A stretch of 64,000 nucleotides of DNA, taken from positions 39,491-103,490 of the IMG/VR virus record IMGVR_UViG_3300045988_182851. One strand, written 5' to 3'. The notes beneath the pieces were generated by a model, which saw nothing but the letters and a program-made list of their open reading frames with translations, did not search any database and had not been told where the DNA came from. A program made the translations under genes and the position numbers. Shown one piece after another: positions 1-64,000 of the stretch. Origin of the DNA: a virus. Within the stretch, counting starts at the first letter, position 1; each line of letters starts with the position of its first letter.

Positions 1-184
1 CTCATTGCATTTACCTCTTCTTTCTTAAATTTTAGTTTTATTCTGCATCATAATATACATCACAAAAGATGCAGGTGTCACAACAGCCATTGTCACATTC
101 TTCAGATGTAACCTCACTACAATCTTTATCATATTCATCGCAATATAGCATATAAATTCCTCCGTTTTCTGTTGAAATACTTGT

Positions 185-376
185 TTACTCATCAAGAACA
201 CCTATCATAGATGGTATCTGACACACTTTTAGTTCACCATCAAATAATTCTCTATGTTCTCTGGATTCAAAATATCTTTTTGCTTTATTATAAGCATCTC
301 TTTTTGAATCTGCTTTTACTTCAATCATTCTATCGTAGAATATTGCTATATAATTTCCATCTTTAATTCTTACCAT
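185..376 (-). CDS. hypothetical small protein (63 aa)
   Basis: ORF on the dominant coding strand, tiled with neighbours; no recognisable motif. Confidence 0.35.
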   Translation of the reverse strand: MVRIKDGNYIAIFYDRMIEVKADSKRDAYNKAKRYFESREHRELFDGELKVCQIPSMIGVLDE

Positions 377-415
377 AATACATCTCTCCTTATAACAAAT
401 CCTGAGTATTGTAAA

Positions 416-673
416 TCATTGTTTCATATCCAAATTTACTTTAATCATTTCCATTGCATTTTCTTTAATTTCATTACGAACCCTTTGCAATTCATCCCAT
501 GTTATATTTTTCATGCAACAATCACCATAATTACAGTACATGTATTCTGTGACTGTATCAATAATACTCATAATTACTTCATCACTTGCTACAGTTCCAA
601 TTTTTCTCATAGGCTCATTTAATGACATCTTATAAATTTTATTATTTTCTATATGATAAAGTCCATTTTCCAT
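416..673 (-). CDS. hypothetical protein (85 aa)
   Basis: minus-strand ORF immediately following the 684..866 ORF; no motif recognised. Confidence 0.4.
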   Translation of the reverse strand: MENGLYHIENNKIYKMSLNEPMRKIGTVASDEVIMSIIDTVTEYMYCNYGDCCMKNITWDELQRVRNEIKENAMEMIKVNLDMKQ

Positions 674-683
674 ATTTTTACTC

Positions 684-866
684 CTATACTATCTCAAAAT
701 CTTCATCAAATGATTTCATATCTGTTTTATATCCGCATTTATTTTCATCAATAAGTATCATATTATCACCATGATTCATACATCTGTATTCCTTTCCTTT
801 TAGGAAATTGCTAAAGCGGTTATCTTCCATTAATACTTTAACATCATGTTTTGCTTTTGCTTTCAT
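684..866 (-). CDS. hypothetical protein (60 aa)
   Basis: minus-strand ORF; AGGAG-like RBS upstream at about 870-880. Confidence 0.4.
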   Translation of the reverse strand: MKAKAKHDVKVLMEDNRFSNFLKGKEYRCMNHGDNMILIDENKCGYKTDMKSFDEDFEIV

Positions 867-897
867 ATGCTATTCTCCTTATTTTCTTCCTTTCTTA

Positions 898-1395
898 TCA
901 GCCTGCTGTTACTTTTATCTTGCATCCATCCTTAAGTTTATATGTATAAGTGCGGTTGTTCTCTAAATCAATACCTGTATACTCAAGCATATCTTCACAT
1001 GCTTTAAAGAATTGTATAGGAAGAAACATATACCCATGTTTAATAATCTCAATTTCCTTATCAAACAGACTTTCATAATGTTCGTCATCATTAACCAGAC
1101 TATCGTAAATGTTTCCATTATCAAAAATACTCTGGCTAAAAAATTTTCCTCCGGCTTCCTTACGCTCTCGTCTTTTAGCTTCAATATTCATTGTAATCTT
1201 TTCAATGACCTCTAAGGCTTCCATAAAATCATCAAGTTCGCCCTCATATAAACCTTCATCACTGATTTTTATACCTTTACTTATAAGGTATTCGCCCCAT
1301 TCGCCATACCATTCATTATTGCCAAAAATCTGTGTACCATTTACATTTGTTCTGTAACTCATATAGTTTTGTCCTCTCTTTACTTTTAATATCAT
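898..1395 (-). CDS. hypothetical protein (165 aa)
   Basis: long minus-strand ORF; the overlapping plus-strand ORFs are antisense artefacts. Confidence 0.5.
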   Translation of the reverse strand: MILKVKRGQNYMSYRTNVNGTQIFGNNEWYGEWGEYLISKGIKISDEGLYEGELDDFMEALEVIEKITMNIEAKRRERKEAGGKFFSQSIFDNGNIYDSLVNDDEHYESLFDKEIEIIKHGYMFLPIQFFKACEDMLEYTGIDLENNRTYTYKLKDGCKIKVTAG

Positions 1396-1740
1396 TTAGA
1401 TGTTCCATCTGAAAATTCAACAAGAATTTTGGTTGGATATTTTATATGTATAAAATTATTCTATTTCTAAAATTTCCTTTAATAAAGCCGCCTTTCTGAG
1501 TTTTTTTATTAATTCTTTTACATTATTATTTTTCTTTGTTCCCATTTAATGGCCTCCTTTAAAAAATTATTTAATTTATATATGACAGAAAAAAAATTAT
1601 TTTGTTATAATATCAAACAATATAGACAAAACTCTGAAGCTTTAAGTTACAAACTTATGGTTTGTTGGGATAAACCAATTTTTTGTGTCAAAAAAAAATA
1701 TTATATTTCCTATCATACATATGGTGGATTATATTTCTCG

Positions 1741-1857
1741 TTTTTATGAAAGGCCGGGCTTTAATATGAACATATAATCAAGCTATGCAGTTGAAGTTAT
1801 GTACTGAGTATAAAGTATAAGTAAATATCCTAGACCAAAGCTTCGGAGTGTATCCAA
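1741..1857 (+). mobile_element. MITE-like internal-deletion derivative of the IS200/IS605-family element at 33819..35375 (left end fused to right end)
   Basis: 1741-1800 nearly identical to the IS left end and tnpB start (tttttatgaaaggccgggctttaatatg.acat..aatcaagctatgcagttgaagtta); 1801-1857 matches the IS right end (atgctgagtacaagg.ataagt..cttcggagtgt); the upstream flank 1600-1740 is homologous to the flank of the full copy. Confidence 0.55.
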
Positions 1858-2010
1858 ATAAAAAATAAGGGATTAAATTAATCAATCCCTTATTTATCCC
1901 TTATTATTTAATTATCTAAAATTTACTTCGCAATTTTTTAAATTTTTGTTATTCTATGCGATTATATTTCCAATTACCAGTTACATCTGTTTTTCTAAAC
2001 CAATTACTTT

Positions 2011-2343
2011 CTAATTTCCTTTGATATCCTTCCTAATAATAAATTTCTGATTTCTATGCTTTCTTTCCAAATATTTGTTGAATGTTTCAACATCCTCTTC
2101 TGATAAAAGACCTTTTAATCCACTACGGCATTTTACAATATTATGAAGACAAAAATTATCTACATGACCATATTGGCATAAATCTCTTGCCATCATCATG
2201 TCACTATAAAGCTGCATGAAAATATCATTATATTTCTTCTCTCCTAATTGAGCGTACAAAGCATTACAAATAATTACTAAATCGTCCGCAGTTAATTCTA
2301 CCATTACTTCTCTTTTTTCCTTTGAGATAGTTTGAATATTCAT
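2011..2343 (-). CDS. hypothetical protein (110 aa)
   Basis: minus-strand ORF. Confidence 0.45.
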   Translation of the reverse strand: MNIQTISKEKREVMVELTADDLVIICNALYAQLGEKKYNDIFMQLYSDMMMARDLCQYGHVDNFCLHNIVKCRSGLKGLLSEEDVETFNKYLERKHRNQKFIIRKDIKGN

Positions 2344-2400
2344 ATTTATTACATTCCTTTCTAAAGTTATTTAACTCTATTACCATTTTTCTTGTTATCT

Positions 2401-2571
2401 TTATAAGTATTCCTCCATATATCCTCTTTGTTGCAATTCTGTTTTTAAACTATCTTGTTCTTTGTATAATAAATCACGCTTATACGCAGATATATTAAAA
2501 TCTTGCAGTTCGCCATCAATTTCATCTAATCTTTTAAAAAGGTCAGAACTATTAGCAGATTTTATTTTCAT
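2401..2571 (-). CDS. hypothetical small protein (56 aa, MKIKSANSSDLFKRLDEIDGELQDF...)
   Basis: translated by hand from the sequence; GGAGG RBS 7 nt before the ATG; preceded by a 50 nt 5'UTR duplicated before the next gene. Confidence 0.35.
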   Translation of the reverse strand: MKIKSANSSDLFKRLDEIDGELQDFNISAYKRDLLYKEQDSLKTELQQRGYMEEYL

Positions 2572-2629
2572 AATATTTCCTCCAATCTTCTAAAGAAACT
2601 CTTGTTTACTCATGCATATCAGTAAATCA

Positions 2630-3016
2630 TCATTTTGTTGTATTTAAAATTATTTCTGAAAAATATTTTCTCTGTTCTTCTAAAGAGCCATACTGTTCCC
2701 AATCAAAATAATTCGCATTTTTATCTGTTAAAATTTCTTGATTTGCAACTACTCTTAATCTGTGTTCTATTTCTTTAATAGTCGGAAATGATTCTGTATC
2801 ATTATTGGTATAAAACAAATACATGTAACCTCTTGATTTTTTTATACCGCTTGTATTACCAATAATAATTGCTCTAAATCCAGCATCATTTTCAACTGTA
2901 ATTTCTGACTCTCCAAGGTCATTATTCCATATGACATTGAAAAGTTTATATACTTCATTTTGCTTTAATTCCTTATATGCATTCTTTATCTTTCTTGCTA
3001 ATTCTAAATAGGTCAT
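2630..3016 (-). CDS. hypothetical protein (128 aa)
   Basis: minus-strand ORF with GGAGGAAAG RBS; shares a duplicated 5'UTR with the 2401..2571 ORF. Confidence 0.5.
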   Translation of the reverse strand: MTYLELARKIKNAYKELKQNEVYKLFNVIWNNDLGESEITVENDAGFRAIIIGNTSGIKKSRGYMYLFYTNNDTESFPTIKEIEHRLRVVANQEILTDKNANYFDWEQYGSLEEQRKYFSEIILNTTK

Positions 3017-3082
3017 ATCTTTCCTCCAATCTTCTAAAGAAACTCTTGTCTACTCATGCATACCAGTAAATCGCCAATTCAT

Positions 3083-3280
3083 TTACTTTAATTCAATTAA
3101 CTCTGCTTCTTCGACATATTTCTTTGCCGCATTATATCCATTTTTATTAAGTTCACCTTCAATGCTAAACCAAAGTGAATCTAAAAAATTGGGAATAGAT
3201 GCAAAATCTTTATTTGGATATTTTTCTCTATATCGCTTATATGCAATTTTATACAATTCATCTACTAAATCACGCTTCAT
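3083..3280 (-). CDS. hypothetical protein (65 aa)
   Basis: minus-strand ORF. Confidence 0.4.
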   Translation of the reverse strand: MKRDLVDELYKIAYKRYREKYPNKDFASIPNFLDSLWFSIEGELNKNGYNAAKKYVEEAELIELK

Positions 3281-3313
3281 TATATTTTCTCCTTTTACAT
3301 TAAGAAATTCGTT

Positions 3314-3643
3314 TCATTCAGTTTCGATTTCCAAAATCTGTCCAATAAGTTCCTCTAAGTTTTCACTATTCAGATATGGACGCTGTGGATTTCCATTCTT
3401 ATCATATAATGTCGCAGAATATCTATCATTTTCATATTTGTATATGACATCAAATGACACGTTATCTGTTTCAACGAATGCATGTGGTTCACCATATGTA
3501 TTTTTATTACCTTGTAAAAATTGCAACTCAATTTCTAAACAATGTTCTTCCACCTCGTTTTCATACAAGTCATTTTCAAGAATAGCTTCTATTTCTGTTA
3601 TTCGCAGCTCTTTCTCCTGATTTTCATTATATTCTAGTCGCAT
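3314..3643 (-). CDS. hypothetical acidic protein (109 aa)
   Basis: minus-strand ORF, highly acidic composition. Confidence 0.45.
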   Translation of the reverse strand: MRLEYNENQEKELRITEIEAILENDLYENEVEEHCLEIELQFLQGNKNTYGEPHAFVETDNVSFDVIYKYENDRYSATLYDKNGNPQRPYLNSENLEELIGQILEIETE

Positions 3644-3694
3644 ATAATCATCTCCATTCTTCTATAAATCATCGTTTCATGTTATTTTTTTTCT

Positions 3695-3895
3695 TTACTC
3701 AATTGTGATATATATTCCGTCTCTTTTATCCCATGCAAAAATTTGAATATTTAATAACTCTTCCGGTAATTCAGATATATTACCTTTAAATAAGTCTTTA
3801 TTTTTATTGGTAGAAACAATAATTAAATTTGCATGATTTTCTTTTCGATTATTTAATAATTCTTTTAGTGTGGGAGCTTTTTCCATAAATATCAA
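3695..3895 (-). CDS. hypothetical protein (66 aa)
   Basis: minus-strand ORF. Confidence 0.4.
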   Translation of the reverse strand: MIFMEKAPTLKELLNNRKENHANLIIVSTNKNKDLFKGNISELPEELLNIQIFAWDKRDGIYITIE

Positions 3896-4061
3896 TCCTC
3901 CATATTTTTATTATTATCCCGTTAAAACTCTTGATTACTTACCGTAATTTTCCATTCCTTGCATATTCTAAAGCTGCCTCTTTTCCATTATGTTTGATTA
4001 CTTCCTTATCTCCATCTGTGTTCCATTTAATATTTATTGCTTTTAATATATAAATCACTCC

Positions 4062-4535
4062 TTACGCAATCTTCGTTATTTCCATATAACAGCCATCCAT
4101 ACACTTATCATACTGTCTGATATCATATAGCCATTTGAAAGGTATTTTTACAGTTCTTTCATCCTTTAATTTTCCCATTATTTCGTCAATATCGAAATAA
4201 CCTTGCATAAATCCATAACCTGATAAATAATGTTGTCTGTCCAAATTACATAATCTGTCATGATATTTTATGGTATTTTTCTTTAGAAACTTAATATATC
4301 TGTCAGATAAGCCAAAATTTTCTTTTGGGTTGTCTTCACTCCATTCTGATGATAAAAATGAACAACCTTGGAACAATTTAAGTTGCCACATAACTTCACG
4401 CATATTATAAAGAGTCTTTGTGATTCCATTTATTGCGATCATATAATCATTCAATGTTCCTGGCTCCCAATTCTTTTTGCTGCATCTTTTACATTTATAT
4501 GTATCTGTATTAATTATCATTTTATATCGTGCCAT
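4062..4535 (-). CDS. hypothetical protein (157 aa) with N-terminal CxxC
   Basis: minus-strand ORF; CKRCSKK motif. Confidence 0.45.
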   Translation of the reverse strand: MARYKMIINTDTYKCKRCSKKNWEPGTLNDYMIAINGITKTLYNMREVMWQLKLFQGCSFLSSEWSEDNPKENFGLSDRYIKFLKKNTIKYHDRLCNLDRQHYLSGYGFMQGYFDIDEIMGKLKDERTVKIPFKWLYDIRQYDKCMDGCYMEITKIA

Positions 4536-4635
4536 ATTTTATTTCTCCTTTATATTATTTATTATGAAAAATATGACAGAAAATAAAAATATCTCACCCA
4601 ATTAATTTTGGATGAGATATTGTTGCTGCAATCTT

Positions 4636-4968
4636 TTACAAATATTTTTCTACAGACACAATCTGACTACAATTAAGTGAAATTTCTTTATCCTGGTATC
4701 CTCCTTCTCCATATATCTTTGCTACGGTTATAATACTCTCAACGATATCAACAGCCTTATCTACAGATATAACTACTTCTTTATTATTATCATTCGAGCA
4801 TTCGTCATCATCATATGTAGCTCCAGTCCACCAACTACAAGCAGACATCTCCTTAGAGGCTTCCTTAACTTCTCCTATTAAGGTATTTTTTACTGTATCT
4901 AATATACGTCTTTCATTTTCTGATTCTGCTTTTTCTATAAGTTCATTTATTGTATTAAGTGTCTTCAT
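4636..4968 (-). CDS. hypothetical protein (110 aa), paralog of the 24751..25020 ORF
   Basis: N-terminus MKTLNTINELIEKAESENERRILDTVKNTLIGEVKEASKE..W.T..TYDDD aligns with MKTLNIINDFIKTSESETEKNMLNIIKNTLISEISEASKE..W.T.STYDDD. Confidence 0.5.
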   Translation of the reverse strand: MKTLNTINELIEKAESENERRILDTVKNTLIGEVKEASKEMSACSWWTGATYDDDECSNDNNKEVVISVDKAVDIVESIITVAKIYGEGGYQDKEISLNCSQIVSVEKYL

Positions 4969-5137
4969 AACTATTATTTCTCCTTATATTGACAGCTATT
5001 GCAGCCTGTTTTTTTAATGATTTACAGTTCCCACAATTATTTCTATTTTTACAGAACCAACAATTGTCATTATCTATCATCCACCATTTAGGGGGGCTGT
5101 GGCCGCATTTTTTCTTTTAACTTTTCCCATATATTAT

Positions 5138-5875
5138 TTAATTATCTTTTATTATTTCTTTAAATCCATATTTAGACAGGTATTTAATAATCTCTTTCTG
5201 CTTCTGTTCAATTTTCCTAATCTGCTCAGGAGCTTTCTGTATATAAAGTTTCTGTTTTTCAACGTCTTCATCATAACTCTTTTTTAAACATTTATTTGCT
5301 TCTTCAGCTCTTTTATATTCATTATCAAATATCTTTTTTAAATACTGCTTAGACACAAATAAGCTGAAAAAGAAATCAGATATCCTGACACTGCATGTCT
5401 TATCTTTGTTAAATAAACAATGTTGTGCATTAGCCAGTCTCTTTTTAAATGTATAATTTTCGTATCTTTTAAAAATATCCTGTGTCTCATAAGGTTCATA
5501 TTTAGGTTCATCATTCATTATTTTATTATAATATTTGATGCAATCGTCAATAATCCTGTAAGTATGATTTATGAAATCTATGCACATAATATTTTGACTG
5601 TGAAATTCGTCAAATGAAGAAATCTTAACCGTTACATTATCAACATCTGAATAAGGTGTTAAAAATATATCATCATTATTAAATATCTCAATCTGCTTTA
5701 AATATTCCATCATGGCAGCATAAAATGTTTTACCATTAACAGTTATATTCTTAAATAAAAAATCATAATCGCTTACTCCGTATACGGATAAATCAGACAT
5801 AATTAATTCAGGGTTATTAATAAAATTTTCTAAAATATCCAGTTCATGTCTGGCATCCTTTAACTCAATACTCAT
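5138..5875 (-). CDS. hypothetical protein (245 aa)
   Basis: long minus-strand ORF; basic coiled-coil C-terminus. Confidence 0.5.
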   Translation of the reverse strand: MSIELKDARHELDILENFINNPELIMSDLSVYGVSDYDFLFKNITVNGKTFYAAMMEYLKQIEIFNNDDIFLTPYSDVDNVTVKISSFDEFHSQNIMCIDFINHTYRIIDDCIKYYNKIMNDEPKYEPYETQDIFKRYENYTFKKRLANAQHCLFNKDKTCSVRISDFFFSLFVSKQYLKKIFDNEYKRAEEANKCLKKSYDEDVEKQKLYIQKAPEQIRKIEQKQKEIIKYLSKYGFKEIIKDN

Positions 5876-5913
5876 AAATTTTTCTCCTCATAAAAAATCG
5901 AAATTTCTTGGTA

Positions 5914-6297
5914 CTATTTTTGATTAATATTTAAGTAATAAGTTTTTCCTTTAATCTTGATATATCTTCCTTTTTTATTAAAATAGCAAATCTTATTACA
6001 AGTCAGGTCATGATAATAATTGTCCTTATATTTGATTTCAATGGTTAAACCATTATCAAAAACTATCTCTTTATCGTCTGCCAAATTATATGGTACTTGT
6101 CGTATATACGGTTTAACACAAGCATTGCAGTATATAAGCGTTCTCAAATCGGTGCATATAATATCTTGTACACCCATACTTTTACCGCATTTTTCACAAA
6201 ATAGTTCAGCACATCTATATGACATGTATTCACTTTCTTTCCATTTTCGACCACTTTTATTTAACTTATTTTCTACTTTTTCCCATAATTGTCCCAA
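5914..6297 (-). CDS. Cys-rich putative zinc-binding protein (127 aa)
   Basis: several CxxC pairs (CEKCGK, CNAC). Confidence 0.45.
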   Translation of the reverse strand: MGQLWEKVENKLNKSGRKWKESEYMSYRCAELFCEKCGKSMGVQDIICTDLRTLIYCNACVKPYIRQVPYNLADDKEIVFDNGLTIEIKYKDNYYHDLTCNKICYFNKKGRYIKIKGKTYYLNINQK

Positions 6298-6327
6298 ACC
6301 TTCACCTCCAAAGGAAACTAATAATTC

Positions 6328-6615
6328 TTACTTGTCTTCAAATGAAGCAGTTGCACGAATGTTGAGCCTTCTGTTATAAAAATATCCCTCTACTTCTTTT
6401 CGGACAATATCATTAACTGCTTTGGTTAAAGCTTTATCAACTCTATCCATAATCATTTGTTCAAAATCAATGCCCTTGATTTTACTTTCAATCGCTTGAA
6501 TTACTTTATCATCTATATCTTTCAACACCAGTTCTTTAAGTTCCTCTTTATTTAAACCAGCTTCACATAACATTTGTCTTGCTTCTTGTCTTAAAGCGAT
6601 TTCTTCTATTCTCAT
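6328..6615 (-). CDS. hypothetical protein (95 aa)
   Basis: minus-strand ORF. Confidence 0.4.
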   Translation of the reverse strand: MRIEEIALRQEARQMLCEAGLNKEELKELVLKDIDDKVIQAIESKIKGIDFEQMIMDRVDKALTKAVNDIVRKEVEGYFYNRRLNIRATASFEDK

Positions 6616-6703
6616 TTTTTTTACCTCCCAAGGAAACCAATAATTCTTATTTGTTTATTCTTCTCTTACATTTACTTCGTAGCTGCTCATCTTGCATGAC
6701 TAA

Positions 6704-7177
6704 TTACTCAGGGCAGTTTTTCTGAAGCTTTTGCTTATATAAGACTTCATCAACTATATCTGTAAAATTATAACCGAAATAATTATCATTCAGATAAGAA
6801 TATATATTACTGTAATTACATTTTATCTCTGTCTCAAATTCTAAGTTATACAAAAAAGTATTAACAAATGGATAATCATCCTGAAGCCAGATATCAAGAT
6901 AAAGATCCTTTATTATATAAATCCTAATATCTTTATCTTTATATTCATATGTCCAACACATAAATGTATATTTATCTTCAATATATTTTTTTAGTTCTAA
7001 CAGATAAAAATATCTGTATACCCAAAAAGAATAATCTTCATCTGAAGTAGTATCTGAATGTAACTCCAGTTTACATACATCTATCTTTTTATTTATATCA
7101 GTCAGTATCTTACTCTTTAATTTATTGACTTTTTCCTGTCTTTTTGATTCATCTGAAATCTTTTCATAACCATTCAT
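6704..7177 (-). CDS. hypothetical protein (157 aa)
   Basis: minus-strand ORF. Confidence 0.45.
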   Translation of the reverse strand: MNGYEKISDESKRQEKVNKLKSKILTDINKKIDVCKLELHSDTTSDEDYSFWVYRYFYLLELKKYIEDKYTFMCWTYEYKDKDIRIYIIKDLYLDIWLQDDYPFVNTFLYNLEFETEIKCNYSNIYSYLNDNYFGYNFTDIVDEVLYKQKLQKNCPE

Positions 7178-7405
7178 AAAAAATTCTCCTTCATATGTTT
7201 TTTAAGCTTTGCTGTTTTTTTATCCCGTTCAGAAAAAAGCTCTATGTCTTTATTTATCAGGTCTATTGTCTTTTCAATCATAATTTAGTTCTCCAATTTT
7301 ATTTCTTGACTTAATTATAATTATTTTATGGTAAAAACATTGTAAAAAGACTAATTAAAAGAGCTGGTACAAAAATGTATCACATTTAAGTACCAGTCTA
7401 AAAAT

Positions 7406-7945
7406 TTAAAGTTCTTTGTCAAAAATCTTTGATTTAATATTATTTGTCTTTACAAGCGGTTCATTCATAAATTCTTTATACTTTTTAGCATAATCAATCA
7501 GTGCATTATTATCATAATTGCTCTCGACTAATGCTCTGGTAAAATTACTATATTTTCCATTGCCCGGCATTAATGCTTTACATTCTTTATTCCATTCAGA
7601 TAATGTATCATAATCATAATTACATGCATCACAAAGAGCTGCAAGCTCTTCATCAGTTGTAGCATCCGAAAGGTCAATAAGCTCTGAATGAACCTTTATT
7701 AATATTTCTTTCTTCTTATCAATAACAGGTTTAATTACCGGTTCGATTGTATCTTTATCTATTTCTATAAAACCACTATCAAAAGATAACCCTGTAAGTC
7801 CACAATCAATTACTATTCCCGGATTAACAATAAAATATCTGTTGTTTACAGTAACAATATTACCTGTTACATACTGCTTTTCTTCATCTTTGGCACTGGT
7901 TCTCCAATTTATTTCCTTTGCCTTGTATATGTATGCATTATTCAT
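7406..7945 (-). CDS. hypothetical protein (179 aa; start moved to the second ATG)
   Basis: the ATG at 7966 lies inside the RBS AAAAGGAGAAAC; the ATG at 7945 has correct SD spacing. Confidence 0.5.
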   Translation of the reverse strand: MNNAYIYKAKEINWRTSAKDEEKQYVTGNIVTVNNRYFIVNPGIVIDCGLTGLSFDSGFIEIDKDTIEPVIKPVIDKKKEILIKVHSELIDLSDATTDEELAALCDACNYDYDTLSEWNKECKALMPGNGKYSNFTRALVESNYDNNALIDYAKKYKEFMNEPLVKTNNIKSKIFDKEL

Positions 7946-7978
7946 AAATTTGTTTCTCCTTTTCATTTTGATAATTTA

Positions 7979-7992
7979 TATATGACAGAAAA
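7979..7992 (-). promoter_or_regulatory. conserved promoter-like motif (plus strand TATATGACAGAAAA; CTGTCATATA in gene orientation)
   Basis: one of more than 35 copies placed about 25-45 nt before RBSs of minus-strand genes; directly follows a terminator hairpin and T-run. Confidence 0.55.
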
Positions 7993-8026
7993 AAAGGACT
8001 TACACTAAGAAATTTTTTAGTGTGAC
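7989..8026 (-). terminator. rho-independent terminator (hairpin acactaa/ttagtgt plus T-run)
   Basis: 7 bp stem with an 8 nt loop, followed on the minus strand by TTTTTTT running into the promoter motif. Confidence 0.45.
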
Positions 8027-8073
8027 AATTCTTAAATTATTGTTAAGTATATATTTTACATTTCAGTTTCTAT

Positions 8074-8127
8074 GAACTACCCGCAATCGATTTTTGTTGA
8101 ATGGAGTTTTCTTGCTATTCTTCGATA
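8074..8127 (-). repeat. R1 structured repeat, copy 1 (GAACTACyCACAACCGAC..TTGTCGG.TGGAGTTTTCTTGCTATTCTTCGATAA)
   Basis: six copies share about 85-95% identity; here it sits between the R2 promoter (8132) and the terminator (8003-8024), suggesting a stand-alone small transcript. Confidence 0.6.
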
Positions 8128-8235
8128 ATTAATATGACAGAGCTAAAATATAATTTGTCTAAAGCATAAAAAAATCGGCTTATCCCACGAAGCTTTAAGC
8201 TTCGGGGTTTTGCCGATATTATTTGATATTATAAA
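8125..8235 (-). repeat. R2 terminator-promoter cassette, copy A (also at 33685..33810 inverted)
   Basis: about 110 nt nearly identical to the reverse complement of 33685-33810; GC-rich nested hairpin atcggc..cccacgaagcttTAAagcttcgggg..gccgat, T-run, then the CTGTCATATTAAT motif. Confidence 0.6.
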
Positions 8236-8239
8236 ATCT

Positions 8240-8518
8240 TCAATATCCAAGTTTTTGCATTTTTTCTATGTTAAATTTCCAATAAGTTACATTTAGCACA
8301 CTATATCTTTTAATAGCATCTTGTTTTAATCCTTCATTTGTAAAAATCAGATCGTACTTTTTTAAATCATTAAATAGTTTCTTACTCATTCTAACTGGGT
8401 AAGATTTAAAACCTTTGTTCTTTTCTTTCGTAATAATTTGATAACAAGCTCCATTATCCAAAATTAAATCATTATTATCAATATTAAGTATATCTCTGCC
8501 TACTTTTAATTTTACCAT
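8240..8518 (-). CDS. hypothetical protein (92 aa)
   Basis: minus-strand ORF. Confidence 0.45.
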   Translation of the reverse strand: MVKLKVGRDILNIDNNDLILDNGACYQIITKEKNKGFKSYPVRMSKKLFNDLKKYDLIFTNEGLKQDAIKRYSVLNVTYWKFNIEKMQKLGY

Positions 8519-8558
8519 TTTATTATTATCTCCAATCTATTTATCCAGAAATCATCAT

Positions 8559-8786
8559 TTAATCAGCTAACGATAAAATATCATTTCTATCAAATCCAAT
8601 TAATTCATCAGATTCTATAATATCAGCCAATATATTAACAATTTCTTTTTGTGCTTCAGAATCCCATTCCACAAGCTCCTCTTTTATAATCTTTGCACCA
8701 TTTGATTTTGCAATATAATAATCTTCCAGTGTAGCAAAGAAAAATTCATATTGACTATCAAATGGTGGCATTTTACTATTCTTCAT
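8559..8786 (-). CDS. hypothetical acidic protein (75 aa)
   Basis: minus-strand ORF. Confidence 0.4.
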   Translation of the reverse strand: MKNSKMPPFDSQYEFFFATLEDYYIAKSNGAKIIKEELVEWDSEAQKEIVNILADIIESDELIGFDRNDILSLAD

Positions 8787-8833
8787 ATCATTTAAATATT
8801 TTAATGTTTTTTTTATTTTCCATCTACATTACC

Positions 8834-9034
8834 TCATTTCATCAATTCTTCAACTTCCTGCTTTATCATACTAATTTCCGATAAATCATACTGCCCAATC
8901 ATTTTCTCTAATTCATCAGGTAGTCCAGTCATTTGCGATAAATCCTCAATAGCTCTTTCCATATGTTCATAAGCAAGATCCAAATTATTCCATACTGACT
9001 GCAAATTATTTTGTGTTTTATTAATTTGGCTCAT
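8834..9034 (-). CDS. hypothetical protein (66 aa)
   Basis: minus-strand ORF. Confidence 0.4.
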   Translation of the reverse strand: MSQINKTQNNLQSVWNNLDLAYEHMERAIEDLSQMTGLPDELEKMIGQYDLSEISMIKQEVEELMK

Positions 9035-9044
9035 TTATATCACA

Positions 9045-9251
9045 TCAATCTCCTATTAGCCAATCTCTTCCATCACAAGATTTGTGTTCTTGGACAATTT
9101 CATCAGTTAATTTTATATTTTTAAAAAATCCACTACCAATTGCTGCGCAACCATATGAACAATATTTATCTGTAAACCCAGTTCTTACAACAATAATTGA
9201 ATTTTCAAGTAATGACTTGCCACATGTAGAACATTCCATATATCTTACCAT
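9045..9251 (-). CDS. small zinc-ribbon-like protein (68 aa)
   Basis: CSTCGK ... CSYGC cysteine pairs. Confidence 0.4.
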   Translation of the reverse strand: MVRYMECSTCGKSLLENSIIVVRTGFTDKYCSYGCAAIGSGFFKNIKLTDEIVQEHKSCDGRDWLIGD

Positions 9252-9282
9252 TTATATTACCTCTTCCAATCTTCCCAATAAA

Positions 9283-9489
9283 TCATTCTTTTGTTGTATA
9301 TTTGCTATTTTTTAATATTCCTTCTATACTTCTTATCGCATCTTTTATACTCGTATAGTATCCATTTCTTACTAAACTTTTTGCAACTTTTTCTTTGTAT
9401 TGTTGTATTTGTAAATCATTCATGTAATCACCTCCAAGGAAAGTTAAATTTCTTTTCATTTGTTTAAAAATCAACTTCTTTTTCTTCAA
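9283..9489 (-). CDS. hypothetical basic protein (68 aa)
   Basis: minus-strand ORF overlapping the next by 26 nt. Confidence 0.3.
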   Translation of the reverse strand: MKKKKLIFKQMKRNLTFLGGDYMNDLQIQQYKEKVAKSLVRNGYYTSIKDAIRSIEGILKNSKYTTKE

Positions 9490-9841
9490 AGCATCCTACT
9501 CCATCTCTAAACCATGATACTTTATTAGTTTTCTGTTTCGTTTGTAGTTTTGTAATCTCATCTTGTAGTTTTTCTATCTGCTTTGAATAATAAGTAGCGA
9601 AAATATCAGAAGCTTTTTTATCATCTCTACCAACCAAAATAATCGTATTATCATATAACACTTTTCCTATGTCACAACTATTTATGCGATTTTTAAATCC
9701 ATGATAATTTTCATCTTTTAAGCCATAATAAATACTAGAGTTATTTTCCCCACCATAAGATCCTTCATATACATCGAAATATAATTCTGTATTCACTTTA
9801 TTGTAAATATATAATTCAATTCTGTTATTTTTATTTTCCAT
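9464..9841 (-). CDS. hypothetical protein (125 aa)
   Basis: minus-strand ORF. Confidence 0.45.
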   Translation of the reverse strand: MENKNNRIELYIYNKVNTELYFDVYEGSYGGENNSSIYYGLKDENYHGFKNRINSCDIGKVLYDNTIILVGRDDKKASDIFATYYSKQIEKLQDEITKLQTKQKTNKVSWFRDGVGCFEEKEVDF

Positions 9842-10071
9842 ATGTTCTATTCTCCATTCAAAATAAATTTAGATTTCTTAGTATTAAAACTGTGACCGAA
9901 TTGTTATCTTTAATACACCACCTGTAATGTCCCAACTCTTAACTGTGGAATATCCATAGGAAAAAATTGCTTCCTGTTTATGATTATATTTTTTTATATT
10001 TAAGTAGTGTCTGAGTGTTTTAAAATAATCACTCCTTTATTTTTTAATTAATTATTTTATTTGACTAATAT

Positions 10072-10269
10072 TTAATAGCAATAATAATCATAAGAATACT
10101 TTTCATATGATTTTGTGAATATCTTTTCAACCTTATACTTTTTTCCACATATATCACATTCTTTTATAATGTCAATCTGACATTCCTCATCATTCATATA
10201 ATTAATTTCTTTCTCAACGATTTCATCATCATTCCCATCAGTGTGACCGCAAAATGGACAACCTAACAT
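10072..10269 (-). CDS. small zinc-ribbon protein (65 aa)
   Basis: CPFCGH ... CDICGK motifs. Confidence 0.4.
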   Translation of the reverse strand: MLGCPFCGHTDGNDDEIVEKEINYMNDEECQIDIIKECDICGKKYKVEKIFTKSYEKYSYDYYCY

Positions 10270-10583
10270 ATCTAATACCTTCCTTTTCTTTTATTCATAT
10301 TATTTAATATATTCCTTTACAACTTCCGATGCAACTTTACTGTCTAACAATGCTCCAAACTTGAACTTAAGTGATTTCATACATATTCCCATATTCTTTT
10401 CAATATGAGAGTCTAATAAATACTCCGCAATTACCTGATTTGATACAAACTTAGGTAAAAAAATTATTTACAACAGCAATGCTTTCTGTAAGCTCTGAAA
10501 ATCTCTTTGAACACTCTCATTTGTAATATATGAAAGGGTATCCTCAAGCTACTTTAATTCCTTTTATATACTTAATCTTTAAG

Positions 10584-11543
10584 CTATATTAGCTCTTTAA
10601 TTATTTTAATTGACTTCTCAAATCCATCTGATATGTCATAATTATTCTCTGCTACTTCTAATACATATAATGAATTAAAATTATTTTCTTTAAGTTCTTT
10701 TAAATAATATTCTGCTTTTTGTTTATCGTTAAATGTTTCAAAAGGCTGCCCGTGCTTACCCTTTCCATTACCGTTTCCTTTTGTTATTGATAAATGCACT
10801 ATCTTTGTTGTACTTGCATATCTTTTAAATAATGTGTGCATCTCATATTCAGTTTCATTAATTTCATTATAAAGATTATGTAGTTCTGATACAAATTGAT
10901 GTGTTATCTCTGCATGACATGTATCAAATACATTAAACAATCTGTTACTGTATTCTTTTCCAAGTGTATTTCTTAAATCTTTTACAAGTTCTATACAATC
11001 ATAACTGAAGTTATTCCCTAATTGAAATTCTCCTGTATGTTTATCTATTTTTCTAATAGGACACACATTTTCTATACATAAATCAACTTCTTTATACTTG
11101 GATAATAGTTTTGGTATTACTGTTGTTAATTCTCTATATATTGAATAATTATATACTTTAAGTGTTTTATAATTTAATTCAGAATGTACTACTACATTTA
11201 CTCTGTGATTTTGTCTTAATGCAAATATTTCAGCTAATCTGAATATCTGCTCAAGTAAAAATACATAATCTCTTTGAATTAACTGTTCGATGTTTGGTTG
11301 AATATCAATATGAGCTTCATCTAAATCTAAACCTGGTGTATATTCTAACAATGGTGCATGAACTGAATATACTGGGAACTCCATAAATTTAAATATGTCT
11401 GGAAAAGCTTTTTCAACTGTTTTAAATTGTTTCTGACTTACAATTAACTCATTTAATAGCTGTACTTCTACACCATCTGCCCCTAATTTAATCTTTCTTT
11501 TCATCTGTTCGTAATTCATTGCTGATTTAGCTAAAATTAGCAT
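10584..11543 (-). CDS. xylose-isomerase-like TIM-barrel protein, AP endonuclease family 2 (Nfo/UVDE-like) candidate
   Basis: spaced motifs VHAP, CIENV, FDTCHAE and IVHLS resemble the metal-binding HAPY / IEN / DTCH / HLND series of endonuclease IV-type TIM barrels; AAAGGAGAA RBS. Confidence 0.45.
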   Translation of the reverse strand: MLILAKSAMNYEQMKRKIKLGADGVEVQLLNELIVSQKQFKTVEKAFPDIFKFMEFPVYSVHAPLLEYTPGLDLDEAHIDIQPNIEQLIQRDYVFLLEQIFRLAEIFALRQNHRVNVVVHSELNYKTLKVYNYSIYRELTTVIPKLLSKYKEVDLCIENVCPIRKIDKHTGEFQLGNNFSYDCIELVKDLRNTLGKEYSNRLFNVFDTCHAEITHQFVSELHNLYNEINETEYEMHTLFKRYASTTKIVHLSITKGNGNGKGKHGQPFETFNDKQKAEYYLKELKENNFNSLYVLEVAENNYDISDGFEKSIKIIKELI

Positions 11544-11578
11544 AATAAATTCTCCTTTATATAATATATTTTCCTATA

Positions 11579-11592
11579 CTATATGACAGAAA
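11579..11592 (-). promoter_or_regulatory. conserved promoter-like motif (TATATGACAGAAAA)
   Basis: about 45 nt before the ATG at 11543; TTGTGTCAAA element 16 nt further upstream. Confidence 0.5.
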
Positions 11593-11774
11593 ATTAAATA
11601 AAATATTTGACACAAAATATTTGTTTTTAATATCTTTTTTTAATGGTTCTTGTATTTATTTTTGCCATTTAATTATATACAATGCCAACAATTTTTATAG
11701 TATTAAATGCTTTAAAAACGCATCAGAAAAGCCGGCTACAAAAGTAACCGGCTTAAAGATATTTATATTTTATT

Positions 11775-12038
11775 TTATTTTAATCCTGCATTATTAAATG
11801 CATTTAAATCACATTTTACACCATTAGCTTTTAAAGCACTGGATAAGCTACTTTTAGTTGTATATGTAGTTCCTTTATATATTACACTTGTTAAATTAGT
11901 ACATTTATTAAATGCGTACATACTTATGGTTTTTACACTATCTGGTATTGTTACCTCTGTTAAACTTGTACAATTATTAATACCTACAATTTCTGTTAAA
12001 TTTGTACAATTTTTGAAAGTATCAGAATTTTTTATCAT
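11775..12038 (-). CDS. BspA-type leucine-rich-repeat (LRR_5-like) protein (87 aa)
   Basis: repeats FKNCTNLTEI / NCTSLTEVTIPDSVKTI / AFNKCTNLTSV typical of BspA-like cell-surface LRRs. Confidence 0.45.
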   Translation of the reverse strand: MIKNSDTFKNCTNLTEIVGINNCTSLTEVTIPDSVKTISMYAFNKCTNLTSVIYKGTTYTTKSSLSSALKANGVKCDLNAFNNAGLK

Positions 12039-12070
12039 TTTATGTTTCCTTTCTTATTTTTTGATTTTCA

Positions 12071-12286
12071 TTAATTAATCTGCTCTTTTATAGCTTGATA
12101 TAATTTGCTGGGAATTACATAAAAACCCTCTTGGCTTTCCATAAAATTATAAAAACGATACTCATTATTGTTATTATCATTAAATATAAAACTGCTTCCT
12201 GAATTAAAAGAAGTTTCATTACTTGCCTGAAGTTTTGTTCCATCCGGTAATGTGTATGTAGTTATTTTGATATTCCATTCCCACAT
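12071..12286 (-). CDS. hypothetical protein (71 aa), possibly the C-terminal part of the upstream lipoprotein, joined by a frameshift
   Basis: overlaps the 12262..12627 ORF by 25 nt in another frame near an A5 run. Confidence 0.3.
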   Translation of the reverse strand: MWEWNIKITTYTLPDGTKLQASNETSFNSGSSFIFNDNNNNEYRFYNFMESQEGFYVIPSKLYQAIKEQIN

Positions 12287-12627
12287 GTCAAATTCAGCAT
12301 TTTTCCATATTTTTCTTTTACTTCTTGATTAATAGTTTCAGGGTCTATAGGACCATCATAAGAAATTGATTCAGTATTGATTGTTACCGGTAATGTATTG
12401 GTATTTAATAAAGCTTCAGCTTCTTCTTCACTGTTTATAACTATTTTGTCATATTCTTTGTTATCAATATAAGTCTGATTATTGTTTGAAACAGTACTTT
12501 CCTCTGTAACTATATTAATTGGTTGTACACTATTATTAAATAATCCACATCCTGATAACAACAGGCAAATTGCCGGAAAACAATAAAACATTTTTTTGCT
12601 TCTTTTTAATAATTGTATTTTACTCAT
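12262..12627 (-). CDS. putative lipoprotein (signal peptide plus lipobox LLSGC)
   Basis: MSKIQLLKRSKKMFYCFPAICLLLSGCGLF: basic n-region, hydrophobic core, cysteine lipobox. Confidence 0.5.
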   Translation of the reverse strand: MSKIQLLKRSKKMFYCFPAICLLLSGCGLFNNSVQPINIVTEESTVSNNNQTYIDNKEYDKIVINSEEEAEALLNTNTLPVTINTESISYDGPIDPETINQEVKEKYGKMLNLTCGNGISK

Positions 12628-12847
12628 TTTTATTTCCTTTCTTATTTATATTTTTCATTTATTAATATGACAGAATAAAAAAATATTTTAATTTTTATTC
12701 AGAAATTTAAATTATTAAAATTAATATGACAGAATTTTAAATTAAATTTTTGACATAAAAAGCATATATCATTAAATGTGCTGTTTATAATTTCAAGTAA
12801 TATCAGTAATCCTGCCGAAGTTTTAAATTACTAATTTATGGTTTGAT

Positions 12848-13125
12848 AGGAAATCTATATGTAAAAAAAATAAGCATATGATCTGATATCCAAACAGAAG
12901 TATCTGAATGTCAGAGAAAAACATAAAATACCCTGTTAACATTAATAGCTATACATGTGTTTAGCAGTTTAATGTAACAGGGTATGGATTCAATCATCTT
13001 CTATACAAAAATCAGATTATATTTAGTTTTAATGTGGTATGTCAGGATATAAATTCTAAAGTGCAAATTTAATACTATATAGGATAGCTGATAAAATTAT
13101 GCTGAGTACAAGGTATAAGTGGATT
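12848..13125 (+). mobile_element. 3' remnant of the IS200/IS605-family element (last ~35 tnpB codons plus right-end / omega-RNA-like region)
   Basis: about 80% identity to 35083-35350 (tagttttaatgtggtatgtcag, ataaaattatgctgagtacaagg.ataagtg); no upstream tnpB. Confidence 0.55.
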
Positions 13126-13276
13126 TTCAAAGGTTTAGCTTCTTAATACATTCAATACAAATATCTAAAATTTCATTTTTAATAACTTTCCATTCTTCTT
13201 CAGTTTCAATGTCATATTCTTCAAAGCCATTAGTTTCAATATTTTCGATTGTTCCTTTCTTGCTATTAAACTGCTG

Positions 13277-13639
13277 TTACAAACTAATATTGATTTCTTT
13301 TTCTATTGTATTTTTTGGAACATACAATTTAATTTCTTCAATACCTAATAAAGCCTTTTTTATCACGGCATAAGCCTGTTCATTATTGTTTAATGTCTCA
13401 TAGATTGTTACTTTATCTCTATTCATTTTGAAATACTTCTTACCACCATCTTCTGTAATTTGATAAGCAGTTATATATTCCTGTGAATCAATACTTCCTG
13501 AACCTAATACAAATGAACCTTCATATTCCTTATCCGTACTGATACTGTAAAGCTGGACTTCTTCTGTGGTTTCTTTCATAACTGCTATGACTGTAACTCC
13601 GATTATAAAATATAATATTATAGTCCCAATTTTTTTCAT
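13277..13639 (-). CDS. membrane-anchored or secreted protein (120 aa)
   Basis: N-terminal hydrophobic segment MKKIGTIILYFIIGVTVIAV. Confidence 0.45.
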   Translation of the reverse strand: MKKIGTIILYFIIGVTVIAVMKETTEEVQLYSISTDKEYEGSFVLGSGSIDSQEYITAYQITEDGGKKYFKMNRDKVTIYETLNNNEQAYAVIKKALLGIEEIKLYVPKNTIEKEINISL

Positions 13640-13655
13640 TCCATGCCTCTCTCTT

Positions 13656-14333
13656 TTATTTAATAGTCTGAATCAAAGACCCTTCATCCATATCAAAAGT
13701 TACTGTTTTGCCTTTCTTTAACTGGCAAAATAAATCATCTCTGTCATCCCTAAATTCAAATGGGAGATAATCATAACTTTCTATTTTATTCCTGATAAGA
13801 TAATCTTTATTAAGTTTAAATGATTCATCCCATATTTCTTTTATTGTTTTTGTTATTATTTTCATATCATCAACTGAAAAGGTTATACTGCCATCAAAAT
13901 ACTTCATCTGTTTTGTAAGATAATCTGTATAGCTTTCAGGAGTATCTTTAAATAATCCTGCATTTATAGCTTCTCTTACTTCATCTACTGTAAGAGGCAA
14001 ATATGTATATCGTTTTACGGCTGTTATATGTGTTATTCCGGTTACTATTGCTATTACAATTATGCTTATAATAGCAAAAGCAATTAACAGCATGAAAATT
14101 GCGCCAAATAGATATATAGCACCTATGATTGTTTTTATCAAAAATATTGTAAACTTACTGCTTACATCTTCTATATACGGATTTATTTCTTTTCCATTAT
14201 TTATGTATGGCAATATCAGATTTCCTATAATGGCAGATAAGGCAATATATATTATAATTGCCCCGGCTAATATTACTCCTATACACTCATTAAAAAATTC
14301 TTTCCAAAATGATTTCTTTTTCTTAAATTTCAT
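13656..14333 (-). CDS. integral membrane protein (225 aa)
   Basis: at least three hydrophobic helices. Confidence 0.45.
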   Translation of the reverse strand: MKFKKKKSFWKEFFNECIGVILAGAIIIYIALSAIIGNLILPYINNGKEINPYIEDVSSKFTIFLIKTIIGAIYLFGAIFMLLIAFAIISIIVIAIVTGITHITAVKRYTYLPLTVDEVREAINAGLFKDTPESYTDYLTKQMKYFDGSITFSVDDMKIITKTIKEIWDESFKLNKDYLIRNKIESYDYLPFEFRDDRDDLFCQLKKGKTVTFDMDEGSLIQTIK

Positions 14334-14336
14334 AAC

Positions 14337-14627
14337 TTATCTCCTTTTTAGTATTGGTTCATATACCTTAAAATCTGTCTCTTCTGTAATAAGAAATCCA
14401 TCCTTATAAGACTCCTTATACTTAAGCGATTTTAAAAATATTATCTGTTCTTTCCTTGATAATTGCTTCTTAAAGGTAATAATCTCATCATGGCTGCAAT
14501 CAGTACATTGCTCAATAAGACTATATAGAAATGACTTCTCTTTTACTCTGTCAATTAAATCAATAGTTGATTTAAACAGCATTATTACCATAAAAGTTAT
14601 AATAAACGATAATAAAATAATCTTCAT
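14337..14627 (-). CDS. small membrane protein (96 aa) with a C-terminal module shared with the 15061..15576 ORF
   Basis: N-terminal TM helix; C-terminus LSRKEQIIFLKSL...YEPILKRR similar to MSRNEQIAFLKSV...YEPILRKE. Confidence 0.45.
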   Translation of the reverse strand: MKIILLSFIITFMVIMLFKSTIDLIDRVKEKSFLYSLIEQCTDCSHDEIITFKKQLSRKEQIIFLKSLKYKESYKDGFLITEETDFKVYEPILKRR

Positions 14628-14664
14628 AGATAATCTTCCCTACTTATTCCTTATAAACACCATG

Positions 14665-14844
14665 CTATTTAATATATTTCATTAATTCAGAAATATCTAA
14701 GTCATTTACATCAGCTTCGTACCCATTAGGAATATTCCTTAAGGTTATATTCTTAGATATTTCTTTTAATTTTGTCTGCTGTTTTTCATCCGGATGTCGC
14801 ATTGATTCAAGAAACCCAACAGCATCATTTTCTGTAAGCTTCAT
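14665..14844 (-). CDS. hypothetical small protein (59 aa, MKLTENDAVGFLESMRHPDEKQQTKLKE...)
   Basis: translated by hand; fills the gap between neighbouring ORFs. Confidence 0.3.
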   Translation of the reverse strand: MKLTENDAVGFLESMRHPDEKQQTKLKEISKNITLRNIPNGYEADVNDLDISELMKYIK

Positions 14845-15060
14845 ATAAACTCTCCATAGTCAATTATCATATAAAATAGTCTTTATTGTCTTTTCTTAAA
14901 AAGCTGCCTTTTACCTTGTTAATATCAGCCATTTAGCCCATACTGGTATGTCAGAGCTACATATTATATAAACATAAAAAAATATAATAAGAGCTATAAT
15001 AATTTATTCCTAATGCTGGTAATATACTTTTAATTTTCTTTATTCTGTAATTTTTCTGTT

Positions 15061-15576
15061 TCATAGTTTTATCTCCTTTCTAAGGATTGGTTCATACTCT
15101 GCTAATTCTTCATCATTCTCAATTAAAGGTACTTTCTGTATTACTGTCTTGGTTGTAATAACCTTATTACCGTTCTCATCAGTGGACTCTTCCTTTTCCG
15201 TTGATTCTACAGTTGTAATAACAGACTTTAGAAAAGCAATCTGTTCATTACGGCTCATATGTCTGAATTTCTTTAAATCATCCTGTGATATATCATCAAG
15301 CAAACAATCATAAAGAAGTTCTTTTTCATGTTCTTTTTCAAAAAATTTTGTAAAAGCTATCAATATAAGAGCCGTTACACTGATTAATAAGGCTATCACA
15401 GTAGCTATAAAATTTTTAAAGCTTATATTAACAAGCGCTGGCAATGCTCCCATAAGTAAGGACATAAACGCCTTATCCATAAGAGTCATATCGTATATGT
15501 TTGCAGTCACAAAATAAAAACCAAGCATAATCAATGAAACAACAAAGACTACATTTACTAATATAGTTATAATCAT
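15061..15576 (-). CDS. membrane protein (171 aa), paralogous C-terminal module
   Basis: three TM helices, then an FRHMSRNEQIAFLKSV...YEPIL module. Confidence 0.45.
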   Translation of the reverse strand: MIITILVNVVFVVSLIMLGFYFVTANIYDMTLMDKAFMSLLMGALPALVNISFKNFIATVIALLISVTALILIAFTKFFEKEHEKELLYDCLLDDISQDDLKKFRHMSRNEQIAFLKSVITTVESTEKEESTDENGNKVITTKTVIQKVPLIENDEELAEYEPILRKEIKL

Positions 15577-15615
15577 CTTTCTCTTTCCTTTCTGTTTTAA
15601 TATATATTGTATTGT

Positions 15616-16551
15616 TTATTCTATTTTATTTAATTCACCTGATTCTTTGTTAAATATAAATATATCTGAACTCAGATAATCTTCTTCTTGCTGAATACCA
15701 AATATCTTTAATGCTATTTGAATTTCTTCAGGAGTAAATTCATTGTATTTACATATCAACAAAATATGTGCTGTAACAGGAACAATGTATAAATTTGTTT
15801 TCAATTTCTCTGAAATATTCTTAAGCAAATTATTATTCAGAATTGCACTTGTATTATAAAAGTCAATTACATTTTGAATTGCATATATTCCTTTAATACA
15901 TTTGCTCTCAAAACCACCAGAATTACTTAGAAAAAATAATTCTTTCTTTGTTTTTTCATAATTATCATTATCTGCCAGTTGCGTCAAAAAATAATCACCT
16001 AATACACTGATAAAATATTTGTTGGAATATATTGAATGAATTGCAAGATTATATAATTCGTTTTCATCAATTTTCAGTATGTCTCTCATATAGTTATTAT
16101 CAATTACAAATATTGTACCTTCTGAATTTTCTTCAGGTATGATCACATTATAAATTATTTCAAACTCATAAAATGGCCTATGAGGAATACTGCTTAAATC
16201 TTCCATATTGTCCGGCTTTTGTATTAATTGAGGCATAATATAGTGTTTTATATCATTTGAATTAATTTCTGGAGCTAAATTATTAAGTTTATATTCACTA
16301 CCATTAGAATTTTCGTTTCTATAAAATGCTTTAGATATTGACAATGCAATTTCTTCTATTGACGAATTATTTAAATATTGTTTATATAATTGATTTAATT
16401 TAAATTCTAAGGGACACATAAACTGATTTTTAGAATGAAAAATAAGCTTATCTGATGTGTAAGCTATATCTGTTGATGTAATATCTTCAATATTTTGAAG
16501 TAATTCGAATTTAAGATATTTAAGAAAATCTTCGTAATTCATTTTTTGCAT
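15616..16551 (-). CDS. hypothetical protein (311 aa)
   Basis: long ORF with AAAAGGAGAA RBS; promoter motif at 16586-16600. Confidence 0.5.
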   Translation of the reverse strand: MQKMNYEDFLKYLKFELLQNIEDITSTDIAYTSDKLIFHSKNQFMCPLEFKLNQLYKQYLNNSSIEEIALSISKAFYRNENSNGSEYKLNNLAPEINSNDIKHYIMPQLIQKPDNMEDLSSIPHRPFYEFEIIYNVIIPEENSEGTIFVIDNNYMRDILKIDENELYNLAIHSIYSNKYFISVLGDYFLTQLADNDNYEKTKKELFFLSNSGGFESKCIKGIYAIQNVIDFYNTSAILNNNLLKNISEKLKTNLYIVPVTAHILLICKYNEFTPEEIQIALKIFGIQQEEDYLSSDIFIFNKESGELNKIE

Positions 16552-16708
16552 ATAATTAGTTCTCCTTTTATTTAGTTATATTTTTAATATGACAGAAAAA
16601 ATGAATTATTATTTTACATAAAATAATTGATGTGTGTTAAAATAAGACAGCAACTAAATGTAAATGCCTTTTATTTATTAAAATATCCCGTTTTTGTGTT
16701 CTTCTAAG

Positions 16709-17121
16709 CACTTTATTGGGTATACTATGCCTTTGCTTGGGAAAAATAATAACAATATATTGTACGTTTATTGTTGTATATTAGTTTAATATGTTAACTT
16801 TATTAACAATATATAGTTATTTAAGATTTATTAAAATATAGCTAAGATACAAAAATAATAACAATATATAGATATAAAATATGGCTTAATATACATTAAA
16901 AATAACATCATTATGTTATAGAATAGAAGAATTTGTGCAATAAAATTAACAATATATAGCTAAATATTTAATACATAAATGTAATAATGATAACAATATG
17001 TAGTAATGTATTATCCGTTGCATAGCCAATAAAGTGCCTTATATGTGTCAGAATAATACCATGATGTAGTTATCATATGCTGATTTAAGAGATAAAAAAT
17101 GTTAATTTGATAACATATAAT
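16709..17121. repeat. iteron array: six direct TAACAATATATAG-type repeats (16750, 16804, 16859, 16947, 16991, 17111) flanked by inverted repeats CACTTTATTGG..ATGC (16709-16730 / 17020-17036)
   Basis: read directly from the sequence; lies in the largest non-coding stretch (16552-17830). Confidence 0.55.
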
Positions 17122-17830
17122 TGGTAATATTAGCAATTATATATGGATTAATTGGGTACAATAGACTGTATGATTAGTGAGAAAAATAAATATAACTGAT
17201 TAATGGGATATAATTATTATTTACTAAAGTTAATTAATGGAATTACTGGGAACATATATAGAAATGATAGAGTAAAGGAAATAGATCTAAGAGCAAATAA
17301 GAAAGAATTAGTGTATATGAATGCATCTATTGAGACAGAAATGGGATTACTGGACTTACTAAGGCATTTGCAGGGCGAAGAATAGATTTGTAGGAATCTA
17401 ATAATCATAATTTTTGTAATTATCATATATTATATATGAGGGAATTATATTATTTATTAGTGTATTAAAGGCATTAATTGGGATAAATGAAGTGCTTGCT
17501 AGAGACAGGTAAGGAATTGCCAGGGAAATAAACACAAAGTATATTAAGCTGATAAATGATATTGTATAAGGATATAACAATAATAGTTATACGCTTTTAA
17601 TCCTTAATAATATTCTGGCGGTTATCATATTAAGTCTTAAAACGCTATTAAGGAATAATCAAATGTATTATATAAGGCTCTAATTTTTATATTTTAATAA
17701 TAAAAAGCGTATCAATGAAAAAGAAAATAATAGAAGGGCTTTGAAGAAGGTGTATGACATATTACACTTAAAGGAAGTGTAATCATAAAAAAATACAGCT
17801 ACCTATTGATAACTGCATTTTATTTATATA

Positions 17831-18859
17831 TTACATAAAAGATTGTATACTATATCCTTTCCGTCTGAAACGAACTCTAATCTTTTTTATTGCTTTTGAT
17901 TCAATTTGTCTGATTCGTTCTCTGGAAACATTCCATTCAGTACCTATATCTTTTAAAGTTTTAACCTTTGAACCATATCCCATTCTACTCTTAATTACAT
18001 ATAATTCTCTAGGAGTGAGACAATCTTCAACTTCTTTCCAAAGCAGTTCATTCATTTCTTTTTGAATAATCGTATCTTCAACTTTAGGTTCAGGAGCTTC
18101 TATATAATCAGCCAAACACGAATCGTCATGGCCTTCATCACTTTGAATAGGTGCATCTAATGAAACCAATTCATTAAAGCTTTGAATATGTACAAGCATT
18201 TCTTTAGTTAAAAGAGGATATCTTTGTTTTACTACATCATATAATTCATCAATTGTAGGTTTTCTTTGAAGTTTATTAGTTAAATCCACAAATGTAGTCT
18301 TAACAAAAGAATCCTGCTCTCTTACATGTACAGGGAATCTAACTAATAAATCATAATTGGCTAATTCTCTATATATACTCTGTCTAATCCAATGAGTTGC
18401 ATAAGTTGAAAATGCATATCCTAATTTATAATCAAACATTTGTATAGCTCTGTATAACCCGAAAATACCGGCCTGACATAAATCATCCATTTCAAAACTT
18501 TGCGTTTTAGCTGTAACAGCTTTAGCAATACTGATGACTAAACGCATATTAGATAAAATCAATTTTTCAGTTATTTCTTTTTTCTTTTTAGGATGTTTTT
18601 TTATCTCTTCAAATAATTTAAGAGTTTCATCTTTGGATAAAACCGGATAATCAGCAAATGATTTAATATAATAAGTTATATTATTTTCTAATAATAGTTT
18701 CTCTTTTTCATTTAAAATCTCTTTATCATTTAAAATATCGGTATAATTATCCTCTGATAAAATATTTATGTTTTCTACTGATTTATTTGTGTCAAATAAT
18801 TCATCAACATATTCATCTTTATTGTTTTTTTTATTTAATAATAAATTCTTATCTGCCAT
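17831..18859 (-). CDS. RNA polymerase sigma-70 family factor (342 aa)
   Basis: region 2 LILSNMRLVISIAKAV...QAGIFGLYRAIQMFDYKLGYAFSTYATHWIRQSI; region 4 HTH TLKDIGTEWNVSRERIRQIESKAIKKIR. Confidence 0.85.
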   Translation of the reverse strand: MADKNLLLNKKNNKDEYVDELFDTNKSVENINILSEDNYTDILNDKEILNEKEKLLLENNITYYIKSFADYPVLSKDETLKLFEEIKKHPKKKKEITEKLILSNMRLVISIAKAVTAKTQSFEMDDLCQAGIFGLYRAIQMFDYKLGYAFSTYATHWIRQSIYRELANYDLLVRFPVHVREQDSFVKTTFVDLTNKLQRKPTIDELYDVVKQRYPLLTKEMLVHIQSFNELVSLDAPIQSDEGHDDSCLADYIEAPEPKVEDTIIQKEMNELLWKEVEDCLTPRELYVIKSRMGYGSKVKTLKDIGTEWNVSRERIRQIESKAIKKIRVRFRRKGYSIQSFM

Positions 18860-18871
18860 AAAAATCTCCTC

Positions 18872-19267
18872 TTAACATTGATGTCCTAGCATTTTTAATT
18901 CATTATTTGCTTCTATTTTCATTGTACATATTCTACTAATTGCATTATATGTAAATTTAGATTGCTCTTCAAAGGTTCCTAATATATCTCGTTTAATCAT
19001 AAGCTCTTTACATTTATCTGAAGACTCTTTGTGTAATTTCATTTCTTTTACCATTGAATCTAAAATAGAATGCATTGAAGAAAAATAGGTAAAATAATTT
19101 CCTACTTCACTCAATAAATTTCCTATTTCCAATAAATCTATTTCATCTGATCTAGGAATTTCTTTCTTAAAATTAATTAAATACCATTCATATAAATCCG
19201 TTGAAGAAGCTTCAAGGATATCACTTATAGACTTATTTTTTAATTCATTATTCATATTTGTTTCCAT
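18872..19267 (-). CDS. hypothetical soluble protein (131 aa) between the CPBP protease and the sigma factor
   Basis: overlaps the upstream gene by 4 nt and ends 12 nt before the sigma gene start, suggesting an operon. Confidence 0.45.
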   Translation of the reverse strand: METNMNNELKNKSISDILEASSTDLYEWYLINFKKEIPRSDEIDLLEIGNLLSEVGNYFTYFSSMHSILDSMVKEMKLHKESSDKCKELMIKRDILGTFEEQSKFTYNAISRICTMKIEANNELKMLGHQC

Positions 19268-19270
19268 AAA

Positions 19271-20182
19271 TTATTGCTCCTTAATTTCTATATTGATATT
19301 TTCAAAACACTTAATTACAAAATAAATTAAACTCATTATGCAGACTATTAAAATGCATACCTGTAAATATATATTTGTTATAAAAAACGTAAATGGTATT
19401 AATGCCACACAGTTTATTAGAATATGATATAAGCTGCTAAGTTTAATACCATATTTATCTCTTACAGCACCTAACAAATATCCGCCAAAAGCATATATAG
19501 GGAATAAAATAAAATTAAAATGAATTATTCCAAATAAAACTGCTTGGATTATATTTGCACATAATTTATTGTTGCTTGCTTTATATGCATAGCCATAAAT
19601 TATATATCTAAAAGTCAATTCCTCAATAATAGGTGCCACAAAAGTTGCTATTATTGTAGATATAATTGTTTTTATTCCTAAACTTCCATAATCAATATCT
19701 GATACATTTACAAAATGCATTTGAATTCCTGAAATAAGCTGCAATATTACAGAAGTTAATATGAAACAAAATACAAAATTCCAATTTACTACTAATTTAT
19801 TTTTCATAAACAAATCTTTTTTATAATTGTAAAATGAGCTTTTTATACAAATAATGCACATAACAAACATTAATGTATATGTTGATATTGTGTAAATTAA
19901 TCGAAATCCTTCATAATCTATTTTAGTTGAAATTCCTCCTGCATCATTCATATACATATTTAATAGACTGTCTATAAATGTTGCAATAAACATTGAAAAT
20001 AAAATTATAAAAACAGAAATAATAAATGGAATAAAAATCTTTATATACTGTTTTGATTTTGAAAAGAAAGAATTACTTTTCATTTTGTTTTTTACCATAA
20101 AATCCATATAAGAATTTAAATCATGCTTATTTTTTTTATTTCTTAATTCCTTAATATTACTGTTATTGTTACTAAGTATCAT
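19271..20182 (-). CDS. CPBP-family (CAAX protease / Abi) intramembrane metalloprotease
   Basis: multiple TM helices; motif 1 PIIEELTFRY (EExxxR), motif FGIIHF (FxxxH). Confidence 0.65.
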   Translation of the reverse strand: MILSNNNSNIKELRNKKNKHDLNSYMDFMVKNKMKSNSFFSKSKQYIKIFIPFIISVFIILFSMFIATFIDSLLNMYMNDAGGISTKIDYEGFRLIYTISTYTLMFVMCIICIKSSFYNYKKDLFMKNKLVVNWNFVFCFILTSVILQLISGIQMHFVNVSDIDYGSLGIKTIISTIIATFVAPIIEELTFRYIIYGYAYKASNNKLCANIIQAVLFGIIHFNFILFPIYAFGGYLLGAVRDKYGIKLSSLYHILINCVALIPFTFFITNIYLQVCILIVCIMSLIYFVIKCFENINIEIKEQ

Positions 20183-20206
20183 ATATTTTCCTCCAACCTT
20201 TCTAAT

Positions 20207-20223
20207 ATATATATGACAGATAC
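20207..20223 (-). promoter_or_regulatory. conserved promoter-like motif (ATATATATGACAGATAC) with upstream TTATGTAAAG element
   Basis: drives the CPBP-ORF-sigma operon; sits after the terminator of the dnaE C-terminal gene. Confidence 0.5.
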
Positions 20224-20244
20224 AATTTTAAAAATCTTTACATA

Positions 20245-20274
20245 AAAAAATACCGCTGCAATAAACAGCGGTAA
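20245..20274 (-). terminator. rho-independent terminator (taccgctg/cagcggta hairpin plus T-run)
   Basis: 8 bp GC-containing stem, TTTTTTT on the minus strand; downstream of the dnaE-C stop at 20295. Confidence 0.55.
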
Positions 20275-20294
20275 AACATAAAATAAATATTAAA

Positions 20295-21980
20295 TTAGCA
20301 TTTGCGTACTATTGAAGGGGCTGACATATCAGGGTTAATGAATTTCTTACATAAATGTTCAATTCCAGTTGTTGAATCAAGCCAATATAAATAATCTCCA
20401 TCAACGTCCACCAGATATTCATTAATAGAATCAAGAACATCGTTTACTTCAGAAACAGTACATATAAATCTGTATGAAGACTTATTTTTCTTTAAAGGTT
20501 TAACAGACTTAACAATAATCTGATATACAGTTTCGTCATCTGAAGATCTAAAATCATCTACTTGAATTTTTCCTGATAAACATAATTTAGCATCATTAAC
20601 AAGTAAGTCTCTAATATTCGCATAATCCTTAGAAAAACATACACCATTAATAGAACCTGTTTTATCTTCTACCTCAAAAGTTACCCATTCATATCCATTT
20701 CTATCCTTTCTTACAACAAGATTTTTAATTATACCAGATACATCGTTAACTTCTGTTGAAATATCAGAAATGGGATCTGTATAAATATTATACTCATCAA
20801 TTGGATGCCCTGTAATATAAACGCCTAACACTTCTTTTTCATCATTTAGAATCTGACCTAAATCATCTTCTACATAATCAATATCTATATTTTCAAGATC
20901 ATCTTCTAAGCTTTCTATAACTGTCTTAGCTGAATTGATACGTTTAATTATGGAATCTTTAGTTGGTATCTTTTTTGAAGTAACTTGAAAGGAAATATTT
21001 TCTTCTGAAATTCTTTCCTTAAACTCATCAAGATCAATATAATCTTCCACAAATTCAATAACTTTACTTGCGTTTTCAATAAACTTACTCTTCTCTCTGA
21101 TTTTCTTAATTGTATCCTGAATTTCTTTCATACAAATCATATCTAATGATATCATTGTTCTTGTATAACCAAGGCAATCGAAAGCACCTGCTTTAATTAA
21201 GGAACTTAATGCTTCTGCATTAATATTTGTTCGTTTGATAAAATCCTTAATATCAGAATATTCTCCATTAACATTTCTATCTTCAATAATTTTAGCTGCT
21301 TCTGCTCCAACATTCTTAATATTACTCAGACCATACAAAATGTTCCCATCTACAACATCACAATGTAAATTTGAAGCATTAATGTCCGGAGGCAATACCT
21401 TTACTCCAAAATCAAGGGCATCACTAATATCATCAGCGACTTCATCAATCTTATCAGTATAATTTATTACATTTGTAAGATAATAAGCCGGATAATAATA
21501 CTTAAGAAAAGCTGTCCAATATGATGTAACAGCATAAGCAGTAGCATGTGACTTATTAAACGCATACTTAGCAAAGTCAACCATCGCATCCCAGATTTTA
21601 TGAGCAATTTCTTCTGGTATTCCATTTGCAATACATCCTGGTACTAATGCTTCATTTTCTTTTTTAGTATCAGCATTGCCATATACAAAAGTGTGTCTTT
21701 CAGCATCAATTTCATCCTGATGTTTTTTTGACATAGCTCTACGGACTAAATCAGAACGCCCCCATGTATATCCTGCTAAATCACGAACAATCTGCATTAC
21801 CTGTTCCTGATAAACTATCTGTCCATAAGTAGTTGACAAAATTGGCTCTAATTGAGGACATAAATATTTAATCTTAGATGCATCCTTTTTACCTTCTATG
21901 AAATCAGGTATAAACTTTTCAGGACCAGGACGATATAAAGCATTCATTGCTATTAAATCTTCAATACCTGTTTTATTCAT
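20295..21980 (-). CDS. dnaE: DNA polymerase III alpha subunit, C-terminal part (fingers C-terminal half, HhH, OB fold), separately translated
   Basis: DLIAMNALYRPGP, YGQIVYQEQVMQI, FAKYAFNKSHATAYA, VLPPDINAS, HhH NIKNVGAEAAKII, OB GVYITGHP; own RBS AAAGGAGAAATTTAAAATG and own promoter motif at 22017. Confidence 0.85.
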   Translation of the reverse strand: MNKTGIEDLIAMNALYRPGPEKFIPDFIEGKKDASKIKYLCPQLEPILSTTYGQIVYQEQVMQIVRDLAGYTWGRSDLVRRAMSKKHQDEIDAERHTFVYGNADTKKENEALVPGCIANGIPEEIAHKIWDAMVDFAKYAFNKSHATAYAVTSYWTAFLKYYYPAYYLTNVINYTDKIDEVADDISDALDFGVKVLPPDINASNLHCDVVDGNILYGLSNIKNVGAEAAKIIEDRNVNGEYSDIKDFIKRTNINAEALSSLIKAGAFDCLGYTRTMISLDMICMKEIQDTIKKIREKSKFIENASKVIEFVEDYIDLDEFKERISEENISFQVTSKKIPTKDSIIKRINSAKTVIESLEDDLENIDIDYVEDDLGQILNDEKEVLGVYITGHPIDEYNIYTDPISDISTEVNDVSGIIKNLVVRKDRNGYEWVTFEVEDKTGSINGVCFSKDYANIRDLLVNDAKLCLSGKIQVDDFRSSDDETVYQIIVKSVKPLKKNKSSYRFICTVSEVNDVLDSINEYLVDVDGDYLYWLDSTTGIEHLCKKFINPDMSAPSIVRKC

Positions 21981-22066
21981 TTTAAATTTCTCCTTTCAAT
22001 TCATAACTATATAATTTATGACAGAAAATTAAAAAAAGCGTCCAATTTTGGACGCTTGCATGAATA

Positions 22067-22372
22067 TTAAAAAGAATACTTGTTACATATATTTTCTTTT
22101 ATATAAGTGATCAAATTTTTAGCATAATCTATTCTGTCTTTTAATTTATCAATATCATTAATATCATATGAAACATTACCAGTAATACTAATATAAAAAT
22201 CATCTTTTATGGTTTTAATTTCAATATCATAATATGGAATCTTTGGAGTAAAAAAGAATCTTATGACTTTACCTGTTCTTAAATCTCTTCTTAATAGAAT
22301 TCTATATGTTTTATTATCGTATTCATCTATTATCCATGGACCGGATTCATATGTTCTAATAAAAGTTACCAT
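22067..22372 (-). CDS. hypothetical protein (101 aa)
   Basis: minus-strand ORF. Confidence 0.45.
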   Translation of the reverse strand: MVTFIRTYESGPWIIDEYDNKTYRILLRRDLRTGKVIRFFFTPKIPYYDIEIKTIKDDFYISITGNVSYDINDIDKLKDRIDYAKNLITYIKENICNKYSF

Positions 22373-22953
22373 TATCTTACTTCTTCCTCTCTGTTATCTT
22401 TATTAATTTCAGTATGAATTACATCTGGCATAATTTTATCTTCATCATCTTCTCCGCCTAAATCTAAATCAATATCTGATAGTTCATTTGTGTCAATATT
22501 GTTTGTTATATTACTAATATTAACACTTTTACAATTTTGAGTCATTGCCTTTATAACATCATCTATAGTTTTAGCATCTCTACCGATTCCGTCAAGATAA
22601 AAAGCAGCCGTTACCTGGGCGCAAAAATCTGCGATTATATGTCTATCAGTTGTTTCAGGGCAAAACTTAGGAACATTATAATATTCACAATCTCTATTGA
22701 TTTGGGAACACGCAGCTATTGCAGCTTCATGTTTAATTCTCCGATTTTTATCCATAGACTGAATAGCTTCTCGTAATTCTTCTCCCTCAAGTGTAGCATA
22801 TTTAATTGGAGTTGAATAGTTTTGATGATAAACAATCTGTACATATTCTCCAAATGCGGCCATATTGTAATTTAACATATCTAAATCATTCTCTCTATAT
22901 TCATTATCTGGCGAATTTATTGCATTTACTAATTCCTTAAATTCTTTAATCAT
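22372..22953 (-). CDS. hypothetical protein (193 aa), acidic C-terminus
   Basis: minus-strand ORF; stop overlaps the next start. Confidence 0.45.
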   Translation of the reverse strand: MIKEFKELVNAINSPDNEYRENDLDMLNYNMAAFGEYVQIVYHQNYSTPIKYATLEGEELREAIQSMDKNRRIKHEAAIAACSQINRDCEYYNVPKFCPETTDRHIIADFCAQVTAAFYLDGIGRDAKTIDDVIKAMTQNCKSVNISNITNNIDTNELSDIDLDLGGEDDEDKIMPDVIHTEINKDNREEEVR

Positions 22954-23052
22954 ATTTTTTACTCTCCTTCCATTTATTGTTATAATAAATAAATGACAGA
23001 AAAATAAAATAACAAGTACCCATTAATAGGTACTTGTTATTAAGCATTTGTT

Positions 23053-23499
23053 TTAATTTGAATTACTCTTATCATGTACAAAATATAATTTTTGTATTAA
23101 TTCAGATTTTCTTTTTTCATACTGAAATAAATCATTACATTCACATGATAAAAAACTTGCAGCAGAATCAATCTGTTTTACAATTTCCTTTACTATACAA
23201 TCGATGATTTCCTTTGGTGATTCCAATAGTTTAATTAAGCCTAAATGCTCCCCTTCATGAATTATGAAAGCTGTATCTGGTGTCAAAACTAGCGTTGCTG
23301 TAGAGCCTTCAGAATCAAAATAACAGGATGCCGTATTATTGTTATAATAATTAATGCACATATCTAATAAGTCATTTGAGACATCGGTTAAATATGAAGC
23401 GTTTACTCTACAATTTGTCTTTTCGAATTTAATATTACACCAACCATTTGTTAAAATTTCAATTATCATGATTTTCTCCTTAAATATAATTATAGGCAA
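23053..23499 (-). CDS. hypothetical protein (148 aa)
   Basis: minus-strand ORF. Confidence 0.45.
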   Translation of the reverse strand: MPIIIFKEKIMIIEILTNGWCNIKFEKTNCRVNASYLTDVSNDLLDMCINYYNNNTASCYFDSEGSTATLVLTPDTAFIIHEGEHLGLIKLLESPKEIIDCIVKEIVKQIDSAASFLSCECNDLFQYEKRKSELIQKLYFVHDKSNSN

Positions 23500-24371
23500 A
23501 CAATGTTGCCATTTTTAAGTATACTTATAATACTGTTAAGTTCATACAAACCTAATATCTGCTCACTAATTTCATTTAACATATTATCTGATACATTAGC
23601 GTTATAAGCACCAAGTTCTACATCTGTTTTTATTGTTACTAAAATTTTGGACAACAAAATATTGTCTTCACTATTTATTAAACAATTTGAAATACTTTTC
23701 CCTTTAGACATATTAGATTCAATATCTGAAATATTCATATATATGTTAAACAAATTTCCATACTTATGTATTAGTTTACTTGCAGTTTTAGGACCAATAC
23801 CTGCAGCTCCAGGAATATTATCCGATTTATCTCCCATTAATGCTTTTACATCAATAAACTGTTTAGGAGTAACGAAATACTCATTCATAATTTCTACCGG
23901 AGTCCAAATATCTTCCGGGTTGTTTGGAACAACTAATGATACTAAACCATTACATAATTGTAACAAATCATGATCTGCAGATATAATATTAACCTTATTT
24001 CCTGCTTCACTTTCAATAGTTGAAATTGTCCCTATAATATCATCTGCCTCATATCCTTCTTTTTCAATAACACATATATTCATTGTTTTAAGAATAGGAA
24101 CAATAGCCTGTCTCTGAATCTTAAATTCTTCCGGTGCAGGTTCTCTGATTGCCTTATATTCATTGTACATTAAATGCCTGAAAGTTGGCTTTGCAGTATC
24201 AAACGCAACAATTAATTCATCAGGACTATACTTTTCTTTCATATATAGAATTGTATTTAAAGCTCCTTTAATTGCATTAGTCGGAAATCCCTTTGAGGTT
24301 TTTAATTCTGGAACACCGTAAAAAGATCTTCTGAGAATATAATTCCCATCAAAAATCATAATATTTTTCAT
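23490..24371 (-). CDS. 5'-3' exonuclease / flap endonuclease (Pol I N-terminal-like); start moved to MKNIMIF
   Basis: IMIFDGNYILRRSFYG, FPTNAIKGALNTIL, EADDIIGT, ISADHDLLQL, HhH LMGDKSDNIPGAAGIGPKTASKLIHKYG; RBS AAAGGAGAAAAATTA before the ATG at 24371. Confidence 0.85.
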   Translation of the reverse strand: MKNIMIFDGNYILRRSFYGVPELKTSKGFPTNAIKGALNTILYMKEKYSPDELIVAFDTAKPTFRHLMYNEYKAIREPAPEEFKIQRQAIVPILKTMNICVIEKEGYEADDIIGTISTIESEAGNKVNIISADHDLLQLCNGLVSLVVPNNPEDIWTPVEIMNEYFVTPKQFIDVKALMGDKSDNIPGAAGIGPKTASKLIHKYGNLFNIYMNISDIESNMSKGKSISNCLINSEDNILLSKILVTIKTDVELGAYNANVSDNMLNEISEQILGLYELNSIISILKNGNIVCL

Positions 24372-24403
24372 TAATTTTTCTCCTTTATAATTTTTAATAT
24401 ATT

Positions 24404-24418
24404 TATGACAGAAAAAAA
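24404..24418 (-). promoter_or_regulatory. conserved promoter-like motif (TATGACAGAAAAAAA)
   Basis: about 33 nt before the flap-endonuclease start. Confidence 0.5.
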
Positions 24419-24470
24419 GCAGGAAACATAAGTCTCCCGCTTTCAAAAAATTTTATTCAGTTATGAAAAA

Positions 24471-24737
24471 TTAAGATATTGAATTTCTTTCACTTAAGAA
24501 TTTTTCCACAGCATCTTCAACAGCTTCATATTCAGTAAGTCCATTACCTTCTGCATAAGTATCATATGCTGCTTCACCAATATCAATATAATCATTCTCA
24601 GTAATATCAGAATGATATTGAGGCTGAATAATCTCTTTAGCTGTATTAATCATCCATGTTGAAACAAATTCCTTATGAACAGCATAAATTTCGTCATATG
24701 TTAATTTTATTTCCTTACCATTTCTTATTATTGTCAT
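24471..24737 (-). CDS. hypothetical protein (88 aa)
   Basis: minus-strand ORF. Confidence 0.4.
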   Translation of the reverse strand: MTIIRNGKEIKLTYDEIYAVHKEFVSTWMINTAKEIIQPQYHSDITENDYIDIGEAAYDTYAEGNGLTEYEAVEDAVEKFLSERNSIS

Positions 24738-24750
24738 GTCTTATTCTCCT

Positions 24751-25020
24751 TTAGTTGTTATTATTTTCGTCAGAATTATCATATATGACGCTTTCAATTA
24801 TATTAATTGCTGTATTTGCATGAATAACTTCCTCGCCATCATCGTTAGAATATCCATCGTCATCATATGTACTTTCAGTCAGCCAACTTGCCTCAGAAAC
24901 TTCTTTAGAAGCTTCTGAAATCTCGCTTATTAAAGTATTTTTAATGATATTCAACATATTCTTTTCTGTTTCTGATTCTGAAGTTTTAATAAAGTCATTT
25001 ATAATATTTAAAGTTTTCAT
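24751..25020 (-). CDS. hypothetical protein (89 aa), paralog of the 4636..4968 ORF
   Basis: see the 4636..4968 entry. Confidence 0.5.
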   Translation of the reverse strand: MKTLNIINDFIKTSESETEKNMLNIIKNTLISEISEASKEVSEASWLTESTYDDDGYSNDDGEEVIHANTAINIIESVIYDNSDENNNN

Positions 25021-25035
25021 AAAATTCCTTTCTTT

Positions 25036-25494
25036 TTACAATGTACTTTTTATAACCTTAACAGGTTCTAATCTGCCGTTTATAAATGAAGCAGTTCCTA
25101 ATGTTTTATCAGTATTTTTAGAAGATTCAAAGAAATCATTTGCCATATCCTCATTTGAAAAATATGAATATTCTCCTGAATTGTCTCCGCAATCTGACTC
25201 ATATCCTATCCAAACATAATAAAATGAAAATCTTTCAAGGCTATCACTGTCGTCAGGGATTTCTCCGTTCCAATCATCATTTTCTTTTATATCTTCTTCT
25301 AATTCATATTTAAACTCGCTCATCATATTAGGATCGTCTAAATATACACATTTATGGTAATTATCAACTGCAATTGCGCATTTCTGTCCTAATGGATGCA
25401 GTAAATAATTCTTAGGCACTTCCAATAATGCTCCTATCATATCATTTACTGTTTCTAAGTTATTTTCCTTAATTTCAAATGCATTAGTTTTCAT
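25036..25494 (-). CDS. hypothetical protein (152 aa)
   Basis: minus-strand ORF. Confidence 0.45.
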   Translation of the reverse strand: MKTNAFEIKENNLETVNDMIGALLEVPKNYLLHPLGQKCAIAVDNYHKCVYLDDPNMMSEFKYELEEDIKENDDWNGEIPDDSDSLERFSFYYVWIGYESDCGDNSGEYSYFSNEDMANDFFESSKNTDKTLGTASFINGRLEPVKVIKSTL

Positions 25495-25578
25495 AATTTT
25501 ATTCTCCTTTTTAAATTTTATAATAATACAATGACAGAAAAATAAAAAAACTGGCTACTAATAGTAACCAGTTTAATT

Positions 25579-26568
25579 TTATAACTTTACAATTTTCTCA
25601 TTAACTTCCATTCTAAATGTATTGATTTTGTCTATATCCGGCTCATCTGGCAATACAGAGTTTTTACATGCATTTTCAAACTTATTCTTGTATTCATCTA
25701 CTATTTCAAAGAAATGTTTATTAGGGATTCCATTTTCATCAAGATATACACCATTTCTAATATCCATCAACAAATCATGTTCTTTAATTCTTTTCGTTTG
25801 AATTTTCCCTTCAGAAACTAAATCAATTCCCATCATATACAATCTAAGTAAATGCATACTATGTTTTGCTATTTTACCATGATTTAATGCATGTTCATTC
25901 CTTTTACTTGTTTTCCGGTAATCTCTTAAAGTGTTATTAAATTCTGAAAGCATTCCTGACAAATCTTCCATTGAACACTGTGTTGCAATAATATTGCATT
26001 TGATTTTGCCGTCAACCAAATAAAAAGACACATTATTTTCATCTAAATTGTACTTATCGTTCATTTTCTTGGACATATTATTAAGCACTCCAGAAATGTG
26101 TCTATTTAATTCTTCTTCCGTTAAAGCAGCGTTGGTCTTCTGCTGCATACGGTATAACTGTTGTAATGCATATTCACTAAATGTATTAATACATCTATTC
26201 GATAAAAAAATATCTTTATTTTTTAATAAAAGCTCCCCAATTTCATTTTTATAAATATAATCATCTGTATCTAATCCTAAAAGTTCAATAGTGTTTGGAT
26301 TGCATTTAGCTAATAAGTCAATAATTTTGTCAAAACTATAAATAGTTGTATCTGTATTAACGTCTACAAAATTTTCAAAATCATTACCTAACAAGATATC
26401 TTCTTTTTTCCTAACAGCAACTCCTCTTATATCAATATCGCTTTCTGGAAGATTTGTCCCATATGCTCTGCTACCACCTAATCCAAGTATACAAATATTC
26501 TTATCTAAATTTTGATTTTCCTTTAAAAATGAATACTCAGGCATATTTAATATATTTTTATTTATCAT
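25579..26568 (-). CDS. Pol-beta superfamily nucleotidyltransferase (329 aa) with an alpha-helical C-terminal domain
   Basis: ILGLGGSRAYGTNLPESDIDIRGV matches the GS-x(9-13)-DhDh signature; further acidic residues VDVNTD about 30 aa downstream. Confidence 0.55.
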   Translation of the reverse strand: MINKNILNMPEYSFLKENQNLDKNICILGLGGSRAYGTNLPESDIDIRGVAVRKKEDILLGNDFENFVDVNTDTTIYSFDKIIDLLAKCNPNTIELLGLDTDDYIYKNEIGELLLKNKDIFLSNRCINTFSEYALQQLYRMQQKTNAALTEEELNRHISGVLNNMSKKMNDKYNLDENNVSFYLVDGKIKCNIIATQCSMEDLSGMLSEFNNTLRDYRKTSKRNEHALNHGKIAKHSMHLLRLYMMGIDLVSEGKIQTKRIKEHDLLMDIRNGVYLDENGIPNKHFFEIVDEYKNKFENACKNSVLPDEPDIDKINTFRMEVNEKIVKL

Positions 26569-26592
26569 ATTCTCTTTCCTATCCTTGTAATT

Positions 26593-26648
26593 GAACTACC
26601 CACAACCGGCTATTGTCGGTTGTGGTTTTTTTGCTTAATTGCGATAAT
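26593..26648 (-). repeat. R1 structured repeat, copy 2 (divergent, 9 bp stem ccacaaccg/cggttgtgg)
   Basis: between the 26658 stop and the 26568 start. Confidence 0.55.
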
Positions 26649-26657
26649 ATCATTCTT

Positions 26658-27290
26658 TTATTTTCTAACAATAGCAGAAAAATCTACTGACTGTAAAATC
26701 TTAATGATATCTTCTACTTCAGGACTTCTCCATGCAGTCATAGCATAGGTATGAGCGTACTCATCGTAATGATAATGATTTGCCTTTAGATGTTCAGCGG
26801 CTGCCTTTTCTGTTAAAAACATTGTGTTTTCATAAATTTTATCTCTATATGCATAACAGGTGAAAGTATATCTGCCATAATTATGCTCATTCAACCAAGT
26901 CTTTAAATCATCAAGATCAGCTAAACATTCCTCATAATCATTATCTTCTTTTGATGTAACATAATATCCATCATATTCTTTTGAAATAACCCAAGAGTCA
27001 CCGTTTTCTTCAAATTCCTTATTAAAAAATACAATTGCATCATCAATATTATCAGCAACTTCTTCGACTGCCTCATTATCTATTAATGTTACACCGTCTT
27101 CATATCCTTCTGGAACAATACACTTTTCTTTCCCCATAATAACCCAAAATCGAGGATCAGCTTGTCCTACATGGTCCTGTGTATTTAATTCATGCTGCAA
27201 ATCAGACAAAAATTTGATTTCTTTATCTGTAATTTTATGTTTCTCTACTGTGTCTGGATGGTATTGTAAATGTTCATGAAATATTGCCAT
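26658..27290 (-). CDS. hypothetical protein (210 aa)
   Basis: minus-strand ORF. Confidence 0.45.
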   Translation of the reverse strand: MAIFHEHLQYHPDTVEKHKITDKEIKFLSDLQHELNTQDHVGQADPRFWVIMGKEKCIVPEGYEDGVTLIDNEAVEEVADNIDDAIVFFNKEFEENGDSWVISKEYDGYYVTSKEDNDYEECLADLDDLKTWLNEHNYGRYTFTCYAYRDKIYENTMFLTEKAAAEHLKANHYHYDEYAHTYAMTAWRSPEVEDIIKILQSVDFSAIVRK

Positions 27291-27317
27291 ATTTTTCTCC
27301 TTAAACTTTATTTATTT

Positions 27318-27554
27318 TTATTCAGTATAGTATTGGAATGCACAATCATACATTTGTTTCCCAGTTATCTGATCTGTGAATATAGGGCAATGCCAATCCT
27401 TATTAAATCCTGTTTCCTTACACCATTCATTAATAACTCTAGTAGTAATTGGTGTGACAAATACATATAAATCTGATTCATGGTGAAACATATCTTTTTC
27501 AGAATATCCAACCTCAATGAATCGTTGCATAAGAGTTTTATTATTTTTCTCCAT
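27318..27554 (-). CDS. hypothetical protein (78 aa)
   Basis: minus-strand ORF with AAAGGAGAACAATATTATG start context. Confidence 0.45.
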   Translation of the reverse strand: MEKNNKTLMQRFIEVGYSEKDMFHHESDLYVFVTPITTRVINEWCKETGFNKDWHCPIFTDQITGKQMYDCAFQYYTE

Positions 27555-27589
27555 AATATTGTTCTCCTTTATTTATTATAATTTAAAAG

Positions 27590-27606
27590 AAATATGACAG
27601 AAAAAA
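27590..27606 (-). promoter_or_regulatory. conserved promoter-like motif (AAATATGACAGAAAAAA)
   Basis: immediately after the terminator of the dnaE N-terminal gene. Confidence 0.5.
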
Positions 27607-27630
27607 CGCACATCATAATGACATGCGTTT
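27599..27630 (-). terminator. terminator hairpin (aacgca..tgcgtt) plus T6 after dnaE exon 2
   Basis: minus strand reads AAAACGCATGTCATTATGATGTGCGTTTTTTCTGTCATAT; follows tandem TAG TGA stops. Confidence 0.45.
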
Positions 27631-27658
27631 TAATACAAAATATTCAATTAACTATTCA

Positions 27659-28414
27659 CTATGAGCATAACTTCTTAAGGTTATTCCTCATACCGGCTGA
27701 CTCAAACTGGAAAACATTCTTAGTTCTTCCTTTTGCATATACTTCTTTGTATACCTTATCAGCTTTAGGACCCTCTAATGGAATATTCATTACATCAATT
27801 ACTTCTCCTGTATCTCTCTGAATCATTCTGAGTGTGTCAGTAATAATTGTAAGAGTTTTTAATCCAAGAAAATCCATTTTTAATAATCCATTAGCTTCGC
27901 ACTGAATCATATCCATTTCTGTAGTTTTAATTCCCTTTTTTCCATCTCTAATAGGAATATAATCAGTAACATCATTACTATCATAAATAATAACACCTGC
28001 GGCATGTTGTGCGTATGTCGTAAGCATACCTTCACAATGAGCTGCAATATTAAGAATAGAAATAGCATCTGGATTACTATTATATTCATCCTTTAAGAAA
28101 TCTAACAAAGAAATGCTGTCCTGAATATTAATGCCTAATTCATCAACCTTATTAGTATCTTTCATGCCAACAATATCTTCAAAATTAGTTGCTTTAGCAG
28201 GCACTTTCTTACGAATCTGATCTCCTAAAGATAAGAATTTCTTTTCATCATCATAAGCTTTCTTTCCATAATATCTTGCAGCATCTCTGATAGCACCTTT
28301 AGCCTGCTGTCTTGATTCTGTAATAATTCCAACAACAGCTTCACTACCATATTTAGCTCTTACATACTCAATTGTCTTTTCTCTTACTCCAAGAGCAAGA
28401 TCGCTATCGATATC
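27659..28414 (-). CDS. dnaE: DNA polymerase III alpha, exon 2 of the N-terminal gene (palm C-terminal part and fingers N-terminal part)
   Basis: begins DIDSDLALGVREKTIEYVRAKYG (compare DIDIDF..R.EVI.YV..KYG), ends FQFESAGMRNNLKKL then CS and TAG TGA; the ORF-track start at 28417 is a TTG inside the intron. Confidence 0.8.
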   Translation of the reverse strand, partial: DIDSDLALGVREKTIEYVRAKYGSEAVVGIITESRQQAKGAIRDAARYYGKKAYDDEKKFLSLGDQIRKKVPAKATNFEDIVGMKDTNKVDELGINIQDSISLLDFLKDEYNSNPDAISILNIAAHCEGMLTTYAQHAAGVIIYDSNDVTDYIPIRDGKKGIKTTEMDMIQCEANGLLKMDFLGLKTLTIITDTLRMIQRDTGEVIDVMNIPLEGPKADKVYKEVYAKGRTKNVFQFESAGMRNNLKKLCS

Positions 28415-29354
28415 CAAATATACCCCTACTTTCGTAGTACTTTAACACTTGTATAAGTGGGATTAGACTATATCTCAATATAATATTGTTAATATTATAT
28501 TTCAACGCACTTCCAACTGTAACCATTCTCAGTTGTACTCCTTAAAAAGGATAGTCGTTACACTTTAAAATAAATAATATTATATACGAACAATTTTTAA
28601 GTCATTCCATTTTAAATATTTATGCATTGAGGAATAACTTGCGTTATATTTTTCTTTAGCATATCGAGCTGCTGCTAATATGCTTTCAAATCTATCAATT
28701 AATATATCTCCTTTATATAATTTACAACACTTATAATTTCTTACAGGAGACATAGTTTTATAACTATCATATAAATTGTCTTTTCTAGTACACCATTCTA
28801 AATTATTCACCTTACAATTTTGTTTATTTTTGTCTTTATGATTAACTTCTGGTAGATTATAAGGATTAGGAATAAAATTCATCGCAACTAATCGATGCAA
28901 TAAATATTTTTTATTATCTAATCTTATCATCCTGTAATTCTTTTTACTATCTAAAAAAGGTTTAAGTTGTCGAATTTTCCCTTGTTTTATACTAAAAATC
29001 TTTCCATATGAAGTTATGTAATATTCGTGGTGATTTTTAATTTCTATTATTTTTTCACCTTTTTCAAGGAATGATGTAAAATTGATATAATCTATCATAA
29101 ATATACACCTCCTTATTTATATAATATTATTTATAATCTTAGCACGGTATCGCCTGCTATCCTTCAATATCTTTTATATAAAAATATTAGGACCGTAGGT
29201 TCTCTTACGAAGCTGCTTCGTCTATGGGTTAAGCTATATATCCTGTTGTGACACTTTATATAGCAGTCTTATTCAACTTCTACCGTTAGCACTTAATAAT
29301 AAAATATTAAGCACACCTCTGAGTTAGAGTCCACGCTGAACGCCCAATATATTT
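28415..29354 (-). other. group-I-like self-splicing intron (about 940 nt) interrupting dnaE between SMP and DIDSD, carrying an HNH homing endonuclease ORF
   Basis: exon 1 ends ..ATGCCT (U before the 5' splice site); the intron ends in G before GATATCGAT; joining restores the conserved ERVSMP|DIDSD; GC-richer structured segments at 29100-29350 and 28420-28580. Confidence 0.7.
28580..29098 (-). CDS. HNH homing endonuclease (HNH_3 / AP2-type, intron-encoded)
   Basis: HRLVAMNFIPNPYNLPEVNHKDKNKQNCKVNNLEWCTRKDN and an N-terminal YITSYGKIFS-type motif; RBS AAGGAGG before the ATG. Confidence 0.8.
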   Translation of the reverse strand: MIDYINFTSFLEKGEKIIEIKNHHEYYITSYGKIFSIKQGKIRQLKPFLDSKKNYRMIRLDNKKYLLHRLVAMNFIPNPYNLPEVNHKDKNKQNCKVNNLEWCTRKDNLYDSYKTMSPVRNYKCCKLYKGDILIDRFESILAAARYAKEKYNASYSSMHKYLKWNDLKIVRI

Positions 29355-31148
29355 AGGCATACTTACTCTTTCTGGATTTAAGAATCGTTCAAAAATCAGA
29401 TTATACTTAAATGGATCAATTCCGGTAATACCAAGTAAATATGTAACCAATGAACCGGCACCTGAACCTCTTCCAATGCCTATTCCAATTCCGGTATTAT
29501 AATTGTGAGCCTTAACATACTCTTTTGCACCTTCAATTGTTAAAGGTACTTCTGATAGTTTATCCATAGGTACTAATCCACAAATTCTTCCATATTCCAG
29601 GAAGTCCTTTACAATTAAATGATAATCGGCAAAGCCCATCTGAATAATAATATTAAGTTCGTATTCCATTCGTTTCTGATGTTCTTCATCCCATCCTTTT
29701 CCGTTAGGATATCTCCAATTAATTCCCTTAATTGCTTCAGATCTTAATAATTCGTTTGAGTCCTTGTTCTTATCAAATACTGGATAATGATTAGATTTTT
29801 CTGGAATATAAGCACATCTTTTTCCAATTACATTTAAGTTATTGAGTGCTTCTGCAACCTGATCATCTGTTAATATAGCTGATAAGGCCTGAGCAAGTTC
29901 GTAAGGTGTTTTTACATATAACTCTTTATCTGATTCCGACTCACTTATCTTAATAAATCTTAAAAACTTAGCTACATTACGCATATCAATACTTCTATCA
30001 GAATTATCTGCCATATGTGCATCATTAGCAGCAACTAATGGGATATTATGCTTCCTTGCTAACTGAGCTAACACAGGATATGTTCTGCTTTCCATTTCAA
30101 GCCCATGATTCTGAACTTCAATGTAATAATTACCTGCTCCAAAAATTTCCTGATAAAAAAGCATTGTCTTTTCTGCTTCAGACATTAATTCTATTGGGCT
30201 TTTCTTTAACGATTCATAATGCTGTATCTTATTTTCATGATTAATGTATTCCTCTACCTTAAGACTTATATCCTTTAACTCGGCTTTCTTAGCATTAACT
30301 AATTTTCTGACATTAGGAATTTTATCTTTAGCTTCCAGAATTTTATTATTTATCTCTTCATATTCGTTAATCAGTTTAATAAGCTCTGGATCATCATCAT
30401 TTAAACACTTCCTTGCATCTCTTAATTTTCTTGAAATCTGTGTCCTTTCTGATTTAAGTTCCTTGGAATCACGAATATTAATCAATTCATCTAAATCTGC
30501 CGATACCCTTTCAAATTCATCTTTAGCTGAAAGATATTCTTTATCATCAGGACTTATACAATCACGTATCACTAGCTCGTCTTTTTCAGTAGTATGCTGC
30601 TGTGCTTTTCTTTCTCTGTTAATCATTTTATCCAAAACATCATCTGATAATAATTGCAGAGCTGGTGCGCCCGAAACGCAAGCTGAAGTTGCTATTATAT
30701 CACCGTTAAAGTTATATTTCTTTAAATCTGATATTGTAATAACAGGCTTTCCCATTCTTTTTTCAGAAGCCTTAGAATTTAACTTATCAATAATATGCTT
30801 GCCTCTTTCTGAAGTGGCCAACATAATCATATGGCCAATCTGCTCATTTATCTTAAATGGCGGCACTTCAATATAAGCCTCTACGCCATAAATGATATTA
30901 AATGGATGTTCTTCAGTACTTATTTTCTTAGCGTAATCAATACATGTTTGCATTGCTGAAAATGATGCATGGTCCGTAACAGCAAATTTAGTATATCCTG
31001 CATTAAATGCAGCATCTAAATAACTTTTAGGTTCATCTACGGCATCAAACAAAGAGCCTCCTGGATGGTTATGTTCACACACTGTAACTCCTGATTCAAT
31101 AACCTTTTTTGTTAATTCTCCAATTTTTACATGTTCAAACATTGACAT
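29355..31148 (-). CDS. dnaE: DNA polymerase III alpha, exon 1 (PHP domain and palm) of the N-terminal gene
   Basis: [20 protein letters not shown]; [40 protein letters not shown]; RBS AAAGGAGGAAATTTAATG; about 170 aa coiled-coil insertion inside PHP. Confidence 0.85.
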
Positions 31149-31182
31149 TAAATTTCCTCCTTTATAAATTTTATAATTAATA

Positions 31183-31196
31183 CATGACAGAAAAAA
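31183..31196 (-). promoter_or_regulatory. conserved promoter-like motif (CATGACAGAAAAAA)
   Basis: about 35 nt before the dnaE exon 1 start. Confidence 0.5.
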
Positions 31197-31259
31197 TACA
31201 CCAGTTGACTAATCTCAACTGGTGTATAAATACACATTATTTAATTGTTAATTATTTTA

Positions 31260-32411
31260 TTATTCTACCTTAACAACGTCTCCTCTATCTGATGTTTCAG
31301 TAATAACAATATACTTGATTTCCATATTGTCGTTTGCAAGAGCAATTCTTGTTACATTATCTTCCTTACTTGTATCGACAATCCAATCATATCCTTCAAC
31401 TGCAGACATTATCTTTGAATCAGTAATGATTTTATCAACATACTCTCCAATCATAATTCTGTCTTCAAGTCTGATAAAATCAGCACTATTCCAACCAATT
31501 GAAACAGATTTAATATGTGAAGGGATATTAATACTATTGAGCCTCATTAATGTACCACCATTAAGAGCAATCATTTCTGCTTTAATATGATCCATTTCGA
31601 TTAATTCCTTAGTATTAGTAATTGTATCTAAATGATAATCACAATTATTGCATTCATCATAATCTCCACAATCATTTTCGCAGTCATAACCACAATCACA
31701 ATCAGGATTATAATAATTATTATCACATACCTGCTCTGTATATTCAATGACCCATGTAGGTACATTCATTGAATTTCTTACAGTAATGACATTATTTATT
31801 GGTGCGTCAAGCATTAAATAACTTGAAATATAATTCTTTGCACCATCATAAACGATAATTTCAGCATTATCAAAATATTCAGCGAAAATATCTTTTCCAT
31901 TAAAATCCTTCTTTGTTTCAAAGTGTGTATAGGAAGTCTTTAGTATCACATATTTGTCACATACACCTATAACTTCCGGCATTGGAATTGAAACTGGAAT
32001 AAGTTTCTTAAACTTATCCTCATCCGGCTTATAAGCAAATAAATCAATATAATCATCATATTCTGTTGTGTTTTCTCTAGGCAATACAGATAATAAAAGC
32101 TTACCTGGAACAGATGTAACGATACTCTTAATTACCAGTGAACCCTGCTGTGTAGCAGCAACACCATCCTTGAGTAAAATTCCGTCTTCAACTGAATATC
32201 CATCTGGAATATCTGGGACATTAGGATTGCTGATAAGTCTAAAAGCAATTGCGTTAGATGATGATATCATAACAGATATATCCTCGTTTACTTCACCGTT
32301 TTCTAAAAGACAAGCCGTTCCTACGCCATCGGTAACAGATGTAATTAAATACTGTCTGTTGTCAACCTTGTTTAATACTGTTACATTTTCTAAAATTTTG
32401 TTTTCTCTCAT
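31260..32411 (-). CDS. hypothetical protein (383 aa), tandem paralog of the 32544..33593 ORF, with a Cys/Asp-rich insert
   Basis: shared N-terminus MRENKILENVTVLNKVD and C-terminus TRIALAN..MEIK..VI.ETSDRGD..E; insert CDCGYDCENDCGDYDECNNCDYH. Confidence 0.55.
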   Translation of the reverse strand: MRENKILENVTVLNKVDNRQYLITSVTDGVGTACLLENGEVNEDISVMISSSNAIAFRLISNPNVPDIPDGYSVEDGILLKDGVAATQQGSLVIKSIVTSVPGKLLLSVLPRENTTEYDDYIDLFAYKPDEDKFKKLIPVSIPMPEVIGVCDKYVILKTSYTHFETKKDFNGKDIFAEYFDNAEIIVYDGAKNYISSYLMLDAPINNVITVRNSMNVPTWVIEYTEQVCDNNYYNPDCDCGYDCENDCGDYDECNNCDYHLDTITNTKELIEMDHIKAEMIALNGGTLMRLNSINIPSHIKSVSIGWNSADFIRLEDRIMIGEYVDKIITDSKIMSAVEGYDWIVDTSKEDNVTRIALANDNMEIKYIVITETSDRGDVVKVE

Positions 32412-32543
32412 AATGAAAAATCTCCTTTTTTTATTTTATTCAAATAAAATATGACAGAAAAATTAAAACAAAGTAGGATTAAAGCATATACATGCCTTAA
32501 TCCTACTTTTTAAATTAATTATAGAGAATTCCGTTAATATCAA

Positions 32544-33593
32544 TTACTCTATGGTTATAATGTCTCCTCTATCTCTTGTTTCAGAAATAACAAGAGTCTT
32601 TATCTCCATAGTATTTGTATTAGCAAGAGAAATTCTTGTAACATGATCCTTAGATGTAATATCCACAATTACATTATAACCTGCAAGCTCAGCAACTATC
32701 TTATCTGGGATCTTATATGTGATATCATTAATATACCACTTGCCTGAAGAAGCTTTAATAAGACTTGCGTTATATCCCTTTGAAATTGATTCTGGAACAC
32801 TGTCAATTGCTGTTGTCTTATAAAGACTTAATGAATGGCCTTCAGAAGCAACAAATCTTAATGTAATATAATCATCTTCCTTGATAACTCCGTCAGAATC
32901 GACTACTGTATCTGCTTCAATTGCGAAAATTGTTTCATTAGGTGCCTTAACAGAATCTACAGCCTTAATTGGCTCCGCAAAAGAAATATGATCAACAACT
33001 GCATCAGACATTACATCATATAACATGATTGCTGCAGCATCAAAGATATTATCTGTTTCAATAGTTCCATCTTCAAGCTTCTTATCCTTAGTATAAGTTC
33101 TTGAATATGTCATATATAACTGCATCTTATTCTCAGAAGAAGCAATAATTGTAACCTCTGGAATAGATCTTCTGATAAGCTTATTAAACTTATCTGACTC
33201 AACTGTATATGACATAATATCAAAATAGCCTTCCCTTGGCTCTCTTGGTTCTACAGATAAAATAAGTCTTCCTGCAACACCTGCAATAACATTATTAATT
33301 ACAAGCGAACCCTGTTCTGTAGCAGGGACTCCATTCTTAAGCAAAATTCCATTTTCTACAGTATATCCAGTTGGAACATCTGGAATATTAGGATCATCAA
33401 TCAACTTGTAAGCTATTGCATTATTAGCTGTAATTACTGCAGTAACCGAAGCATCAAGTGAACCATCCTCCTTGATTAACTTGGCAGTTCCTTTAATGGA
33501 ATCACCTGAACCATCAATATTAATTATCTGGTAATTCTTACGGTCTACCTTGTTTAATACTGTTACATTAGTCTTAATCTTGTTTATTCTCAT
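32544..33593 (-). CDS. hypothetical protein (349 aa), tandem paralog of the 31260..32411 ORF
   Basis: see above; promoter motif at 33636-33650. Confidence 0.55.
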   Translation of the reverse strand: MRINKIKTNVTVLNKVDRKNYQIINIDGSGDSIKGTAKLIKEDGSLDASVTAVITANNAIAYKLIDDPNIPDVPTGYTVENGILLKNGVPATEQGSLVINNVIAGVAGRLILSVEPREPREGYFDIMSYTVESDKFNKLIRRSIPEVTIIASSENKMQLYMTYSRTYTKDKKLEDGTIETDNIFDAAAIMLYDVMSDAVVDHISFAEPIKAVDSVKAPNETIFAIEADTVVDSDGVIKEDDYITLRFVASEGHSLSLYKTTAIDSVPESISKGYNASLIKASSGKWYINDITYKIPDKIVAELAGYNVIVDITSKDHVTRISLANTNTMEIKTLVISETRDRGDIITIE

Positions 33594-33684
33594 GATTAAG
33601 TCCTCCTTTTGTTTTTTATTTAATACAAATTACATATGACAGAAAAATAAAAATAAACAAAAAATTGGACTTGTTTTTTCGCAA

Positions 33685-33810
33685 ATCCTATTTTTATAAT
33701 ATCAAACAATATTGGCAAACCCCGAAGCTTCAGGCTTCGTGGGATAAGCCGATTTTTTATACTTTAAACAAAATTATATTTTAGCTCTGTCATATTAATT
33801 ATAGGTTAAA
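33685..33810 (+). repeat. R2 terminator-promoter cassette, copy B (inverted relative to copy A), with promoter CTGTCATAT on the plus strand at 33787-33795
   Basis: reverse complement nearly identical to 8125-8235; faces the IS left end and tnpB. Confidence 0.6.
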
Positions 33811-33818
33811 TCCTAAAT

Positions 33819-35375
33819 TTTTATGAAAGGCCGGGCTTTAATATGGACATAAAATCAAGCTATGCAGTTGAAGTTAAGAATATTAACAAATTGTTCAATC
33901 CAACAATTAAAATTTATAATCAGGCTGTAACTTTTTGCATCCAGGTGTTTGAAAATGAGTGGTCTGTATTAAAAGATATTAATGACTCAAAAATACAATG
34001 TGGTGTTGCAAGGAACTTAATTCATTCTACAAAGTCAAATAAAGCTAAGTATTCAGAGTTTGATAAATTGTTCCACAAAATGCCCAGCTATTGTACTACA
34101 GCAGTCATCAATGCATCTCTCGGTGTACTTAATTCTTATCATTCAAACTTACAGAACTGGTATGATGAAGGCTGCAAAGGTAATCGTCCTACATTGCAGA
34201 TTCATACCAATAAATATCCAGTCTTTTATAAAGACAACATGTATAAGTGGGCTGATACAAAAAATGCCATACTGCTCAAGCTTTTTATAAACAATGACTG
34301 GCAGTGGGTAAAGCTGCGCTTAAAACATACTGATATACAAAGTATTAAAAAGCACAGCATCAATGCAAAAATTTCTGTACCTATATTAGAAAAGAAGCAT
34401 AAGAAATGGTTTCTGCGATTTGCGTTTGAAAACAAAGCAATTTTAAATAAGACACCATTATCTAAGCAGAAAATCTTAGCAGTTGATCTGGGTATTAACA
34501 CAGATGCTACCTGTTCAGTTATGGATCATTATGGAACTGTCCTTGCAAGATGTTTTATCAATCATGCAAGTGAAAAAGACTATATTAAACATAATCTAAA
34601 CAGGATAAAAAAGTATCAGGCTGCAGGGCAAAAAGATGTGGTCCGGAAGTTATGGAGTTTAGTTAAGAATTACAATAATGAGCTTGCGTCAAAAACTGCT
34701 AATGCCATAGTGGATTATGCCAGACAATTAAATGTCGATGTTATAGTATTTGAACATCTGGATATGAAAGGCAGGAAGAGAGGATCCAAGCGCCAGTTAT
34801 TACACATGTGGAATAAGAATACTATACAGAGAATTGTCACTCATAAGGCTCATTTATCAGGTATCCGCATCAGTCATATATGTGCAAGGAACACAAGTAA
34901 GTTAGCATATGACGGTTCAGGATATGTACTAAGAGGAAAAGACGCAGGATTGCTTACATATGAACTTTGCAGATTCCAGACTGGCAAAATATATAACTGT
35001 GATTTATCTGCATCTTATAATATAGGAGCCAGATATTTTATTCGTGAAATCGAGAAATTATATACAGGGAAATCCATATGTAAAAAAATAAACATATGGT
35101 CTGATATCCAGGCGAAAGTACCTGAATGTCAAAGAAGAACACAAAATACCCTTTCAACACTAAGAGCTATACATCAATGTTTAGCAGTTTAGTGTAAAAA
35201 GGGTATGGATTCAGTCGCCTTCAATATAAAAATTGATTGTATTTAGTTTTAATGTGGTATGTCAGAGCGTAAGTTCTGATGCGCTAAGTTAAAACTGTAT
35301 AAGATGGTGGATAAAATTATGCTGAGTACAAGGCATAAGTGAATCTCCGAATCTAAAGATTCGGAGTGTGTTCAA
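33819..35375 (+). mobile_element. IS200/IS605-family element encoding TnpB only (IS1341-like), about 1.55 kb
   Basis: left end tttatgaaaggccgggc then the tnpB ATG; right-end hairpin ctccgaatc-taaa-gattcggag at 35345-35366; both ends recur in the mini copy (1741-1857) and the remnant (12848-13125). Confidence 0.7.
33843..35192 (+). CDS. tnpB: TnpB (IS200/IS605 OrfB, RuvC-like RNA-guided nuclease family)
   Basis: RuvC-I AVDLGINTDATCSV, RuvC-II VIVFEHLDM, C-terminal Cys cluster HICARNTSK...CRFQTG..YNCDLSASYNIGARYF; the only convincing plus-strand gene. Confidence 0.85.
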   Translation: MDIKSSYAVEVKNINKLFNPTIKIYNQAVTFCIQVFENEWSVLKDINDSKIQCGVARNLIHSTKSNKAKYSEFDKLFHKMPSYCTTAVINASLGVLNSYHSNLQNWYDEGCKGNRPTLQIHTNKYPVFYKDNMYKWADTKNAILLKLFINNDWQWVKLRLKHTDIQSIKKHSINAKISVPILEKKHKKWFLRFAFENKAILNKTPLSKQKILAVDLGINTDATCSVMDHYGTVLARCFINHASEKDYIKHNLNRIKKYQAAGQKDVVRKLWSLVKNYNNELASKTANAIVDYARQLNVDVIVFEHLDMKGRKRGSKRQLLHMWNKNTIQRIVTHKAHLSGIRISHICARNTSKLAYDGSGYVLRGKDAGLLTYELCRFQTGKIYNCDLSASYNIGARYFIREIEKLYTGKSICKKINIWSDIQAKVPECQRRTQNTLSTLRAIHQCLAV

Positions 35376-35381
35376 TAATTG

Positions 35382-35999
35382 TTAAAATTTATTTAAATTA
35401 ATTGATTGCTGATATTTACTTCTTTTATCATTTATTTTATATGATTTTTGCTTTTCTGTATCATACTTTTTTGCCAAAGAATCTACATATTCATCAAAAT
35501 CAGTTCTTAAATTCTGAGAATTATTATTAGCATAATCAGCTTTTTCTAATTCTTCATTTACAAGATCTGATAGTGATGTCTTAAGAACATGCTCCATTTT
35601 TTCCTTTTCAGTTTTTCTTTTTTCATTATTCTTACGAATTATATTACCGATAACTATTATCGCAATAACAATAACTATAAAAATACCTATACAAATTAAT
35701 ATACCCTTAATCGGAATATTAGTTAAAACATCTGATACGCTATTTCCAATATTTTCTGTAGCTTCTGTAGTACTTTCCGAATCTGTTTGTGAAGTATTAT
35801 ATTCGGTTCTTAAAATTGAAATTAAAATAGAAAATATAAATCTTGAAAAAATCAAGATTGTCCCCACTATACAATTACCAACTCCATTAGATACTCCTGA
35901 CTCATCATCATTTAAAACCGATTTAAGTATATTAGAAAAACCTGTAGCAACAATGATAACCCCTAAGCAGCCTAAACATGTGCTTATTACATTTAACAT
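35382..35999 (-). CDS. membrane protein (205 aa), coiled-coil C-terminus
   Basis: two long hydrophobic segments; RBS GTAAGGAG. Confidence 0.45.
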   Translation of the reverse strand: MLNVISTCLGCLGVIIVATGFSNILKSVLNDDESGVSNGVGNCIVGTILIFSRFIFSILISILRTEYNTSQTDSESTTEATENIGNSVSDVLTNIPIKGILICIGIFIVIVIAIIVIGNIIRKNNEKRKTEKEKMEHVLKTSLSDLVNEELEKADYANNNSQNLRTDFDEYVDSLAKKYDTEKQKSYKINDKRSKYQQSINLNKF

Positions 36000-36808
36000 A
36001 AAAACTCCTTACACTTAAATATACTCTAAAACTATAATTTAAAAATTAACTTAGAGTTTTAAAATAGCATTTTTAATACTTCAATATCATCATATACAAA
36101 TAAACATCGACTGAAATCCCATCTTCAGATATTTCACTGGCAACGGCATGTATTCCATCGATGAGCGTCTTATTTACTTCATTTTATTGTTCAAAATACC
36201 AGCTATAGTCATAACCTTTATTATCAATCAACACTACCCCAAAACACATCACACATCAATTACTATTCATTTGCACAGTTCTCTACTGCAGCTTCTGTCT
36301 GCTGTGTTTCAACATTCGTATTCTTAGCTGTATTTATAACACTATAACCTACCACAAACATTATTGTACTAATCCAAATAACAGCTATAATAACAACATA
36401 AATGCCATAATCATGCAAAAAATCTAACATAACCTGTCCCTCTCATTTTATTTCTTCTCTAATCTTTATTATTAAAATCCTGCCTTTTACAGGTAAGCGA
36501 GATGCTTAGGTTGAGTTTCACTATTTACTTTTATTGAAAAACAATAAAGGAAAATGTTAAAGCTGAATAATAAATTATTCTGCCTTATTATTTTTCTTCT
36601 TGTTTTCTTCCTTTTCCTTTAAAAGACTATTCTCCATCTTTACAAAAATTGATTTCTTCTTGCCAAAAGGCTTTGCTGTAATTCCCATTTGTTAAATCCT
36701 TTCTTAATTAAAATATTTTTTAAAGACATTTAATATATGACAGATTTAATTACTCATTTTTTTACATAAAAAAAGAGATGGTTTTTGCCACCTCTTTTTT
36801 AAAATAAT

Positions 36809-37372
36809 TCAAAAATATTTCGAATAAAATAAATCAACCTGATGATACAAATATTGCAAATCCTTATCGTTAAATATTAAGAAATTATAATCTTTTGATT
36901 TTTTGTATTCATCAAATTCCTCTCTTTCACTCTCTAAGCGTATTCGCAAAGTATCAGGATTATCTCCTCTTAGAAGCCCTCTTTTAATTATTTTATTTTC
37001 AGCCAAATCAACATATACACAAATCAAATTAAACAAATTATACTTATTATGCTCTTTTAACCATTTAACGCCATCGGGGTTTATAATGTATACGCATATA
37101 TTTGAAGGTAAAGCTTCTAATGCAGCACAATATTCTATTCCAGTTTTATTATTTTTTGTATAAGCTATAATTGTTTTTTCTTTTAAAACATTGCTCATTT
37201 CTTCCTTTGAAATAAATACATGTTCCACACCATTTGTCTCATATTCTCTTTTGGGCCTTGTTGTCATTGAAACAACTGAAGGAATTCCATATTTTTCATT
37301 TAATACTTTTGCGACTGTATCTTTGCCACTTGATGTCTTTCCTATAACTGCAATTATTGTCTTTTTATCCAT
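36809..37372 (-). CDS. deoxynucleoside monophosphate kinase (P-loop, T4 gp1-like)
   Basis: Walker A IAVIGKTSSGKDTVAKVL; size 187 aa; RBS AGGAGA. Confidence 0.6.
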   Translation of the reverse strand: MDKKTIIAVIGKTSSGKDTVAKVLNEKYGIPSVVSMTTRPKREYETNGVEHVFISKEEMSNVLKEKTIIAYTKNNKTGIEYCAALEALPSNICVYIINPDGVKWLKEHNKYNLFNLICVYVDLAENKIIKRGLLRGDNPDTLRIRLESEREEFDEYKKSKDYNFLIFNDKDLQYLYHQVDLFYSKYF

Positions 37373-37388
37373 ATTAAAAATCTCCTAA

Positions 37389-37445
37389 TGAACTACTCAC
37401 AACCGACTTTTGTCGGATGGAGTTTTCTTGCAATTCTTCGGTAAC
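37389..37445 (-). repeat. R1 structured repeat, copy 3
   Basis: ends 16 nt before the kinase RBS; lies in the 3'UTR of the 49 aa ORF. Confidence 0.6.
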
Positions 37446-37594
37446 TAATGCCATAAGCAATTATATAATTCATCAATGCGATTCTGGCATCTGTCAGCTT
37501 CTAATTCATTACCGGATTCCGAATACTGGTCCCTTTTAATTTCCCAATTTTGAATTTCTTTTTTTATTCTTGTATATTTACCATTTTCTTTCAT
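37445..37594 (-). CDS. hypothetical small protein (49 aa, MKENGKYTRIKKEIQNWEIK...)
   Basis: translated by hand; RBS AAAAGGAG; promoter motif at 37627-37644. Confidence 0.3.
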   Translation of the reverse strand: MKENGKYTRIKKEIQNWEIKRDQYSESGNELEADRCQNRIDELYNCLWH

Positions 37595-37626
37595 ATATTA
37601 ACTCCTTTTATCTTAAAATTTATTAA

Positions 37627-37644
37627 ATATATGACAGAAAAAAA
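37627..37644 (-). promoter_or_regulatory. conserved promoter-like motif (ATATATGACAGAAAAAAA)
   Basis: see the motif finding. Confidence 0.5.
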
Positions 37645-37691
37645 GTCCCATTTAATTAAATGGGACTGAAAATTATTTTTATGAATTAATG

Positions 37692-37988
37692 CTATTTATC
37701 ATCCATATTTTCATTAATATTATCAATATTAATGACATCATTTTTATTAGCTATTATTATATAAGATGATATTATTTTTGCAATAAATAAAGCATTAATT
37801 ACAATTAAAATAACTCCTGGGATTATGTTATTAAAATGCTTAATAACATCAAAAGCAATATCAGGAATTAATATAAAAGCTTCAATTATACAAGAAAATA
37901 TTACACTATCTATTCCTTTTCTTATGCCTACTATATATTTATCCATGATGTTCTCCTTTTTTTCTTTCCATACTAAATTACTGCACAT
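37692..37988 (-). CDS. small membrane protein (98 aa)
   Basis: two TM helices; overlaps the methyltransferase stop by 16 nt. Confidence 0.4.
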   Translation of the reverse strand: MCSNLVWKEKKENIMDKYIVGIRKGIDSVIFSCIIEAFILIPDIAFDVIKHFNNIIPGVILIVINALFIAKIISSYIIIANKNDVINIDNINENMDDK

Positions 37989-38869
37989 TGCAAATTTAAA
38001 CGGTTTATTATACTTGCTACATGCTCCTTACATTTTTCAATTAAAATGCACTTTCTTTTCTTATTAAGACACGCTTCTCCTGTTACCCCACTACCTGCAA
38101 ATTGATCTAAAACTAATTCTCCAGGTAAAGTAAAATACTCCAATAATTGTTCAAACAAAGCAACTGGTTTTTCTGTCTGGACATTCTTTAATTTATTGGG
38201 AATGGCCTGCACATTAAATTCAGTAGGCAGCATTCCATTAGCTCCACTCATAAATCTGGTAGGTACTCCATTTATAACGCCTCTTTGCTTATCTGGTCTT
38301 AATGCTCTTGGCTTACCTTTACTAAAAATCATTATGTCTTCTGTATTTTTAGCTTTTCTGCCTGTATTACTTACAAATGTACCTTTTTTCCATGCAACTT
38401 TTGTATAATACTTAAACCCTGCCTGTTCTGCCATCTTCTTAATCTCATACAAATAATCAAAATTATTTTCATTTTCTGCAGGTAAAATTTCTACTAAGAA
38501 ACTGCCTTCCTTTAATACCCTAGCCTTTTCCATAAAATCTGATAAAGAGTACTTAAAGCAATCATACTGAGCTAAATGTCTTGTTCCACCATTATTAGAT
38601 TTCTTATCATCCCATGGATGATCAGTAATTATGCAATCCATAGATTCACTTTCAAAAACAGATAAATCTCTTCCATCGCCTTCAATAAGAACTACATCAT
38701 CTGTTACATATAGTCCTTTTGATAGTTTCTTAAATTCTTTACCTAAATTTTCATAAATTCTTGCTCTGACTGACTCTTTTGGATATGAGGGATTAACAGC
38801 ATATGCTTCTTTTAGTGTAAACTGCTTTCCTGGTTTAAAAGCCGCTAACAGATTTGATAAAACACTCAT
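37973..38869 (-). CDS. beta-class DNA N6-adenine/N4-cytosine methyltransferase with an atypical catalytic motif TDHPW
   Basis: motif IV region VLIEGDGRDLSVFESESMDCIITDHPW precedes motif I VLDQFAGSGVTGEA (the IV-before-I order of beta-class enzymes); DHPW in place of DPPY. Confidence 0.7.
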   Translation of the reverse strand: MSVLSNLLAAFKPGKQFTLKEAYAVNPSYPKESVRARIYENLGKEFKKLSKGLYVTDDVVLIEGDGRDLSVFESESMDCIITDHPWDDKKSNNGGTRHLAQYDCFKYSLSDFMEKARVLKEGSFLVEILPAENENNFDYLYEIKKMAEQAGFKYYTKVAWKKGTFVSNTGRKAKNTEDIMIFSKGKPRALRPDKQRGVINGVPTRFMSGANGMLPTEFNVQAIPNKLKNVQTEKPVALFEQLLEYFTLPGELVLDQFAGSGVTGEACLNKKRKCILIEKCKEHVASIINRLNLQCAVI

Positions 38870-38882
38870 AATATATTCTCCT

Positions 38883-39749
38883 TTATTTTGTTTGATAAAG
38901 AAGATATGACAGAAAATTATTTACATTAGAATGTGAACTGTTATTTCTTATTACTAAAATATTTCTGATAACAATTATGAAAAATATAATACTCATTACG
39001 ATTAGACAAATATTTTGTAACATAACAGGCATAAAAGAGTACAATACACTACTTGCATTAACTCCAATATGAATTAAAATAGAGGACAATAAATTATCTG
39101 TTTTTATATATACATAGGCTAATATAATACCGAAAATAAATGCATAAGTGCTTTGAATAATATTAAAATGCACTAATCCAAAAACGAAAGCTGATATATA
39201 AATTGAGCTTACATCTGGTTTCTTAAAGAATTTGTTTTGCTTTATTATTTTTGTAATACCGTATCTAAATATTAATTCTTCAACAACTGGCGTAATAACA
39301 CCTGTTATTAAGAGTACTTGAAGCCAATTTCCGGTTACAGCAACATTCATCAAAGAATTATATGAATTAGAAACCAAATTATTAGGTAAGGAATCTATTA
39401 CCACAGAAGCTAAAAAATTCATAATAATGCCTGTTAAAATAAATGTCTTGACATCTTTTAATGATAATTTTGAAATAAATATGATTGATTTATTAACTTT
39501 ATATTCTTTAAGCATAACAAACCCAAGTATTATAATATCGGAAACAAATAATGCAGGCATAATTAATTCACTGAGCATACTAAGATAACTATATGAACGT
39601 AAATTACCTGTTTCTATACATACATATAAATTATCATACCATTGTGAGTCAGAAAACAATTTAAAAATAAATACACCCAATGTACATATAATTTGAGTAA
39701 TAAGAAAAACAAATACTATTCCAATCATCTTTGTAATTTGTTTAATCAT
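38883..39749 (-). CDS. CPBP-family (CAAX protease / Abi) intramembrane metalloprotease, second copy
   Basis: ITPVVEELIFRY and FVFGLVHFN motifs; six or more TM helices. Confidence 0.65.
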   Translation of the reverse strand: MIKQITKMIGIVFVFLITQIICTLGVFIFKLFSDSQWYDNLYVCIETGNLRSYSYLSMLSELIMPALFVSDIIILGFVMLKEYKVNKSIIFISKLSLKDVKTFILTGIIMNFLASVVIDSLPNNLVSNSYNSLMNVAVTGNWLQVLLITGVITPVVEELIFRYGITKIIKQNKFFKKPDVSSIYISAFVFGLVHFNIIQSTYAFIFGIILAYVYIKTDNLLSSILIHIGVNASSVLYSFMPVMLQNICLIVMSIIFFIIVIRNILVIRNNSSHSNVNNFLSYLLYQTK

Positions 39750-40036
39750 TTTTTAGTTGACCTCCATTTTGCCTTATTTTTATTTTGATATGATTTTTCA
39801 ATTTCCAAATGGTCTTTTATCTGCTGCATACAATCTTCTAATGAAGCTTTTGTTTTTGCTGTATTAATATCCTTTTGTGTTATTTGTTTTACATGCTCTT
39901 TAGCTAAATTTTCATCCGAATAATAAGTTTGTGTTGATTCACTATATTTTATTACCGCAATATTCTTTTCTTCATTTCTTGTATTAAAAGCTTTGTTTAA
40001 TTGTATTGCAATATTAAATTTTTGATTCAAGTCCAT
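39746..40036 (-). CDS. hypothetical basic protein (96 aa)
   Basis: overlaps the CPBP start by 4 nt. Confidence 0.45.
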   Translation of the reverse strand: MDLNQKFNIAIQLNKAFNTRNEEKNIAVIKYSESTQTYYSDENLAKEHVKQITQKDINTAKTKASLEDCMQQIKDHLEIEKSYQNKNKAKWRSTKK

Positions 40037-40093
40037 TATTATAATTCCTTCCTAAAAAAAAGTTTATATATATATTAATATGACGGAGTGAAA

Positions 40094-40121
40094 CAAAAAA
40101 ATAGCAGGAATTAACCTGCTA
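40094..40121 (-). terminator. bidirectional-type terminator (atagcagg/cctgctat hairpin flanked by A7 and T6)
   Basis: downstream of the helicase stop at 40155; followed by the motif variant CCGTCATAT. Confidence 0.55.
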
Positions 40122-40154
40122 TTTTTTATTATATTCAATTGTATTAAATATTGA

Positions 40155-43076
40155 TTAAGATACTGACTTCTTATTTTTAGGCTTAGTACTATACGCTGCA
40201 GCGATTTTTTTAGTATCAATTTTTGTAAGTGCTGATGAATTCTTCTTAGCTTTAACAGGAGAAGATGCATGAGAATTAGCTCTTACCTTTTTAATCTTAG
40301 CATCCTGTTCTCTTAACTTAGCAGCTTCCTTTAATGCCTTGTTTGGATCAATAGGAACATAATTAGTATTAGTTACATCAAATACTTCCTTAAGGAATGT
40401 GTTATATATTTCTCCATGTTCCTTATCTGAATAACAAACATATTGACCTGTTATAAATAATTCATCCTTTGCTCTGGTTAAGGAAACAAATAATAATCTT
40501 CTCATTTCCTCAATTTCTTTTTCATGATTAACTTTATTACGGATGCTATGCAAATGCTTGCTATCATACTTTGTAACACTGTTAAATATAACCGGCCATT
40601 CAAGTCCTTTTGATGAGTGAGCTGTTGTAAGTACAACACCTTCATAAGTCTGTTCCATTTTCTTGCAGCAATTAGTTCCAAATACTTTAAAATCCTGAAT
40701 ATACTCTAACTCAGACTGTAAATCCTCATTTGCATATACTAAATCTAAGAAATACTCATAGATTTCATCGCCTTCATCTCCCTTAAGTGCATCAAGCATA
40801 TTATGGAAGATTTGTCTCTGAGACGGAATCGCTATCATATCCATATTCATAAACTGCTGCTTTAATTTAGAGATTTCATCATTAATATCATTAAATGATA
40901 AAAGATTTAATATTTCTCCATTATATTTCGCAGCCAGATAATCTAAATAAAGCTTATCTGCTTCAGGCTGATAAAATGCATCAGCTAAAGATAATGCAGC
41001 TTTAACCTTTCCGTTTTCAGCTAATGGCATTGGATTCATCATAACCCAAGGAATGTTTGCTTTTGATAATGCGGCCCCAATAGAAACAAGTTCAGCCTTT
41101 GTATATGTAAGCACTGCAATGTCTTCTGGAATATGTTCGTTTAAATCCAACATCTCTTTAATTGTATCTACAATATACTCAATTTCTTCATCTTTGCTAT
41201 AAAAGCCCTTTACTGTTACAGGTGCACCATGATCCTTACATGGATTCATAGCTTTAATAAGTCTTTCCTTATTAAGTGCTTCTATATCAGTTGCAACCTT
41301 AAGTATTTCAGGAGTACTTCTTCTATTAACTGATAGATTAATATCTATACCTTTTATGCCTAACTTATCGAAGAAATGAATCATGTTTTCCGGAGATGTA
41401 TGTCTGAACCCATAAATACTCTGAGAATCATCACCTACAACCATTAAAGACTCAAAACATTTACAATTACATAGCTCCTTTATTGTATCCATCTGAATAT
41501 CATTAGAATCCTGAAACTCATCTACTATAATATGCTTAAAACCTAATCTTTCTAAATAACCCGGATGCGCATTGATAATGTTAAACATCATTGGTTCCTG
41601 ATCAGCAAATGTAATAAGTGAATCTTCAAGTAGCTGTTTCTGGTATTCAGAATATAAATCCATTAACTGTGTAACAGCAATACCAGTGCCCATAAATCTT
41701 GAATAACCTTTATCTCTTAAAAGTTCTGTAAGCTGATTATTTGCATCTGGAAGTGTAATATCAACATGTTCAGTTTTAATTAACTCAAAGCATTTTTCAG
41801 CACAAGCTAATGCACCTCTTAAGTTAGGTGTATCTGTCATAAAGTTCAAGTAATCGATTCCGTTAATATGATTATCAGTTAATAATTGAGTAATAATCTT
41901 ACGATTTCTTACATCATCAATTACAACAGGAGGATTTGTAAATCCCAATTCCTTATACTCAAATTTAACAATATTATAAGCAAAACTGTTAAAAGTCATT
42001 GCCTGAATATCGTCAGGACTTACAGAAAGTCCATAAGTTAAACACTTACTTGCAATCCTTGTTTTCATTTCTGCTGCACCTGCGTCTGTAAATGTTATAA
42101 ATAACATTTCTTCCGGCTTGACACCTTCAACAAACATTTGTGCTCCTCTTTCAGTAACACATTCTGTTTTACCTGCACCGGCTGTAGCAATTACCCTTGC
42201 AATTCCTTTTCTAAAATCAACTATCTGCTGCTGTTCGTCTGATAAAATAATTTTATCTCTCTTCTTAAGCGTTTTCTTTTCGAAATGTGCAGGAGTTTTT
42301 GTATAATGGCAAAGCATATTATAAGAACATGTTTTACAATCATCTTCTGTACACTGAATATGCCCCTGCTCAGATAAATTGATCTGCTTAATATAATCTA
42401 ATTCTTCTCCACAAAGGCTATCTTTACCCCATTCAACTTCTTTTTCAAATGAAACAACATTACCGCCATAGCCTGAAAAGAAATCAGCATCAGTCATACT
42501 TTTAGAAGTATCTGTGCTTTTTCTTAAGTAATAATAAGATCCTTTAATAATCTTTTTTTCACCTGGTTTAAGTAATGATTTTGCATATAAATATAATGCA
42601 TATATTTCCGGACACTTTAAAACAGATAAATCCTGTTTCTTGCCTGAGACAGTTACCACGGGCTTTGAAGCAAAAAACTTGATTGCTTCAATTTCATTTT
42701 TATTAACAGAAACAGCATCAGGTCTAATATGAATTGCATAATCCTGGCTTACAGGAATATCCTTAGCATCAACTTCAACTTCAAGTTTTCTTTTTTCACA
42801 ATATGCATATCTTGTGAGAATTTCTGTAAGACGCTTAATTCTTCCTTCATTAGTTTCCGCAGGTAAATTATTCTCTTCAACACCTTCAGACACTAAATCA
42901 TGAAATTCATTAATCTGAAACTCACCTTTTAAATAACCCATAATAATCTGCTTAATAATAATAGCATTATCATAATTGTCATTTTTCTTTGTAGTAACTT
43001 CAATTTCCTTTTTTAAGTTCTTCATAAGACGACAATGATATTTGCCTCTTAACTCTTCTGATTTTAATACTTTCAT
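40155..43076 (-). CDS. UvrD/Rep-family SF1 helicase (973 aa) with an N-terminal Cas4/RecB-like Fe-S nuclease-like domain
   Basis: C-terminal half: motif I ATAGAGKTECV, motif II HIIVDEFQDSN, motif IV VNRRST; N-terminal 280 aa: Cys cluster CTEDDCKTCSYNMLCHY (C-x4-C-x2-C-x5-C) and IRPD...EIEAIK acidic motifs. Confidence 0.7.
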   Translation of the reverse strand: MKVLKSEELRGKYHCRLMKNLKKEIEVTTKKNDNYDNAIIIKQIIMGYLKGEFQINEFHDLVSEGVEENNLPAETNEGRIKRLTEILTRYAYCEKRKLEVEVDAKDIPVSQDYAIHIRPDAVSVNKNEIEAIKFFASKPVVTVSGKKQDLSVLKCPEIYALYLYAKSLLKPGEKKIIKGSYYYLRKSTDTSKSMTDADFFSGYGGNVVSFEKEVEWGKDSLCGEELDYIKQINLSEQGHIQCTEDDCKTCSYNMLCHYTKTPAHFEKKTLKKRDKIILSDEQQQIVDFRKGIARVIATAGAGKTECVTERGAQMFVEGVKPEEMLFITFTDAGAAEMKTRIASKCLTYGLSVSPDDIQAMTFNSFAYNIVKFEYKELGFTNPPVVIDDVRNRKIITQLLTDNHINGIDYLNFMTDTPNLRGALACAEKCFELIKTEHVDITLPDANNQLTELLRDKGYSRFMGTGIAVTQLMDLYSEYQKQLLEDSLITFADQEPMMFNIINAHPGYLERLGFKHIIVDEFQDSNDIQMDTIKELCNCKCFESLMVVGDDSQSIYGFRHTSPENMIHFFDKLGIKGIDINLSVNRRSTPEILKVATDIEALNKERLIKAMNPCKDHGAPVTVKGFYSKDEEIEYIVDTIKEMLDLNEHIPEDIAVLTYTKAELVSIGAALSKANIPWVMMNPMPLAENGKVKAALSLADAFYQPEADKLYLDYLAAKYNGEILNLLSFNDINDEISKLKQQFMNMDMIAIPSQRQIFHNMLDALKGDEGDEIYEYFLDLVYANEDLQSELEYIQDFKVFGTNCCKKMEQTYEGVVLTTAHSSKGLEWPVIFNSVTKYDSKHLHSIRNKVNHEKEIEEMRRLLFVSLTRAKDELFITGQYVCYSDKEHGEIYNTFLKEVFDVTNTNYVPIDPNKALKEAAKLREQDAKIKKVRANSHASSPVKAKKNSSALTKIDTKKIAAAYSTKPKNKKSVS

Positions 43077-43107
43077 AAAATATCTCCTTTATTATTTTGA
43101 TAAAGAA

Positions 43108-43124
43108 AATATGACAGAAAAAAT
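43108..43124 (-). promoter_or_regulatory. conserved promoter-like motif (AAATATGACAGAAAAAA)
   Basis: about 30 nt before the AAAGGAGA RBS of the helicase. Confidence 0.5.
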
Positions 43125-43301
43125 ATTTAAGAGTAACAATAATTCCATCTTGAAATTTAATATTAATATCCACAGCGCTTCTTATTTAATTAACTTAGCT
43201 TTAAATTAGTTTCTTTATGCAATATTGCTTTATTTCCAAGGCCTTTATTATAAAAAGGACAGGCTGATTATACTTCAACCTGTCCTTAAAATTATATATT
43301 T

Positions 43302-44876
43302 TTACTTAGTAGAATTCTTTTCTGACTTAGACACTTTTTCAGGAACATTCTTTACAGTTACCTTAATCTCCGGGTCAGCATCTTCTGGAATACCTGTAAA
43401 GTTCACATTCTTTGTTGTCTTGGCATCATATGTATTAGCCTTCATGACTTCTGTAAGATCAAAGCCTGTAGTTTCCTTGATACTCTCAATTGTCTTAGCA
43501 AGAACTGACGGTACATTACCACTGAAAGTTCCTACTCCGTTCTCTCCTGAACCTCCATCAATAATAGTAACCTTATCAATGCTTTCAAGCGGCTTTGCAA
43601 TTGCTTCTGCCATCTGTGGAAGAACTTTAATAATCATCTCTGTCATGGCAGCTTTACCATACTTAGCCATTGCATCTGCTTTCTTCTCCATAGCTTCAGC
43701 TTCAGCTAATCCCTTTGCCTTAATACTTTCAGCATCAGCAACACCTTTTGCCTTAATACTCTCTGCTTCTGCAAAGCCCTGTGCCTTTACTGCTTCAGCT
43801 TCCTGTTCCTTAGCAAATCTGTCTGCTTCTGCCTGTGATTTCTTAGCTTCAGCCTGCTTCTGAATTTCAAACTGCTTTGCTTCTGCTTCTTTCTGTCTCT
43901 GATAAAGTTCTGCATCTGCCTTCTGCTGTGCTGCATACTTTTCAGCTTCAGCCTGCTTACGGATATCAGCATCAAGTGTCTTTTCCTTAACAGTGATTTC
44001 CTTTTCTCTTAACTCAATTTCCTTTTCCTGCTTTGCAATATTAGCATTGGCAGTAGTGATTTCAATTGTCTTTCTCTGTTCCTGCTGCTGGATTTCATAT
44101 GCCGCATCAGCTTCAGCCTTCTTAACATCTGCTGCTCTCTTTAATTCCTGCTTCTTAATCTCAAGTTCATTGTTTCTTTCTGCAATAGCTGTCTCAGCTT
44201 CAATTCTTGCATCATTAGCCTGCTTTTCAGCATTAGCCTTTGCAACTGCAATATCTCTTTCTGATTCTGCTCTTGATATCTGTGCTGATTTAGAAATACT
44301 TACTACTCTGTCAATACCAAGGTTTTCAATAACATTACCTTCATCAGTAACATTCTGAACATTAAAGCTTACAATTTCAAGGCCCATTCTTTCCATATCA
44401 GGTGCAGCATTCTCCTGTACCTTTTCAGCAAATAACTTTCTGTCCTGTACAATATCCTCAAGCTTCATCTGTCCTATAATTTCACGGACATTACCTTCAA
44501 GTACATCTACAACTGATTCTCTGATATAATCTGAATTTTTATTAAGGAAGTTACTTGCCGCTTTTCCAAGCATTTCAGGTGATGAACCAATCTTAATCTT
44601 TACAGCAGAATCAATATTGACATTGATATACTCATTTGTTGGTACTGATTCCTTTGTCTTGACATCAACAGAAATCATCTTTAAATCAAGTTTATCAACT
44701 CTCTGTAAAAATGGTATCTTAAGTGATGACCTTCCAATTACATACTTAGGTGTCTTTCTAAGTCCTGATACAATAAGTGCCTTGTCTGTCGGAGCTTTAA
44801 TATAACTTGCAAATAATAATGCAATTAATACTACAACCACCGCTACTACAATTCCAATCGTTACTTCAATTCCCAT
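43302..44876 (-). CDS. SPFH / band-7 (flotillin-like) membrane protein
   Basis: N-terminal TM IGIVVAVVVVLIALLFA, then PTDKALIVSGLRK...LDLKMISVDV (SPFH), then about 250 aa of A/E/K-rich coiled coil. Confidence 0.75.
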   Translation of the reverse strand: MGIEVTIGIVVAVVVVLIALLFASYIKAPTDKALIVSGLRKTPKYVIGRSSLKIPFLQRVDKLDLKMISVDVKTKESVPTNEYINVNIDSAVKIKIGSSPEMLGKAASNFLNKNSDYIRESVVDVLEGNVREIIGQMKLEDIVQDRKLFAEKVQENAAPDMERMGLEIVSFNVQNVTDEGNVIENLGIDRVVSISKSAQISRAESERDIAVAKANAEKQANDARIEAETAIAERNNELEIKKQELKRAADVKKAEADAAYEIQQQEQRKTIEITTANANIAKQEKEIELREKEITVKEKTLDADIRKQAEAEKYAAQQKADAELYQRQKEAEAKQFEIQKQAEAKKSQAEADRFAKEQEAEAVKAQGFAEAESIKAKGVADAESIKAKGLAEAEAMEKKADAMAKYGKAAMTEMIIKVLPQMAEAIAKPLESIDKVTIIDGGSGENGVGTFSGNVPSVLAKTIESIKETTGFDLTEVMKANTYDAKTTKNVNFTGIPEDADPEIKVTVKNVPEKVSKSEKNSTK

Positions 44877-44911
44877 AAATTTTGTTCCTTTCTTTTAGTA
44901 AAAATAAGCAT

Positions 44912-44966
44912 GAACTACTCACAACCGACATTAATCGGGTGGAGCTTTCTTGCTTGATTGCGATAA
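44912..44966 (-). repeat. R1 structured repeat, copy 4 (in the 5'UTR of the SPFH gene)
   Basis: about 40 nt downstream of the promoter motif at 45007; ends about 35 nt before the ATG. Confidence 0.6.
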
Positions 44967-45038
44967 ACATCTTTTAAATTATTTTGTTTACGCCAATCAT
45001 TAGTAATATGACAGATATTTAATTTATTTTTTTTACAT

Positions 45039-45069
45039 AAAAAAATGGCTATGTTTTCACATAGCCATT
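45039..45069 (-). terminator. terminator (atggctatg/catagccat hairpin plus T-run)
   Basis: downstream of the 45095 stop; followed by TTATGTAAAAAAAA and the promoter motif. Confidence 0.5.
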
Positions 45070-45094
45070 TAGGAGGGAGGTTTAAAATTTATTG

Positions 45095-45628
45095 TCAAGC
45101 ATACAGTGCATAGGTATGCTTATGAGTTAAGCTCTTAGCTGCATCAATATCTCTTTTAATAAATTCCTTATCAATTCTTCTTTCATAAGATTTAACAATA
45201 TTCTTAAAGTTATGTAAGCAGCTTTCAATTGATGACTGCAATTCTGAATATACGCAGTCATTTTTCATGTCAATATTATCAGAATTAATAAAAATACTGA
45301 CAACATTGCAATCTGGTTCAGGCATTCCGTCATCTGTATAATAGCAATCGCTACCCATAAAAAGCACATATTTACCTTCACCAAACACTAATTTTTTATC
45401 CATATAAATGTAAGATTCATCTTCATCTATATAGACCTCTGTTTCTCCAATTGATTCATCAAACATATTATTTTCAAATATGTCAATGTCTTCTTCTTTT
45501 ATATCAAATAAATCTAACATACTGTATGTCCTCCTTTTAAATTGATTTATCTTATATATGACTGAAAAATAAAATAAGATAAACAAAAAATGCATTTCTA
45601 TATTAATAAATAGAAATGCATTTAACAC
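45095..45628 (-). CDS. hypothetical protein (177 aa)
   Basis: minus-strand ORF. Confidence 0.45.
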   Translation of the reverse strand: MLNAFLFINIEMHFLFILFYFSVIYKINQFKRRTYSMLDLFDIKEEDIDIFENNMFDESIGETEVYIDEDESYIYMDKKLVFGEGKYVLFMGSDCYYTDDGMPEPDCNVVSIFINSDNIDMKNDCVYSELQSSIESCLHNFKNIVKSYERRIDKEFIKRDIDAAKSLTHKHTYALYA

Positions 45629-45630
45629 AA

Positions 45631-46569
45631 TTAAATATATTCAATTTTTAATTCTTCAGTTTTAAGCCATGCATTCATGATTTTGTTATATAATTTTTTA
45701 AGTCTCTTTATTTCTTTTTTCGTTAAATGAACAACATTAACTAACATTTTATTTGAAGAACCTGCTAATCTGTTTAAAATAACCTGTTTATCTTTAATTA
45801 GATAAGCAATTCGTGTACAGGCCAAATTTACTGCACAATCTGGATTTTCCTGAATCAAATCATTGAATGTAAATCTTGAATTAATGCCATTTTTTTTAAT
45901 TAACCAAACGGCTTCAAGAGTTTCATCAAATTTTATATTTAAAGCTTTCTTATCTGTACTATAAACATAATCCTTTTCTGCAACACAATTATCTGGTATA
46001 TCAATTATAGACGGTTCATATTGCAAGCAATCTATTATAGAACCATTTTTATCAAATATATTTAATGGATAATCCTGAATTCCTATTAATTTTAAGTCTT
46101 CAGATGTAAATATATTTTTGATAGGATTGTCAATGGCTTTAGATTTTTCTTCATTAGAATTATTATTTTTAACAGATAACTTTCCTGAAGAATCTATAGA
46201 AACAATACCCCAAGATGATTTATTATCTGCTTCTTCTAATGCGTAGTTTGACTTATCTCCAGGGCATAATTCAGCAAGCCAATTTAATGTCTGACCATAA
46301 TTTAACCCTGTTTTTAATTGGACCAATTTAATTACATTCCAACTTTCTCCACAAGCAAAGCAATGGATTCCCTTAAAATGCTTTTTTGAATCCACATATA
46401 TACTTGCTGAACCAAAATGTTTATCATTATGAAACGGACATAAAATTTCTCGTTTATTCCCAGTAACTATATCCGTTCCTACAGTAGCATTTGAAATTTT
46501 AATATTAAGCTTGTTTATAACATCTAGCATATTAATGCTATCTACAATAGCTTGTCTATCATATCTCAT
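45631..46569 (-). CDS. DNA primase CHC2 zinc-finger domain protein (312 aa)
   Basis: CPFHNDKHFGSASIY...GIHCFACGESWNVIKLV matches the DnaG-type CHC2 zinc finger; the remainder is unassigned. Confidence 0.55.
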   Translation of the reverse strand: MRYDRQAIVDSINMLDVINKLNIKISNATVGTDIVTGNKREILCPFHNDKHFGSASIYVDSKKHFKGIHCFACGESWNVIKLVQLKTGLNYGQTLNWLAELCPGDKSNYALEEADNKSSWGIVSIDSSGKLSVKNNNSNEEKSKAIDNPIKNIFTSEDLKLIGIQDYPLNIFDKNGSIIDCLQYEPSIIDIPDNCVAEKDYVYSTDKKALNIKFDETLEAVWLIKKNGINSRFTFNDLIQENPDCAVNLACTRIAYLIKDKQVILNRLAGSSNKMLVNVVHLTKKEIKRLKKLYNKIMNAWLKTEELKIEYI

Positions 46570-46838
46570 GCAACTGCCTCCACAATAACTTCATTACCTT
46601 CAATATGCGCATTGCTGCAATATCCGCCAATTGCTTTAAGGGATTCAACAACCAGATCCTTTGTAGCATATAAATGATCTCCAGGAGCTAAATAAAAAAC
46701 ATTTTCTTCACTGTTTATTAATTCAATGCCTTCTGATGAAGAAACATTTTTGCATACATATGGGTAATTATCTTCCTTATTTTTGTTAACTTCTACTGCT
46801 AAAGCCTTTCTCCATGGCGTAAAATCGAATTTATTCAT
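46566..46838 (-). CDS. hypothetical protein (90 aa)
   Basis: overlaps the upstream stop by 4 nt. Confidence 0.45.
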   Translation of the reverse strand: MNKFDFTPWRKALAVEVNKNKEDNYPYVCKNVSSSEGIELINSEENVFYLAPGDHLYATKDLVVESLKAIGGYCSNAHIEGNEVIVEAVA

Positions 46839-46914
46839 AACAAATTCCTCCTTTAAATTTTTGATATAAAGGATATGACAGAAAAAAAATCATTAATGAA
46901 AGGAGATTCTAAAT

Positions 46915-46950
46915 TCATGATAATATAACAAAAGCAGGAGATGCTTGCTT
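46915..46950 (-). terminator. terminator (agcaggagat/atctcctgct hairpin)
   Basis: GC-rich 10 bp stem; closes the stand-alone promoter-R1 unit. Confidence 0.5.
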
Positions 46951-46987
46951 ATCTCCTGCTAAAATATTAATTTCTAAATTATTTTAT

Positions 46988-47043
46988 GAATTATTCACAA
47001 CCGACTATTGTCGAATGGAGTTTTCTTGCTATTCTTCGATAAT
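46988..47043 (-). repeat. R1 structured repeat, copy 5 (stand-alone unit: promoter-like TGTCATATAT at 47082-47098, then R1, then the terminator at 46923-46950)
   Basis: no ORF between promoter and terminator. Confidence 0.6.
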
Positions 47044-47101
47044 ATAGAAATATAATTGATTTTTCCTTTTTAATTGAATGTTTTATATATGACATAAAAT
47101 A

Positions 47102-47536
47102 TCATTTAATCAAAATTCTAATCAAATTAGAATCTGCATCTGCTACAAAGTTTTCTATTAAAACTATTTTTATAATGTTGCTTTTGTTATCCACGAATGT
47201 ATATGTTAATATTGGATTTTCTAATACTGATTTATCCAGATTATAATATTTAATTAGTAAATTTCTTAACTTATCATAATTCATTATGAATTTATCTTTG
47301 TGATCATTTTGAATAATATGAACCTTCTTATCTTTAGCATTAAATCTTATTCTGTCTTCCGAAATTGTAAATGCAGAAATTCCATTATATATATTAAAAT
47401 TATAACTAAAAATATATTCGTAATTAATTTCTGAAATGAAATTATTGATTATCTGGTTTAATTCATATCTAATTTTTTGTCTTGACACTTGTTTTTGTTT
47501 TGTTTTTCTCATAATTTTAAACATAAAGTCCTCCAT
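47102..47536 (-). CDS. hypothetical protein (144 aa)
   Basis: minus-strand ORF. Confidence 0.45.
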   Translation of the reverse strand: MEDFMFKIMRKTKQKQVSRQKIRYELNQIINNFISEINYEYIFSYNFNIYNGISAFTISEDRIRFNAKDKKVHIIQNDHKDKFIMNYDKLRNLLIKYYNLDKSVLENPILTYTFVDNKSNIIKIVLIENFVADADSNLIRILIK

Positions 47537-47626
47537 AATTAAAAAATATATTATATTTTTAATATGACAGAGGAAATAAAAAAACTGTCAGGAATCATCC
47601 TGACAGTTTAATTGTGAAATAATAAA

Positions 47627-50188
47627 CTATAATTCTAATTCGTCATCAAATATTCTATTTTCCTTATGTTCTACTTTAGATAAATTCTTTAAATCTAACT
47701 CATCTGCTGCCTTTATTGTTACTTTTTCTAATTCCTTATTTGCAACAGGATTATCTAATTTTTCAGATTTACCGCAAAATTCATTAGAAATATAATCAAG
47801 GTCATACGATGATACTACCTTTGTATTCTCTTTCAGACCTTCTTTTTGAACATCTAGTGGATATAATGAGAACACTGTATCAGCCTCTTTTATATCAGTT
47901 GTAAGCTCTCCGCAGCCTTCAGCATATAAATCAAATAATTGTTTCATATCTGGAATAGCGTTATTTAATATATATCCTAATTCAACTGATGTCTGTTTAT
48001 TTAAATCATTTGAAACAACATTCTGACCTAAATTTAAACTGTCTACATGGTCAATCCAATATGTCACATCGTTTTCTACATCATAAACACATGGAGTTGC
48101 CATGGTTGATGCTGCATTTATTTTAATTGGATACTCAATCTGTGATATTTCGAACTGTTTTCCAAGGAAAATAACAGATCGTTCATCTTTAGTAAAATCA
48201 ATAACCTCATCATAATCATCATATTCAGCATCATGATCCCTATGACATGCTTTTCTTGTATCCATATACTCACCTAAAGAACCCTCTTTTTCCATTTCAA
48301 TAAATTTAAGTCCTTCAGCTTTATTAAATGGCACTGAGAATCCATGAATTTCTACAACAGCATATTTAATACCGGCATCTTTCATAGCTTTTTTATCTAA
48401 TAAAACCATTTCAGTAGCACCATTTGGGGCATCTGTATAATCGCCACTATGTACACCAAATTTTCCGGATTTTAAATTATAATAATACAGGGTATCAACT
48501 GCTATGTTTTTATCATTATAAAATTTAACACTTAAATCAATGTCACCTCTTACTTCATGTCCATTATTATCCTTATAATTTTTCCAGTATATTCCATAAG
48601 CTAATAAGTTTTTATTCTGATCACCTGATAATCTACTATATGGAGTAATAATATTACCTGCAGAACAATCTCTCATATCTCTTAAAGGAATTTTAATATC
48701 TTCTAATTTAGGGTCAATATATACTTTACCCAACTGTTTTGTATCTGAAATGTTATGAACAATAGTCTGTCTAATAATATTTCTTATATTATTCATTTGA
48801 GCATCTGAAAGATGTAACGGTTTATTGTCTGAAACTAATAATTTTCCATTTTTATTCTTATAAATTCTATTCTCATGTTCTTTATTTCTTAATTCAAACG
48901 AATTATACATAGTAAGCATTGATTGCACAGGAACATTACAATACATAATTTTGTTTGCAATTGAAGTTAAAGCTAAAGCATTGCCTTTTTTTGCTGCTTC
49001 ATCAACATACTGAATATAATGCTGAACAAAATACCCAGGGAAATTATCCGCAAGCTTATTAAATTTTTGTACATTTTCAAATGATGAAACTTTAATAAGA
49101 TTATCTATCGCTTTTTCAAACTGTCTTGGCACTGGAATAATATCCTTACCATTTTCATCTTTTTTTATTTTATTAGCAAGATTATCAAATGCTTTTACTA
49201 CTCTTTCAGGGCCAGTATGTGAATCAATTCTATTCATTAATCTCTTATATAATCCTTCATCTTTCCAGATATCATAGTAAAGATTTGGACAGTTATTTAA
49301 CATATCCTTTATTAACCTTTTGTCTGAATTGGTTAACTTATATTTAACTTTGCCGTTCTTATTTGAAACTGTTTTCTTAGTATTTAATGATATATCATTA
49401 ACTTTGCTTCCAAAATTCTGATTTGAAAGTTCTGCTGCAAATCTTAATACATCTTTAGAATCCTTTATCATATTAACTGCTGAATTTCTTGCACCCAGTT
49501 TATATAATAGACTAGCTGTTTTAACTAAATTTTCTTTACTCTGATAAGGTATCTCGGTTGAAACAATTTGGTCAATTTTAAATGGATATTCACGAAAATA
49601 TGTTTCAACATCTTTCAAGTTTTCTTCATTCATACCTTTTGGCGCATGAATTCTATTTACCATTAATTCATCTAATTCTTTTATATTTGTATTATTAATT
49701 ACCTTTAATTTGTCAGGGAAGTTTTCCAATAATGGAAGTCTGTCAATTTTTTCTTCAGTTACAGAATCTCTTATCATCTGTGCTATTGTTTTGCATCTTT
49801 CATCATCTGTCTGGGAAAATGTATAATATAATAACGAATTAATATATAATGCTTCCTCAGATTTATCCATGACTTCTTCCGGGAAATTAGGATAGAATAA
49901 CTCAACAGAATTAAATTCATCAATCCCTTTATATTCTTTAATAATATCTGTCAAATCATTATATACCCCACATATTTCCTGTGCAGGCAATTTAGCTAAT
50001 GCGGATATAGCATCCGTGCTTAATGTGTAACCATAACTTTCCAAATTTCTATTAACTGATAAAGCCATATTAATGTTTTCATATTCAATATCAATGGAAT
50101 TTTGTGGGATTGAAAACTTAGATAGATTGTTAAATAAAATAGAATTAATAGATTTGTTCATAATATAACCTCCAAAAAATAAACACAA
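47627..50188 (-). CDS. large hypothetical protein (853 aa)
   Basis: long uninterrupted ORF; no Walker motif; DIDLS...GDYTD acidic patch. Confidence 0.5.
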   Translation of the reverse strand: MCLFFGGYIMNKSINSILFNNLSKFSIPQNSIDIEYENINMALSVNRNLESYGYTLSTDAISALAKLPAQEICGVYNDLTDIIKEYKGIDEFNSVELFYPNFPEEVMDKSEEALYINSLLYYTFSQTDDERCKTIAQMIRDSVTEEKIDRLPLLENFPDKLKVINNTNIKELDELMVNRIHAPKGMNEENLKDVETYFREYPFKIDQIVSTEIPYQSKENLVKTASLLYKLGARNSAVNMIKDSKDVLRFAAELSNQNFGSKVNDISLNTKKTVSNKNGKVKYKLTNSDKRLIKDMLNNCPNLYYDIWKDEGLYKRLMNRIDSHTGPERVVKAFDNLANKIKKDENGKDIIPVPRQFEKAIDNLIKVSSFENVQKFNKLADNFPGYFVQHYIQYVDEAAKKGNALALTSIANKIMYCNVPVQSMLTMYNSFELRNKEHENRIYKNKNGKLLVSDNKPLHLSDAQMNNIRNIIRQTIVHNISDTKQLGKVYIDPKLEDIKIPLRDMRDCSAGNIITPYSRLSGDQNKNLLAYGIYWKNYKDNNGHEVRGDIDLSVKFYNDKNIAVDTLYYYNLKSGKFGVHSGDYTDAPNGATEMVLLDKKAMKDAGIKYAVVEIHGFSVPFNKAEGLKFIEMEKEGSLGEYMDTRKACHRDHDAEYDDYDEVIDFTKDERSVIFLGKQFEISQIEYPIKINAASTMATPCVYDVENDVTYWIDHVDSLNLGQNVVSNDLNKQTSVELGYILNNAIPDMKQLFDLYAEGCGELTTDIKEADTVFSLYPLDVQKEGLKENTKVVSSYDLDYISNEFCGKSEKLDNPVANKELEKVTIKAADELDLKNLSKVEHKENRIFDDELEL

Positions 50189-50300
50189 TAGTTCTTACAA
50201 AAAAAGTCTTAATATCATAGTTTATTTACTATGACATTAAGACTCAAATAATATAATAATCAGCGTTAAACAAAAAAAATAATTTTTCATAATTTAGAAT

Positions 50301-50570
50301 AAAAGTAGGATGTTTAGCATAGATATTATTATATATTTTTTATATTTTAATACATCAGCATATAGCAAAAGGATCTATGATTATAACAAGTTTATTCTTT
50401 ATTTAATCCCGCAGGATGTCTCAAAAGAAAACCTGATATAATCATACTTACTATTAGAGTATTTGAAAAGTAGGATGCTATATATATTATGCCTTAAAAT
50501 ATAAATCTGAGTCAGCTTACAACAAATATAATAACCAAATTGTTTTTTATTTTAAAAAGTAGGATGTTGT
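50301..50570. repeat. three direct AAAAGTAGGATGyT repeats (50301, 50467, 50557) in the 450 nt non-coding region upstream of the 853 aa gene
   Basis: read directly; not seen elsewhere in the window. Confidence 0.5.
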
Positions 50571-50645
50571 AAATAATACTCAAAATACTCCATTAATTTG
50601 AAAGCATATATAATATGACAGAAATAAAAAATAATATGATGATTT

Positions 50646-51740
50646 TTACTCATCAATTACATTTTTTATATTTTTTTCGGTAAAGGATGTAATATTTCCT
50701 TCTCCCTTAAGTCTTTTTCTGATTAAAGTTTCTAATTTATCTTTATATTCCGAGTGCTCTTCTATATATAATTTAGCATTTGCTCTGCCCTGCCATCTTA
50801 AACTAGAATCTTCTGCATCTGTAAACCAAGCTCCAGTTTTATTAATAAATCCATGTTCAACAGCTAAATCAATTATTTCACCATTCTTGTCTATACCTTT
50901 ACCAAATGAAATTTCAAATGTTGCCTCCTTAAATGGAGGAGCTATTTTATTTTTAACTACCTTTGCTTTTGTTCTGTTAGCAACAATGGCTCCGCCTTCC
51001 TTAATTGACTCAATTCTTCGTACATCAATTCTTACAGAAGAGTAAAACTTTAATGCTCGTCCCCCAGTTGTGGTTTCTGGGTTGCCAAACATAATTCCAA
51101 CCTTTTCTCTTAACTGATTAATAAAAATAACTGAGCAATTACTTTTACTTACAACAGGGGTCAATTTTCTTAAAGCCTGCGACATAAGTCTTGCTTGTAA
51201 TCCAACATGTGAATCCCCCATTTCTCCATCAATTTCTGCCTTAGGTACAAGAGCTGCTACAGAGTCTATTACAACCAAATCTAAAGCTCCGGATCTTACC
51301 ATTGTTTCTGCTATTTCTAAAGCCTGTTCTCCGCTGTCTGGCTGTGAAATATATAAATTATTTATATCCACACCTAAATTAGAAGCGTAAACAGGGTCTA
51401 ATGCATGTTCAGCATCAATAAAGCCGGCAATTCCACCATTTTTTTGTATTTCTGCAATCATATGCAAGGTTAAAGTTGTTTTACCACTTGATTCCGGGCC
51501 AAATACTTCTATAATTCTTCCTTTTGGAATTCCTCCGCCTAAAGCCTGATCCAGTGCTAAGGAACCTGATGAAAATGTTTCAACATTTAATTTCTTTGTA
51601 TCACCTAATTTAAAAACAGAACCTTTACCATAAGTCTTTTCAATTTCTAACATTGCAGCATCAAGTGCTTTTAATTTGTCATTTGAAATTGATTCGTTAC
51701 CCTGTGTTTCGGTATTAATATTCTTTGGTGGTCTTCCCAT
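50646..51740 (-). CDS. recA: RecA recombinase (bacterial type)
   Basis: Walker [14 protein letters not shown]; [37 protein letters not shown]...[38 protein letters not shown] closely matches E. coli RecA. Confidence 0.9.
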
Positions 51741-51830
51741 ATTTAATTCCTCCTAAAAAATGATTTATACATTGATATATATGACAGTTTTTGTTGAACA
51801 ATTTTTTACATAAATTAATTTAATTTATAT

Positions 51831-52322
51831 TTAAGAGACATTTTGTTTAAGCAACTCTTCTCTCTTTTTATCTAAATAGACTACACCAACAGCATATGAA
51901 GCCCAGATATCTTTTTTAAAGCCATAAAACCATCCCGGATTCTTTTTAGTTCCTACAATTCCAAATCTATCTATTAATGCTTGCCTTATATTCGCATCCT
52001 TTGCTCTTGAATCATGGCAAATAAATTGTTTTTCTTCTATTCTGTATATTTGCGTCCATTTAATATTTCTGCTTTCAGTTACTTGAATGAATCTGCCAAT
52101 CCATACACATGTATCAAATACAGTTTTTCCTACTGCCATACCATATGAAGCTATCATTTCTATTGCTAAAATATCAAAATCAATTTTATTCATTAATTTT
52201 AATAATTCATTATTATCTAATAATCCTTTGTCCAATATATGATAATTATTATCTAATAATGAATAAGCCGATTTAACATCTCCTGGATCTATTGCTAATA
52301 TAATCTGTCTATTATTTTCCAT
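51831..52322 (-). CDS. RuvC-like Holliday junction resolvase (163 aa)
   Basis: ILAIDPGDVKSAYSL (motif I), ILAIEMIASYG (catalytic Glu), later acidic residues; RuvC-like size. Confidence 0.5.
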   Translation of the reverse strand: MENNRQIILAIDPGDVKSAYSLLDNNYHILDKGLLDNNELLKLMNKIDFDILAIEMIASYGMAVGKTVFDTCVWIGRFIQVTESRNIKWTQIYRIEEKQFICHDSRAKDANIRQALIDRFGIVGTKKNPGWFYGFKKDIWASYAVGVVYLDKKREELLKQNVS

Positions 52323-52452
52323 AATTTTCCTCCAATATATATAACTTTATATTAAAAATATGACAGCTTAAAAAGAAAAATAAGACAATCTCAAATCAAT
52401 GAAATTGCCTTATTTATTAAAATATTTAGTTGTTGTGTTGTGTATTCAGATA

Positions 52453-54225
52453 TTAATAATCAATATCATCGAAAATAATCTGTGGAGTTGTTACGCCATT
52501 CCATGTATTTTCACTTAATCTTCCATATAAAGTTAAAACAGTTGGTTCTCCAAGCTTTTCAAATTTTTCAACTAACCCGCCAAAATTAATTGCGTTAGCC
52601 TGATTATTAAAGAGTTTTAAAACCTTTTTTTCAGCACCCAAAAGCTGATAATATACACCTTTTCTTAGTTCTGTCATATAAGAAATTTTATATCTTGGCT
52701 CTTCAAATCCTTTGCCAAAGATATAATTATGAAAGGCTTCCTGCTCTTCCTTTACCTGCTCTACTGTAATATCGTAATCATAATACTTGTAATTGAACTC
52801 TTTTGGCTTTTCTCCTGCAGCTTCATGTATAGCTTCAATAAACTTATCCATATTTTCAGCTTTAACTTCTGAAATACCTGCTGCATACGGATGTCCTCCA
52901 TAATTACCCATATACTGCTTAACCTGATCTAATAATAACTTCATATTAACATTTGCCCCTTCAATTTCTGGTGCTCTTGCAGAACCTTTATAGGCGGTAC
53001 CATTATTTATTGGAGCAAATACAATAACAGAAGTATTGTATTCTTCCTGTAACTTACCGGCAATTAAGCCAATAACTCCCGGATGTATTTCTCCTTCCTT
53101 ACCACATATAACAATAGGATAGTCATTTTCCATATGAGCTTCCTCTATACGCTGTTTTAAAACAGGTAAAAGGTCATTAGTATATGCCTTTCTTCTTTCG
53201 TTTGCTTCTACTAGAACCTTTGCTTTTGCAATTGCTGTAACAAAGTCGTTGTCATTCTGAAGGAAAAGGTCTACTACCTGATTAGAACCAAAAGTTTCCA
53301 GTCTTGAAATAGCGTTAATGGTAGGACTTATTAAATAAGCTAAATCATCAGTTGTTACAACAGTTTCAAGATCAGGTTTAAGGCCTACAAGTAAGCAGAA
53401 CATTCCGGTTGTACGTCCAGAATTCTGTGTTAATGTGAATAGCCCGTTCTTGAGTATTAAATAATTATCATATCCATATACTCCATTAATATTTTCAATT
53501 AAATTAACACTATCGCCAACAGTTGCAATAGCAGCAAGACCGTTTATCTTATCTATTGTTTCATCTTTAATATACCATTCTGGCAAATTTAATTGCTTAA
53601 TATGCTGAGCAAATTTATATACAAGCCCTGCACCACAATAATCTGAGAATTTTGCACCACAATCAACTGCATGAGGATCAATAATTACATCTGCAGGTGG
53701 CAATATTTTTTTATTGGTTTCGTCAGTAACTGGAAGGTGATGATCTAAAATAAGAACACTCCAACCTAATTCTTTTGCCTTTGTTATTGCGTCAAGAGCT
53801 GCGATACCATTATCTACAGTTATTAACAATCCTGTATCATAATTTTTTATAACTGGTAAACCATGAATTGATATTTCATTACATAAATATTCTACAATAT
53901 TTGCAGAAGCTCCATATCCATCTAATTCTCTATCTGGTATATACCATTTTACATCTGAGAATTTAAGGTCTGATAACATAAGATTTAATTCAGATGTTGA
54001 ACATATTCCATCGGTATCATAATCTCCTATTATTCTAACTGGCTTATATTTAAATAAACTAAGTAAATTAAACGCCTTGTCAAAATTGGAAATTTTGTAA
54101 TATTCAGATGTTTCTCTACCATTATTAAAATCAGCAAAATATTTATTTGCTTTTTCAATAAAATTTACCTCATCAGTATTTTTCTTCTTCCATGTTATAC
54201 ACATATAATTTGTTCTCCTTTTCAA
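52453..54225 (-). CDS. DHH-DHHA1 family single-stranded DNA exonuclease (RecJ-like)
   Basis: motif I IIGDYDTDGICS, motif III VLILDHHLP, DHHA1 GGHPYAAG. Confidence 0.75.
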   Translation of the reverse strand: MKRRTNYMCITWKKKNTDEVNFIEKANKYFADFNNGRETSEYYKISNFDKAFNLLSLFKYKPVRIIGDYDTDGICSTSELNLMLSDLKFSDVKWYIPDRELDGYGASANIVEYLCNEISIHGLPVIKNYDTGLLITVDNGIAALDAITKAKELGWSVLILDHHLPVTDETNKKILPPADVIIDPHAVDCGAKFSDYCGAGLVYKFAQHIKQLNLPEWYIKDETIDKINGLAAIATVGDSVNLIENINGVYGYDNYLILKNGLFTLTQNSGRTTGMFCLLVGLKPDLETVVTTDDLAYLISPTINAISRLETFGSNQVVDLFLQNDNDFVTAIAKAKVLVEANERRKAYTNDLLPVLKQRIEEAHMENDYPIVICGKEGEIHPGVIGLIAGKLQEEYNTSVIVFAPINNGTAYKGSARAPEIEGANVNMKLLLDQVKQYMGNYGGHPYAAGISEVKAENMDKFIEAIHEAAGEKPKEFNYKYYDYDITVEQVKEEQEAFHNYIFGKGFEEPRYKISYMTELRKGVYYQLLGAEKKVLKLFNNQANAINFGGLVEKFEKLGEPTVLTLYGRLSENTWNGVTTPQIIFDDIDY

Positions 54226-54309
54226 TATTATTTAACAAATTAATGACAGAAAAATAAAATAAAAAGCATACATTATATTGTTTTATGCAATACAATGTAT
54301 GCTTCTGAA

Positions 54310-54696
54310 TCATAAATAGAAAAACAACCCTGAATAATAATACTTAGGAAGTTTATCTATCTCTTTACAAATTTGAATAATTCTTTCATCCACTAAGAAA
54401 GAATATTGTTTTACTCTTCTTACATCAGATTTAAAATAATGTACATCATTTATAAATCCTATAAGAATAGTAAAGAATATAACATAAGACAAAATACTTA
54501 TTATACTTAATATAATATGTATTAAGCCTGTAGTTAATAAATTCAAATTTGTAAAAATAGAAATTAACAAAGTTACACATAACTTTGTCTGCTGCATAGC
54601 TGTATATTTTTCAATATCACGCCAATAAGTTGTATAACCTGCAGCAACAGAGTTATATTTCTTTAAGAAAAAATGATTTAATATATTTTTATTCAT
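54310..54696 (-). CDS. membrane protein (128 aa)
   Basis: three TM helices. Confidence 0.45.
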   Translation of the reverse strand: MNKNILNHFFLKKYNSVAAGYTTYWRDIEKYTAMQQTKLCVTLLISIFTNLNLLTTGLIHIILSIISILSYVIFFTILIGFINDVHYFKSDVRRVKQYSFLVDERIIQICKEIDKLPKYYYSGLFFYL

Positions 54697-54730
54697 TATT
54701 TCTTCTCCTTTATTAATTATATTCTGATAG

Positions 54731-54746
54731 ATATATGACAGAAAAA
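54731..54746 (-). promoter_or_regulatory. conserved promoter-like motif (ATATATGACAGAAAAA)
   Basis: see the motif finding. Confidence 0.5.
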
Positions 54747-55102
54747 TTAATAGGAGTATGTATATAATTTTTATTCCCTTATTACAATAAATAATAAAGT
54801 AATTTTTAGACTTAATTTAATTAATATGAAAATATCAAATTTATTAATAATAGAGTATGGTGTTTTACTATAATTTTTGTAAAATTACATTTTAGAAAAC
54901 AAATAATTACTAAAATATAAATCAGCTTATTAATAGATTAATTTGTATATCAAAAATATTCAAAAATATAATTCTGGGTGCTGTTGATGTTTTTAAAATT
55001 TATAAAAATAATATATGAAATGATTTATTTGATTTTAGGGTAACTTTAATAAGAATACCGTGTATACGCCATTCCAAATCCTAAAATATTGATATTATTT
55101 TT

Positions 55103-56938
55103 TTATAAATCAAATACTAGCCTGTAATTTGCATTAAGAGCAATACTTACGTCATTATGACTTAAGCTATGTTTGTCCATAAATCCGCAGGCATCAAGTT
55201 TAAAGATGATATCGTCAACATCATCTTTCCATAGTCCCCATTTTTTATCCTGATAATATATTTTTTCAAATAAATTAAAAAAGCTTGAATTTAAAATAAA
55301 TTCCTTTATTTTCTTTTTAAGTATTCTATATTTGTTTGCATATTTTTTTATTGTATCTAACTTTTCTTTATATTTTTTTACAAGCTTTTGTTTGTCTACT
55401 ATGGGATTCCTCCGTGTAGCGCCAACAATTTTTCTTTTATTAACTTCTTTGATATTATTTTTTATCTGTTCAAGTCTGTCAGCATCTTGAGTAAGCTTTC
55501 GTGAAATTACATTTGAAGATACATGCAATTCTTTCATTATTTCCTTATATGTTTTACCCATTGCATATAATTCTACAATTTTATTATATTTAAATTCTCT
55601 TCGTTTTTTGTTTCTTTCTACCTGTTCTTTTTTCTTTAACTTTTCTTCCATTCTATAGCCTTCAAGATTTTTAAGACCATATTCTCTTCTTGCTGTAAGT
55701 GGATCCAACCCTAACCCTTTTATGAAGGTCGTTGTTTTAAATTTACACCAATTCACATTATTAACATTATTAAAATCTTTGAATGTAAATAGTTCTAATT
55801 CATCAATTGATAATGGCTCTGAAGTTTTCTTTGTTAGCTTCAGCATTTCCTTTTTTGCAGTTTCATCATCATATGCTGCTCTTAAAGTATTATATGCGTA
55901 ATAGGCAAAATCTAATTTATCAACATACTTAGGAACAGCATCCTTAGCAAAATTATTAAGGAATTCTATTCTGTTTATTAAATTATCCTGTAAATATGAA
56001 GGAAGGTTTAATTTATTGCTGTTTTTGCTGTCTGAATCTTCATAGTTTACAATATCATGCAATCTATCATTATTCTTTATAAAATATAAATGATGTAATG
56101 TGTTATATAAATCATGTACAGTTGTTTTATTCTTATTAATAAATAATAATGTTGGAGTCTCAAAATTTATTGCATCATAAGTTCCAGGTACACGAATTAA
56201 AGAGTCACATTTTACTGACTCTTTGTCTACTTCAGGGAAACCTAATGAAATTCCATTCATGTCTATTTGTTTATTTATAACCTGTAATAATACCTTTCCT
56301 ACCAGATTATATTTCCACAAGAGATCCTTTGATAATTCTTCAATGCCATATATTAATTCAACTTCATTATATATAGCGTTAATAATATTAGGCTTTGGGG
56401 CATCTCCTAAAATATAATCATAGTTATTGAGGAAATATTGAATATTGTCTTTATAATCTTCTTCTGGCCATATTATTCTTACACATATAGCTTTTAGACA
56501 GAATATATTTTTTTCACACCTAGCCATTCGCTTTTGTATTCTACTATGTGGTGTCTTACCAGTACTATACCCTGAAGTAGAAAAACCTATTTCAATTTTG
56601 TCGTAGAATTCTTTATCTGAAACAACAGATGTCTTTAATGGGTTAATGCACATATATCTATTATATTCTTCGTTCAAATAATCCTTATTGAGATTAGAAA
56701 GCACATCTTCTGCATTAGACCTAAAAACTGCTGTCTTAGATGCATCATTAACATTTAATGCAACAAATTGATAATGGCATTGATACTGCTCATTCTCTTG
56801 TTCTGTTATAAATTTAATAGCTCTCTTCTCGTTTTTATCTGCACAATTTAAAAATTTCTGTTTTGTCATAAATAACCTCGCTATGAAAATCTTATATATA
56901 TCTTTATGACAGACAAAAAAAATTTTTTTCTTACACAA
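55103..56938 (-). CDS. hypothetical protein (611 aa) with an internal HTH; possible replication initiator or primase-associated protein
   Basis: HTH-like GKTYKEIMKELHVSSNVISRKL; position within the replication block; no catalytic motif assigned. Confidence 0.4.
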   Translation of the reverse strand: MCKKKIFFVCHKDIYKIFIARLFMTKQKFLNCADKNEKRAIKFITEQENEQYQCHYQFVALNVNDASKTAVFRSNAEDVLSNLNKDYLNEEYNRYMCINPLKTSVVSDKEFYDKIEIGFSTSGYSTGKTPHSRIQKRMARCEKNIFCLKAICVRIIWPEEDYKDNIQYFLNNYDYILGDAPKPNIINAIYNEVELIYGIEELSKDLLWKYNLVGKVLLQVINKQIDMNGISLGFPEVDKESVKCDSLIRVPGTYDAINFETPTLLFINKNKTTVHDLYNTLHHLYFIKNNDRLHDIVNYEDSDSKNSNKLNLPSYLQDNLINRIEFLNNFAKDAVPKYVDKLDFAYYAYNTLRAAYDDETAKKEMLKLTKKTSEPLSIDELELFTFKDFNNVNNVNWCKFKTTTFIKGLGLDPLTARREYGLKNLEGYRMEEKLKKKEQVERNKKRREFKYNKIVELYAMGKTYKEIMKELHVSSNVISRKLTQDADRLEQIKNNIKEVNKRKIVGATRRNPIVDKQKLVKKYKEKLDTIKKYANKYRILKKKIKEFILNSSFFNLFEKIYYQDKKWGLWKDDVDDIIFKLDACGFMDKHSLSHNDVSIALNANYRLVFDL

Positions 56939-56964
56939 AAAAATAGTGCCAGAAATGGCACTAT
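56936..56964 (-). terminator. terminator (atagtgcc/ggcactat hairpin plus T-run)
   Basis: downstream of the UvrD stop at 56980. Confidence 0.5.
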
Positions 56965-56979
56965 TAAAACTTGAATATA

Positions 56980-58905
56980 TCAGTAATTATACGAAAATGA
57001 CATATGATTATTTAAATGTTTTAAATATGGGGTAAGATATACTTTACGTTCATGATATATTTCTGGGACACATAAGTACATTTGTTTTTTTGCTCTTGTA
57101 ATAGCAACATAGAATACTCTTAGATTTTCCTGTCTTTCTTCTTCAGCCATGCTCATAGCATTAAATCCTGGGTAAACTCCTGTGACACAATCAAGTACAA
57201 ATACATATTCCCATTCCAAACCTTTTGCTGAATGTACTGTTGAAATAACCAAGCCCTCTTCTTCATCTTTGTTATCCATCCCTAAAGTTAAATTATCAAG
57301 AAAAGCGTTTAAAGATTTGTGATGATTAAACACTGTACATAATTCATATAACTGTTTTAAAATATTTTTATCATCATCTAATTTATCCTGTTCATTTATT
57401 TTTTGCTCTTCATTTAATTTAGCATTTTCCAATAATTCTTTTCTTTGTTCAATATAATATTCATTTATTTTTAGCACAAGATCAGGAATACTTAACTGGT
57501 TTCTATAATACTTAATTCTAAAATTCAAAATTGTATTATGCAATTTTTCCATGTCTTGATGAAATTTTTTTGTTGGATATTCATGCAGCAAGAAATCTTT
57601 TTCTGTTACATGTTCTACAATATTTCTTGCATATGTATCACCAATTCCATATATTAATTGTAATATTCTAAACCACGCTAATGTGTCAATTGGATTAGCA
57701 ATAACTCTTAAATAGGCTAAGATATCCTGGACAGCTTCTCTTTCAAAAAATTTAGGTCCTCCAACTTTTTTGTACGGAATATTATTATTCATTAACAATG
57801 TTTCCAATATAGCTGAATCTCTGGAATACTTCTCTAGCACTGCTATATCCTTATATGGGACATTTTTATTATGCAGCTTAATTATTCTATTTAAAATGCA
57901 GGTTGCCTCTTCTGCCTGATTTTGAAGGCTTATGACTTCAGGCATATTTCCTTGTTTATTATTACTTGTCATATTCTTAGGATATCCAAAATTAGCATAC
58001 CGGTTCATAACTGAATTTGCTAAATTAAGTATTTCTGTAGTGGAACGATAATTCTTTTCAAGTTTTATTACTTTGCAATTTGTATGCTTTTTAGGGAAAT
58101 TAATAAAGTTAGACACATTGCTTCCTCTGAAAGCATAGATGCTTTGATAATCATCTCCTACAACTGCTAGATTCTCATATTTCTGAGCCATTTTAAATAT
58201 AATTCTTTCCTGCAGATTATTGGTATCTTGATACTCATCTACCATAATATATTTATAACTGCTTGAAATTTGATTTCTGACAGCTTTATTATCTAATAAT
58301 TCGTTAAAGTATATTAACAAATCATCATAATCTACCAGATTATTTTCCTTTTTATAATTTTTGTATTTTTCAAACAGCTCAGTATATATATATGATAAAA
58401 ATGCCAAGTTACTATCTTTAAGCCCAATAACTGTTTCTAATGGTAAATCTTGATTAATTGACATGCTAAATATTTTGGCGATTTCAGATACAGAGAAGCC
58501 GCTTTTTATTTTATATTTTTCTGGATTTTCAGCTATAAGAAGTTTAATTGTATTTACAATATCGCTCTCAGAAAGTATAGTAAAGTTTTTTCTTAGACCA
58601 ACTAAAACCCCATATATCCTTAACATTTTGGCACAAAAAGAATGATATGTACATGCAGTAATTTTATTGCATCTTTCATCTAATATTTGTGCAGCTCTTT
58701 CACTCATTTCATTAGCTGCCTTATTAGTGAATGTTAAAAGCAGAATACTCTGAGGTGGAATTCCATTTTCTATCATATATGCAACTCTATGTATTAATGT
58801 TGCTGTTTTGCCTGTACCTGCTCCTGCAATAATAAGTAATGGCCCATTAATTGTTGTAGCAGCTTCATATTGCTGCTCATTTAAAACAGCTTTATAATCA
58901 ATCAT
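56980..58905 (-). CDS. UvrD/PcrA-family SF1 DNA helicase (641 aa)
   Basis: motif I IIAGAGTGKTATL, motif II YIMVDEYQDTN, motif IV KNYRST, motif V/VI VISTVHSAKGLEWEYVFV. Confidence 0.85.
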   Translation of the reverse strand: MIDYKAVLNEQQYEAATTINGPLLIIAGAGTGKTATLIHRVAYMIENGIPPQSILLLTFTNKAANEMSERAAQILDERCNKITACTYHSFCAKMLRIYGVLVGLRKNFTILSESDIVNTIKLLIAENPEKYKIKSGFSVSEIAKIFSMSINQDLPLETVIGLKDSNLAFLSYIYTELFEKYKNYKKENNLVDYDDLLIYFNELLDNKAVRNQISSSYKYIMVDEYQDTNNLQERIIFKMAQKYENLAVVGDDYQSIYAFRGSNVSNFINFPKKHTNCKVIKLEKNYRSTTEILNLANSVMNRYANFGYPKNMTSNNKQGNMPEVISLQNQAEEATCILNRIIKLHNKNVPYKDIAVLEKYSRDSAILETLLMNNNIPYKKVGGPKFFEREAVQDILAYLRVIANPIDTLAWFRILQLIYGIGDTYARNIVEHVTEKDFLLHEYPTKKFHQDMEKLHNTILNFRIKYYRNQLSIPDLVLKINEYYIEQRKELLENAKLNEEQKINEQDKLDDDKNILKQLYELCTVFNHHKSLNAFLDNLTLGMDNKDEEEGLVISTVHSAKGLEWEYVFVLDCVTGVYPGFNAMSMAEEERQENLRVFYVAITRAKKQMYLCVPEIYHERKVYLTPYLKHLNNHMSFSYNY

Positions 58906-58938
58906 AAATTATTACAATCCTTTCCATTATTAAATTTA

Positions 58939-58994
58939 TTAACTACTCGCAACTGACTATTGTCGGATGGAGTTTTCTTGCTATTCTTCGATAA
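58939..58994 (-). repeat. R1 structured repeat, copy 6 (5'UTR of the UvrD helicase)
   Basis: about 20 nt downstream of the promoter motif at 59005-59020. Confidence 0.6.
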
Positions 58995-59055
58995 AATCTT
59001 TTATTTAAAATATGACAGATTTATAGTGGATTTTTCTTACATAAAAAAGAGAAGC

Positions 59056-59799
59056 TTATTGCTCCTCTTTTTCAACTCTTATTTCAACAATCTCACCTTT
59101 GAAATAATCATTAACAAATTCAATATTACCTGAATGTATTACTTTATTATTCAATAATGGAGTATCTACAATGAATTCTATTACAGATCCATTTGGATTC
59201 TGCCTATGCGTCAGTTTATCTGTATGTTCATCAGATTTAGCTTCAGCAAAAATACAGGGAATAATAGTTCCGTTTTCTAAAACCACATCAATTTTTTTAC
59301 CTATAGTCTTTGTATAAAATGAACCTACTGCTATACAATATCTATCATTTACCATTCTAAGACCGGTATTAACATCTGTATAAGCTTCATTATCCTGCAT
59401 ATCAAATTGCTTAGATGTTTTATCTGTAATTGTTCTATAATCCATAAAGGATTTGAAATGGCAATTATCAGGAGTATCATATAATTCATATTCAGATAAA
59501 TAAATATTAGGAATATCGTTTTTATCCGAATCGGATTCTAAATCTGAATTATCTTCATTAACTTCAACTTCTTCAATTGTTTGATAATTAACATCATCAT
59601 CTAATGAATTATCTGATATTTTCTTTTGAATTGTTGTAAAAAAAGCTGATTGATTAGGCTTTATTGTATGGTTTGTAAAATTAGAACATTTTTTGTTTTC
59701 AGCCGCATACACATATGGCTTAAAATTACATAAGCAAATACACAGTGAAAATAAAAATAAACTTAAGGTAATATTGAATTGTTTTAAAATTTTTTTCAT
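59056..59799 (-). CDS. secreted protein (signal peptide); weak 3D-domain-like C-terminus
   Basis: MKKILKQFNITLSLFLFSLCICLC signal; C-terminal ..CIAVGSFY..IDVVLENGTIIPCIFAEAKSDEHTD loosely resembles a 3D (MltA-like) domain. Confidence 0.35.
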   Translation of the reverse strand: MKKILKQFNITLSLFLFSLCICLCNFKPYVYAAENKKCSNFTNHTIKPNQSAFFTTIQKKISDNSLDDDVNYQTIEEVEVNEDNSDLESDSDKNDIPNIYLSEYELYDTPDNCHFKSFMDYRTITDKTSKQFDMQDNEAYTDVNTGLRMVNDRYCIAVGSFYTKTIGKKIDVVLENGTIIPCIFAEAKSDEHTDKLTHRQNPNGSVIEFIVDTPLLNNKVIHSGNIEFVNDYFKGEIVEIRVEKEEQ

Positions 59800-59888
59800 A
59801 ATATTTCTCCATTAATATATTGTTCATTATATATATGACAGAGAAAAAAAGTCTTTATGCGATTAAACACAAAGACTTTTGCAATAGT

Positions 59889-60509
59889 TTATCTGGATAT
59901 ATCTTCTTCCATATTTTTTATATTTAATTGTTTATTTTGTGTCTTTTGAATAGATTTAATAATTTTAATTCTATCATCTGGGGACAAGCTTTGTGACAAT
60001 TCAGCAAGCTTTTTAAAAGAACAATACTCCTGACCGTTAATTATCATAATATCTCCTTTTTCAATATATCCTTCATCCTCTTTTAATAAATCGAATACAT
60101 TACTGTTTATATTTTGTTTTATTTCAGATTTATTATTATTTAAATTATCATCTTTATTAACAGTTTCAGAATCAATTTTATTATTCCATTGTGAACTTAT
60201 ATTGATTTCATCATCATTAATTGTATAGATCACAGTACCTTCATTATCTTCAAATATTACTTTTTCCCAAAATAATCCACAATCAAAATCATTTACTATA
60301 ATATTCAGTTCTTCATCTAAAAATCTTGTGTCGCTATCATATTCATCTGCTGCATCTCCTAAAATTTCAGCTTCTGAACATTCAAAGTATTCTTCATCTT
60401 GAGTTTCAGAATCACTAATATTTATTAAAACAGATTGATTATTTTTAAGTTTTATTTCCATATATTCAGGAATATTCATATAGTTATTTGCATAACATTT
60501 TATTTTCAT
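59889..60509 (-). CDS. hypothetical acidic protein (206 aa)
   Basis: minus-strand ORF. Confidence 0.45.
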   Translation of the reverse strand: MKIKCYANNYMNIPEYMEIKLKNNQSVLINISDSETQDEEYFECSEAEILGDAADEYDSDTRFLDEELNIIVNDFDCGLFWEKVIFEDNEGTVIYTINDDEINISSQWNNKIDSETVNKDDNLNNNKSEIKQNINSNVFDLLKEDEGYIEKGDIMIINGQEYCSFKKLAELSQSLSPDDRIKIIKSIQKTQNKQLNIKNMEEDISR

Positions 60510-60531
60510 ACGGCCTCCTAAAAAATTGGTT

Positions 60532-61851
60532 TTAATGAGTAATAATATTAGATAATGCAGTCATAATTTCTTCATTATTTTCTATTATTTGGTTTTTATC
60601 AAAGCCAATTATATACTGAACATAAAAATTATAAAGTACATCATAACTGATTTTGTAATCTAAAATTGACTTATCATTAATAACAGGGGCAAAATTATAT
60701 TCTATGCATAATTGCAATGACTTTAAATTTGCATATTTACCTTTAATAGCCTTTGAAATATCATTAATCCATAAAACATTATGTCCTACTTCAAATTGAT
60801 TCATACGCAAAGCTGTATATTCAATTTGGAATAATGACTTCTGTTCTTCAGCAGTAAATAATCTTTCAGGCTCAGCATACAATTTTTTAATATTTATAAT
60901 ATTATTTGACATAAATTCAAGAATATTACAAATAATTCCACTACCAGTTATTGCTGTTACATTATCAATAGACGATGCTAAAATAGCGTGTTCCTTTAAT
61001 TTTCCCTCTGGAATATCAATTAAAAGATTATTTGCTACAGAATTCATTTCTTTTGTTAATGTTTTCTTTATCTGTTTAATAATTTTTGCTTCAAAATATG
61101 TCGCTTTTATCATACTAAGTTCCTTAATATGATATTTTTCATATAATTCCACACCTAATATTTTTTGTAAATTATGTTTTGCTTCTATATCAGGGACAAT
61201 AATGGTTTTGTTTTCATCAGTCTTTATATATAAAGAATATCTGAACACAGAAAAAGGGATACTTTTTATTGAACCGTAATTTTTATATATATTTATTCTT
61301 TCATTTAAAAAATTTGTTATATTATTTAATTCATCTTCTGTAAGATTTGATTTTTTCTCATTAACACTATAATGAGCTAAGAAATCTCTTATTGTATTTC
61401 CTCCATAAATTTCAGTGCCGTTATGATTTTTTATAACATTACCGGCATTAATAATTTTGTCAGGAGTCATAAAATAATTTAAATCTAATCCTTTTAATTT
61501 AAATACCAAACCCTTATAAATCATTCCATAAGCTAAATCGGCTAATTCGATAATAGAGCGTGTAGGTAAATTTTCAATATTTAATTTAACAACATCATCA
61601 TATTTAAATAAATTAATGAGTGCATTCTTTTTTGCATTATATCCATTTTGTAAATTATAAATATGTAATGGTGATAATTCTAATATATGCCTGCCGCACA
61701 TATATCCATACATTGTTTTATAAAAAATATCACATTTGTTATAATCATATTTAAATGCTTTTAAAATTTCTTTAGGATATTTCCTATTTGCTCTTTTTTT
61801 TACATTATTGTTTTTATTACTATTTTCCTTAAATTCAACTTTTGTTATCAT
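60532..61851 (-). CDS. hypothetical protein (439 aa)
   Basis: long ORF; promoter motif at 61911-61929. Confidence 0.5.
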   Translation of the reverse strand: MITKVEFKENSNKNNNVKKRANRKYPKEILKAFKYDYNKCDIFYKTMYGYMCGRHILELSPLHIYNLQNGYNAKKNALINLFKYDDVVKLNIENLPTRSIIELADLAYGMIYKGLVFKLKGLDLNYFMTPDKIINAGNVIKNHNGTEIYGGNTIRDFLAHYSVNEKKSNLTEDELNNITNFLNERINIYKNYGSIKSIPFSVFRYSLYIKTDENKTIIVPDIEAKHNLQKILGVELYEKYHIKELSMIKATYFEAKIIKQIKKTLTKEMNSVANNLLIDIPEGKLKEHAILASSIDNVTAITGSGIICNILEFMSNNIINIKKLYAEPERLFTAEEQKSLFQIEYTALRMNQFEVGHNVLWINDISKAIKGKYANLKSLQLCIEYNFAPVINDKSILDYKISYDVLYNFYVQYIIGFDKNQIIENNEEIMTALSNIITH

Positions 61852-61977
61852 ATAAATCCTCCAAAATATATTAATCTTATATTGTTTGATAGAAAATTAA
61901 TTCTATATAATATATATGACAGAACAAAATAAAAAACAGGGCAATATATACCCTGTTTTAAATCATTAATTTACATT

Positions 61978-62346
61978 TTAAATATTCATTTCTAAATATT
62001 TTTCTTGTTCATCATTTAATGCATCATATATTTCCGTAGAAGGAATTACTTCACAATTCATTAAACTATTATGATATGATTTTTCAGAAACATCATGACG
62101 TAAATGATCAATAGGAACTCTTAGATTCCACATTTTTATTGCTTCATCTTTAGTCTTACCCATTCCACCGCTGGCTCCACAGCCTCCTTTTGCGTAATCG
62201 CAAGTAATCTTAAAGCCATTAGTTTTAATAGGGGTAATACTCATTGAGTCCCACTTTCTACAAAATGGACATCTTTTGAGTCCTACCTTTATTGTCTTAT
62301 TTGTCTTATTTATTGCATTTGTTGACACTGTTGCTGTTGTTATCAT
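61978..62346 (-). CDS. Lar-family restriction alleviation protein
   Basis: LKRCPFCRKWDSMSI...ITCDYAKGGCGASGGMGKTKDEAIKMWNLR: zinc ribbon plus EAI..WN.R ending typical of Lar-like proteins. Confidence 0.55.
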   Translation of the reverse strand: MITTATVSTNAINKTNKTIKVGLKRCPFCRKWDSMSITPIKTNGFKITCDYAKGGCGASGGMGKTKDEAIKMWNLRVPIDHLRHDVSEKSYHNSLMNCEVIPSTEIYDALNDEQEKYLEMNI

Positions 62347-62376
62347 TATTGTATTCTCCTTTTTTCTAGTTGTTTT

Positions 62377-62889
62377 TTAAATTGATGAATTCGAAGAAGT
62401 AATTGTATGTTCAATATTTTCAATTCTTATATTATCATCAAATAATTTTTCTATTGGTGATTTATCTTTGTCTGAAATCAGATTATATTTATTAGCAATT
62501 CTTGGCATCATTCTATGTAAATCTTCAAGTTTAAAACTTCCGTAAAAACTCAGAAAATTCTCACGATTCATACTATAATTGCTATTAGAGTTTTTATAAA
62601 ATTGATTTATTTCTCTTCTTAAAGCTTCTTGTATTATACTCGGAAGCTCTGATACACATGTATGACGGTCTACTATACCTGCATCATACCAGTTATACTT
62701 TTCTAAATCAGCCTTAGAAATAATAGTTTTGGATAATAAAAATCCAAATGCAGTTATTCTTTCTGAATTTTCAGATTCATGCTTCTTTATAATGATATCT
62801 TTAGCTTCATTAAAATTTTGAAAAGCTATTGGCTCAATTGAATCCGGGATTTCCTCTATAGTATCCTTTAAAGCATAATATTTATACAT
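62377..62889 (-). CDS. hypothetical protein (170 aa)
   Basis: minus-strand ORF. Confidence 0.45.
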   Translation of the reverse strand: MYKYYALKDTIEEIPDSIEPIAFQNFNEAKDIIIKKHESENSERITAFGFLLSKTIISKADLEKYNWYDAGIVDRHTCVSELPSIIQEALRREINQFYKNSNSNYSMNRENFLSFYGSFKLEDLHRMMPRIANKYNLISDKDKSPIEKLFDDNIRIENIEHTITSSNSSI

Positions 62890-62901
62890 AAATTTACCTC
62901 C

Positions 62902-63117
62902 TTAAGATGCCAGTACAGTTGTATCAATAATATCGATTACTTTTCTTAATCCATCATTATATGTTTTGCTTCCGCAAATAATATTAATAATAGAATCCTG
63001 AGTTCTGTTATCATTTAATACACAAAAATCATCTGCTATTACCATTAATTGTTGTGCATCTGCAATTGGCATTAATATTTTTCTGTCACCTATCATTTTT
63101 TGATATCTCTTCTTCAT
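62902..63117 (-). CDS. hypothetical protein (71 aa)
   Basis: minus-strand ORF. Confidence 0.4.
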   Translation of the reverse strand: MKKRYQKMIGDRKILMPIADAQQLMVIADDFCVLNDNRTQDSIINIICGSKTYNDGLRKVIDIIDTTVLAS

Positions 63118-63230
63118 TTTTTCTCCTTTGGCTTTGTTATTATATATATTGAATGACAGAAATATAAAATAAGATGAAAATTATGATACTGTTTCTTAAA
63201 TTAAAATCTTAAATGCTGTGATTGTTTAAA

Positions 63231-63845
63231 TTAGTGTTTAGAAAACCATTCTATCCATTTACTTGTGTCTTGTAATTCTATGAATTTACTAGAATATTTT
63301 ACGCAATCATAGTGCCCTATTGTGATTAGCGCATAAATAATAAAATTATTTTCATCGTTACTAATTTTGCAATTATAAGATATATTTCTTTTATTCTTTT
63401 CTAAGCAAAAGAATTTATTGTATATTTTTGTTTCATAATTAATTGACTGTAATACAACAACAATAATTTTATTATTTTTTTTGATACACATAAGGTTTTT
63501 ATTAAATAATTTTGATTCATATAATGAATAGACATTTTCTCCATCTCTAATTGTTCTATAGAAATATTTTTTTCGTTCATAATAACTTTCTTCCTGATCA
63601 ATAATATAAAAATCGCTTGATTGAAAATTAAAAATGAATAATCTGTTTTTATCTGAAAATAAATTATAATAATTATTGTTATATGCAAGTGTTCCACTTA
63701 AATCAATTTTGTTATTTTCAGAAAGTCTTGAATTTTGTATTATATGCTTTTTGTTTTCTTGTATGATATTTGGGAATTTTAATTCATATGAATACAGCCT
63801 ATTTTCTTTTTTGGTATTTTCAATACATGGTATATTAATAAACAT
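63231..63845 (-). CDS. hypothetical protein (204 aa)
   Basis: minus-strand ORF; promoter motif at 63889. Confidence 0.45.
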   Translation of the reverse strand: MFINIPCIENTKKENRLYSYELKFPNIIQENKKHIIQNSRLSENNKIDLSGTLAYNNNYYNLFSDKNRLFIFNFQSSDFYIIDQEESYYERKKYFYRTIRDGENVYSLYESKLFNKNLMCIKKNNKIIVVVLQSINYETKIYNKFFCLEKNKRNISYNCKISNDENNFIIYALITIGHYDCVKYSSKFIELQDTSKWIEWFSKH

Positions 63846-64000
63846 AATATCTGTTTAACTCCTTAAATTAAAATCTTAATTAATAAATATATGACAGTTT
63901 AAAAAAATATTTTTCGAAAAACAATATAAAAAACAGCCATCAAATTGATATGATACCTCTTAAGTAGACATGGTAAATAACCAAAATCTATTTAAGGGGT

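Follow-up and report, generated by a model that had tools for sequence, protein, structure and literature searches.

A probable group I intron of phage IA type, carrying an HNH endonuclease gene, at the catalytic aspartate codons of a phage dnaE gene

Introduction

The dnaE gene in the 64-kb stretch of gut phage DNA analysed here (the window) is interrupted by 940 nt just before the codons for its catalytic aspartates, and the insert carries both in-frame stop codons and an HNH endonuclease gene. This raises the question of what the insert is, and how a polymerase could be made from a gene broken at such a place. An insertion at the active-site motif of a replication gene is typical for inteins, and dnaE inteins are known (PMC2677866, PMC4760082). 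Group I introns are likewise well documented in gut phages, where they interrupt essential genes including those of DNA polymerases (PMC12880540), and IA2 is the main viral group I subtype (PMC11835236). A sequence-only reading of the window had proposed a group-I-like intron with an HNH gene. The analysis reported below suggests, with a probability of about 0.88, that the insert is a mobile group I intron of phage IA type, for which self-splicing is predicted.

Results

The dnaE gene and its intron are encoded on the minus strand, and all coordinates of their parts refer to that strand. Exon 1 (29355..31148) covers the PHP domain and the beginning of the palm, as evident from the ORF list, Pfam and the collinearity with an intron-less relative (L001) up to 29355. 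Its last codon is CCU (...ERVSMP), and its terminal hexamer AUGCCU (29355-29360) constitutes the 5' strand of P1. The corresponding ORF (29307..31148) continues past the DnaE part into 15 unrelated codons before it reaches a stop; such a run of junk codons had been described before, though as 16 codons. The DnaE homology resumes, as claimed, at 28414 (DIDSDLALGVREKTIEYVRAKYG), where exon 2 starts with DIDSDLALG. Exon 2 (27659..28414) extends from GAU AUC GAU (DID) to ...NNLKKLCS* in the fingers domain, as supported by the ORF list, Pfam and L001. The Pfam profile DNA_pol3_alpha is matched by exon 1 up to position 102 and by exon 2 from position 103, and the junction is therefore seamless.

The intervening group I intron (28415..29354, 940 nt, IA type) is missing in a sibling phage. 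This sibling, the 95-kb IMG/VR contig L001, is 98.3% identical to the window on each side and lacks exactly 28415..29354; window position 29355 corresponds to L001 position 6282 and window position 28414 to L001 position 6283, which are adjacent in L001. Its dnaE is a single 849-aa ORF across the site (...ERVSMPDIDSDLALG...), and excision of the insert from the window restores the host frame with the junction of this intron-less allele. Since L001 is without exactly these 940 nt, the boundaries are exact and the insert is evidently an optional element within one phage species. The coordinates of the sequence-only reading all hold against the ORF list and L001. Its boundaries CCU| and G|GAU, with the exon ending in U and the insert in G, are confirmed by the same contig, in which an intron-less relative of the kind it proposed for comparison is now available with an uninterrupted 849-aa ORF.

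The position of the junction was related to solved Pol III alpha chains by a gapless alignment offset, which places it at P400|D401 in E. coli and at P462|D463 in Taq. According to published Pol III alpha structures, the aspartate at the junction is the first of the catalytic pair. By this alignment, the intron separates, within the PDIDxD motif, the proline codon from that of the first catalytic aspartate, which agrees with the earlier placement of the insertion at the catalytic PDID motif. Upstream of the site the window and L001 first differ at a distance of 292 nt, and downstream of it at 104 nt; the exon SNPs around the site, compared between these two sequences, display no co-conversion signature. 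As these 292 nt and 104 nt are identical, the target of the HNH protein in L001 would be intact. When GenBank phages were searched, megablast gave no close relative, and the best tblastn match had 49% identity, to uncultured human-gut phage fragments.

All parts of the conserved group I core, i.e. the P3/P7 pseudoknot, P4-P6, P8, J6/7 and J8/7, were located in the insert. The internal guide region (29340..29350) was recognised by reading of the RNA and by comparison of lineages. P1 is formed by AUGCCU of exon 1 and GGGCGU (29340-29345, intron nt 10-15), with a U.G pair at the 5' splice site; this helix is paired in 9/9 lineages and its U.G is invariant. P10 is formed by GAUAU of exon 2 and AUAUU (29346-29350), directly 5' of the guide, and is 89% paired across the lineages. 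The 3' terminus of the intron reads ...UAUAUUUG|GAUAUC with G as the final base; some homologues elsewhere are without the terminal G, those of L149, L193 and the L155 type having A as their final base.

The 5' strand of P3, UCAGCGUG (29332..29339), pairs with UGCGUUGA at 28502-28509, as suggested by covariation and by the RNAfold centroid structure, and the helix crosses P7 to give the group I pseudoknot. It follows directly after P1, with no helix between P1 and P3. Canonical introns have three nucleotides between P3 and P4; here, two extra hairpins, X and Y, occupy this interval (29289..29329), as evident from compensatory changes. Hairpin X is CUCU/AGAG, and hairpin Y is GUGCUUAATA/UAUUAAGUGC, which forms in every lineage with a different sequence each time. 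The canonical P1-P2-P3 order with a short J3/4, expected of an IA2-like intron, is not present, and under this P3 assignment the departure from the canonical layout is regarded as real, its details being provisional.

P4 (ACGGUA/UACCGU), together with the enlarged P5 domain that it encloses, spans 29144..29286, as assigned by RNAalifold and pair counts. The P5 domain is about 130 nt long, contains a nearly invariant GACGAAGCNGCUUCGUAAGAGAA block, and has the covarying hairpins GCUAUAUA/UAUAUAGC, ACGAAG/CUUCGU and GUCC/GGAU. Only those P5 helices were retained which are backed by RNAalifold and covariation; the pairings CUGCUA/UAGCAG and GACUG/CAGGC, picked by eye, were inconsistent between lineages and were discarded. 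The assignment of P5 pairings is uncertain. P6a was delineated by lineage comparison and reading of the RNA; its 5' strand, AUAAAUAAUAUUAUAUA (29118..29134), and its 3' strand, UAUAUAAUAUUAUUUAU (28570..28586), form 17 bp in the window and enclose the ORF. Neither P6a nor P8 contains any base pair other than A-U.

The 3' half of the catalytic core (28444..28571) was identified through a covariance model, R1, described below, and a weak Rfam match falls at the same place. The order of its elements is J6/7, P7 5' strand, P7.1, P7.2, P3', P8, J8/7 with P7', and P9. P7 pairs GACUAU (28551-28556) with AUAGUC (P7', 28466-28471), and J8/7 plus the P7' strand reads GAUAUAGUC. Helices P7.1 and P7.2 between P7 and P3' are the mark of subgroup IA, and both occur there in the window intron, P7.1 as CCUU/AAGG with compensatory pairs in 4/4 and P7.2 as CAACUG/CAGUUG with compensatory pairs in 4/8. 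The P9.1 hairpin with its GAAA loop and the 3' tail up to the terminal G at 28415 make up the remainder (28415..28443), as judged by reading and lineage comparison.

The distribution and covariation of this RNA were assessed among related loci. A 20-mer from P4/J4-5 retrieved 6 viral, 1 genomic and 48 metagenomic loci, the majority of human-gut origin; about 35 metagenome loci carry a homologous intron directly 3' of ...RFLNPER.SMP in dnaE, i.e. at the same site. Nine distinct dnaE-intron lineages were aligned with their ORFs removed and with 10 nt of exon on each side. Unaided, RNAalifold returned P1 (with its exon strand), P4, three P5 hairpins, P7, P7.1, P7.2, P8 and P9.1, a structure in which 28/70 pairs are compensatory; P3 and P10 were added to the consensus as pseudoknot brackets. 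Standard pairs occur in 94.5% of cells, as compared to 32-42% when partners are slid by 1-3 columns, and changes on both sides are seen in 30 pairs, as compared to 5-10 in the slid controls. None of 500 shuffles reached the observed pairing values.

Covariation thus backs P3, the P5 hairpins and P8. As P4 and P7 show no variation at all, it speaks neither for nor against them. In P3, 4-5 of the nine lineages have mismatches at the two central pairs, and the outer pairs hold; P3 also covaries in non-dnaE relatives (UUCAUUG/CGGUGAA, UCUUUUG/CGGAAGA). The stem of P6a has an unrelated sequence in each lineage and is always paired. RNAfold stability of the single sequence, when compared to shuffles, is moderate (z = -3.5).

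The standard models were less responsive. The gathering threshold of RF00028 (Intron_gpI) is 50 bits, and at gathering Rfam gave zero families, group II models included, in the whole 64-kb window; on 27600-31200 there were zero matches at E<=1. When the 3' flank was searched by itself, RF00028 scored 15.2 bits (E 0.08), well below gathering, and it scored 14.4 bits on an ORF-less homologue (L139). The weak alignment of the 3' flank puts GAGAUAUAGUCUAAUC and the next hairpin on the J8/7-P7'-P9 consensus. The failure of Rfam is probably caused by the two extra P3-P4 hairpins and the large P5 domain, since insertions in P3-P4 and P5, together with the ORF of 515 nt, penalise a covariance model.

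The model R1 is a covariance model of the 3' halves (J6/7 to P9) of six Rfam-certified introns (72-102 bits), which come from unrelated contigs, none of them in a dnaE gene. The phage contigs for it were gathered by a motif scan of IMG/VR, and Rfam certified several of these at 56-102 bits. Run against both strands of the window, R1 gave a single match, over the full model, at 28444-28571 on the minus strand (44.3 bits, E 4.1e-7). It scored 27-63 bits on homologous dnaE introns and gave zero matches on the intron-less L001. Since a model built from certified introns matches, the null result of Rfam is a problem of sensitivity and not of absence. The covariance-model check proposed in the sequence-only reading therefore has a divided outcome: RF00028 gives a false negative at 15.2 bits, whereas R1 succeeds at 44.3 bits and the predicted guide pairing of P1 is found. 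Its assignment to group I gains support from the U.G of P1, P10, the terminal G, P3/P7, J6/7, J8/7 and P7.1/P7.2, along with covariation and R1. The GC-richer flanks that it mentioned are a feature of the 5' non-coding part (33.2%) and not of the 3' part (28.5%), as compared to 23.9% for the ORF and 28.3% for the window.

The polymerase is broken a second time, outside the intron. A separate C-terminal piece of DnaE (20295..21980, minus strand), with the rest of the fingers, HhH and the OB fold, completes it. An intron or trans-spliced intron at this break (27659 // 21980) was considered and rejected, as R1 gives no group I 3' domain there, and an intein was rejected for insufficient room. The upstream piece is followed by a terminator-like hairpin and the downstream piece has its own ribosome-binding site, indicating DnaE as two translation units.

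The endonuclease gene (28580..29098, minus strand) encodes an I-HmuI-like protein of 172 aa and lies in the P6a loop. Its ribosome-binding site AAGGAGG, at 29108-29114, is situated just inside this loop, and its final codons and stop fall within the P6a 3' strand; both gene and ribosome-binding site had been recognised beforehand. Pfam detects the HNH catalytic domain HNH_3 at 35.9 bits (cut-off 24.8) and NUMOD4 at 20.6 bits, below its cut-off of 23.4, and finds neither an AP2 nor a reverse-transcriptase domain in the ORF. The earlier label of an HNH_3/AP2-type endonuclease is accordingly right in its HNH_3 half (35.9 bits) and wrong in its AP2 half. Residues 20-112 of the ORF align with residues 6-100 of I-HmuI (PDB 1U3E, deposited as HNH homing endonuclease; E 1.3e-8), which we take to be the HNH nicking endonuclease encoded by the SPO1 DNA-polymerase intron.

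Three allelic states of the site were found. The intron with ORF is present in the window and in four further contigs (L159, L168, L175, L192), the intron is without ORF in two (L157, L166), and L001 has no intron. The ORF-less intron is 425 nt long, shares both insertion site and phage lineage with the window intron, and is 100% identical to nt 1-242 plus 757-940 of the latter; of the endonuclease gene only the last codons are left, which are part of the P6a 3' strand. The endonuclease inside the intron is therefore variably present among otherwise identical alleles, and the ORF appears to be a separable passenger of the intron. The ORF-less copy at the same site also indicates that the structured RNA is kept without the endonuclease. 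A non-coding, stop-containing insert of 425 nt ahead of the catalytic aspartates would be lethal if it stayed in the RNA.

Discussion

The expression of the gene may be pictured as follows. Ribosomes on the exon 1 part of the pre-mRNA would stop 15 codons into the intron. Folding of the RNA would bring AUGCCU at the end of exon 1 together with the guide GGGCGU in P1, with U.G at the cleavage site, and free guanosine would attack after the terminal U of exon 1. The freed exon 1 would then attack after the terminal G (28415), with P10 (GAUAU with AUAUU) holding exon 2, and ligation would give CCU|GAU with the predicted junction ...AGUAUGCCU|GAUAUCGAU... The spliced product would be a DnaE N-terminal protein of 849 aa; as predicted, it is the same as the L001 allele at the junction and about 99% identical overall, with few residues different. 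Translation of the I-HmuI-like protein of 172 aa would start from the ribosome-binding site that its gene has in the P6a loop, and the protein presumably nicks or cuts, close to the insertion site, those dnaE alleles of co-infecting phages that are without intron. The intron would then spread (homing) as the break is repaired from the copy that carries it. Catalysis of splicing, as well as the activity and the target of the endonuclease, are what we infer from the sequence.

SPO1 (I-HmuI), Bastille (I-BasI) and Twort provide the classic examples of phage IA2 introns that lie in polymerase genes and carry HNH endonucleases, and by analogy the window intron may work like them. With SPO1/I-HmuI it shares the placement of a phage group I intron at conserved active-site codons of a DNA polymerase gene, and the presence, within a peripheral loop, of a gene for an HNH homing endonuclease of roughly 170 aa. 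It differs in its host gene, which is a C-family (DnaE-type) polymerase rather than an A-family one, and in the location of the ORF, which lies in P6a, whereas that of the SPO1 intron is reportedly in P8.

The comparison was extended to the phage IA2 introns of T4 td, nrdB and nrdD, Staphylococcus phage Twort orf142 and the Streptococcus thermophilus phage lysin gene. The window intron resembles these in the J6/7-P7 sequence GUGyAACGACUAU, in P7.1 and P7.2 between P7 and P3', in the J8/7-P7' sequence GAUAUAGUCU, and in P9 and P9.1 with GNRA loops. It deviates from them in the lack of P2 between P1 and P3, in the two hairpins between P3 and P4, in a P5 domain of about 130 nt with the near-invariant GACGAAGCNGCUUCGUAAGAGAA, and in an RF00028 score far under the threshold. 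By blastn, the 3' domain is linked to regions of S. thermophilus and staphylococcal phages.

When GenBank phages were searched by blastn, a homologous intron was found at the same site in SPbeta-like staphylococcal phages. In the RefSeq record of Staphylococcus phage SPbeta-like, NC_029119, a 460-nt unannotated gap separates exons named dnaE_2 and dnaE_1, the intron site being ...ELP|...AAAUG|DIDID; in Mammaliicoccus phage phi127 it is ...DGLP|. Both introns have, like that of the window, the U.G of P1 at the splice site and the terminal G, and R1 scores them at 54-61 bits; in the staphylococcal copy P3 covaries (UAAAUGUG/UGCAUUUA). Unlike in the window, the NC_029119 copy has no ORF and phi127 has a GIY-YIG gene in the same loop instead of the HNH gene, which would be the usual pattern of endonuclease turnover. 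The hosts of these two introns also differ, being temperate phages of staphylococci, with polymerases about 23% identical to that of the window. Cultured Enterocloster phages have related introns elsewhere in dnaE.

The explanations that compete with a group I intron differ in whether the exons are ever joined. An intein would join them at the protein level and would suit an insertion at such a motif, but the in-frame stop 15 codons past the junction breaks the reading frame, as had been argued earlier. A group II intron finds no match among the group II models in the Rfam gathering scan and no reverse-transcriptase domain in the HNH ORF, and for either element an ORF-less form of just 425 nt is contrary evidence. 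Both readings are refuted by these features and retain next to no probability. It is also very improbable, though less extremely so, that the gene lives in pieces, i.e. that a dead or never-spliced mobile element separates two exons whose polypeptides assemble non-covalently. Exon 2 would then be translated from UUG at 28415-28417 after a Shine-Dalgarno-like AGGGG. The ORF list does include a TTG-initiated frame at 27659..28417, AGGGG lies 6 nt upstream of the UUG, which is in frame with exon 2, and UUG or AUG stands at the same place in several relatives. The split of the same dnaE further downstream into two translation units indicates that DnaE in pieces is tolerated, and there are known cases of phage genes split by free-standing HNH genes. 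In Aeromonas phage Aeh1, nrdA is reportedly split by the free-standing HNH gene mobE (PMC3045599), an arrangement similar to that of the window in having an HNH gene between two halves of an essential replication-related gene. The Aeh1 case is said to involve no ribozyme, its halves assembling as separate proteins, whereas the HNH gene of the window is surrounded by a conserved, covarying ribozyme of about 420 nt which persists without it.

A pieces arrangement is further opposed by the 30 compensatory pairs, which point to selection on the RNA fold and not on coding sequence alone, and by the homology of the core to certified ribozymes. The break would moreover fall one residue before the catalytic Asp pair, and the relatives L149, L193 and the L155 type lack a start codon where the insert ends. 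Maintenance of the ORF-less 425-nt form at the site speaks against it too, and this allele is the strongest argument against a free-standing HNH gene having cut dnaE in two; such a gene was rejected as an explanation since about 420 nt of covarying non-coding RNA persist without the ORF. A group I intron that is not autonomous, needing a host or phage factor or the HNH protein as maturase for efficient folding and splicing, is unlikely, yet less remote than either of the foregoing. The enlarged P5 domain, the J3/4 hairpins and the AT-rich helices are compatible with such a helper, as are the unusual core with its low Rfam score, P6a and P8 with A-U pairs only, and a single-sequence fold that is only moderately better than shuffles (z = -3.5). 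Against it, ORF-less copies persist, which means that the intron does not require the HNH protein in cis, and those phage IA introns that have been examined (T4 td, Twort) are reported to be self-splicing in vitro. The reading of the insert as a self-splicing group I intron of phage IA type thus remains the preferred one.

Seen in this way, the element is of the ordinary phage-parasite kind, involves no new mechanism, and is of modest interest for its host gene, which is unreported as far as could be found. The literature, whose coverage here is incomplete, yielded no account of a dnaE group I intron, so that this is absence of evidence only. The earlier statement that descriptions of such introns in dnaE are rare is in line with that search; the element itself is common in sequence databases. 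There is, in addition, some chance, though a rather low one, that the window intron represents an unrecognised IA group I sublineage, missed by general models and specialised on the DnaE catalytic-Asp codons. P1 abutting P3, the two J3/4 hairpins and the P5 module, common to nrdD and other dnaE-site introns, would be its features, and its range would extend from gut Clostridia-type phages to staphylococcal SPbeta-like prophages. If this is true, the members without the terminal G imply a non-canonical choice of the 3' splice site.

For a homing intron it is expected behaviour to target an essential replication gene at its most conserved codons, and on the reading preferred here DnaE-type phage polymerases can join the list of group I intron hosts. 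In public annotation such a gene appears as dnaE_1 plus dnaE_2, or as 'DNA polymerase' plus 'hypothetical protein', and the split annotations affect pangenome, phylogeny and gene-count work on gut and staphylococcal phages. As the standard model misses this lineage even without the ORF, Rfam-based intron surveys undercount. With three allelic states in one lineage, this dnaE site would offer a clean natural system for homing and for the gain and loss of an endonuclease.

Distribution and junctions of the intron

Homologs of the 940-nt group I intron found in the window dnaE (28415-29354, minus strand) occupy the homologous dnaE site in the RefSeq Staphylococcus phage SPbeta-like (NC_029119, 3481-3942) and in Mammaliicoccus phage phi127 (3001-3989). 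The annotation of these two cultured or RefSeq phages names no intron there, and the exons are labeled either as dnaE_2 and dnaE_1 or as 'DNA polymerase' and 'hypothetical protein'. The P6 loop that holds the HNH gene in the window holds a GIY-YIG endonuclease in phi127.

The 3' ends of the dnaE introns were compared among seven further contigs carrying homologous sequences (L149, L193, L155, L161, L181, L186 and L191), in all of which they read ...AAAGA/GAUAUU or ...AAACA/GAUAUU, the slash marking the intron-exon junction. Exact restoration of the P/DID frame leaves A, not G, as the final intron base in all seven. With the junction moved by one base, L149 and L193 alone regain a G at the intron end, and their 5' exon then ends in C. 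There is also no start codon at the intron 3' end of these seven. The intron of the window ends in AGGGGUAUAUUUG/GAU (28415-28430, minus strand), and this sequence has a UUG in the frame of exon 2 along with a stretch resembling a Shine-Dalgarno element. UUG or AUG occurs at the equivalent position in several relatives. This arrangement may be a by-product of helix P9.1 together with the terminal G, or may serve as a back-up translation start.

A P4-P5 module (ACGGUAGAAGUUGAAUAAGA...) is common to introns at other insertion sites, such as that of Enterocloster phage CB457P1 (∼3990-4610), with which the loci of two sets of contigs (L140, L141 and L179; L143, L144 and L146) were grouped. Enterocloster phages have such an intron in dnaE after ...SFGY, L140 has one upstream of the FNKSHA motif, and L143 has one in an nrdD-like gene. 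The presence of a common module in introns at several sites suggests a single intron lineage, which has moved among replication genes. When the 20-mer from P4/J4-5 of the intron was searched against 185,579 reference genomes, the single match was to a Lachnospiraceae bacterium MAG (CAJSZT010000006.1, 1601-1620). This match, along with those to the Enterocloster phages, hints at gut Lachnospiraceae as host of the window phage.

Architecture of the split polymerase gene

In the N-terminal piece of DnaE encoded by exon 1, the PHP match ends at residue 175 and is followed by a long, charged Lys/Glu-rich stretch (residues ∼170-335; window ∼30150-30650, minus strand). Pfam gave no match within this stretch, which looks like a coiled-coil insertion.

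The window dnaE is broken a second time on the minus strand, between 27659 and the piece at 20295-21980, and no intron lies at this break (27659 to 21980). The upstream piece ends at 27659 with ...FESAGMRNNLKKLCS and a stop codon, followed by a terminator-like hairpin. The downstream piece, which begins MNKTGIEDLIAMNALYRPGP... and comprises the rest of the fingers, the HhH and the OB fold, is an independent ORF that lies 5.7 kb downstream of the first piece and has a ribosome-binding site of its own. About 10 genes separate the two (21981-27658), among them those for an RlaP-like nucleotidyltransferase, a 5'-3' exonuclease and a DUF3232 protein. Both parts are joined in a single frame in every other relative examined. 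As dnaE of the window phage is thus split a second time without an intron, its active polymerase would be built from at least two polypeptides.

Follow-up and report, generated by a model that had tools for sequence, protein, structure and literature searches.

The interval 33698-35375 of the 64,000-nt stretch of viral DNA analyzed here (the window) is very probably a non-autonomous insertion sequence (IS) of the IS200/IS605 family, which carries tnpB without tnpA, has the repeat R2 as its left end (LE) and resides inside a large phage, namely a low-GC gut phage of ~400 kb. Its limits follow from comparison with L119 (IMG/VR 3300029581_000240), a phage contig that is 97-98% identical to the window, lacks the element and has an intact target site. 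The alignment with L119 skips from window position 33695 to 35376 and the empty site fuses 33697 to 35376, reading TTTTTTAT joined to TAATTATTAAAATTT in the contig comparison or, set against the occupied TTTTTAT-[33698..35375]-TAATTGTT of the window, TTTTTTAT joined to TAATTATT; the insertion therefore corresponds to 33698-35375, lies 3' of TTTAT and has R2 inside it (Table 1). Neither a target-site duplication nor terminal inverted repeats were found when the element was compared with this empty site, at which precise excision and a site that was never occupied cannot be told apart. TTTAT stands ahead of seven of eight independent LE copies, the exception being the GTTAT of the mini copy, and also ahead of the LE in the tnpA-carrying relative L010, and the 3' termini of related elements are TTCAA or TTCAC. 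L001-L004, L143 and L154 have the unit of R2, tnpB and right end (RE; window 33691-35377) behind another TTTAT, in agreement with a suggestion of the preliminary description that R2 and the IS move together, and in L001 this second insertion splits a small ORF in frame after TTTAT. The uninterrupted junction of that ORF is predicted to read ...GAAACTTTTTAT joined to TATGCTAATAG. The two different, precisely bounded insertion sites are the only sign, an indirect one, of peel-and-paste transposition. Tblastn with two TnpAs of the family gave nothing below E=7 in the window; since the phage copy has no tnpA, it is classed as a non-autonomous derivative of IS200/IS605. The assignment to IS200/IS605-type TnpB elements, which had been made beforehand, is borne out, and the tnpB ORF, R2, the right-end hairpin (35345-35366) and the mini copy all lie where the preliminary description had placed them.

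Table 1. Features of the inserted element, its flanks and its decayed copies (window coordinates)
Feature	Position	Strand	Remarks
Whole inserted element	33698..35375	+	1678 bp; tnpA-less; IS200/IS605 family; interval absent from L119
TTTAT, target site and presumed TAM	33693..33697	+	Flank, directly 5' of the left end; outside the element
Left end (LE)	33698..33842	+	145 nt; inside the insertion; R2 as noted earlier is 33698-33802
Nested LE hairpin	33712..33752	+	DNA fold; outer stem TTGGC/GCCGA; inner stem CCCCGAAGC/GCTTCGTGGG
T-run (T6) behind the LE hairpin	33753..33758	+	Terminator-like match on the plus strand; with the hairpin resembles an intrinsic terminator
CTGTCATATTAAT, phage-type promoter motif	33787..33799	+	Exact 13-mer; 44 nt upstream of the tnpB ATG
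tnpB CDS	33843..35192	+	449 aa; stop codon included
Omega-RNA-like scaffold (predicted)	35146..35375	+	tnpB 3' end and RE; 5' limit uncertain, could be near 35071-35100
RE subterminal hairpin ctccgaatc-taaa-gattcggag	35345..35366	+	Sequence resembles the LE inner stem
TTCAA, final bases, presumed right cleavage site	35371..35375	+	Boundary set by the empty site
Right flank, would-be guide TAATTGTTAAAATTTA	35376..35391	+	Includes the stop codon of the phage gene at 35382-35999
Phage's own terminator of gene 35382-35999	33667..33688	-	Terminator-like match; now parted from its gene by the insertion
Solo LE (R2 copy A)	8125..8235	-	Own TTTAT at 8231-8235; co-directional with phage genes; D2 leader follows
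Partial copy	12784..13155	+	TTTAT, LE hairpin (5' part), final ~115 nt of tnpB, omega-RNA/RE
Mini copy	1604..1857	+	GTTAT, diverged LE, first 36 nt of tnpB, last ~58 nt of the RE

On one side of the element is the stop codon of a phage gene, on the other the terminator of this gene, and the orientation of the element opposes phage transcription; in L119, the same terminator stands directly behind the gene. As tnpB is convergent with the phage gene, which must be transcribed across the IS, it could be silenced. No tRNA genes were found, and a megablast search of window positions 30000-40000 against the INPHARED phages returned no match.

R2 at 33692-33802 (plus strand) is the reverse complement of 8125-8236 with 87-91% identity over ~110 nt, which is far above chance and upholds the earlier view of an inverted near-copy, and the nested hairpin, T-run and CTGTCATATTAAT motif that had been assigned to R2 are all located within 33712-33799. 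The LE is homologous to the LEs of the mini copy, the partial copy (from 12789), the solo copy, L001, L005 and L010, and its hairpin (outer stem 33712-33716/33748-33752, inner stem 33720-33728/33734-33743) keeps the nested architecture with changed sequence in L006, L053, L058 and L010. Nested hairpins of this type are recognized by Y1 TnpA on single-stranded DNA. The T-run is absent from the bacterial relatives L006, L053 and L010. The exact 13-mer also occurs at the phage promoters 12661 and 12720 and in the solo LE at 8128, and with at most two mismatches it has 22 matches in the window, 18 of them on the minus strand, vs 8.4 expected; variants are present in L001-type elements and the motif is absent from the LEs of the bacterial relatives. 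The 13-mer is a genuine phage-wide motif, and the R2 LE consists of a conserved nested hairpin followed by a phage-lineage T-run and promoter, at the place where bacterial relatives carry tnpA. The hairpin half and TTTAT are common to bacterial IS relatives, the tnpA-carrying L010 included; only the half with the T-run and promoter is restricted to the phage lineage, and this half may derive from phage sequence. Of nine loci that an 18-mer scan for R2 retrieved from IMG/VR, two are real, both on the relative's contig; the other seven were chance matches without LE features.

The preliminary description had regarded R2 as a duplicated terminator-promoter cassette of the phage, behind a copy of which the IS had inserted, or next to which it inserts by preference, so that tnpB would borrow an outside promoter. 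Copy A (8125-8236) does occupy an ordinary phage intergenic place, from a gene end to a D2-type leader, its layout (hairpin, T-run, ~25-28 nt, CTGTCATATT) mirrors the phage cassettes at 44907 and 58935, and the promoter 13-mer is phage-wide. However, R2 is missing from the site in L119 and the insertion boundary lies 5' of it, R2 relocates with tnpB to another site, the hairpin half and TTTAT are shared with bacterial IS relatives, one of which has tnpA, and all three plus-strand copies begin with R2 right after TTTAT or GTTAT. At 33698-35375 the native-cassette reading is refuted by the empty site, and we consider it highly improbable as a general account of R2; with it falls the view that the IS inserts beside R2-like sequence, and the supposed phage terminator hairpin is the conserved LE hairpin of the family, which is found in bacterial IS relatives including L010. 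A promoter unconnected with the IS would be expected to leave R2 copy B at the same place in IS-free relatives; it is absent there in L119, and the promoter therefore belongs to the IS. The proposed capture of a phage promoter accordingly stands in that tnpB lies behind a phage-type motif, but the promoter is located inside the IS rather than ahead of it. Likewise, the homology between the left side of the IS and the mini copy is real, but is plain LE-to-LE homology.

The protein encoded by tnpB is, by profile and fold comparisons, probably a divergent TnpB. It reached 77.3 bits with the guided_TnpB profile of NCBIfam (E=1.3e-21; cut-off 100), 34.5 bits with TIGR01766, above the cut-off of 32, and 22.9 bits with OrfB_IS605 of Pfam (E=1e-4), below the cut-off of 30.5, so that the curated cut-offs give a mixed picture, and the match to Cas12f1-like_TNB was weak (E=2.8e-3). 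The fold search was unambiguous: the top 25 matches of the predicted fold, which comes from a model of moderate quality (pLDDT 73.7), were all Cas12f, TnpB, Cas12g or Cas12k (E from 1e-11 to ~3e-7), with Cas12f and TnpB structures at E=1e-11 to 1e-8. The sequence similarity to the TnpB of PDB entry 9nzp is distant (E=1.4e-5). The RuvC residues D215, E304 and D387 are invariant in 23/23 family sequences and align with the catalytic positions of 9nzp. The CxxC...CxxC zinc finger of the TNB domain is a usual, not a strictly defining, feature of TnpB. Since none of the 23 members has a CxxC pair in residues 340-390 and this region of the model has a pLDDT below 50, we infer nuclease competence from the invariant D-E-D triad alone. 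The gene evolves under purifying selection, dN/dS being 0.12 against the L001 copy and 0.12-0.22 among phage copies. Apart from tnpB, the window has a single long ORF on the plus strand, 3162-3620; as this one overlaps ORFs of the minus strand and matched no family, it was reasonable to call tnpB the only convincing plus-strand gene. Single-protein scans of GTDB genomes and IMG/VR revealed no relatives of the protein, which were found by alignment-based scans.

A covarying omega-RNA-like structure is predicted in silico to span the 3' end of tnpB and the RE, as the preliminary description had expected. The scaffold has a minimum free energy of -96.5 kcal/mol vs -56.8 for shuffled sequences (z=-8.3), 24 of its 48 pairs are changed on both sides, and 91% of the alignment cells are paired vs 36-41% in slid controls. 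Rfam searches gave no match at gathering thresholds anywhere in the window and no meaningful one in 33600-35500 at E<=5; no described omega-RNA family covers the predicted RNA. Hairpins equivalent to that of the RE precede the right terminus in L006, L010, L053 and L058, and of 27 metagenome loci obtained in an 18-mer scan for the RE, five were real. When the right flank was taken as guide, the 1.25 Mb of fetched loci contained TTTAT plus guide nowhere but at the empty site of L119 and L120, with one mismatch at position 6, which might prevent cutting; the window itself has no TAM-adjacent self target. For the guide of the full L001 copy, a single match with three mismatches in the same 1.25 Mb was not convincing.

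Older insertions of the same family have decayed to a solo LE, a partial copy and a mini copy. All three, that is, LE alone, LE with omega-RNA and RE, and LE with RE, are present in the IS-free relative. The solo LE is 98% conserved there. The mini copy is real as reported beforehand (1609-1857, with a diverged R2 ahead), shares 94% identity with its counterpart in the relative and has two degenerate hairpins. The partial copy (12789-13155 without its TTTAT) had been missing from the earlier list of copies; its tnpB remnant now contains a stop codon and its terminal hairpin is ruined, its identity to the relative is 94% and 44 of the 48 scaffold pairs still form. The partial copies evolve slightly faster than their flanks (94% vs 96-98% between window and relative), and their substitutions are equally frequent in paired and unpaired columns. 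In L146, a partial copy consists of TTTAT and 167 nt of RE. GC skew was rejected as an account of the plus-strand orientation that the copies share, since it follows the coding strand and is uninformative on the direction of replication.

Like IS608 of Helicobacter pylori and ISDra2 of Deinococcus radiodurans, the element has no inverted repeats and causes no target duplication, it is inserted 3' of a short target (TTAC for IS608, TTGAT for ISDra2, TTTAT here), and its subterminal hairpins lie ~15-19 nt inside the left and ~9-10 nt inside the right terminus. IS608, like the window element, finishes in TCAA on the right. In contrast to both, the element has no tnpA, its LE contains a T-run and a phage-type promoter, its host replicon is a phage, and its TnpB, with 449 aa, is larger, shows only distant similarity and is devoid of the CxxC zinc finger. 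In elements of the IS608/ISDra2 type, the 3' end of tnpB and the RE are overlapped by the omega-RNA (reRNA), for which the flank supplies the guide (PMC10055086). The full copy resembles IS1341-type derivatives, which have tnpB only and must use TnpA in trans, and the mini copy, as an LE-RE shell, resembles the short non-coding PATEs; unlike mobilizable PATEs, however, the short copies of the window look dead, since their hairpins are degenerate. L010 (a Lachnospiraceae genome), L053 and L058, which represent tnpA- and tnpB-carrying elements from Lachnospiraceae, Oscillospiraceae and Erysipelotrichaceae, belong to the same TnpB family (41-61% identity). They have the same nested LE hairpin and an RE hairpin followed by TTCAA or TTCAC, L010 also has the same TTTAT as the window element, and in contrast to the latter they carry a Y1 tnpA and are devoid of the T-run and the CTGTCATAT promoter. 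These elements are multi-copy in their genomes and a Y1 tnpA adjoins tnpB in 47 of 80 bacterial loci, so that the family is a genuine IS. TnpB-family genes have also been described in epsilon crAss-like phages, where only some members of the group possess them; the passages on them speak of transposase genes only and are silent on ends, an empty site, a TAM and a guide RNA, all of which are defined for the window element (PMC11054128).

Going by established TnpB biology, the phage-type promoter would transcribe tnpB and the omega-RNA during infection, and the omega-RNA-loaded TnpB would cut DNA bearing TTTAT and the right-flank sequence. Excision of the element would create such a target, and an IS-free phage infecting the same cell would also present it; recombinational repair off an occupied copy would then restore or spread the element, and transposition to new TTTAT sites would need TnpA in trans from a related IS in the Clostridia host. 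We tentatively propose in addition, as a possibility with perhaps one chance in four of being right, that the element belongs to a phage-adapted, TnpA-independent TnpB lineage which acts as an RNA-guided homing drive among co-infecting jumbo phages. Its LE would have swapped tnpA for a phage-timed promoter, and cutting of the TTTAT-plus-guide empty site in IS-free relatives would lead to the element being copied in. Under the same proposal, the solo LE (8125-8235) would have been reused as a working terminator-promoter cassette and the omega-RNA fragments as extra guide genes. Homing by TnpB is already established for bacterial elements of the IS605 type (PMC10055086), and its non-restorative extension to co-infecting phages or plasmids has been proposed in principle only (PMC13565253). 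The same population behavior would be expected as for the free-standing and intron-borne homing endonucleases of T-even phages (Seg, Mob, I-TevI), namely cleavage of the unoccupied allele of a co-infecting relative, into which repair then copies the element (PMC13565253), whereas in the window element recognition would be by RNA guide and TAM instead of by protein, and transposon ends are present. The locus offers a natural pair of phages with and without the IS, which are 97-98% identical, with exact ends, TAM, guide and a one-base difference in the target.

An improbable explanation is domestication, in which the phage would keep tnpB for its own benefit, for RNA-guided cutting of rival phages or host DNA or for regulation, with the partial omega-RNA copies as extra guides. 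The low dN/dS of tnpB (0.12), the phage-type promoter together with the lack of tnpA, and the occupation of the same site in the phage variants L132, L135 and L005, whose elements differ by up to 8%, fit this explanation, as do the recurrent partial copies that keep the omega-RNA region (12784-13155 and that of L146) and the survival of 44/48 scaffold pairs in the former. Yet the intact LE and RE hairpins and the second site with exact IS ends indicate recent transposon behavior, and the guide of the full copy is its own flank and matches the empty site only. No TAM-adjacent target was found in the 1.25 Mb of fetched loci for the guides of the two partial copies in the window and of that in L146, and the relative's version of the 12784 copy likewise has no convincing target there; the faster evolution of the partial copies, the even spread of their substitutions over paired and unpaired columns and the destroyed terminal hairpin also speak against domestication. 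That the element is an inert relic, an old insertion neither expressed nor mobile and still undeleted, would agree with the lack of tnpA, the antisense position of tnpB, toward which the phage gene is transcribed, and the several clearly dead copies in the same genome, but is very unlikely in view of the full-length ORF, the invariant triad, the dN/dS values among phage copies (0.12-0.22), the two intact hairpins, the omega-RNA pairs preserved by compensatory changes and the presence/absence polymorphism between phages that are 97-98% identical.

Three further candidates were rejected: an IStron, as the LE has just 145 nt and no Rfam intron match was obtained at gathering or E<=5 thresholds; a TldR, as the RuvC triad and both transposon ends are intact; and a type V CRISPR-Cas system, as no repeat-spacer array occurs in the window. 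Annotators of this group of phages should take R2-like repeats for IS left ends, the present case being one in which an IS end is easily confused with a phage regulatory cassette and may even turn into one. No group I intron was detected around the HNH_3 ORF at 28580-29098, a homing-endonuclease-type insertion in the window that is also missing from L119; being polymorphic in the same two phages, it makes a comparison with the TnpB element available.

R2, which the preliminary description had read as a phage terminator-promoter cassette ahead of the IS, is the left end (LE) of this tnpB-only IS200/IS605-family element, as four independent lines of evidence show: R2 is missing from the site of an IS-free relative, it moves with tnpB as one block to another site, TTTAT (the presumed TAM) consistently precedes the LE, and the nested hairpin belongs to the IS family. 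The relative (IMG/VR contig 3300029581_000240) has both phage genes neighbouring the insertion (92-98% protein identity), and its alignment to the window passes from 39805-35376 straight to 33695-29355, with neither IS nor R2 at this place. Its empty-site junction reads ...AAATCCTATTTTTTAT joined to TAATTATTAAAATTTATTT, and the occupied site reads ...AAATCCTATTTTTAT, the element from AATATCAAAC to GTGTGTTCAA, then TAATTGTTAAAATTTATTT. Because the bases on either side of both junctions differ, the boundaries are exact, and the insertion comprises 1678 bp, R2 included, 3' of TTTAT and with no duplication. TTTAT also stands directly before the LE in the solo copy, the partial copy, the copy on another contig (L005) and both copies of phage contig L001; the mini copy has GTTAT in its place. 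The earlier suggestion that R2 and the IS move together is borne out by phage contigs L001-L004, L143 and L154, where the homology to window 33691-35377 is a single block in unrelated context (TnpB 82% identical); at this second site a small ORF is interrupted in frame, with the element lying between ...GAAACTTTTTAT and TATGCTAATAG. The other features first described were recovered, namely a 449-aa tnpB ORF, the inverted R2 repeat (87-91% identity) with nested hairpin, T-run and exact promoter 13-mer, the right-end (RE) hairpin and the mini copy, to which the partial copy is added here.

Features of the element and its surroundings (window coordinates unless a locus is given)
Feature	Position	Strand	Remark
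IS insertion	33698-35375	+	full copy
tnpB	33843-35192		
R2	33692-33802	+	
R2	8125-8236	-	
RE hairpin	35345-35366		
Mini copy	~1600-1860	+	~60 nt left part joined to ~58 nt right end
Partial copy	12784-13155	+	LE hairpin joined to tnpB position ~35071 at GGGA(A/T)A microhomology
D2 copies	8069-8131, 26588-26650, 37385-37447, 44907-44969, 46983-47045, 58935-58997	-	functional strand
D2 copies outside window	L005:200-275; L001:7855-7935		
DNA polymerase III alpha pieces	29307-31148, 27659-28417, 20295-21980		
HNH ORF	28580-29098	-	within segment 28415-29354

The insertion cuts phage gene 35382-35999 off from its own terminator (33688-33667), hence convergent transcription across the IS would be expected. 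In L005, element and right flank are the same as in the window (97.9%), whereas precisely at TTTAT the left flank (L005:1-288 against window 33400-33697) gives way to a D2 leader and another gene, through either a rearrangement next to the IS or an assembly join spanning the repeated LE. Two adjacent paralogous genes (31260-32411 and 32544-33593; 383 and 349 aa) with similar N- and C-termini, neither of which matched a family, stand immediately to the left of the insertion.

TnpB relatives are multi-copy in Lachnospiraceae, Oscillospiraceae and Erysipelotrichaceae, with a Y1 tnpA beside tnpB in 47 of 80 bacterial loci, and their left ends form the same nested hairpin from different sequence. 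In the closest tnpA-carrying relative (L010, 61% TnpB identity) the left end is TTTAT followed by AAATTAGGCGGTAAAACCACGAAGCTTTAGCTTCGAGGATGTAATGCC, almost the same as the R2 core. Neither the T-run nor the CTGTCATAT motif is present in the bacterial copies, whereas in the phage-borne lineage both stand where tnpA stands in the bacterial ones; the earlier idea of tnpB driven from a phage-type promoter therefore still stands, but this promoter lies within the element and not outside. L010 also has a small ORF between tnpA and tnpB, within 2800-2980. The 441-aa TnpB relatives looked up are two different proteins, 63% identical to that of the window. They occur in four metagenome contigs (L006-L009) that share one conserved neighbourhood of integrase, small ORFs, 389-aa ORF, tnpB and 687-aa and 406-aa ORFs, which suggests an integrative element with a fixed tnpB-only copy.

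Profile matches of the protein are weak yet consistent (guided_TnpB, E=1.3e-21, under the profile cutoff; TIGR01766, over the cutoff; OrfB_IS605, E=1e-4; PDB TnpB 9nzp, E=1.4e-5), and its family has >5800 matches. The top structure matches of an AlphaFold model (pLDDT 73.7) are only Cas12f, TnpB and other Cas12 (E 1e-11 to 1e-8). D215, E304 and D387 are invariant in the family and align with RuvC residues; the CxxC...CxxC zinc finger usual in TnpB is absent throughout it. Between the two phage lineages, dN/dS of tnpB is 0.12. The window contains neither tnpA nor a CRISPR array.

For region 35090-35395 the folding energy is -96.5 kcal/mol, whereas shuffles give -56.8 (z=-8.3). A 48-pair RNA consensus from seven relatives, with TnpB identity down to 54%, is 91% paired, compared with 36-41% for slid partners, and shows both-side changes in 24 pairs, compared with 2-7 in slid controls; its covariation score was reached by 0 of 500 shuffles, and a second alignment gave the same picture. 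The structure matches a TnpB omega-RNA in position and character, and the region matches no Rfam family. By the IS605 rule, the guide would be the right flank TAATTGTTAAAATTTA, which spans the stop codon of gene 35382-35999. Within 1.25 Mb of fetched loci, the empty site of the relative is the sole match to TTTAT plus TAATTGTTAAAATTTA, with a single mismatch, at position 6; the occupied window has no TAM-adjacent self target, since TTCAA rather than TTTAT precedes the guide.

Element identity, ends, target site, mobility between sites, conserved protein and conserved RNA are established, and the anatomy is that of a textbook tnpB-only IS200/IS605 element. By analogy with described systems (PMC10055086; for phage or plasmid populations, PMC13565253), the LE promoter would drive expression, the transcript would be processed to omega-RNA, TnpB would cut vacant TTTAT+guide sites, and the occupied copy would serve as repair template, so that the element is restored or spread; new sites would need TnpA in trans from the host. 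TnpB genes in phages have already been reported (PMC11054128); modestly new are a lineage resident in phages that carries in its LE, where tnpA would stand, a phage-type promoter, and a naturally occurring pair of phages, IS+ and IS-, for which ends, TAM and guide are completely defined.

The IS-free relative keeps the solo LE (98%), the partial copy (94%) and the mini copy (94%) within flanks 94-99% identical, and these copies are therefore older than the divergence of the two phages. Both hairpins are degenerate in the mini copy. The partial copy has a stop codon in its tnpB remnant, keeps 44/48 scaffold pairs and has lost the terminal RE hairpin, and its substitutions are equal on paired and unpaired columns; it is probably a relic. 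Synteny with the IS-free relative (L124:1-443) ends exactly at 13155/13156, the right end of this copy, beyond which the sequence is unrelated between the two phages, so that its 'guide' differs. The solo LE ends directly after the promoter motif and is followed by a D2 leader, for which deletion between the IS promoter and an identical phage promoter motif would be the simplest origin; it may now act for the phage as terminator and promoter. In phage contig L146 (OGZV01000027.1, 139.5 kb; 3128-3300), all that is present of the element is its final 167 nt (omega-RNA/RE, 93% identical, different right flank), placed immediately after TTTAT, a second case of a fragment keeping just the guide-RNA region. 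The three plus-strand IS copies share one orientation and lie 8-52 nt upstream of a minus-strand phage promoter motif (1583-1608, 12720-12788, 33634-33697), which could reflect tolerated sites or a strand bias of single-strand transposition.

The window is AT-rich (GC 24-34%), has nearly all its genes on the minus strand, and contains PHROG matches to phage helicases, a RecJ-like exonuclease and a split DNA polymerase III alpha; a tRNA search and Rfam gave no match in it. Its source is most likely a jumbo phage, since window 32481-44361 is present, at 98.2% identity, in a metagenome contig of 399,572 bp (ERZ1673741.7). The TTTTCTGTCATAT motif lies ~28 nt upstream of the ribosome-binding sites of many minus-strand genes, and the 13-mer CTGTCATATTAAT was found 22 times with <=2 mismatches (8.4 expected), 18 of these on the minus strand. 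Shortly to the left of the partial IS copy, the promoter motif region forms a tandem repeat (12661-12744; 30-nt period, 2.8 copies, two exact CTGTCATATTAAT included). D2, a ~55-nt conserved intergenic motif (TTATCGAAGAATAGCAAGAAAACTCCATCCGACAATAGTCGGTTGTGAGTAGTTCAT), lies within a leader directly upstream of a gene start in four of its six window copies, and several copies directly follow a CTGTCATAT promoter. D2 contains a hairpin yet shows little covariation, and may therefore act by binding a protein or as a leader; it has no match in Rfam.

The DNA polymerase III alpha gene is interrupted by a segment of ~940 bp, whose HNH_3/NUMOD4 product resembles a homing endonuclease; a group I intron signature was not detected around it. 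The IS-free relative (L119), otherwise 98% identical, is without the segment, and 29355 and 28414 are contiguous there. Another 5.7 kb away, behind six other ORFs, is the C-terminal part of the polymerase.
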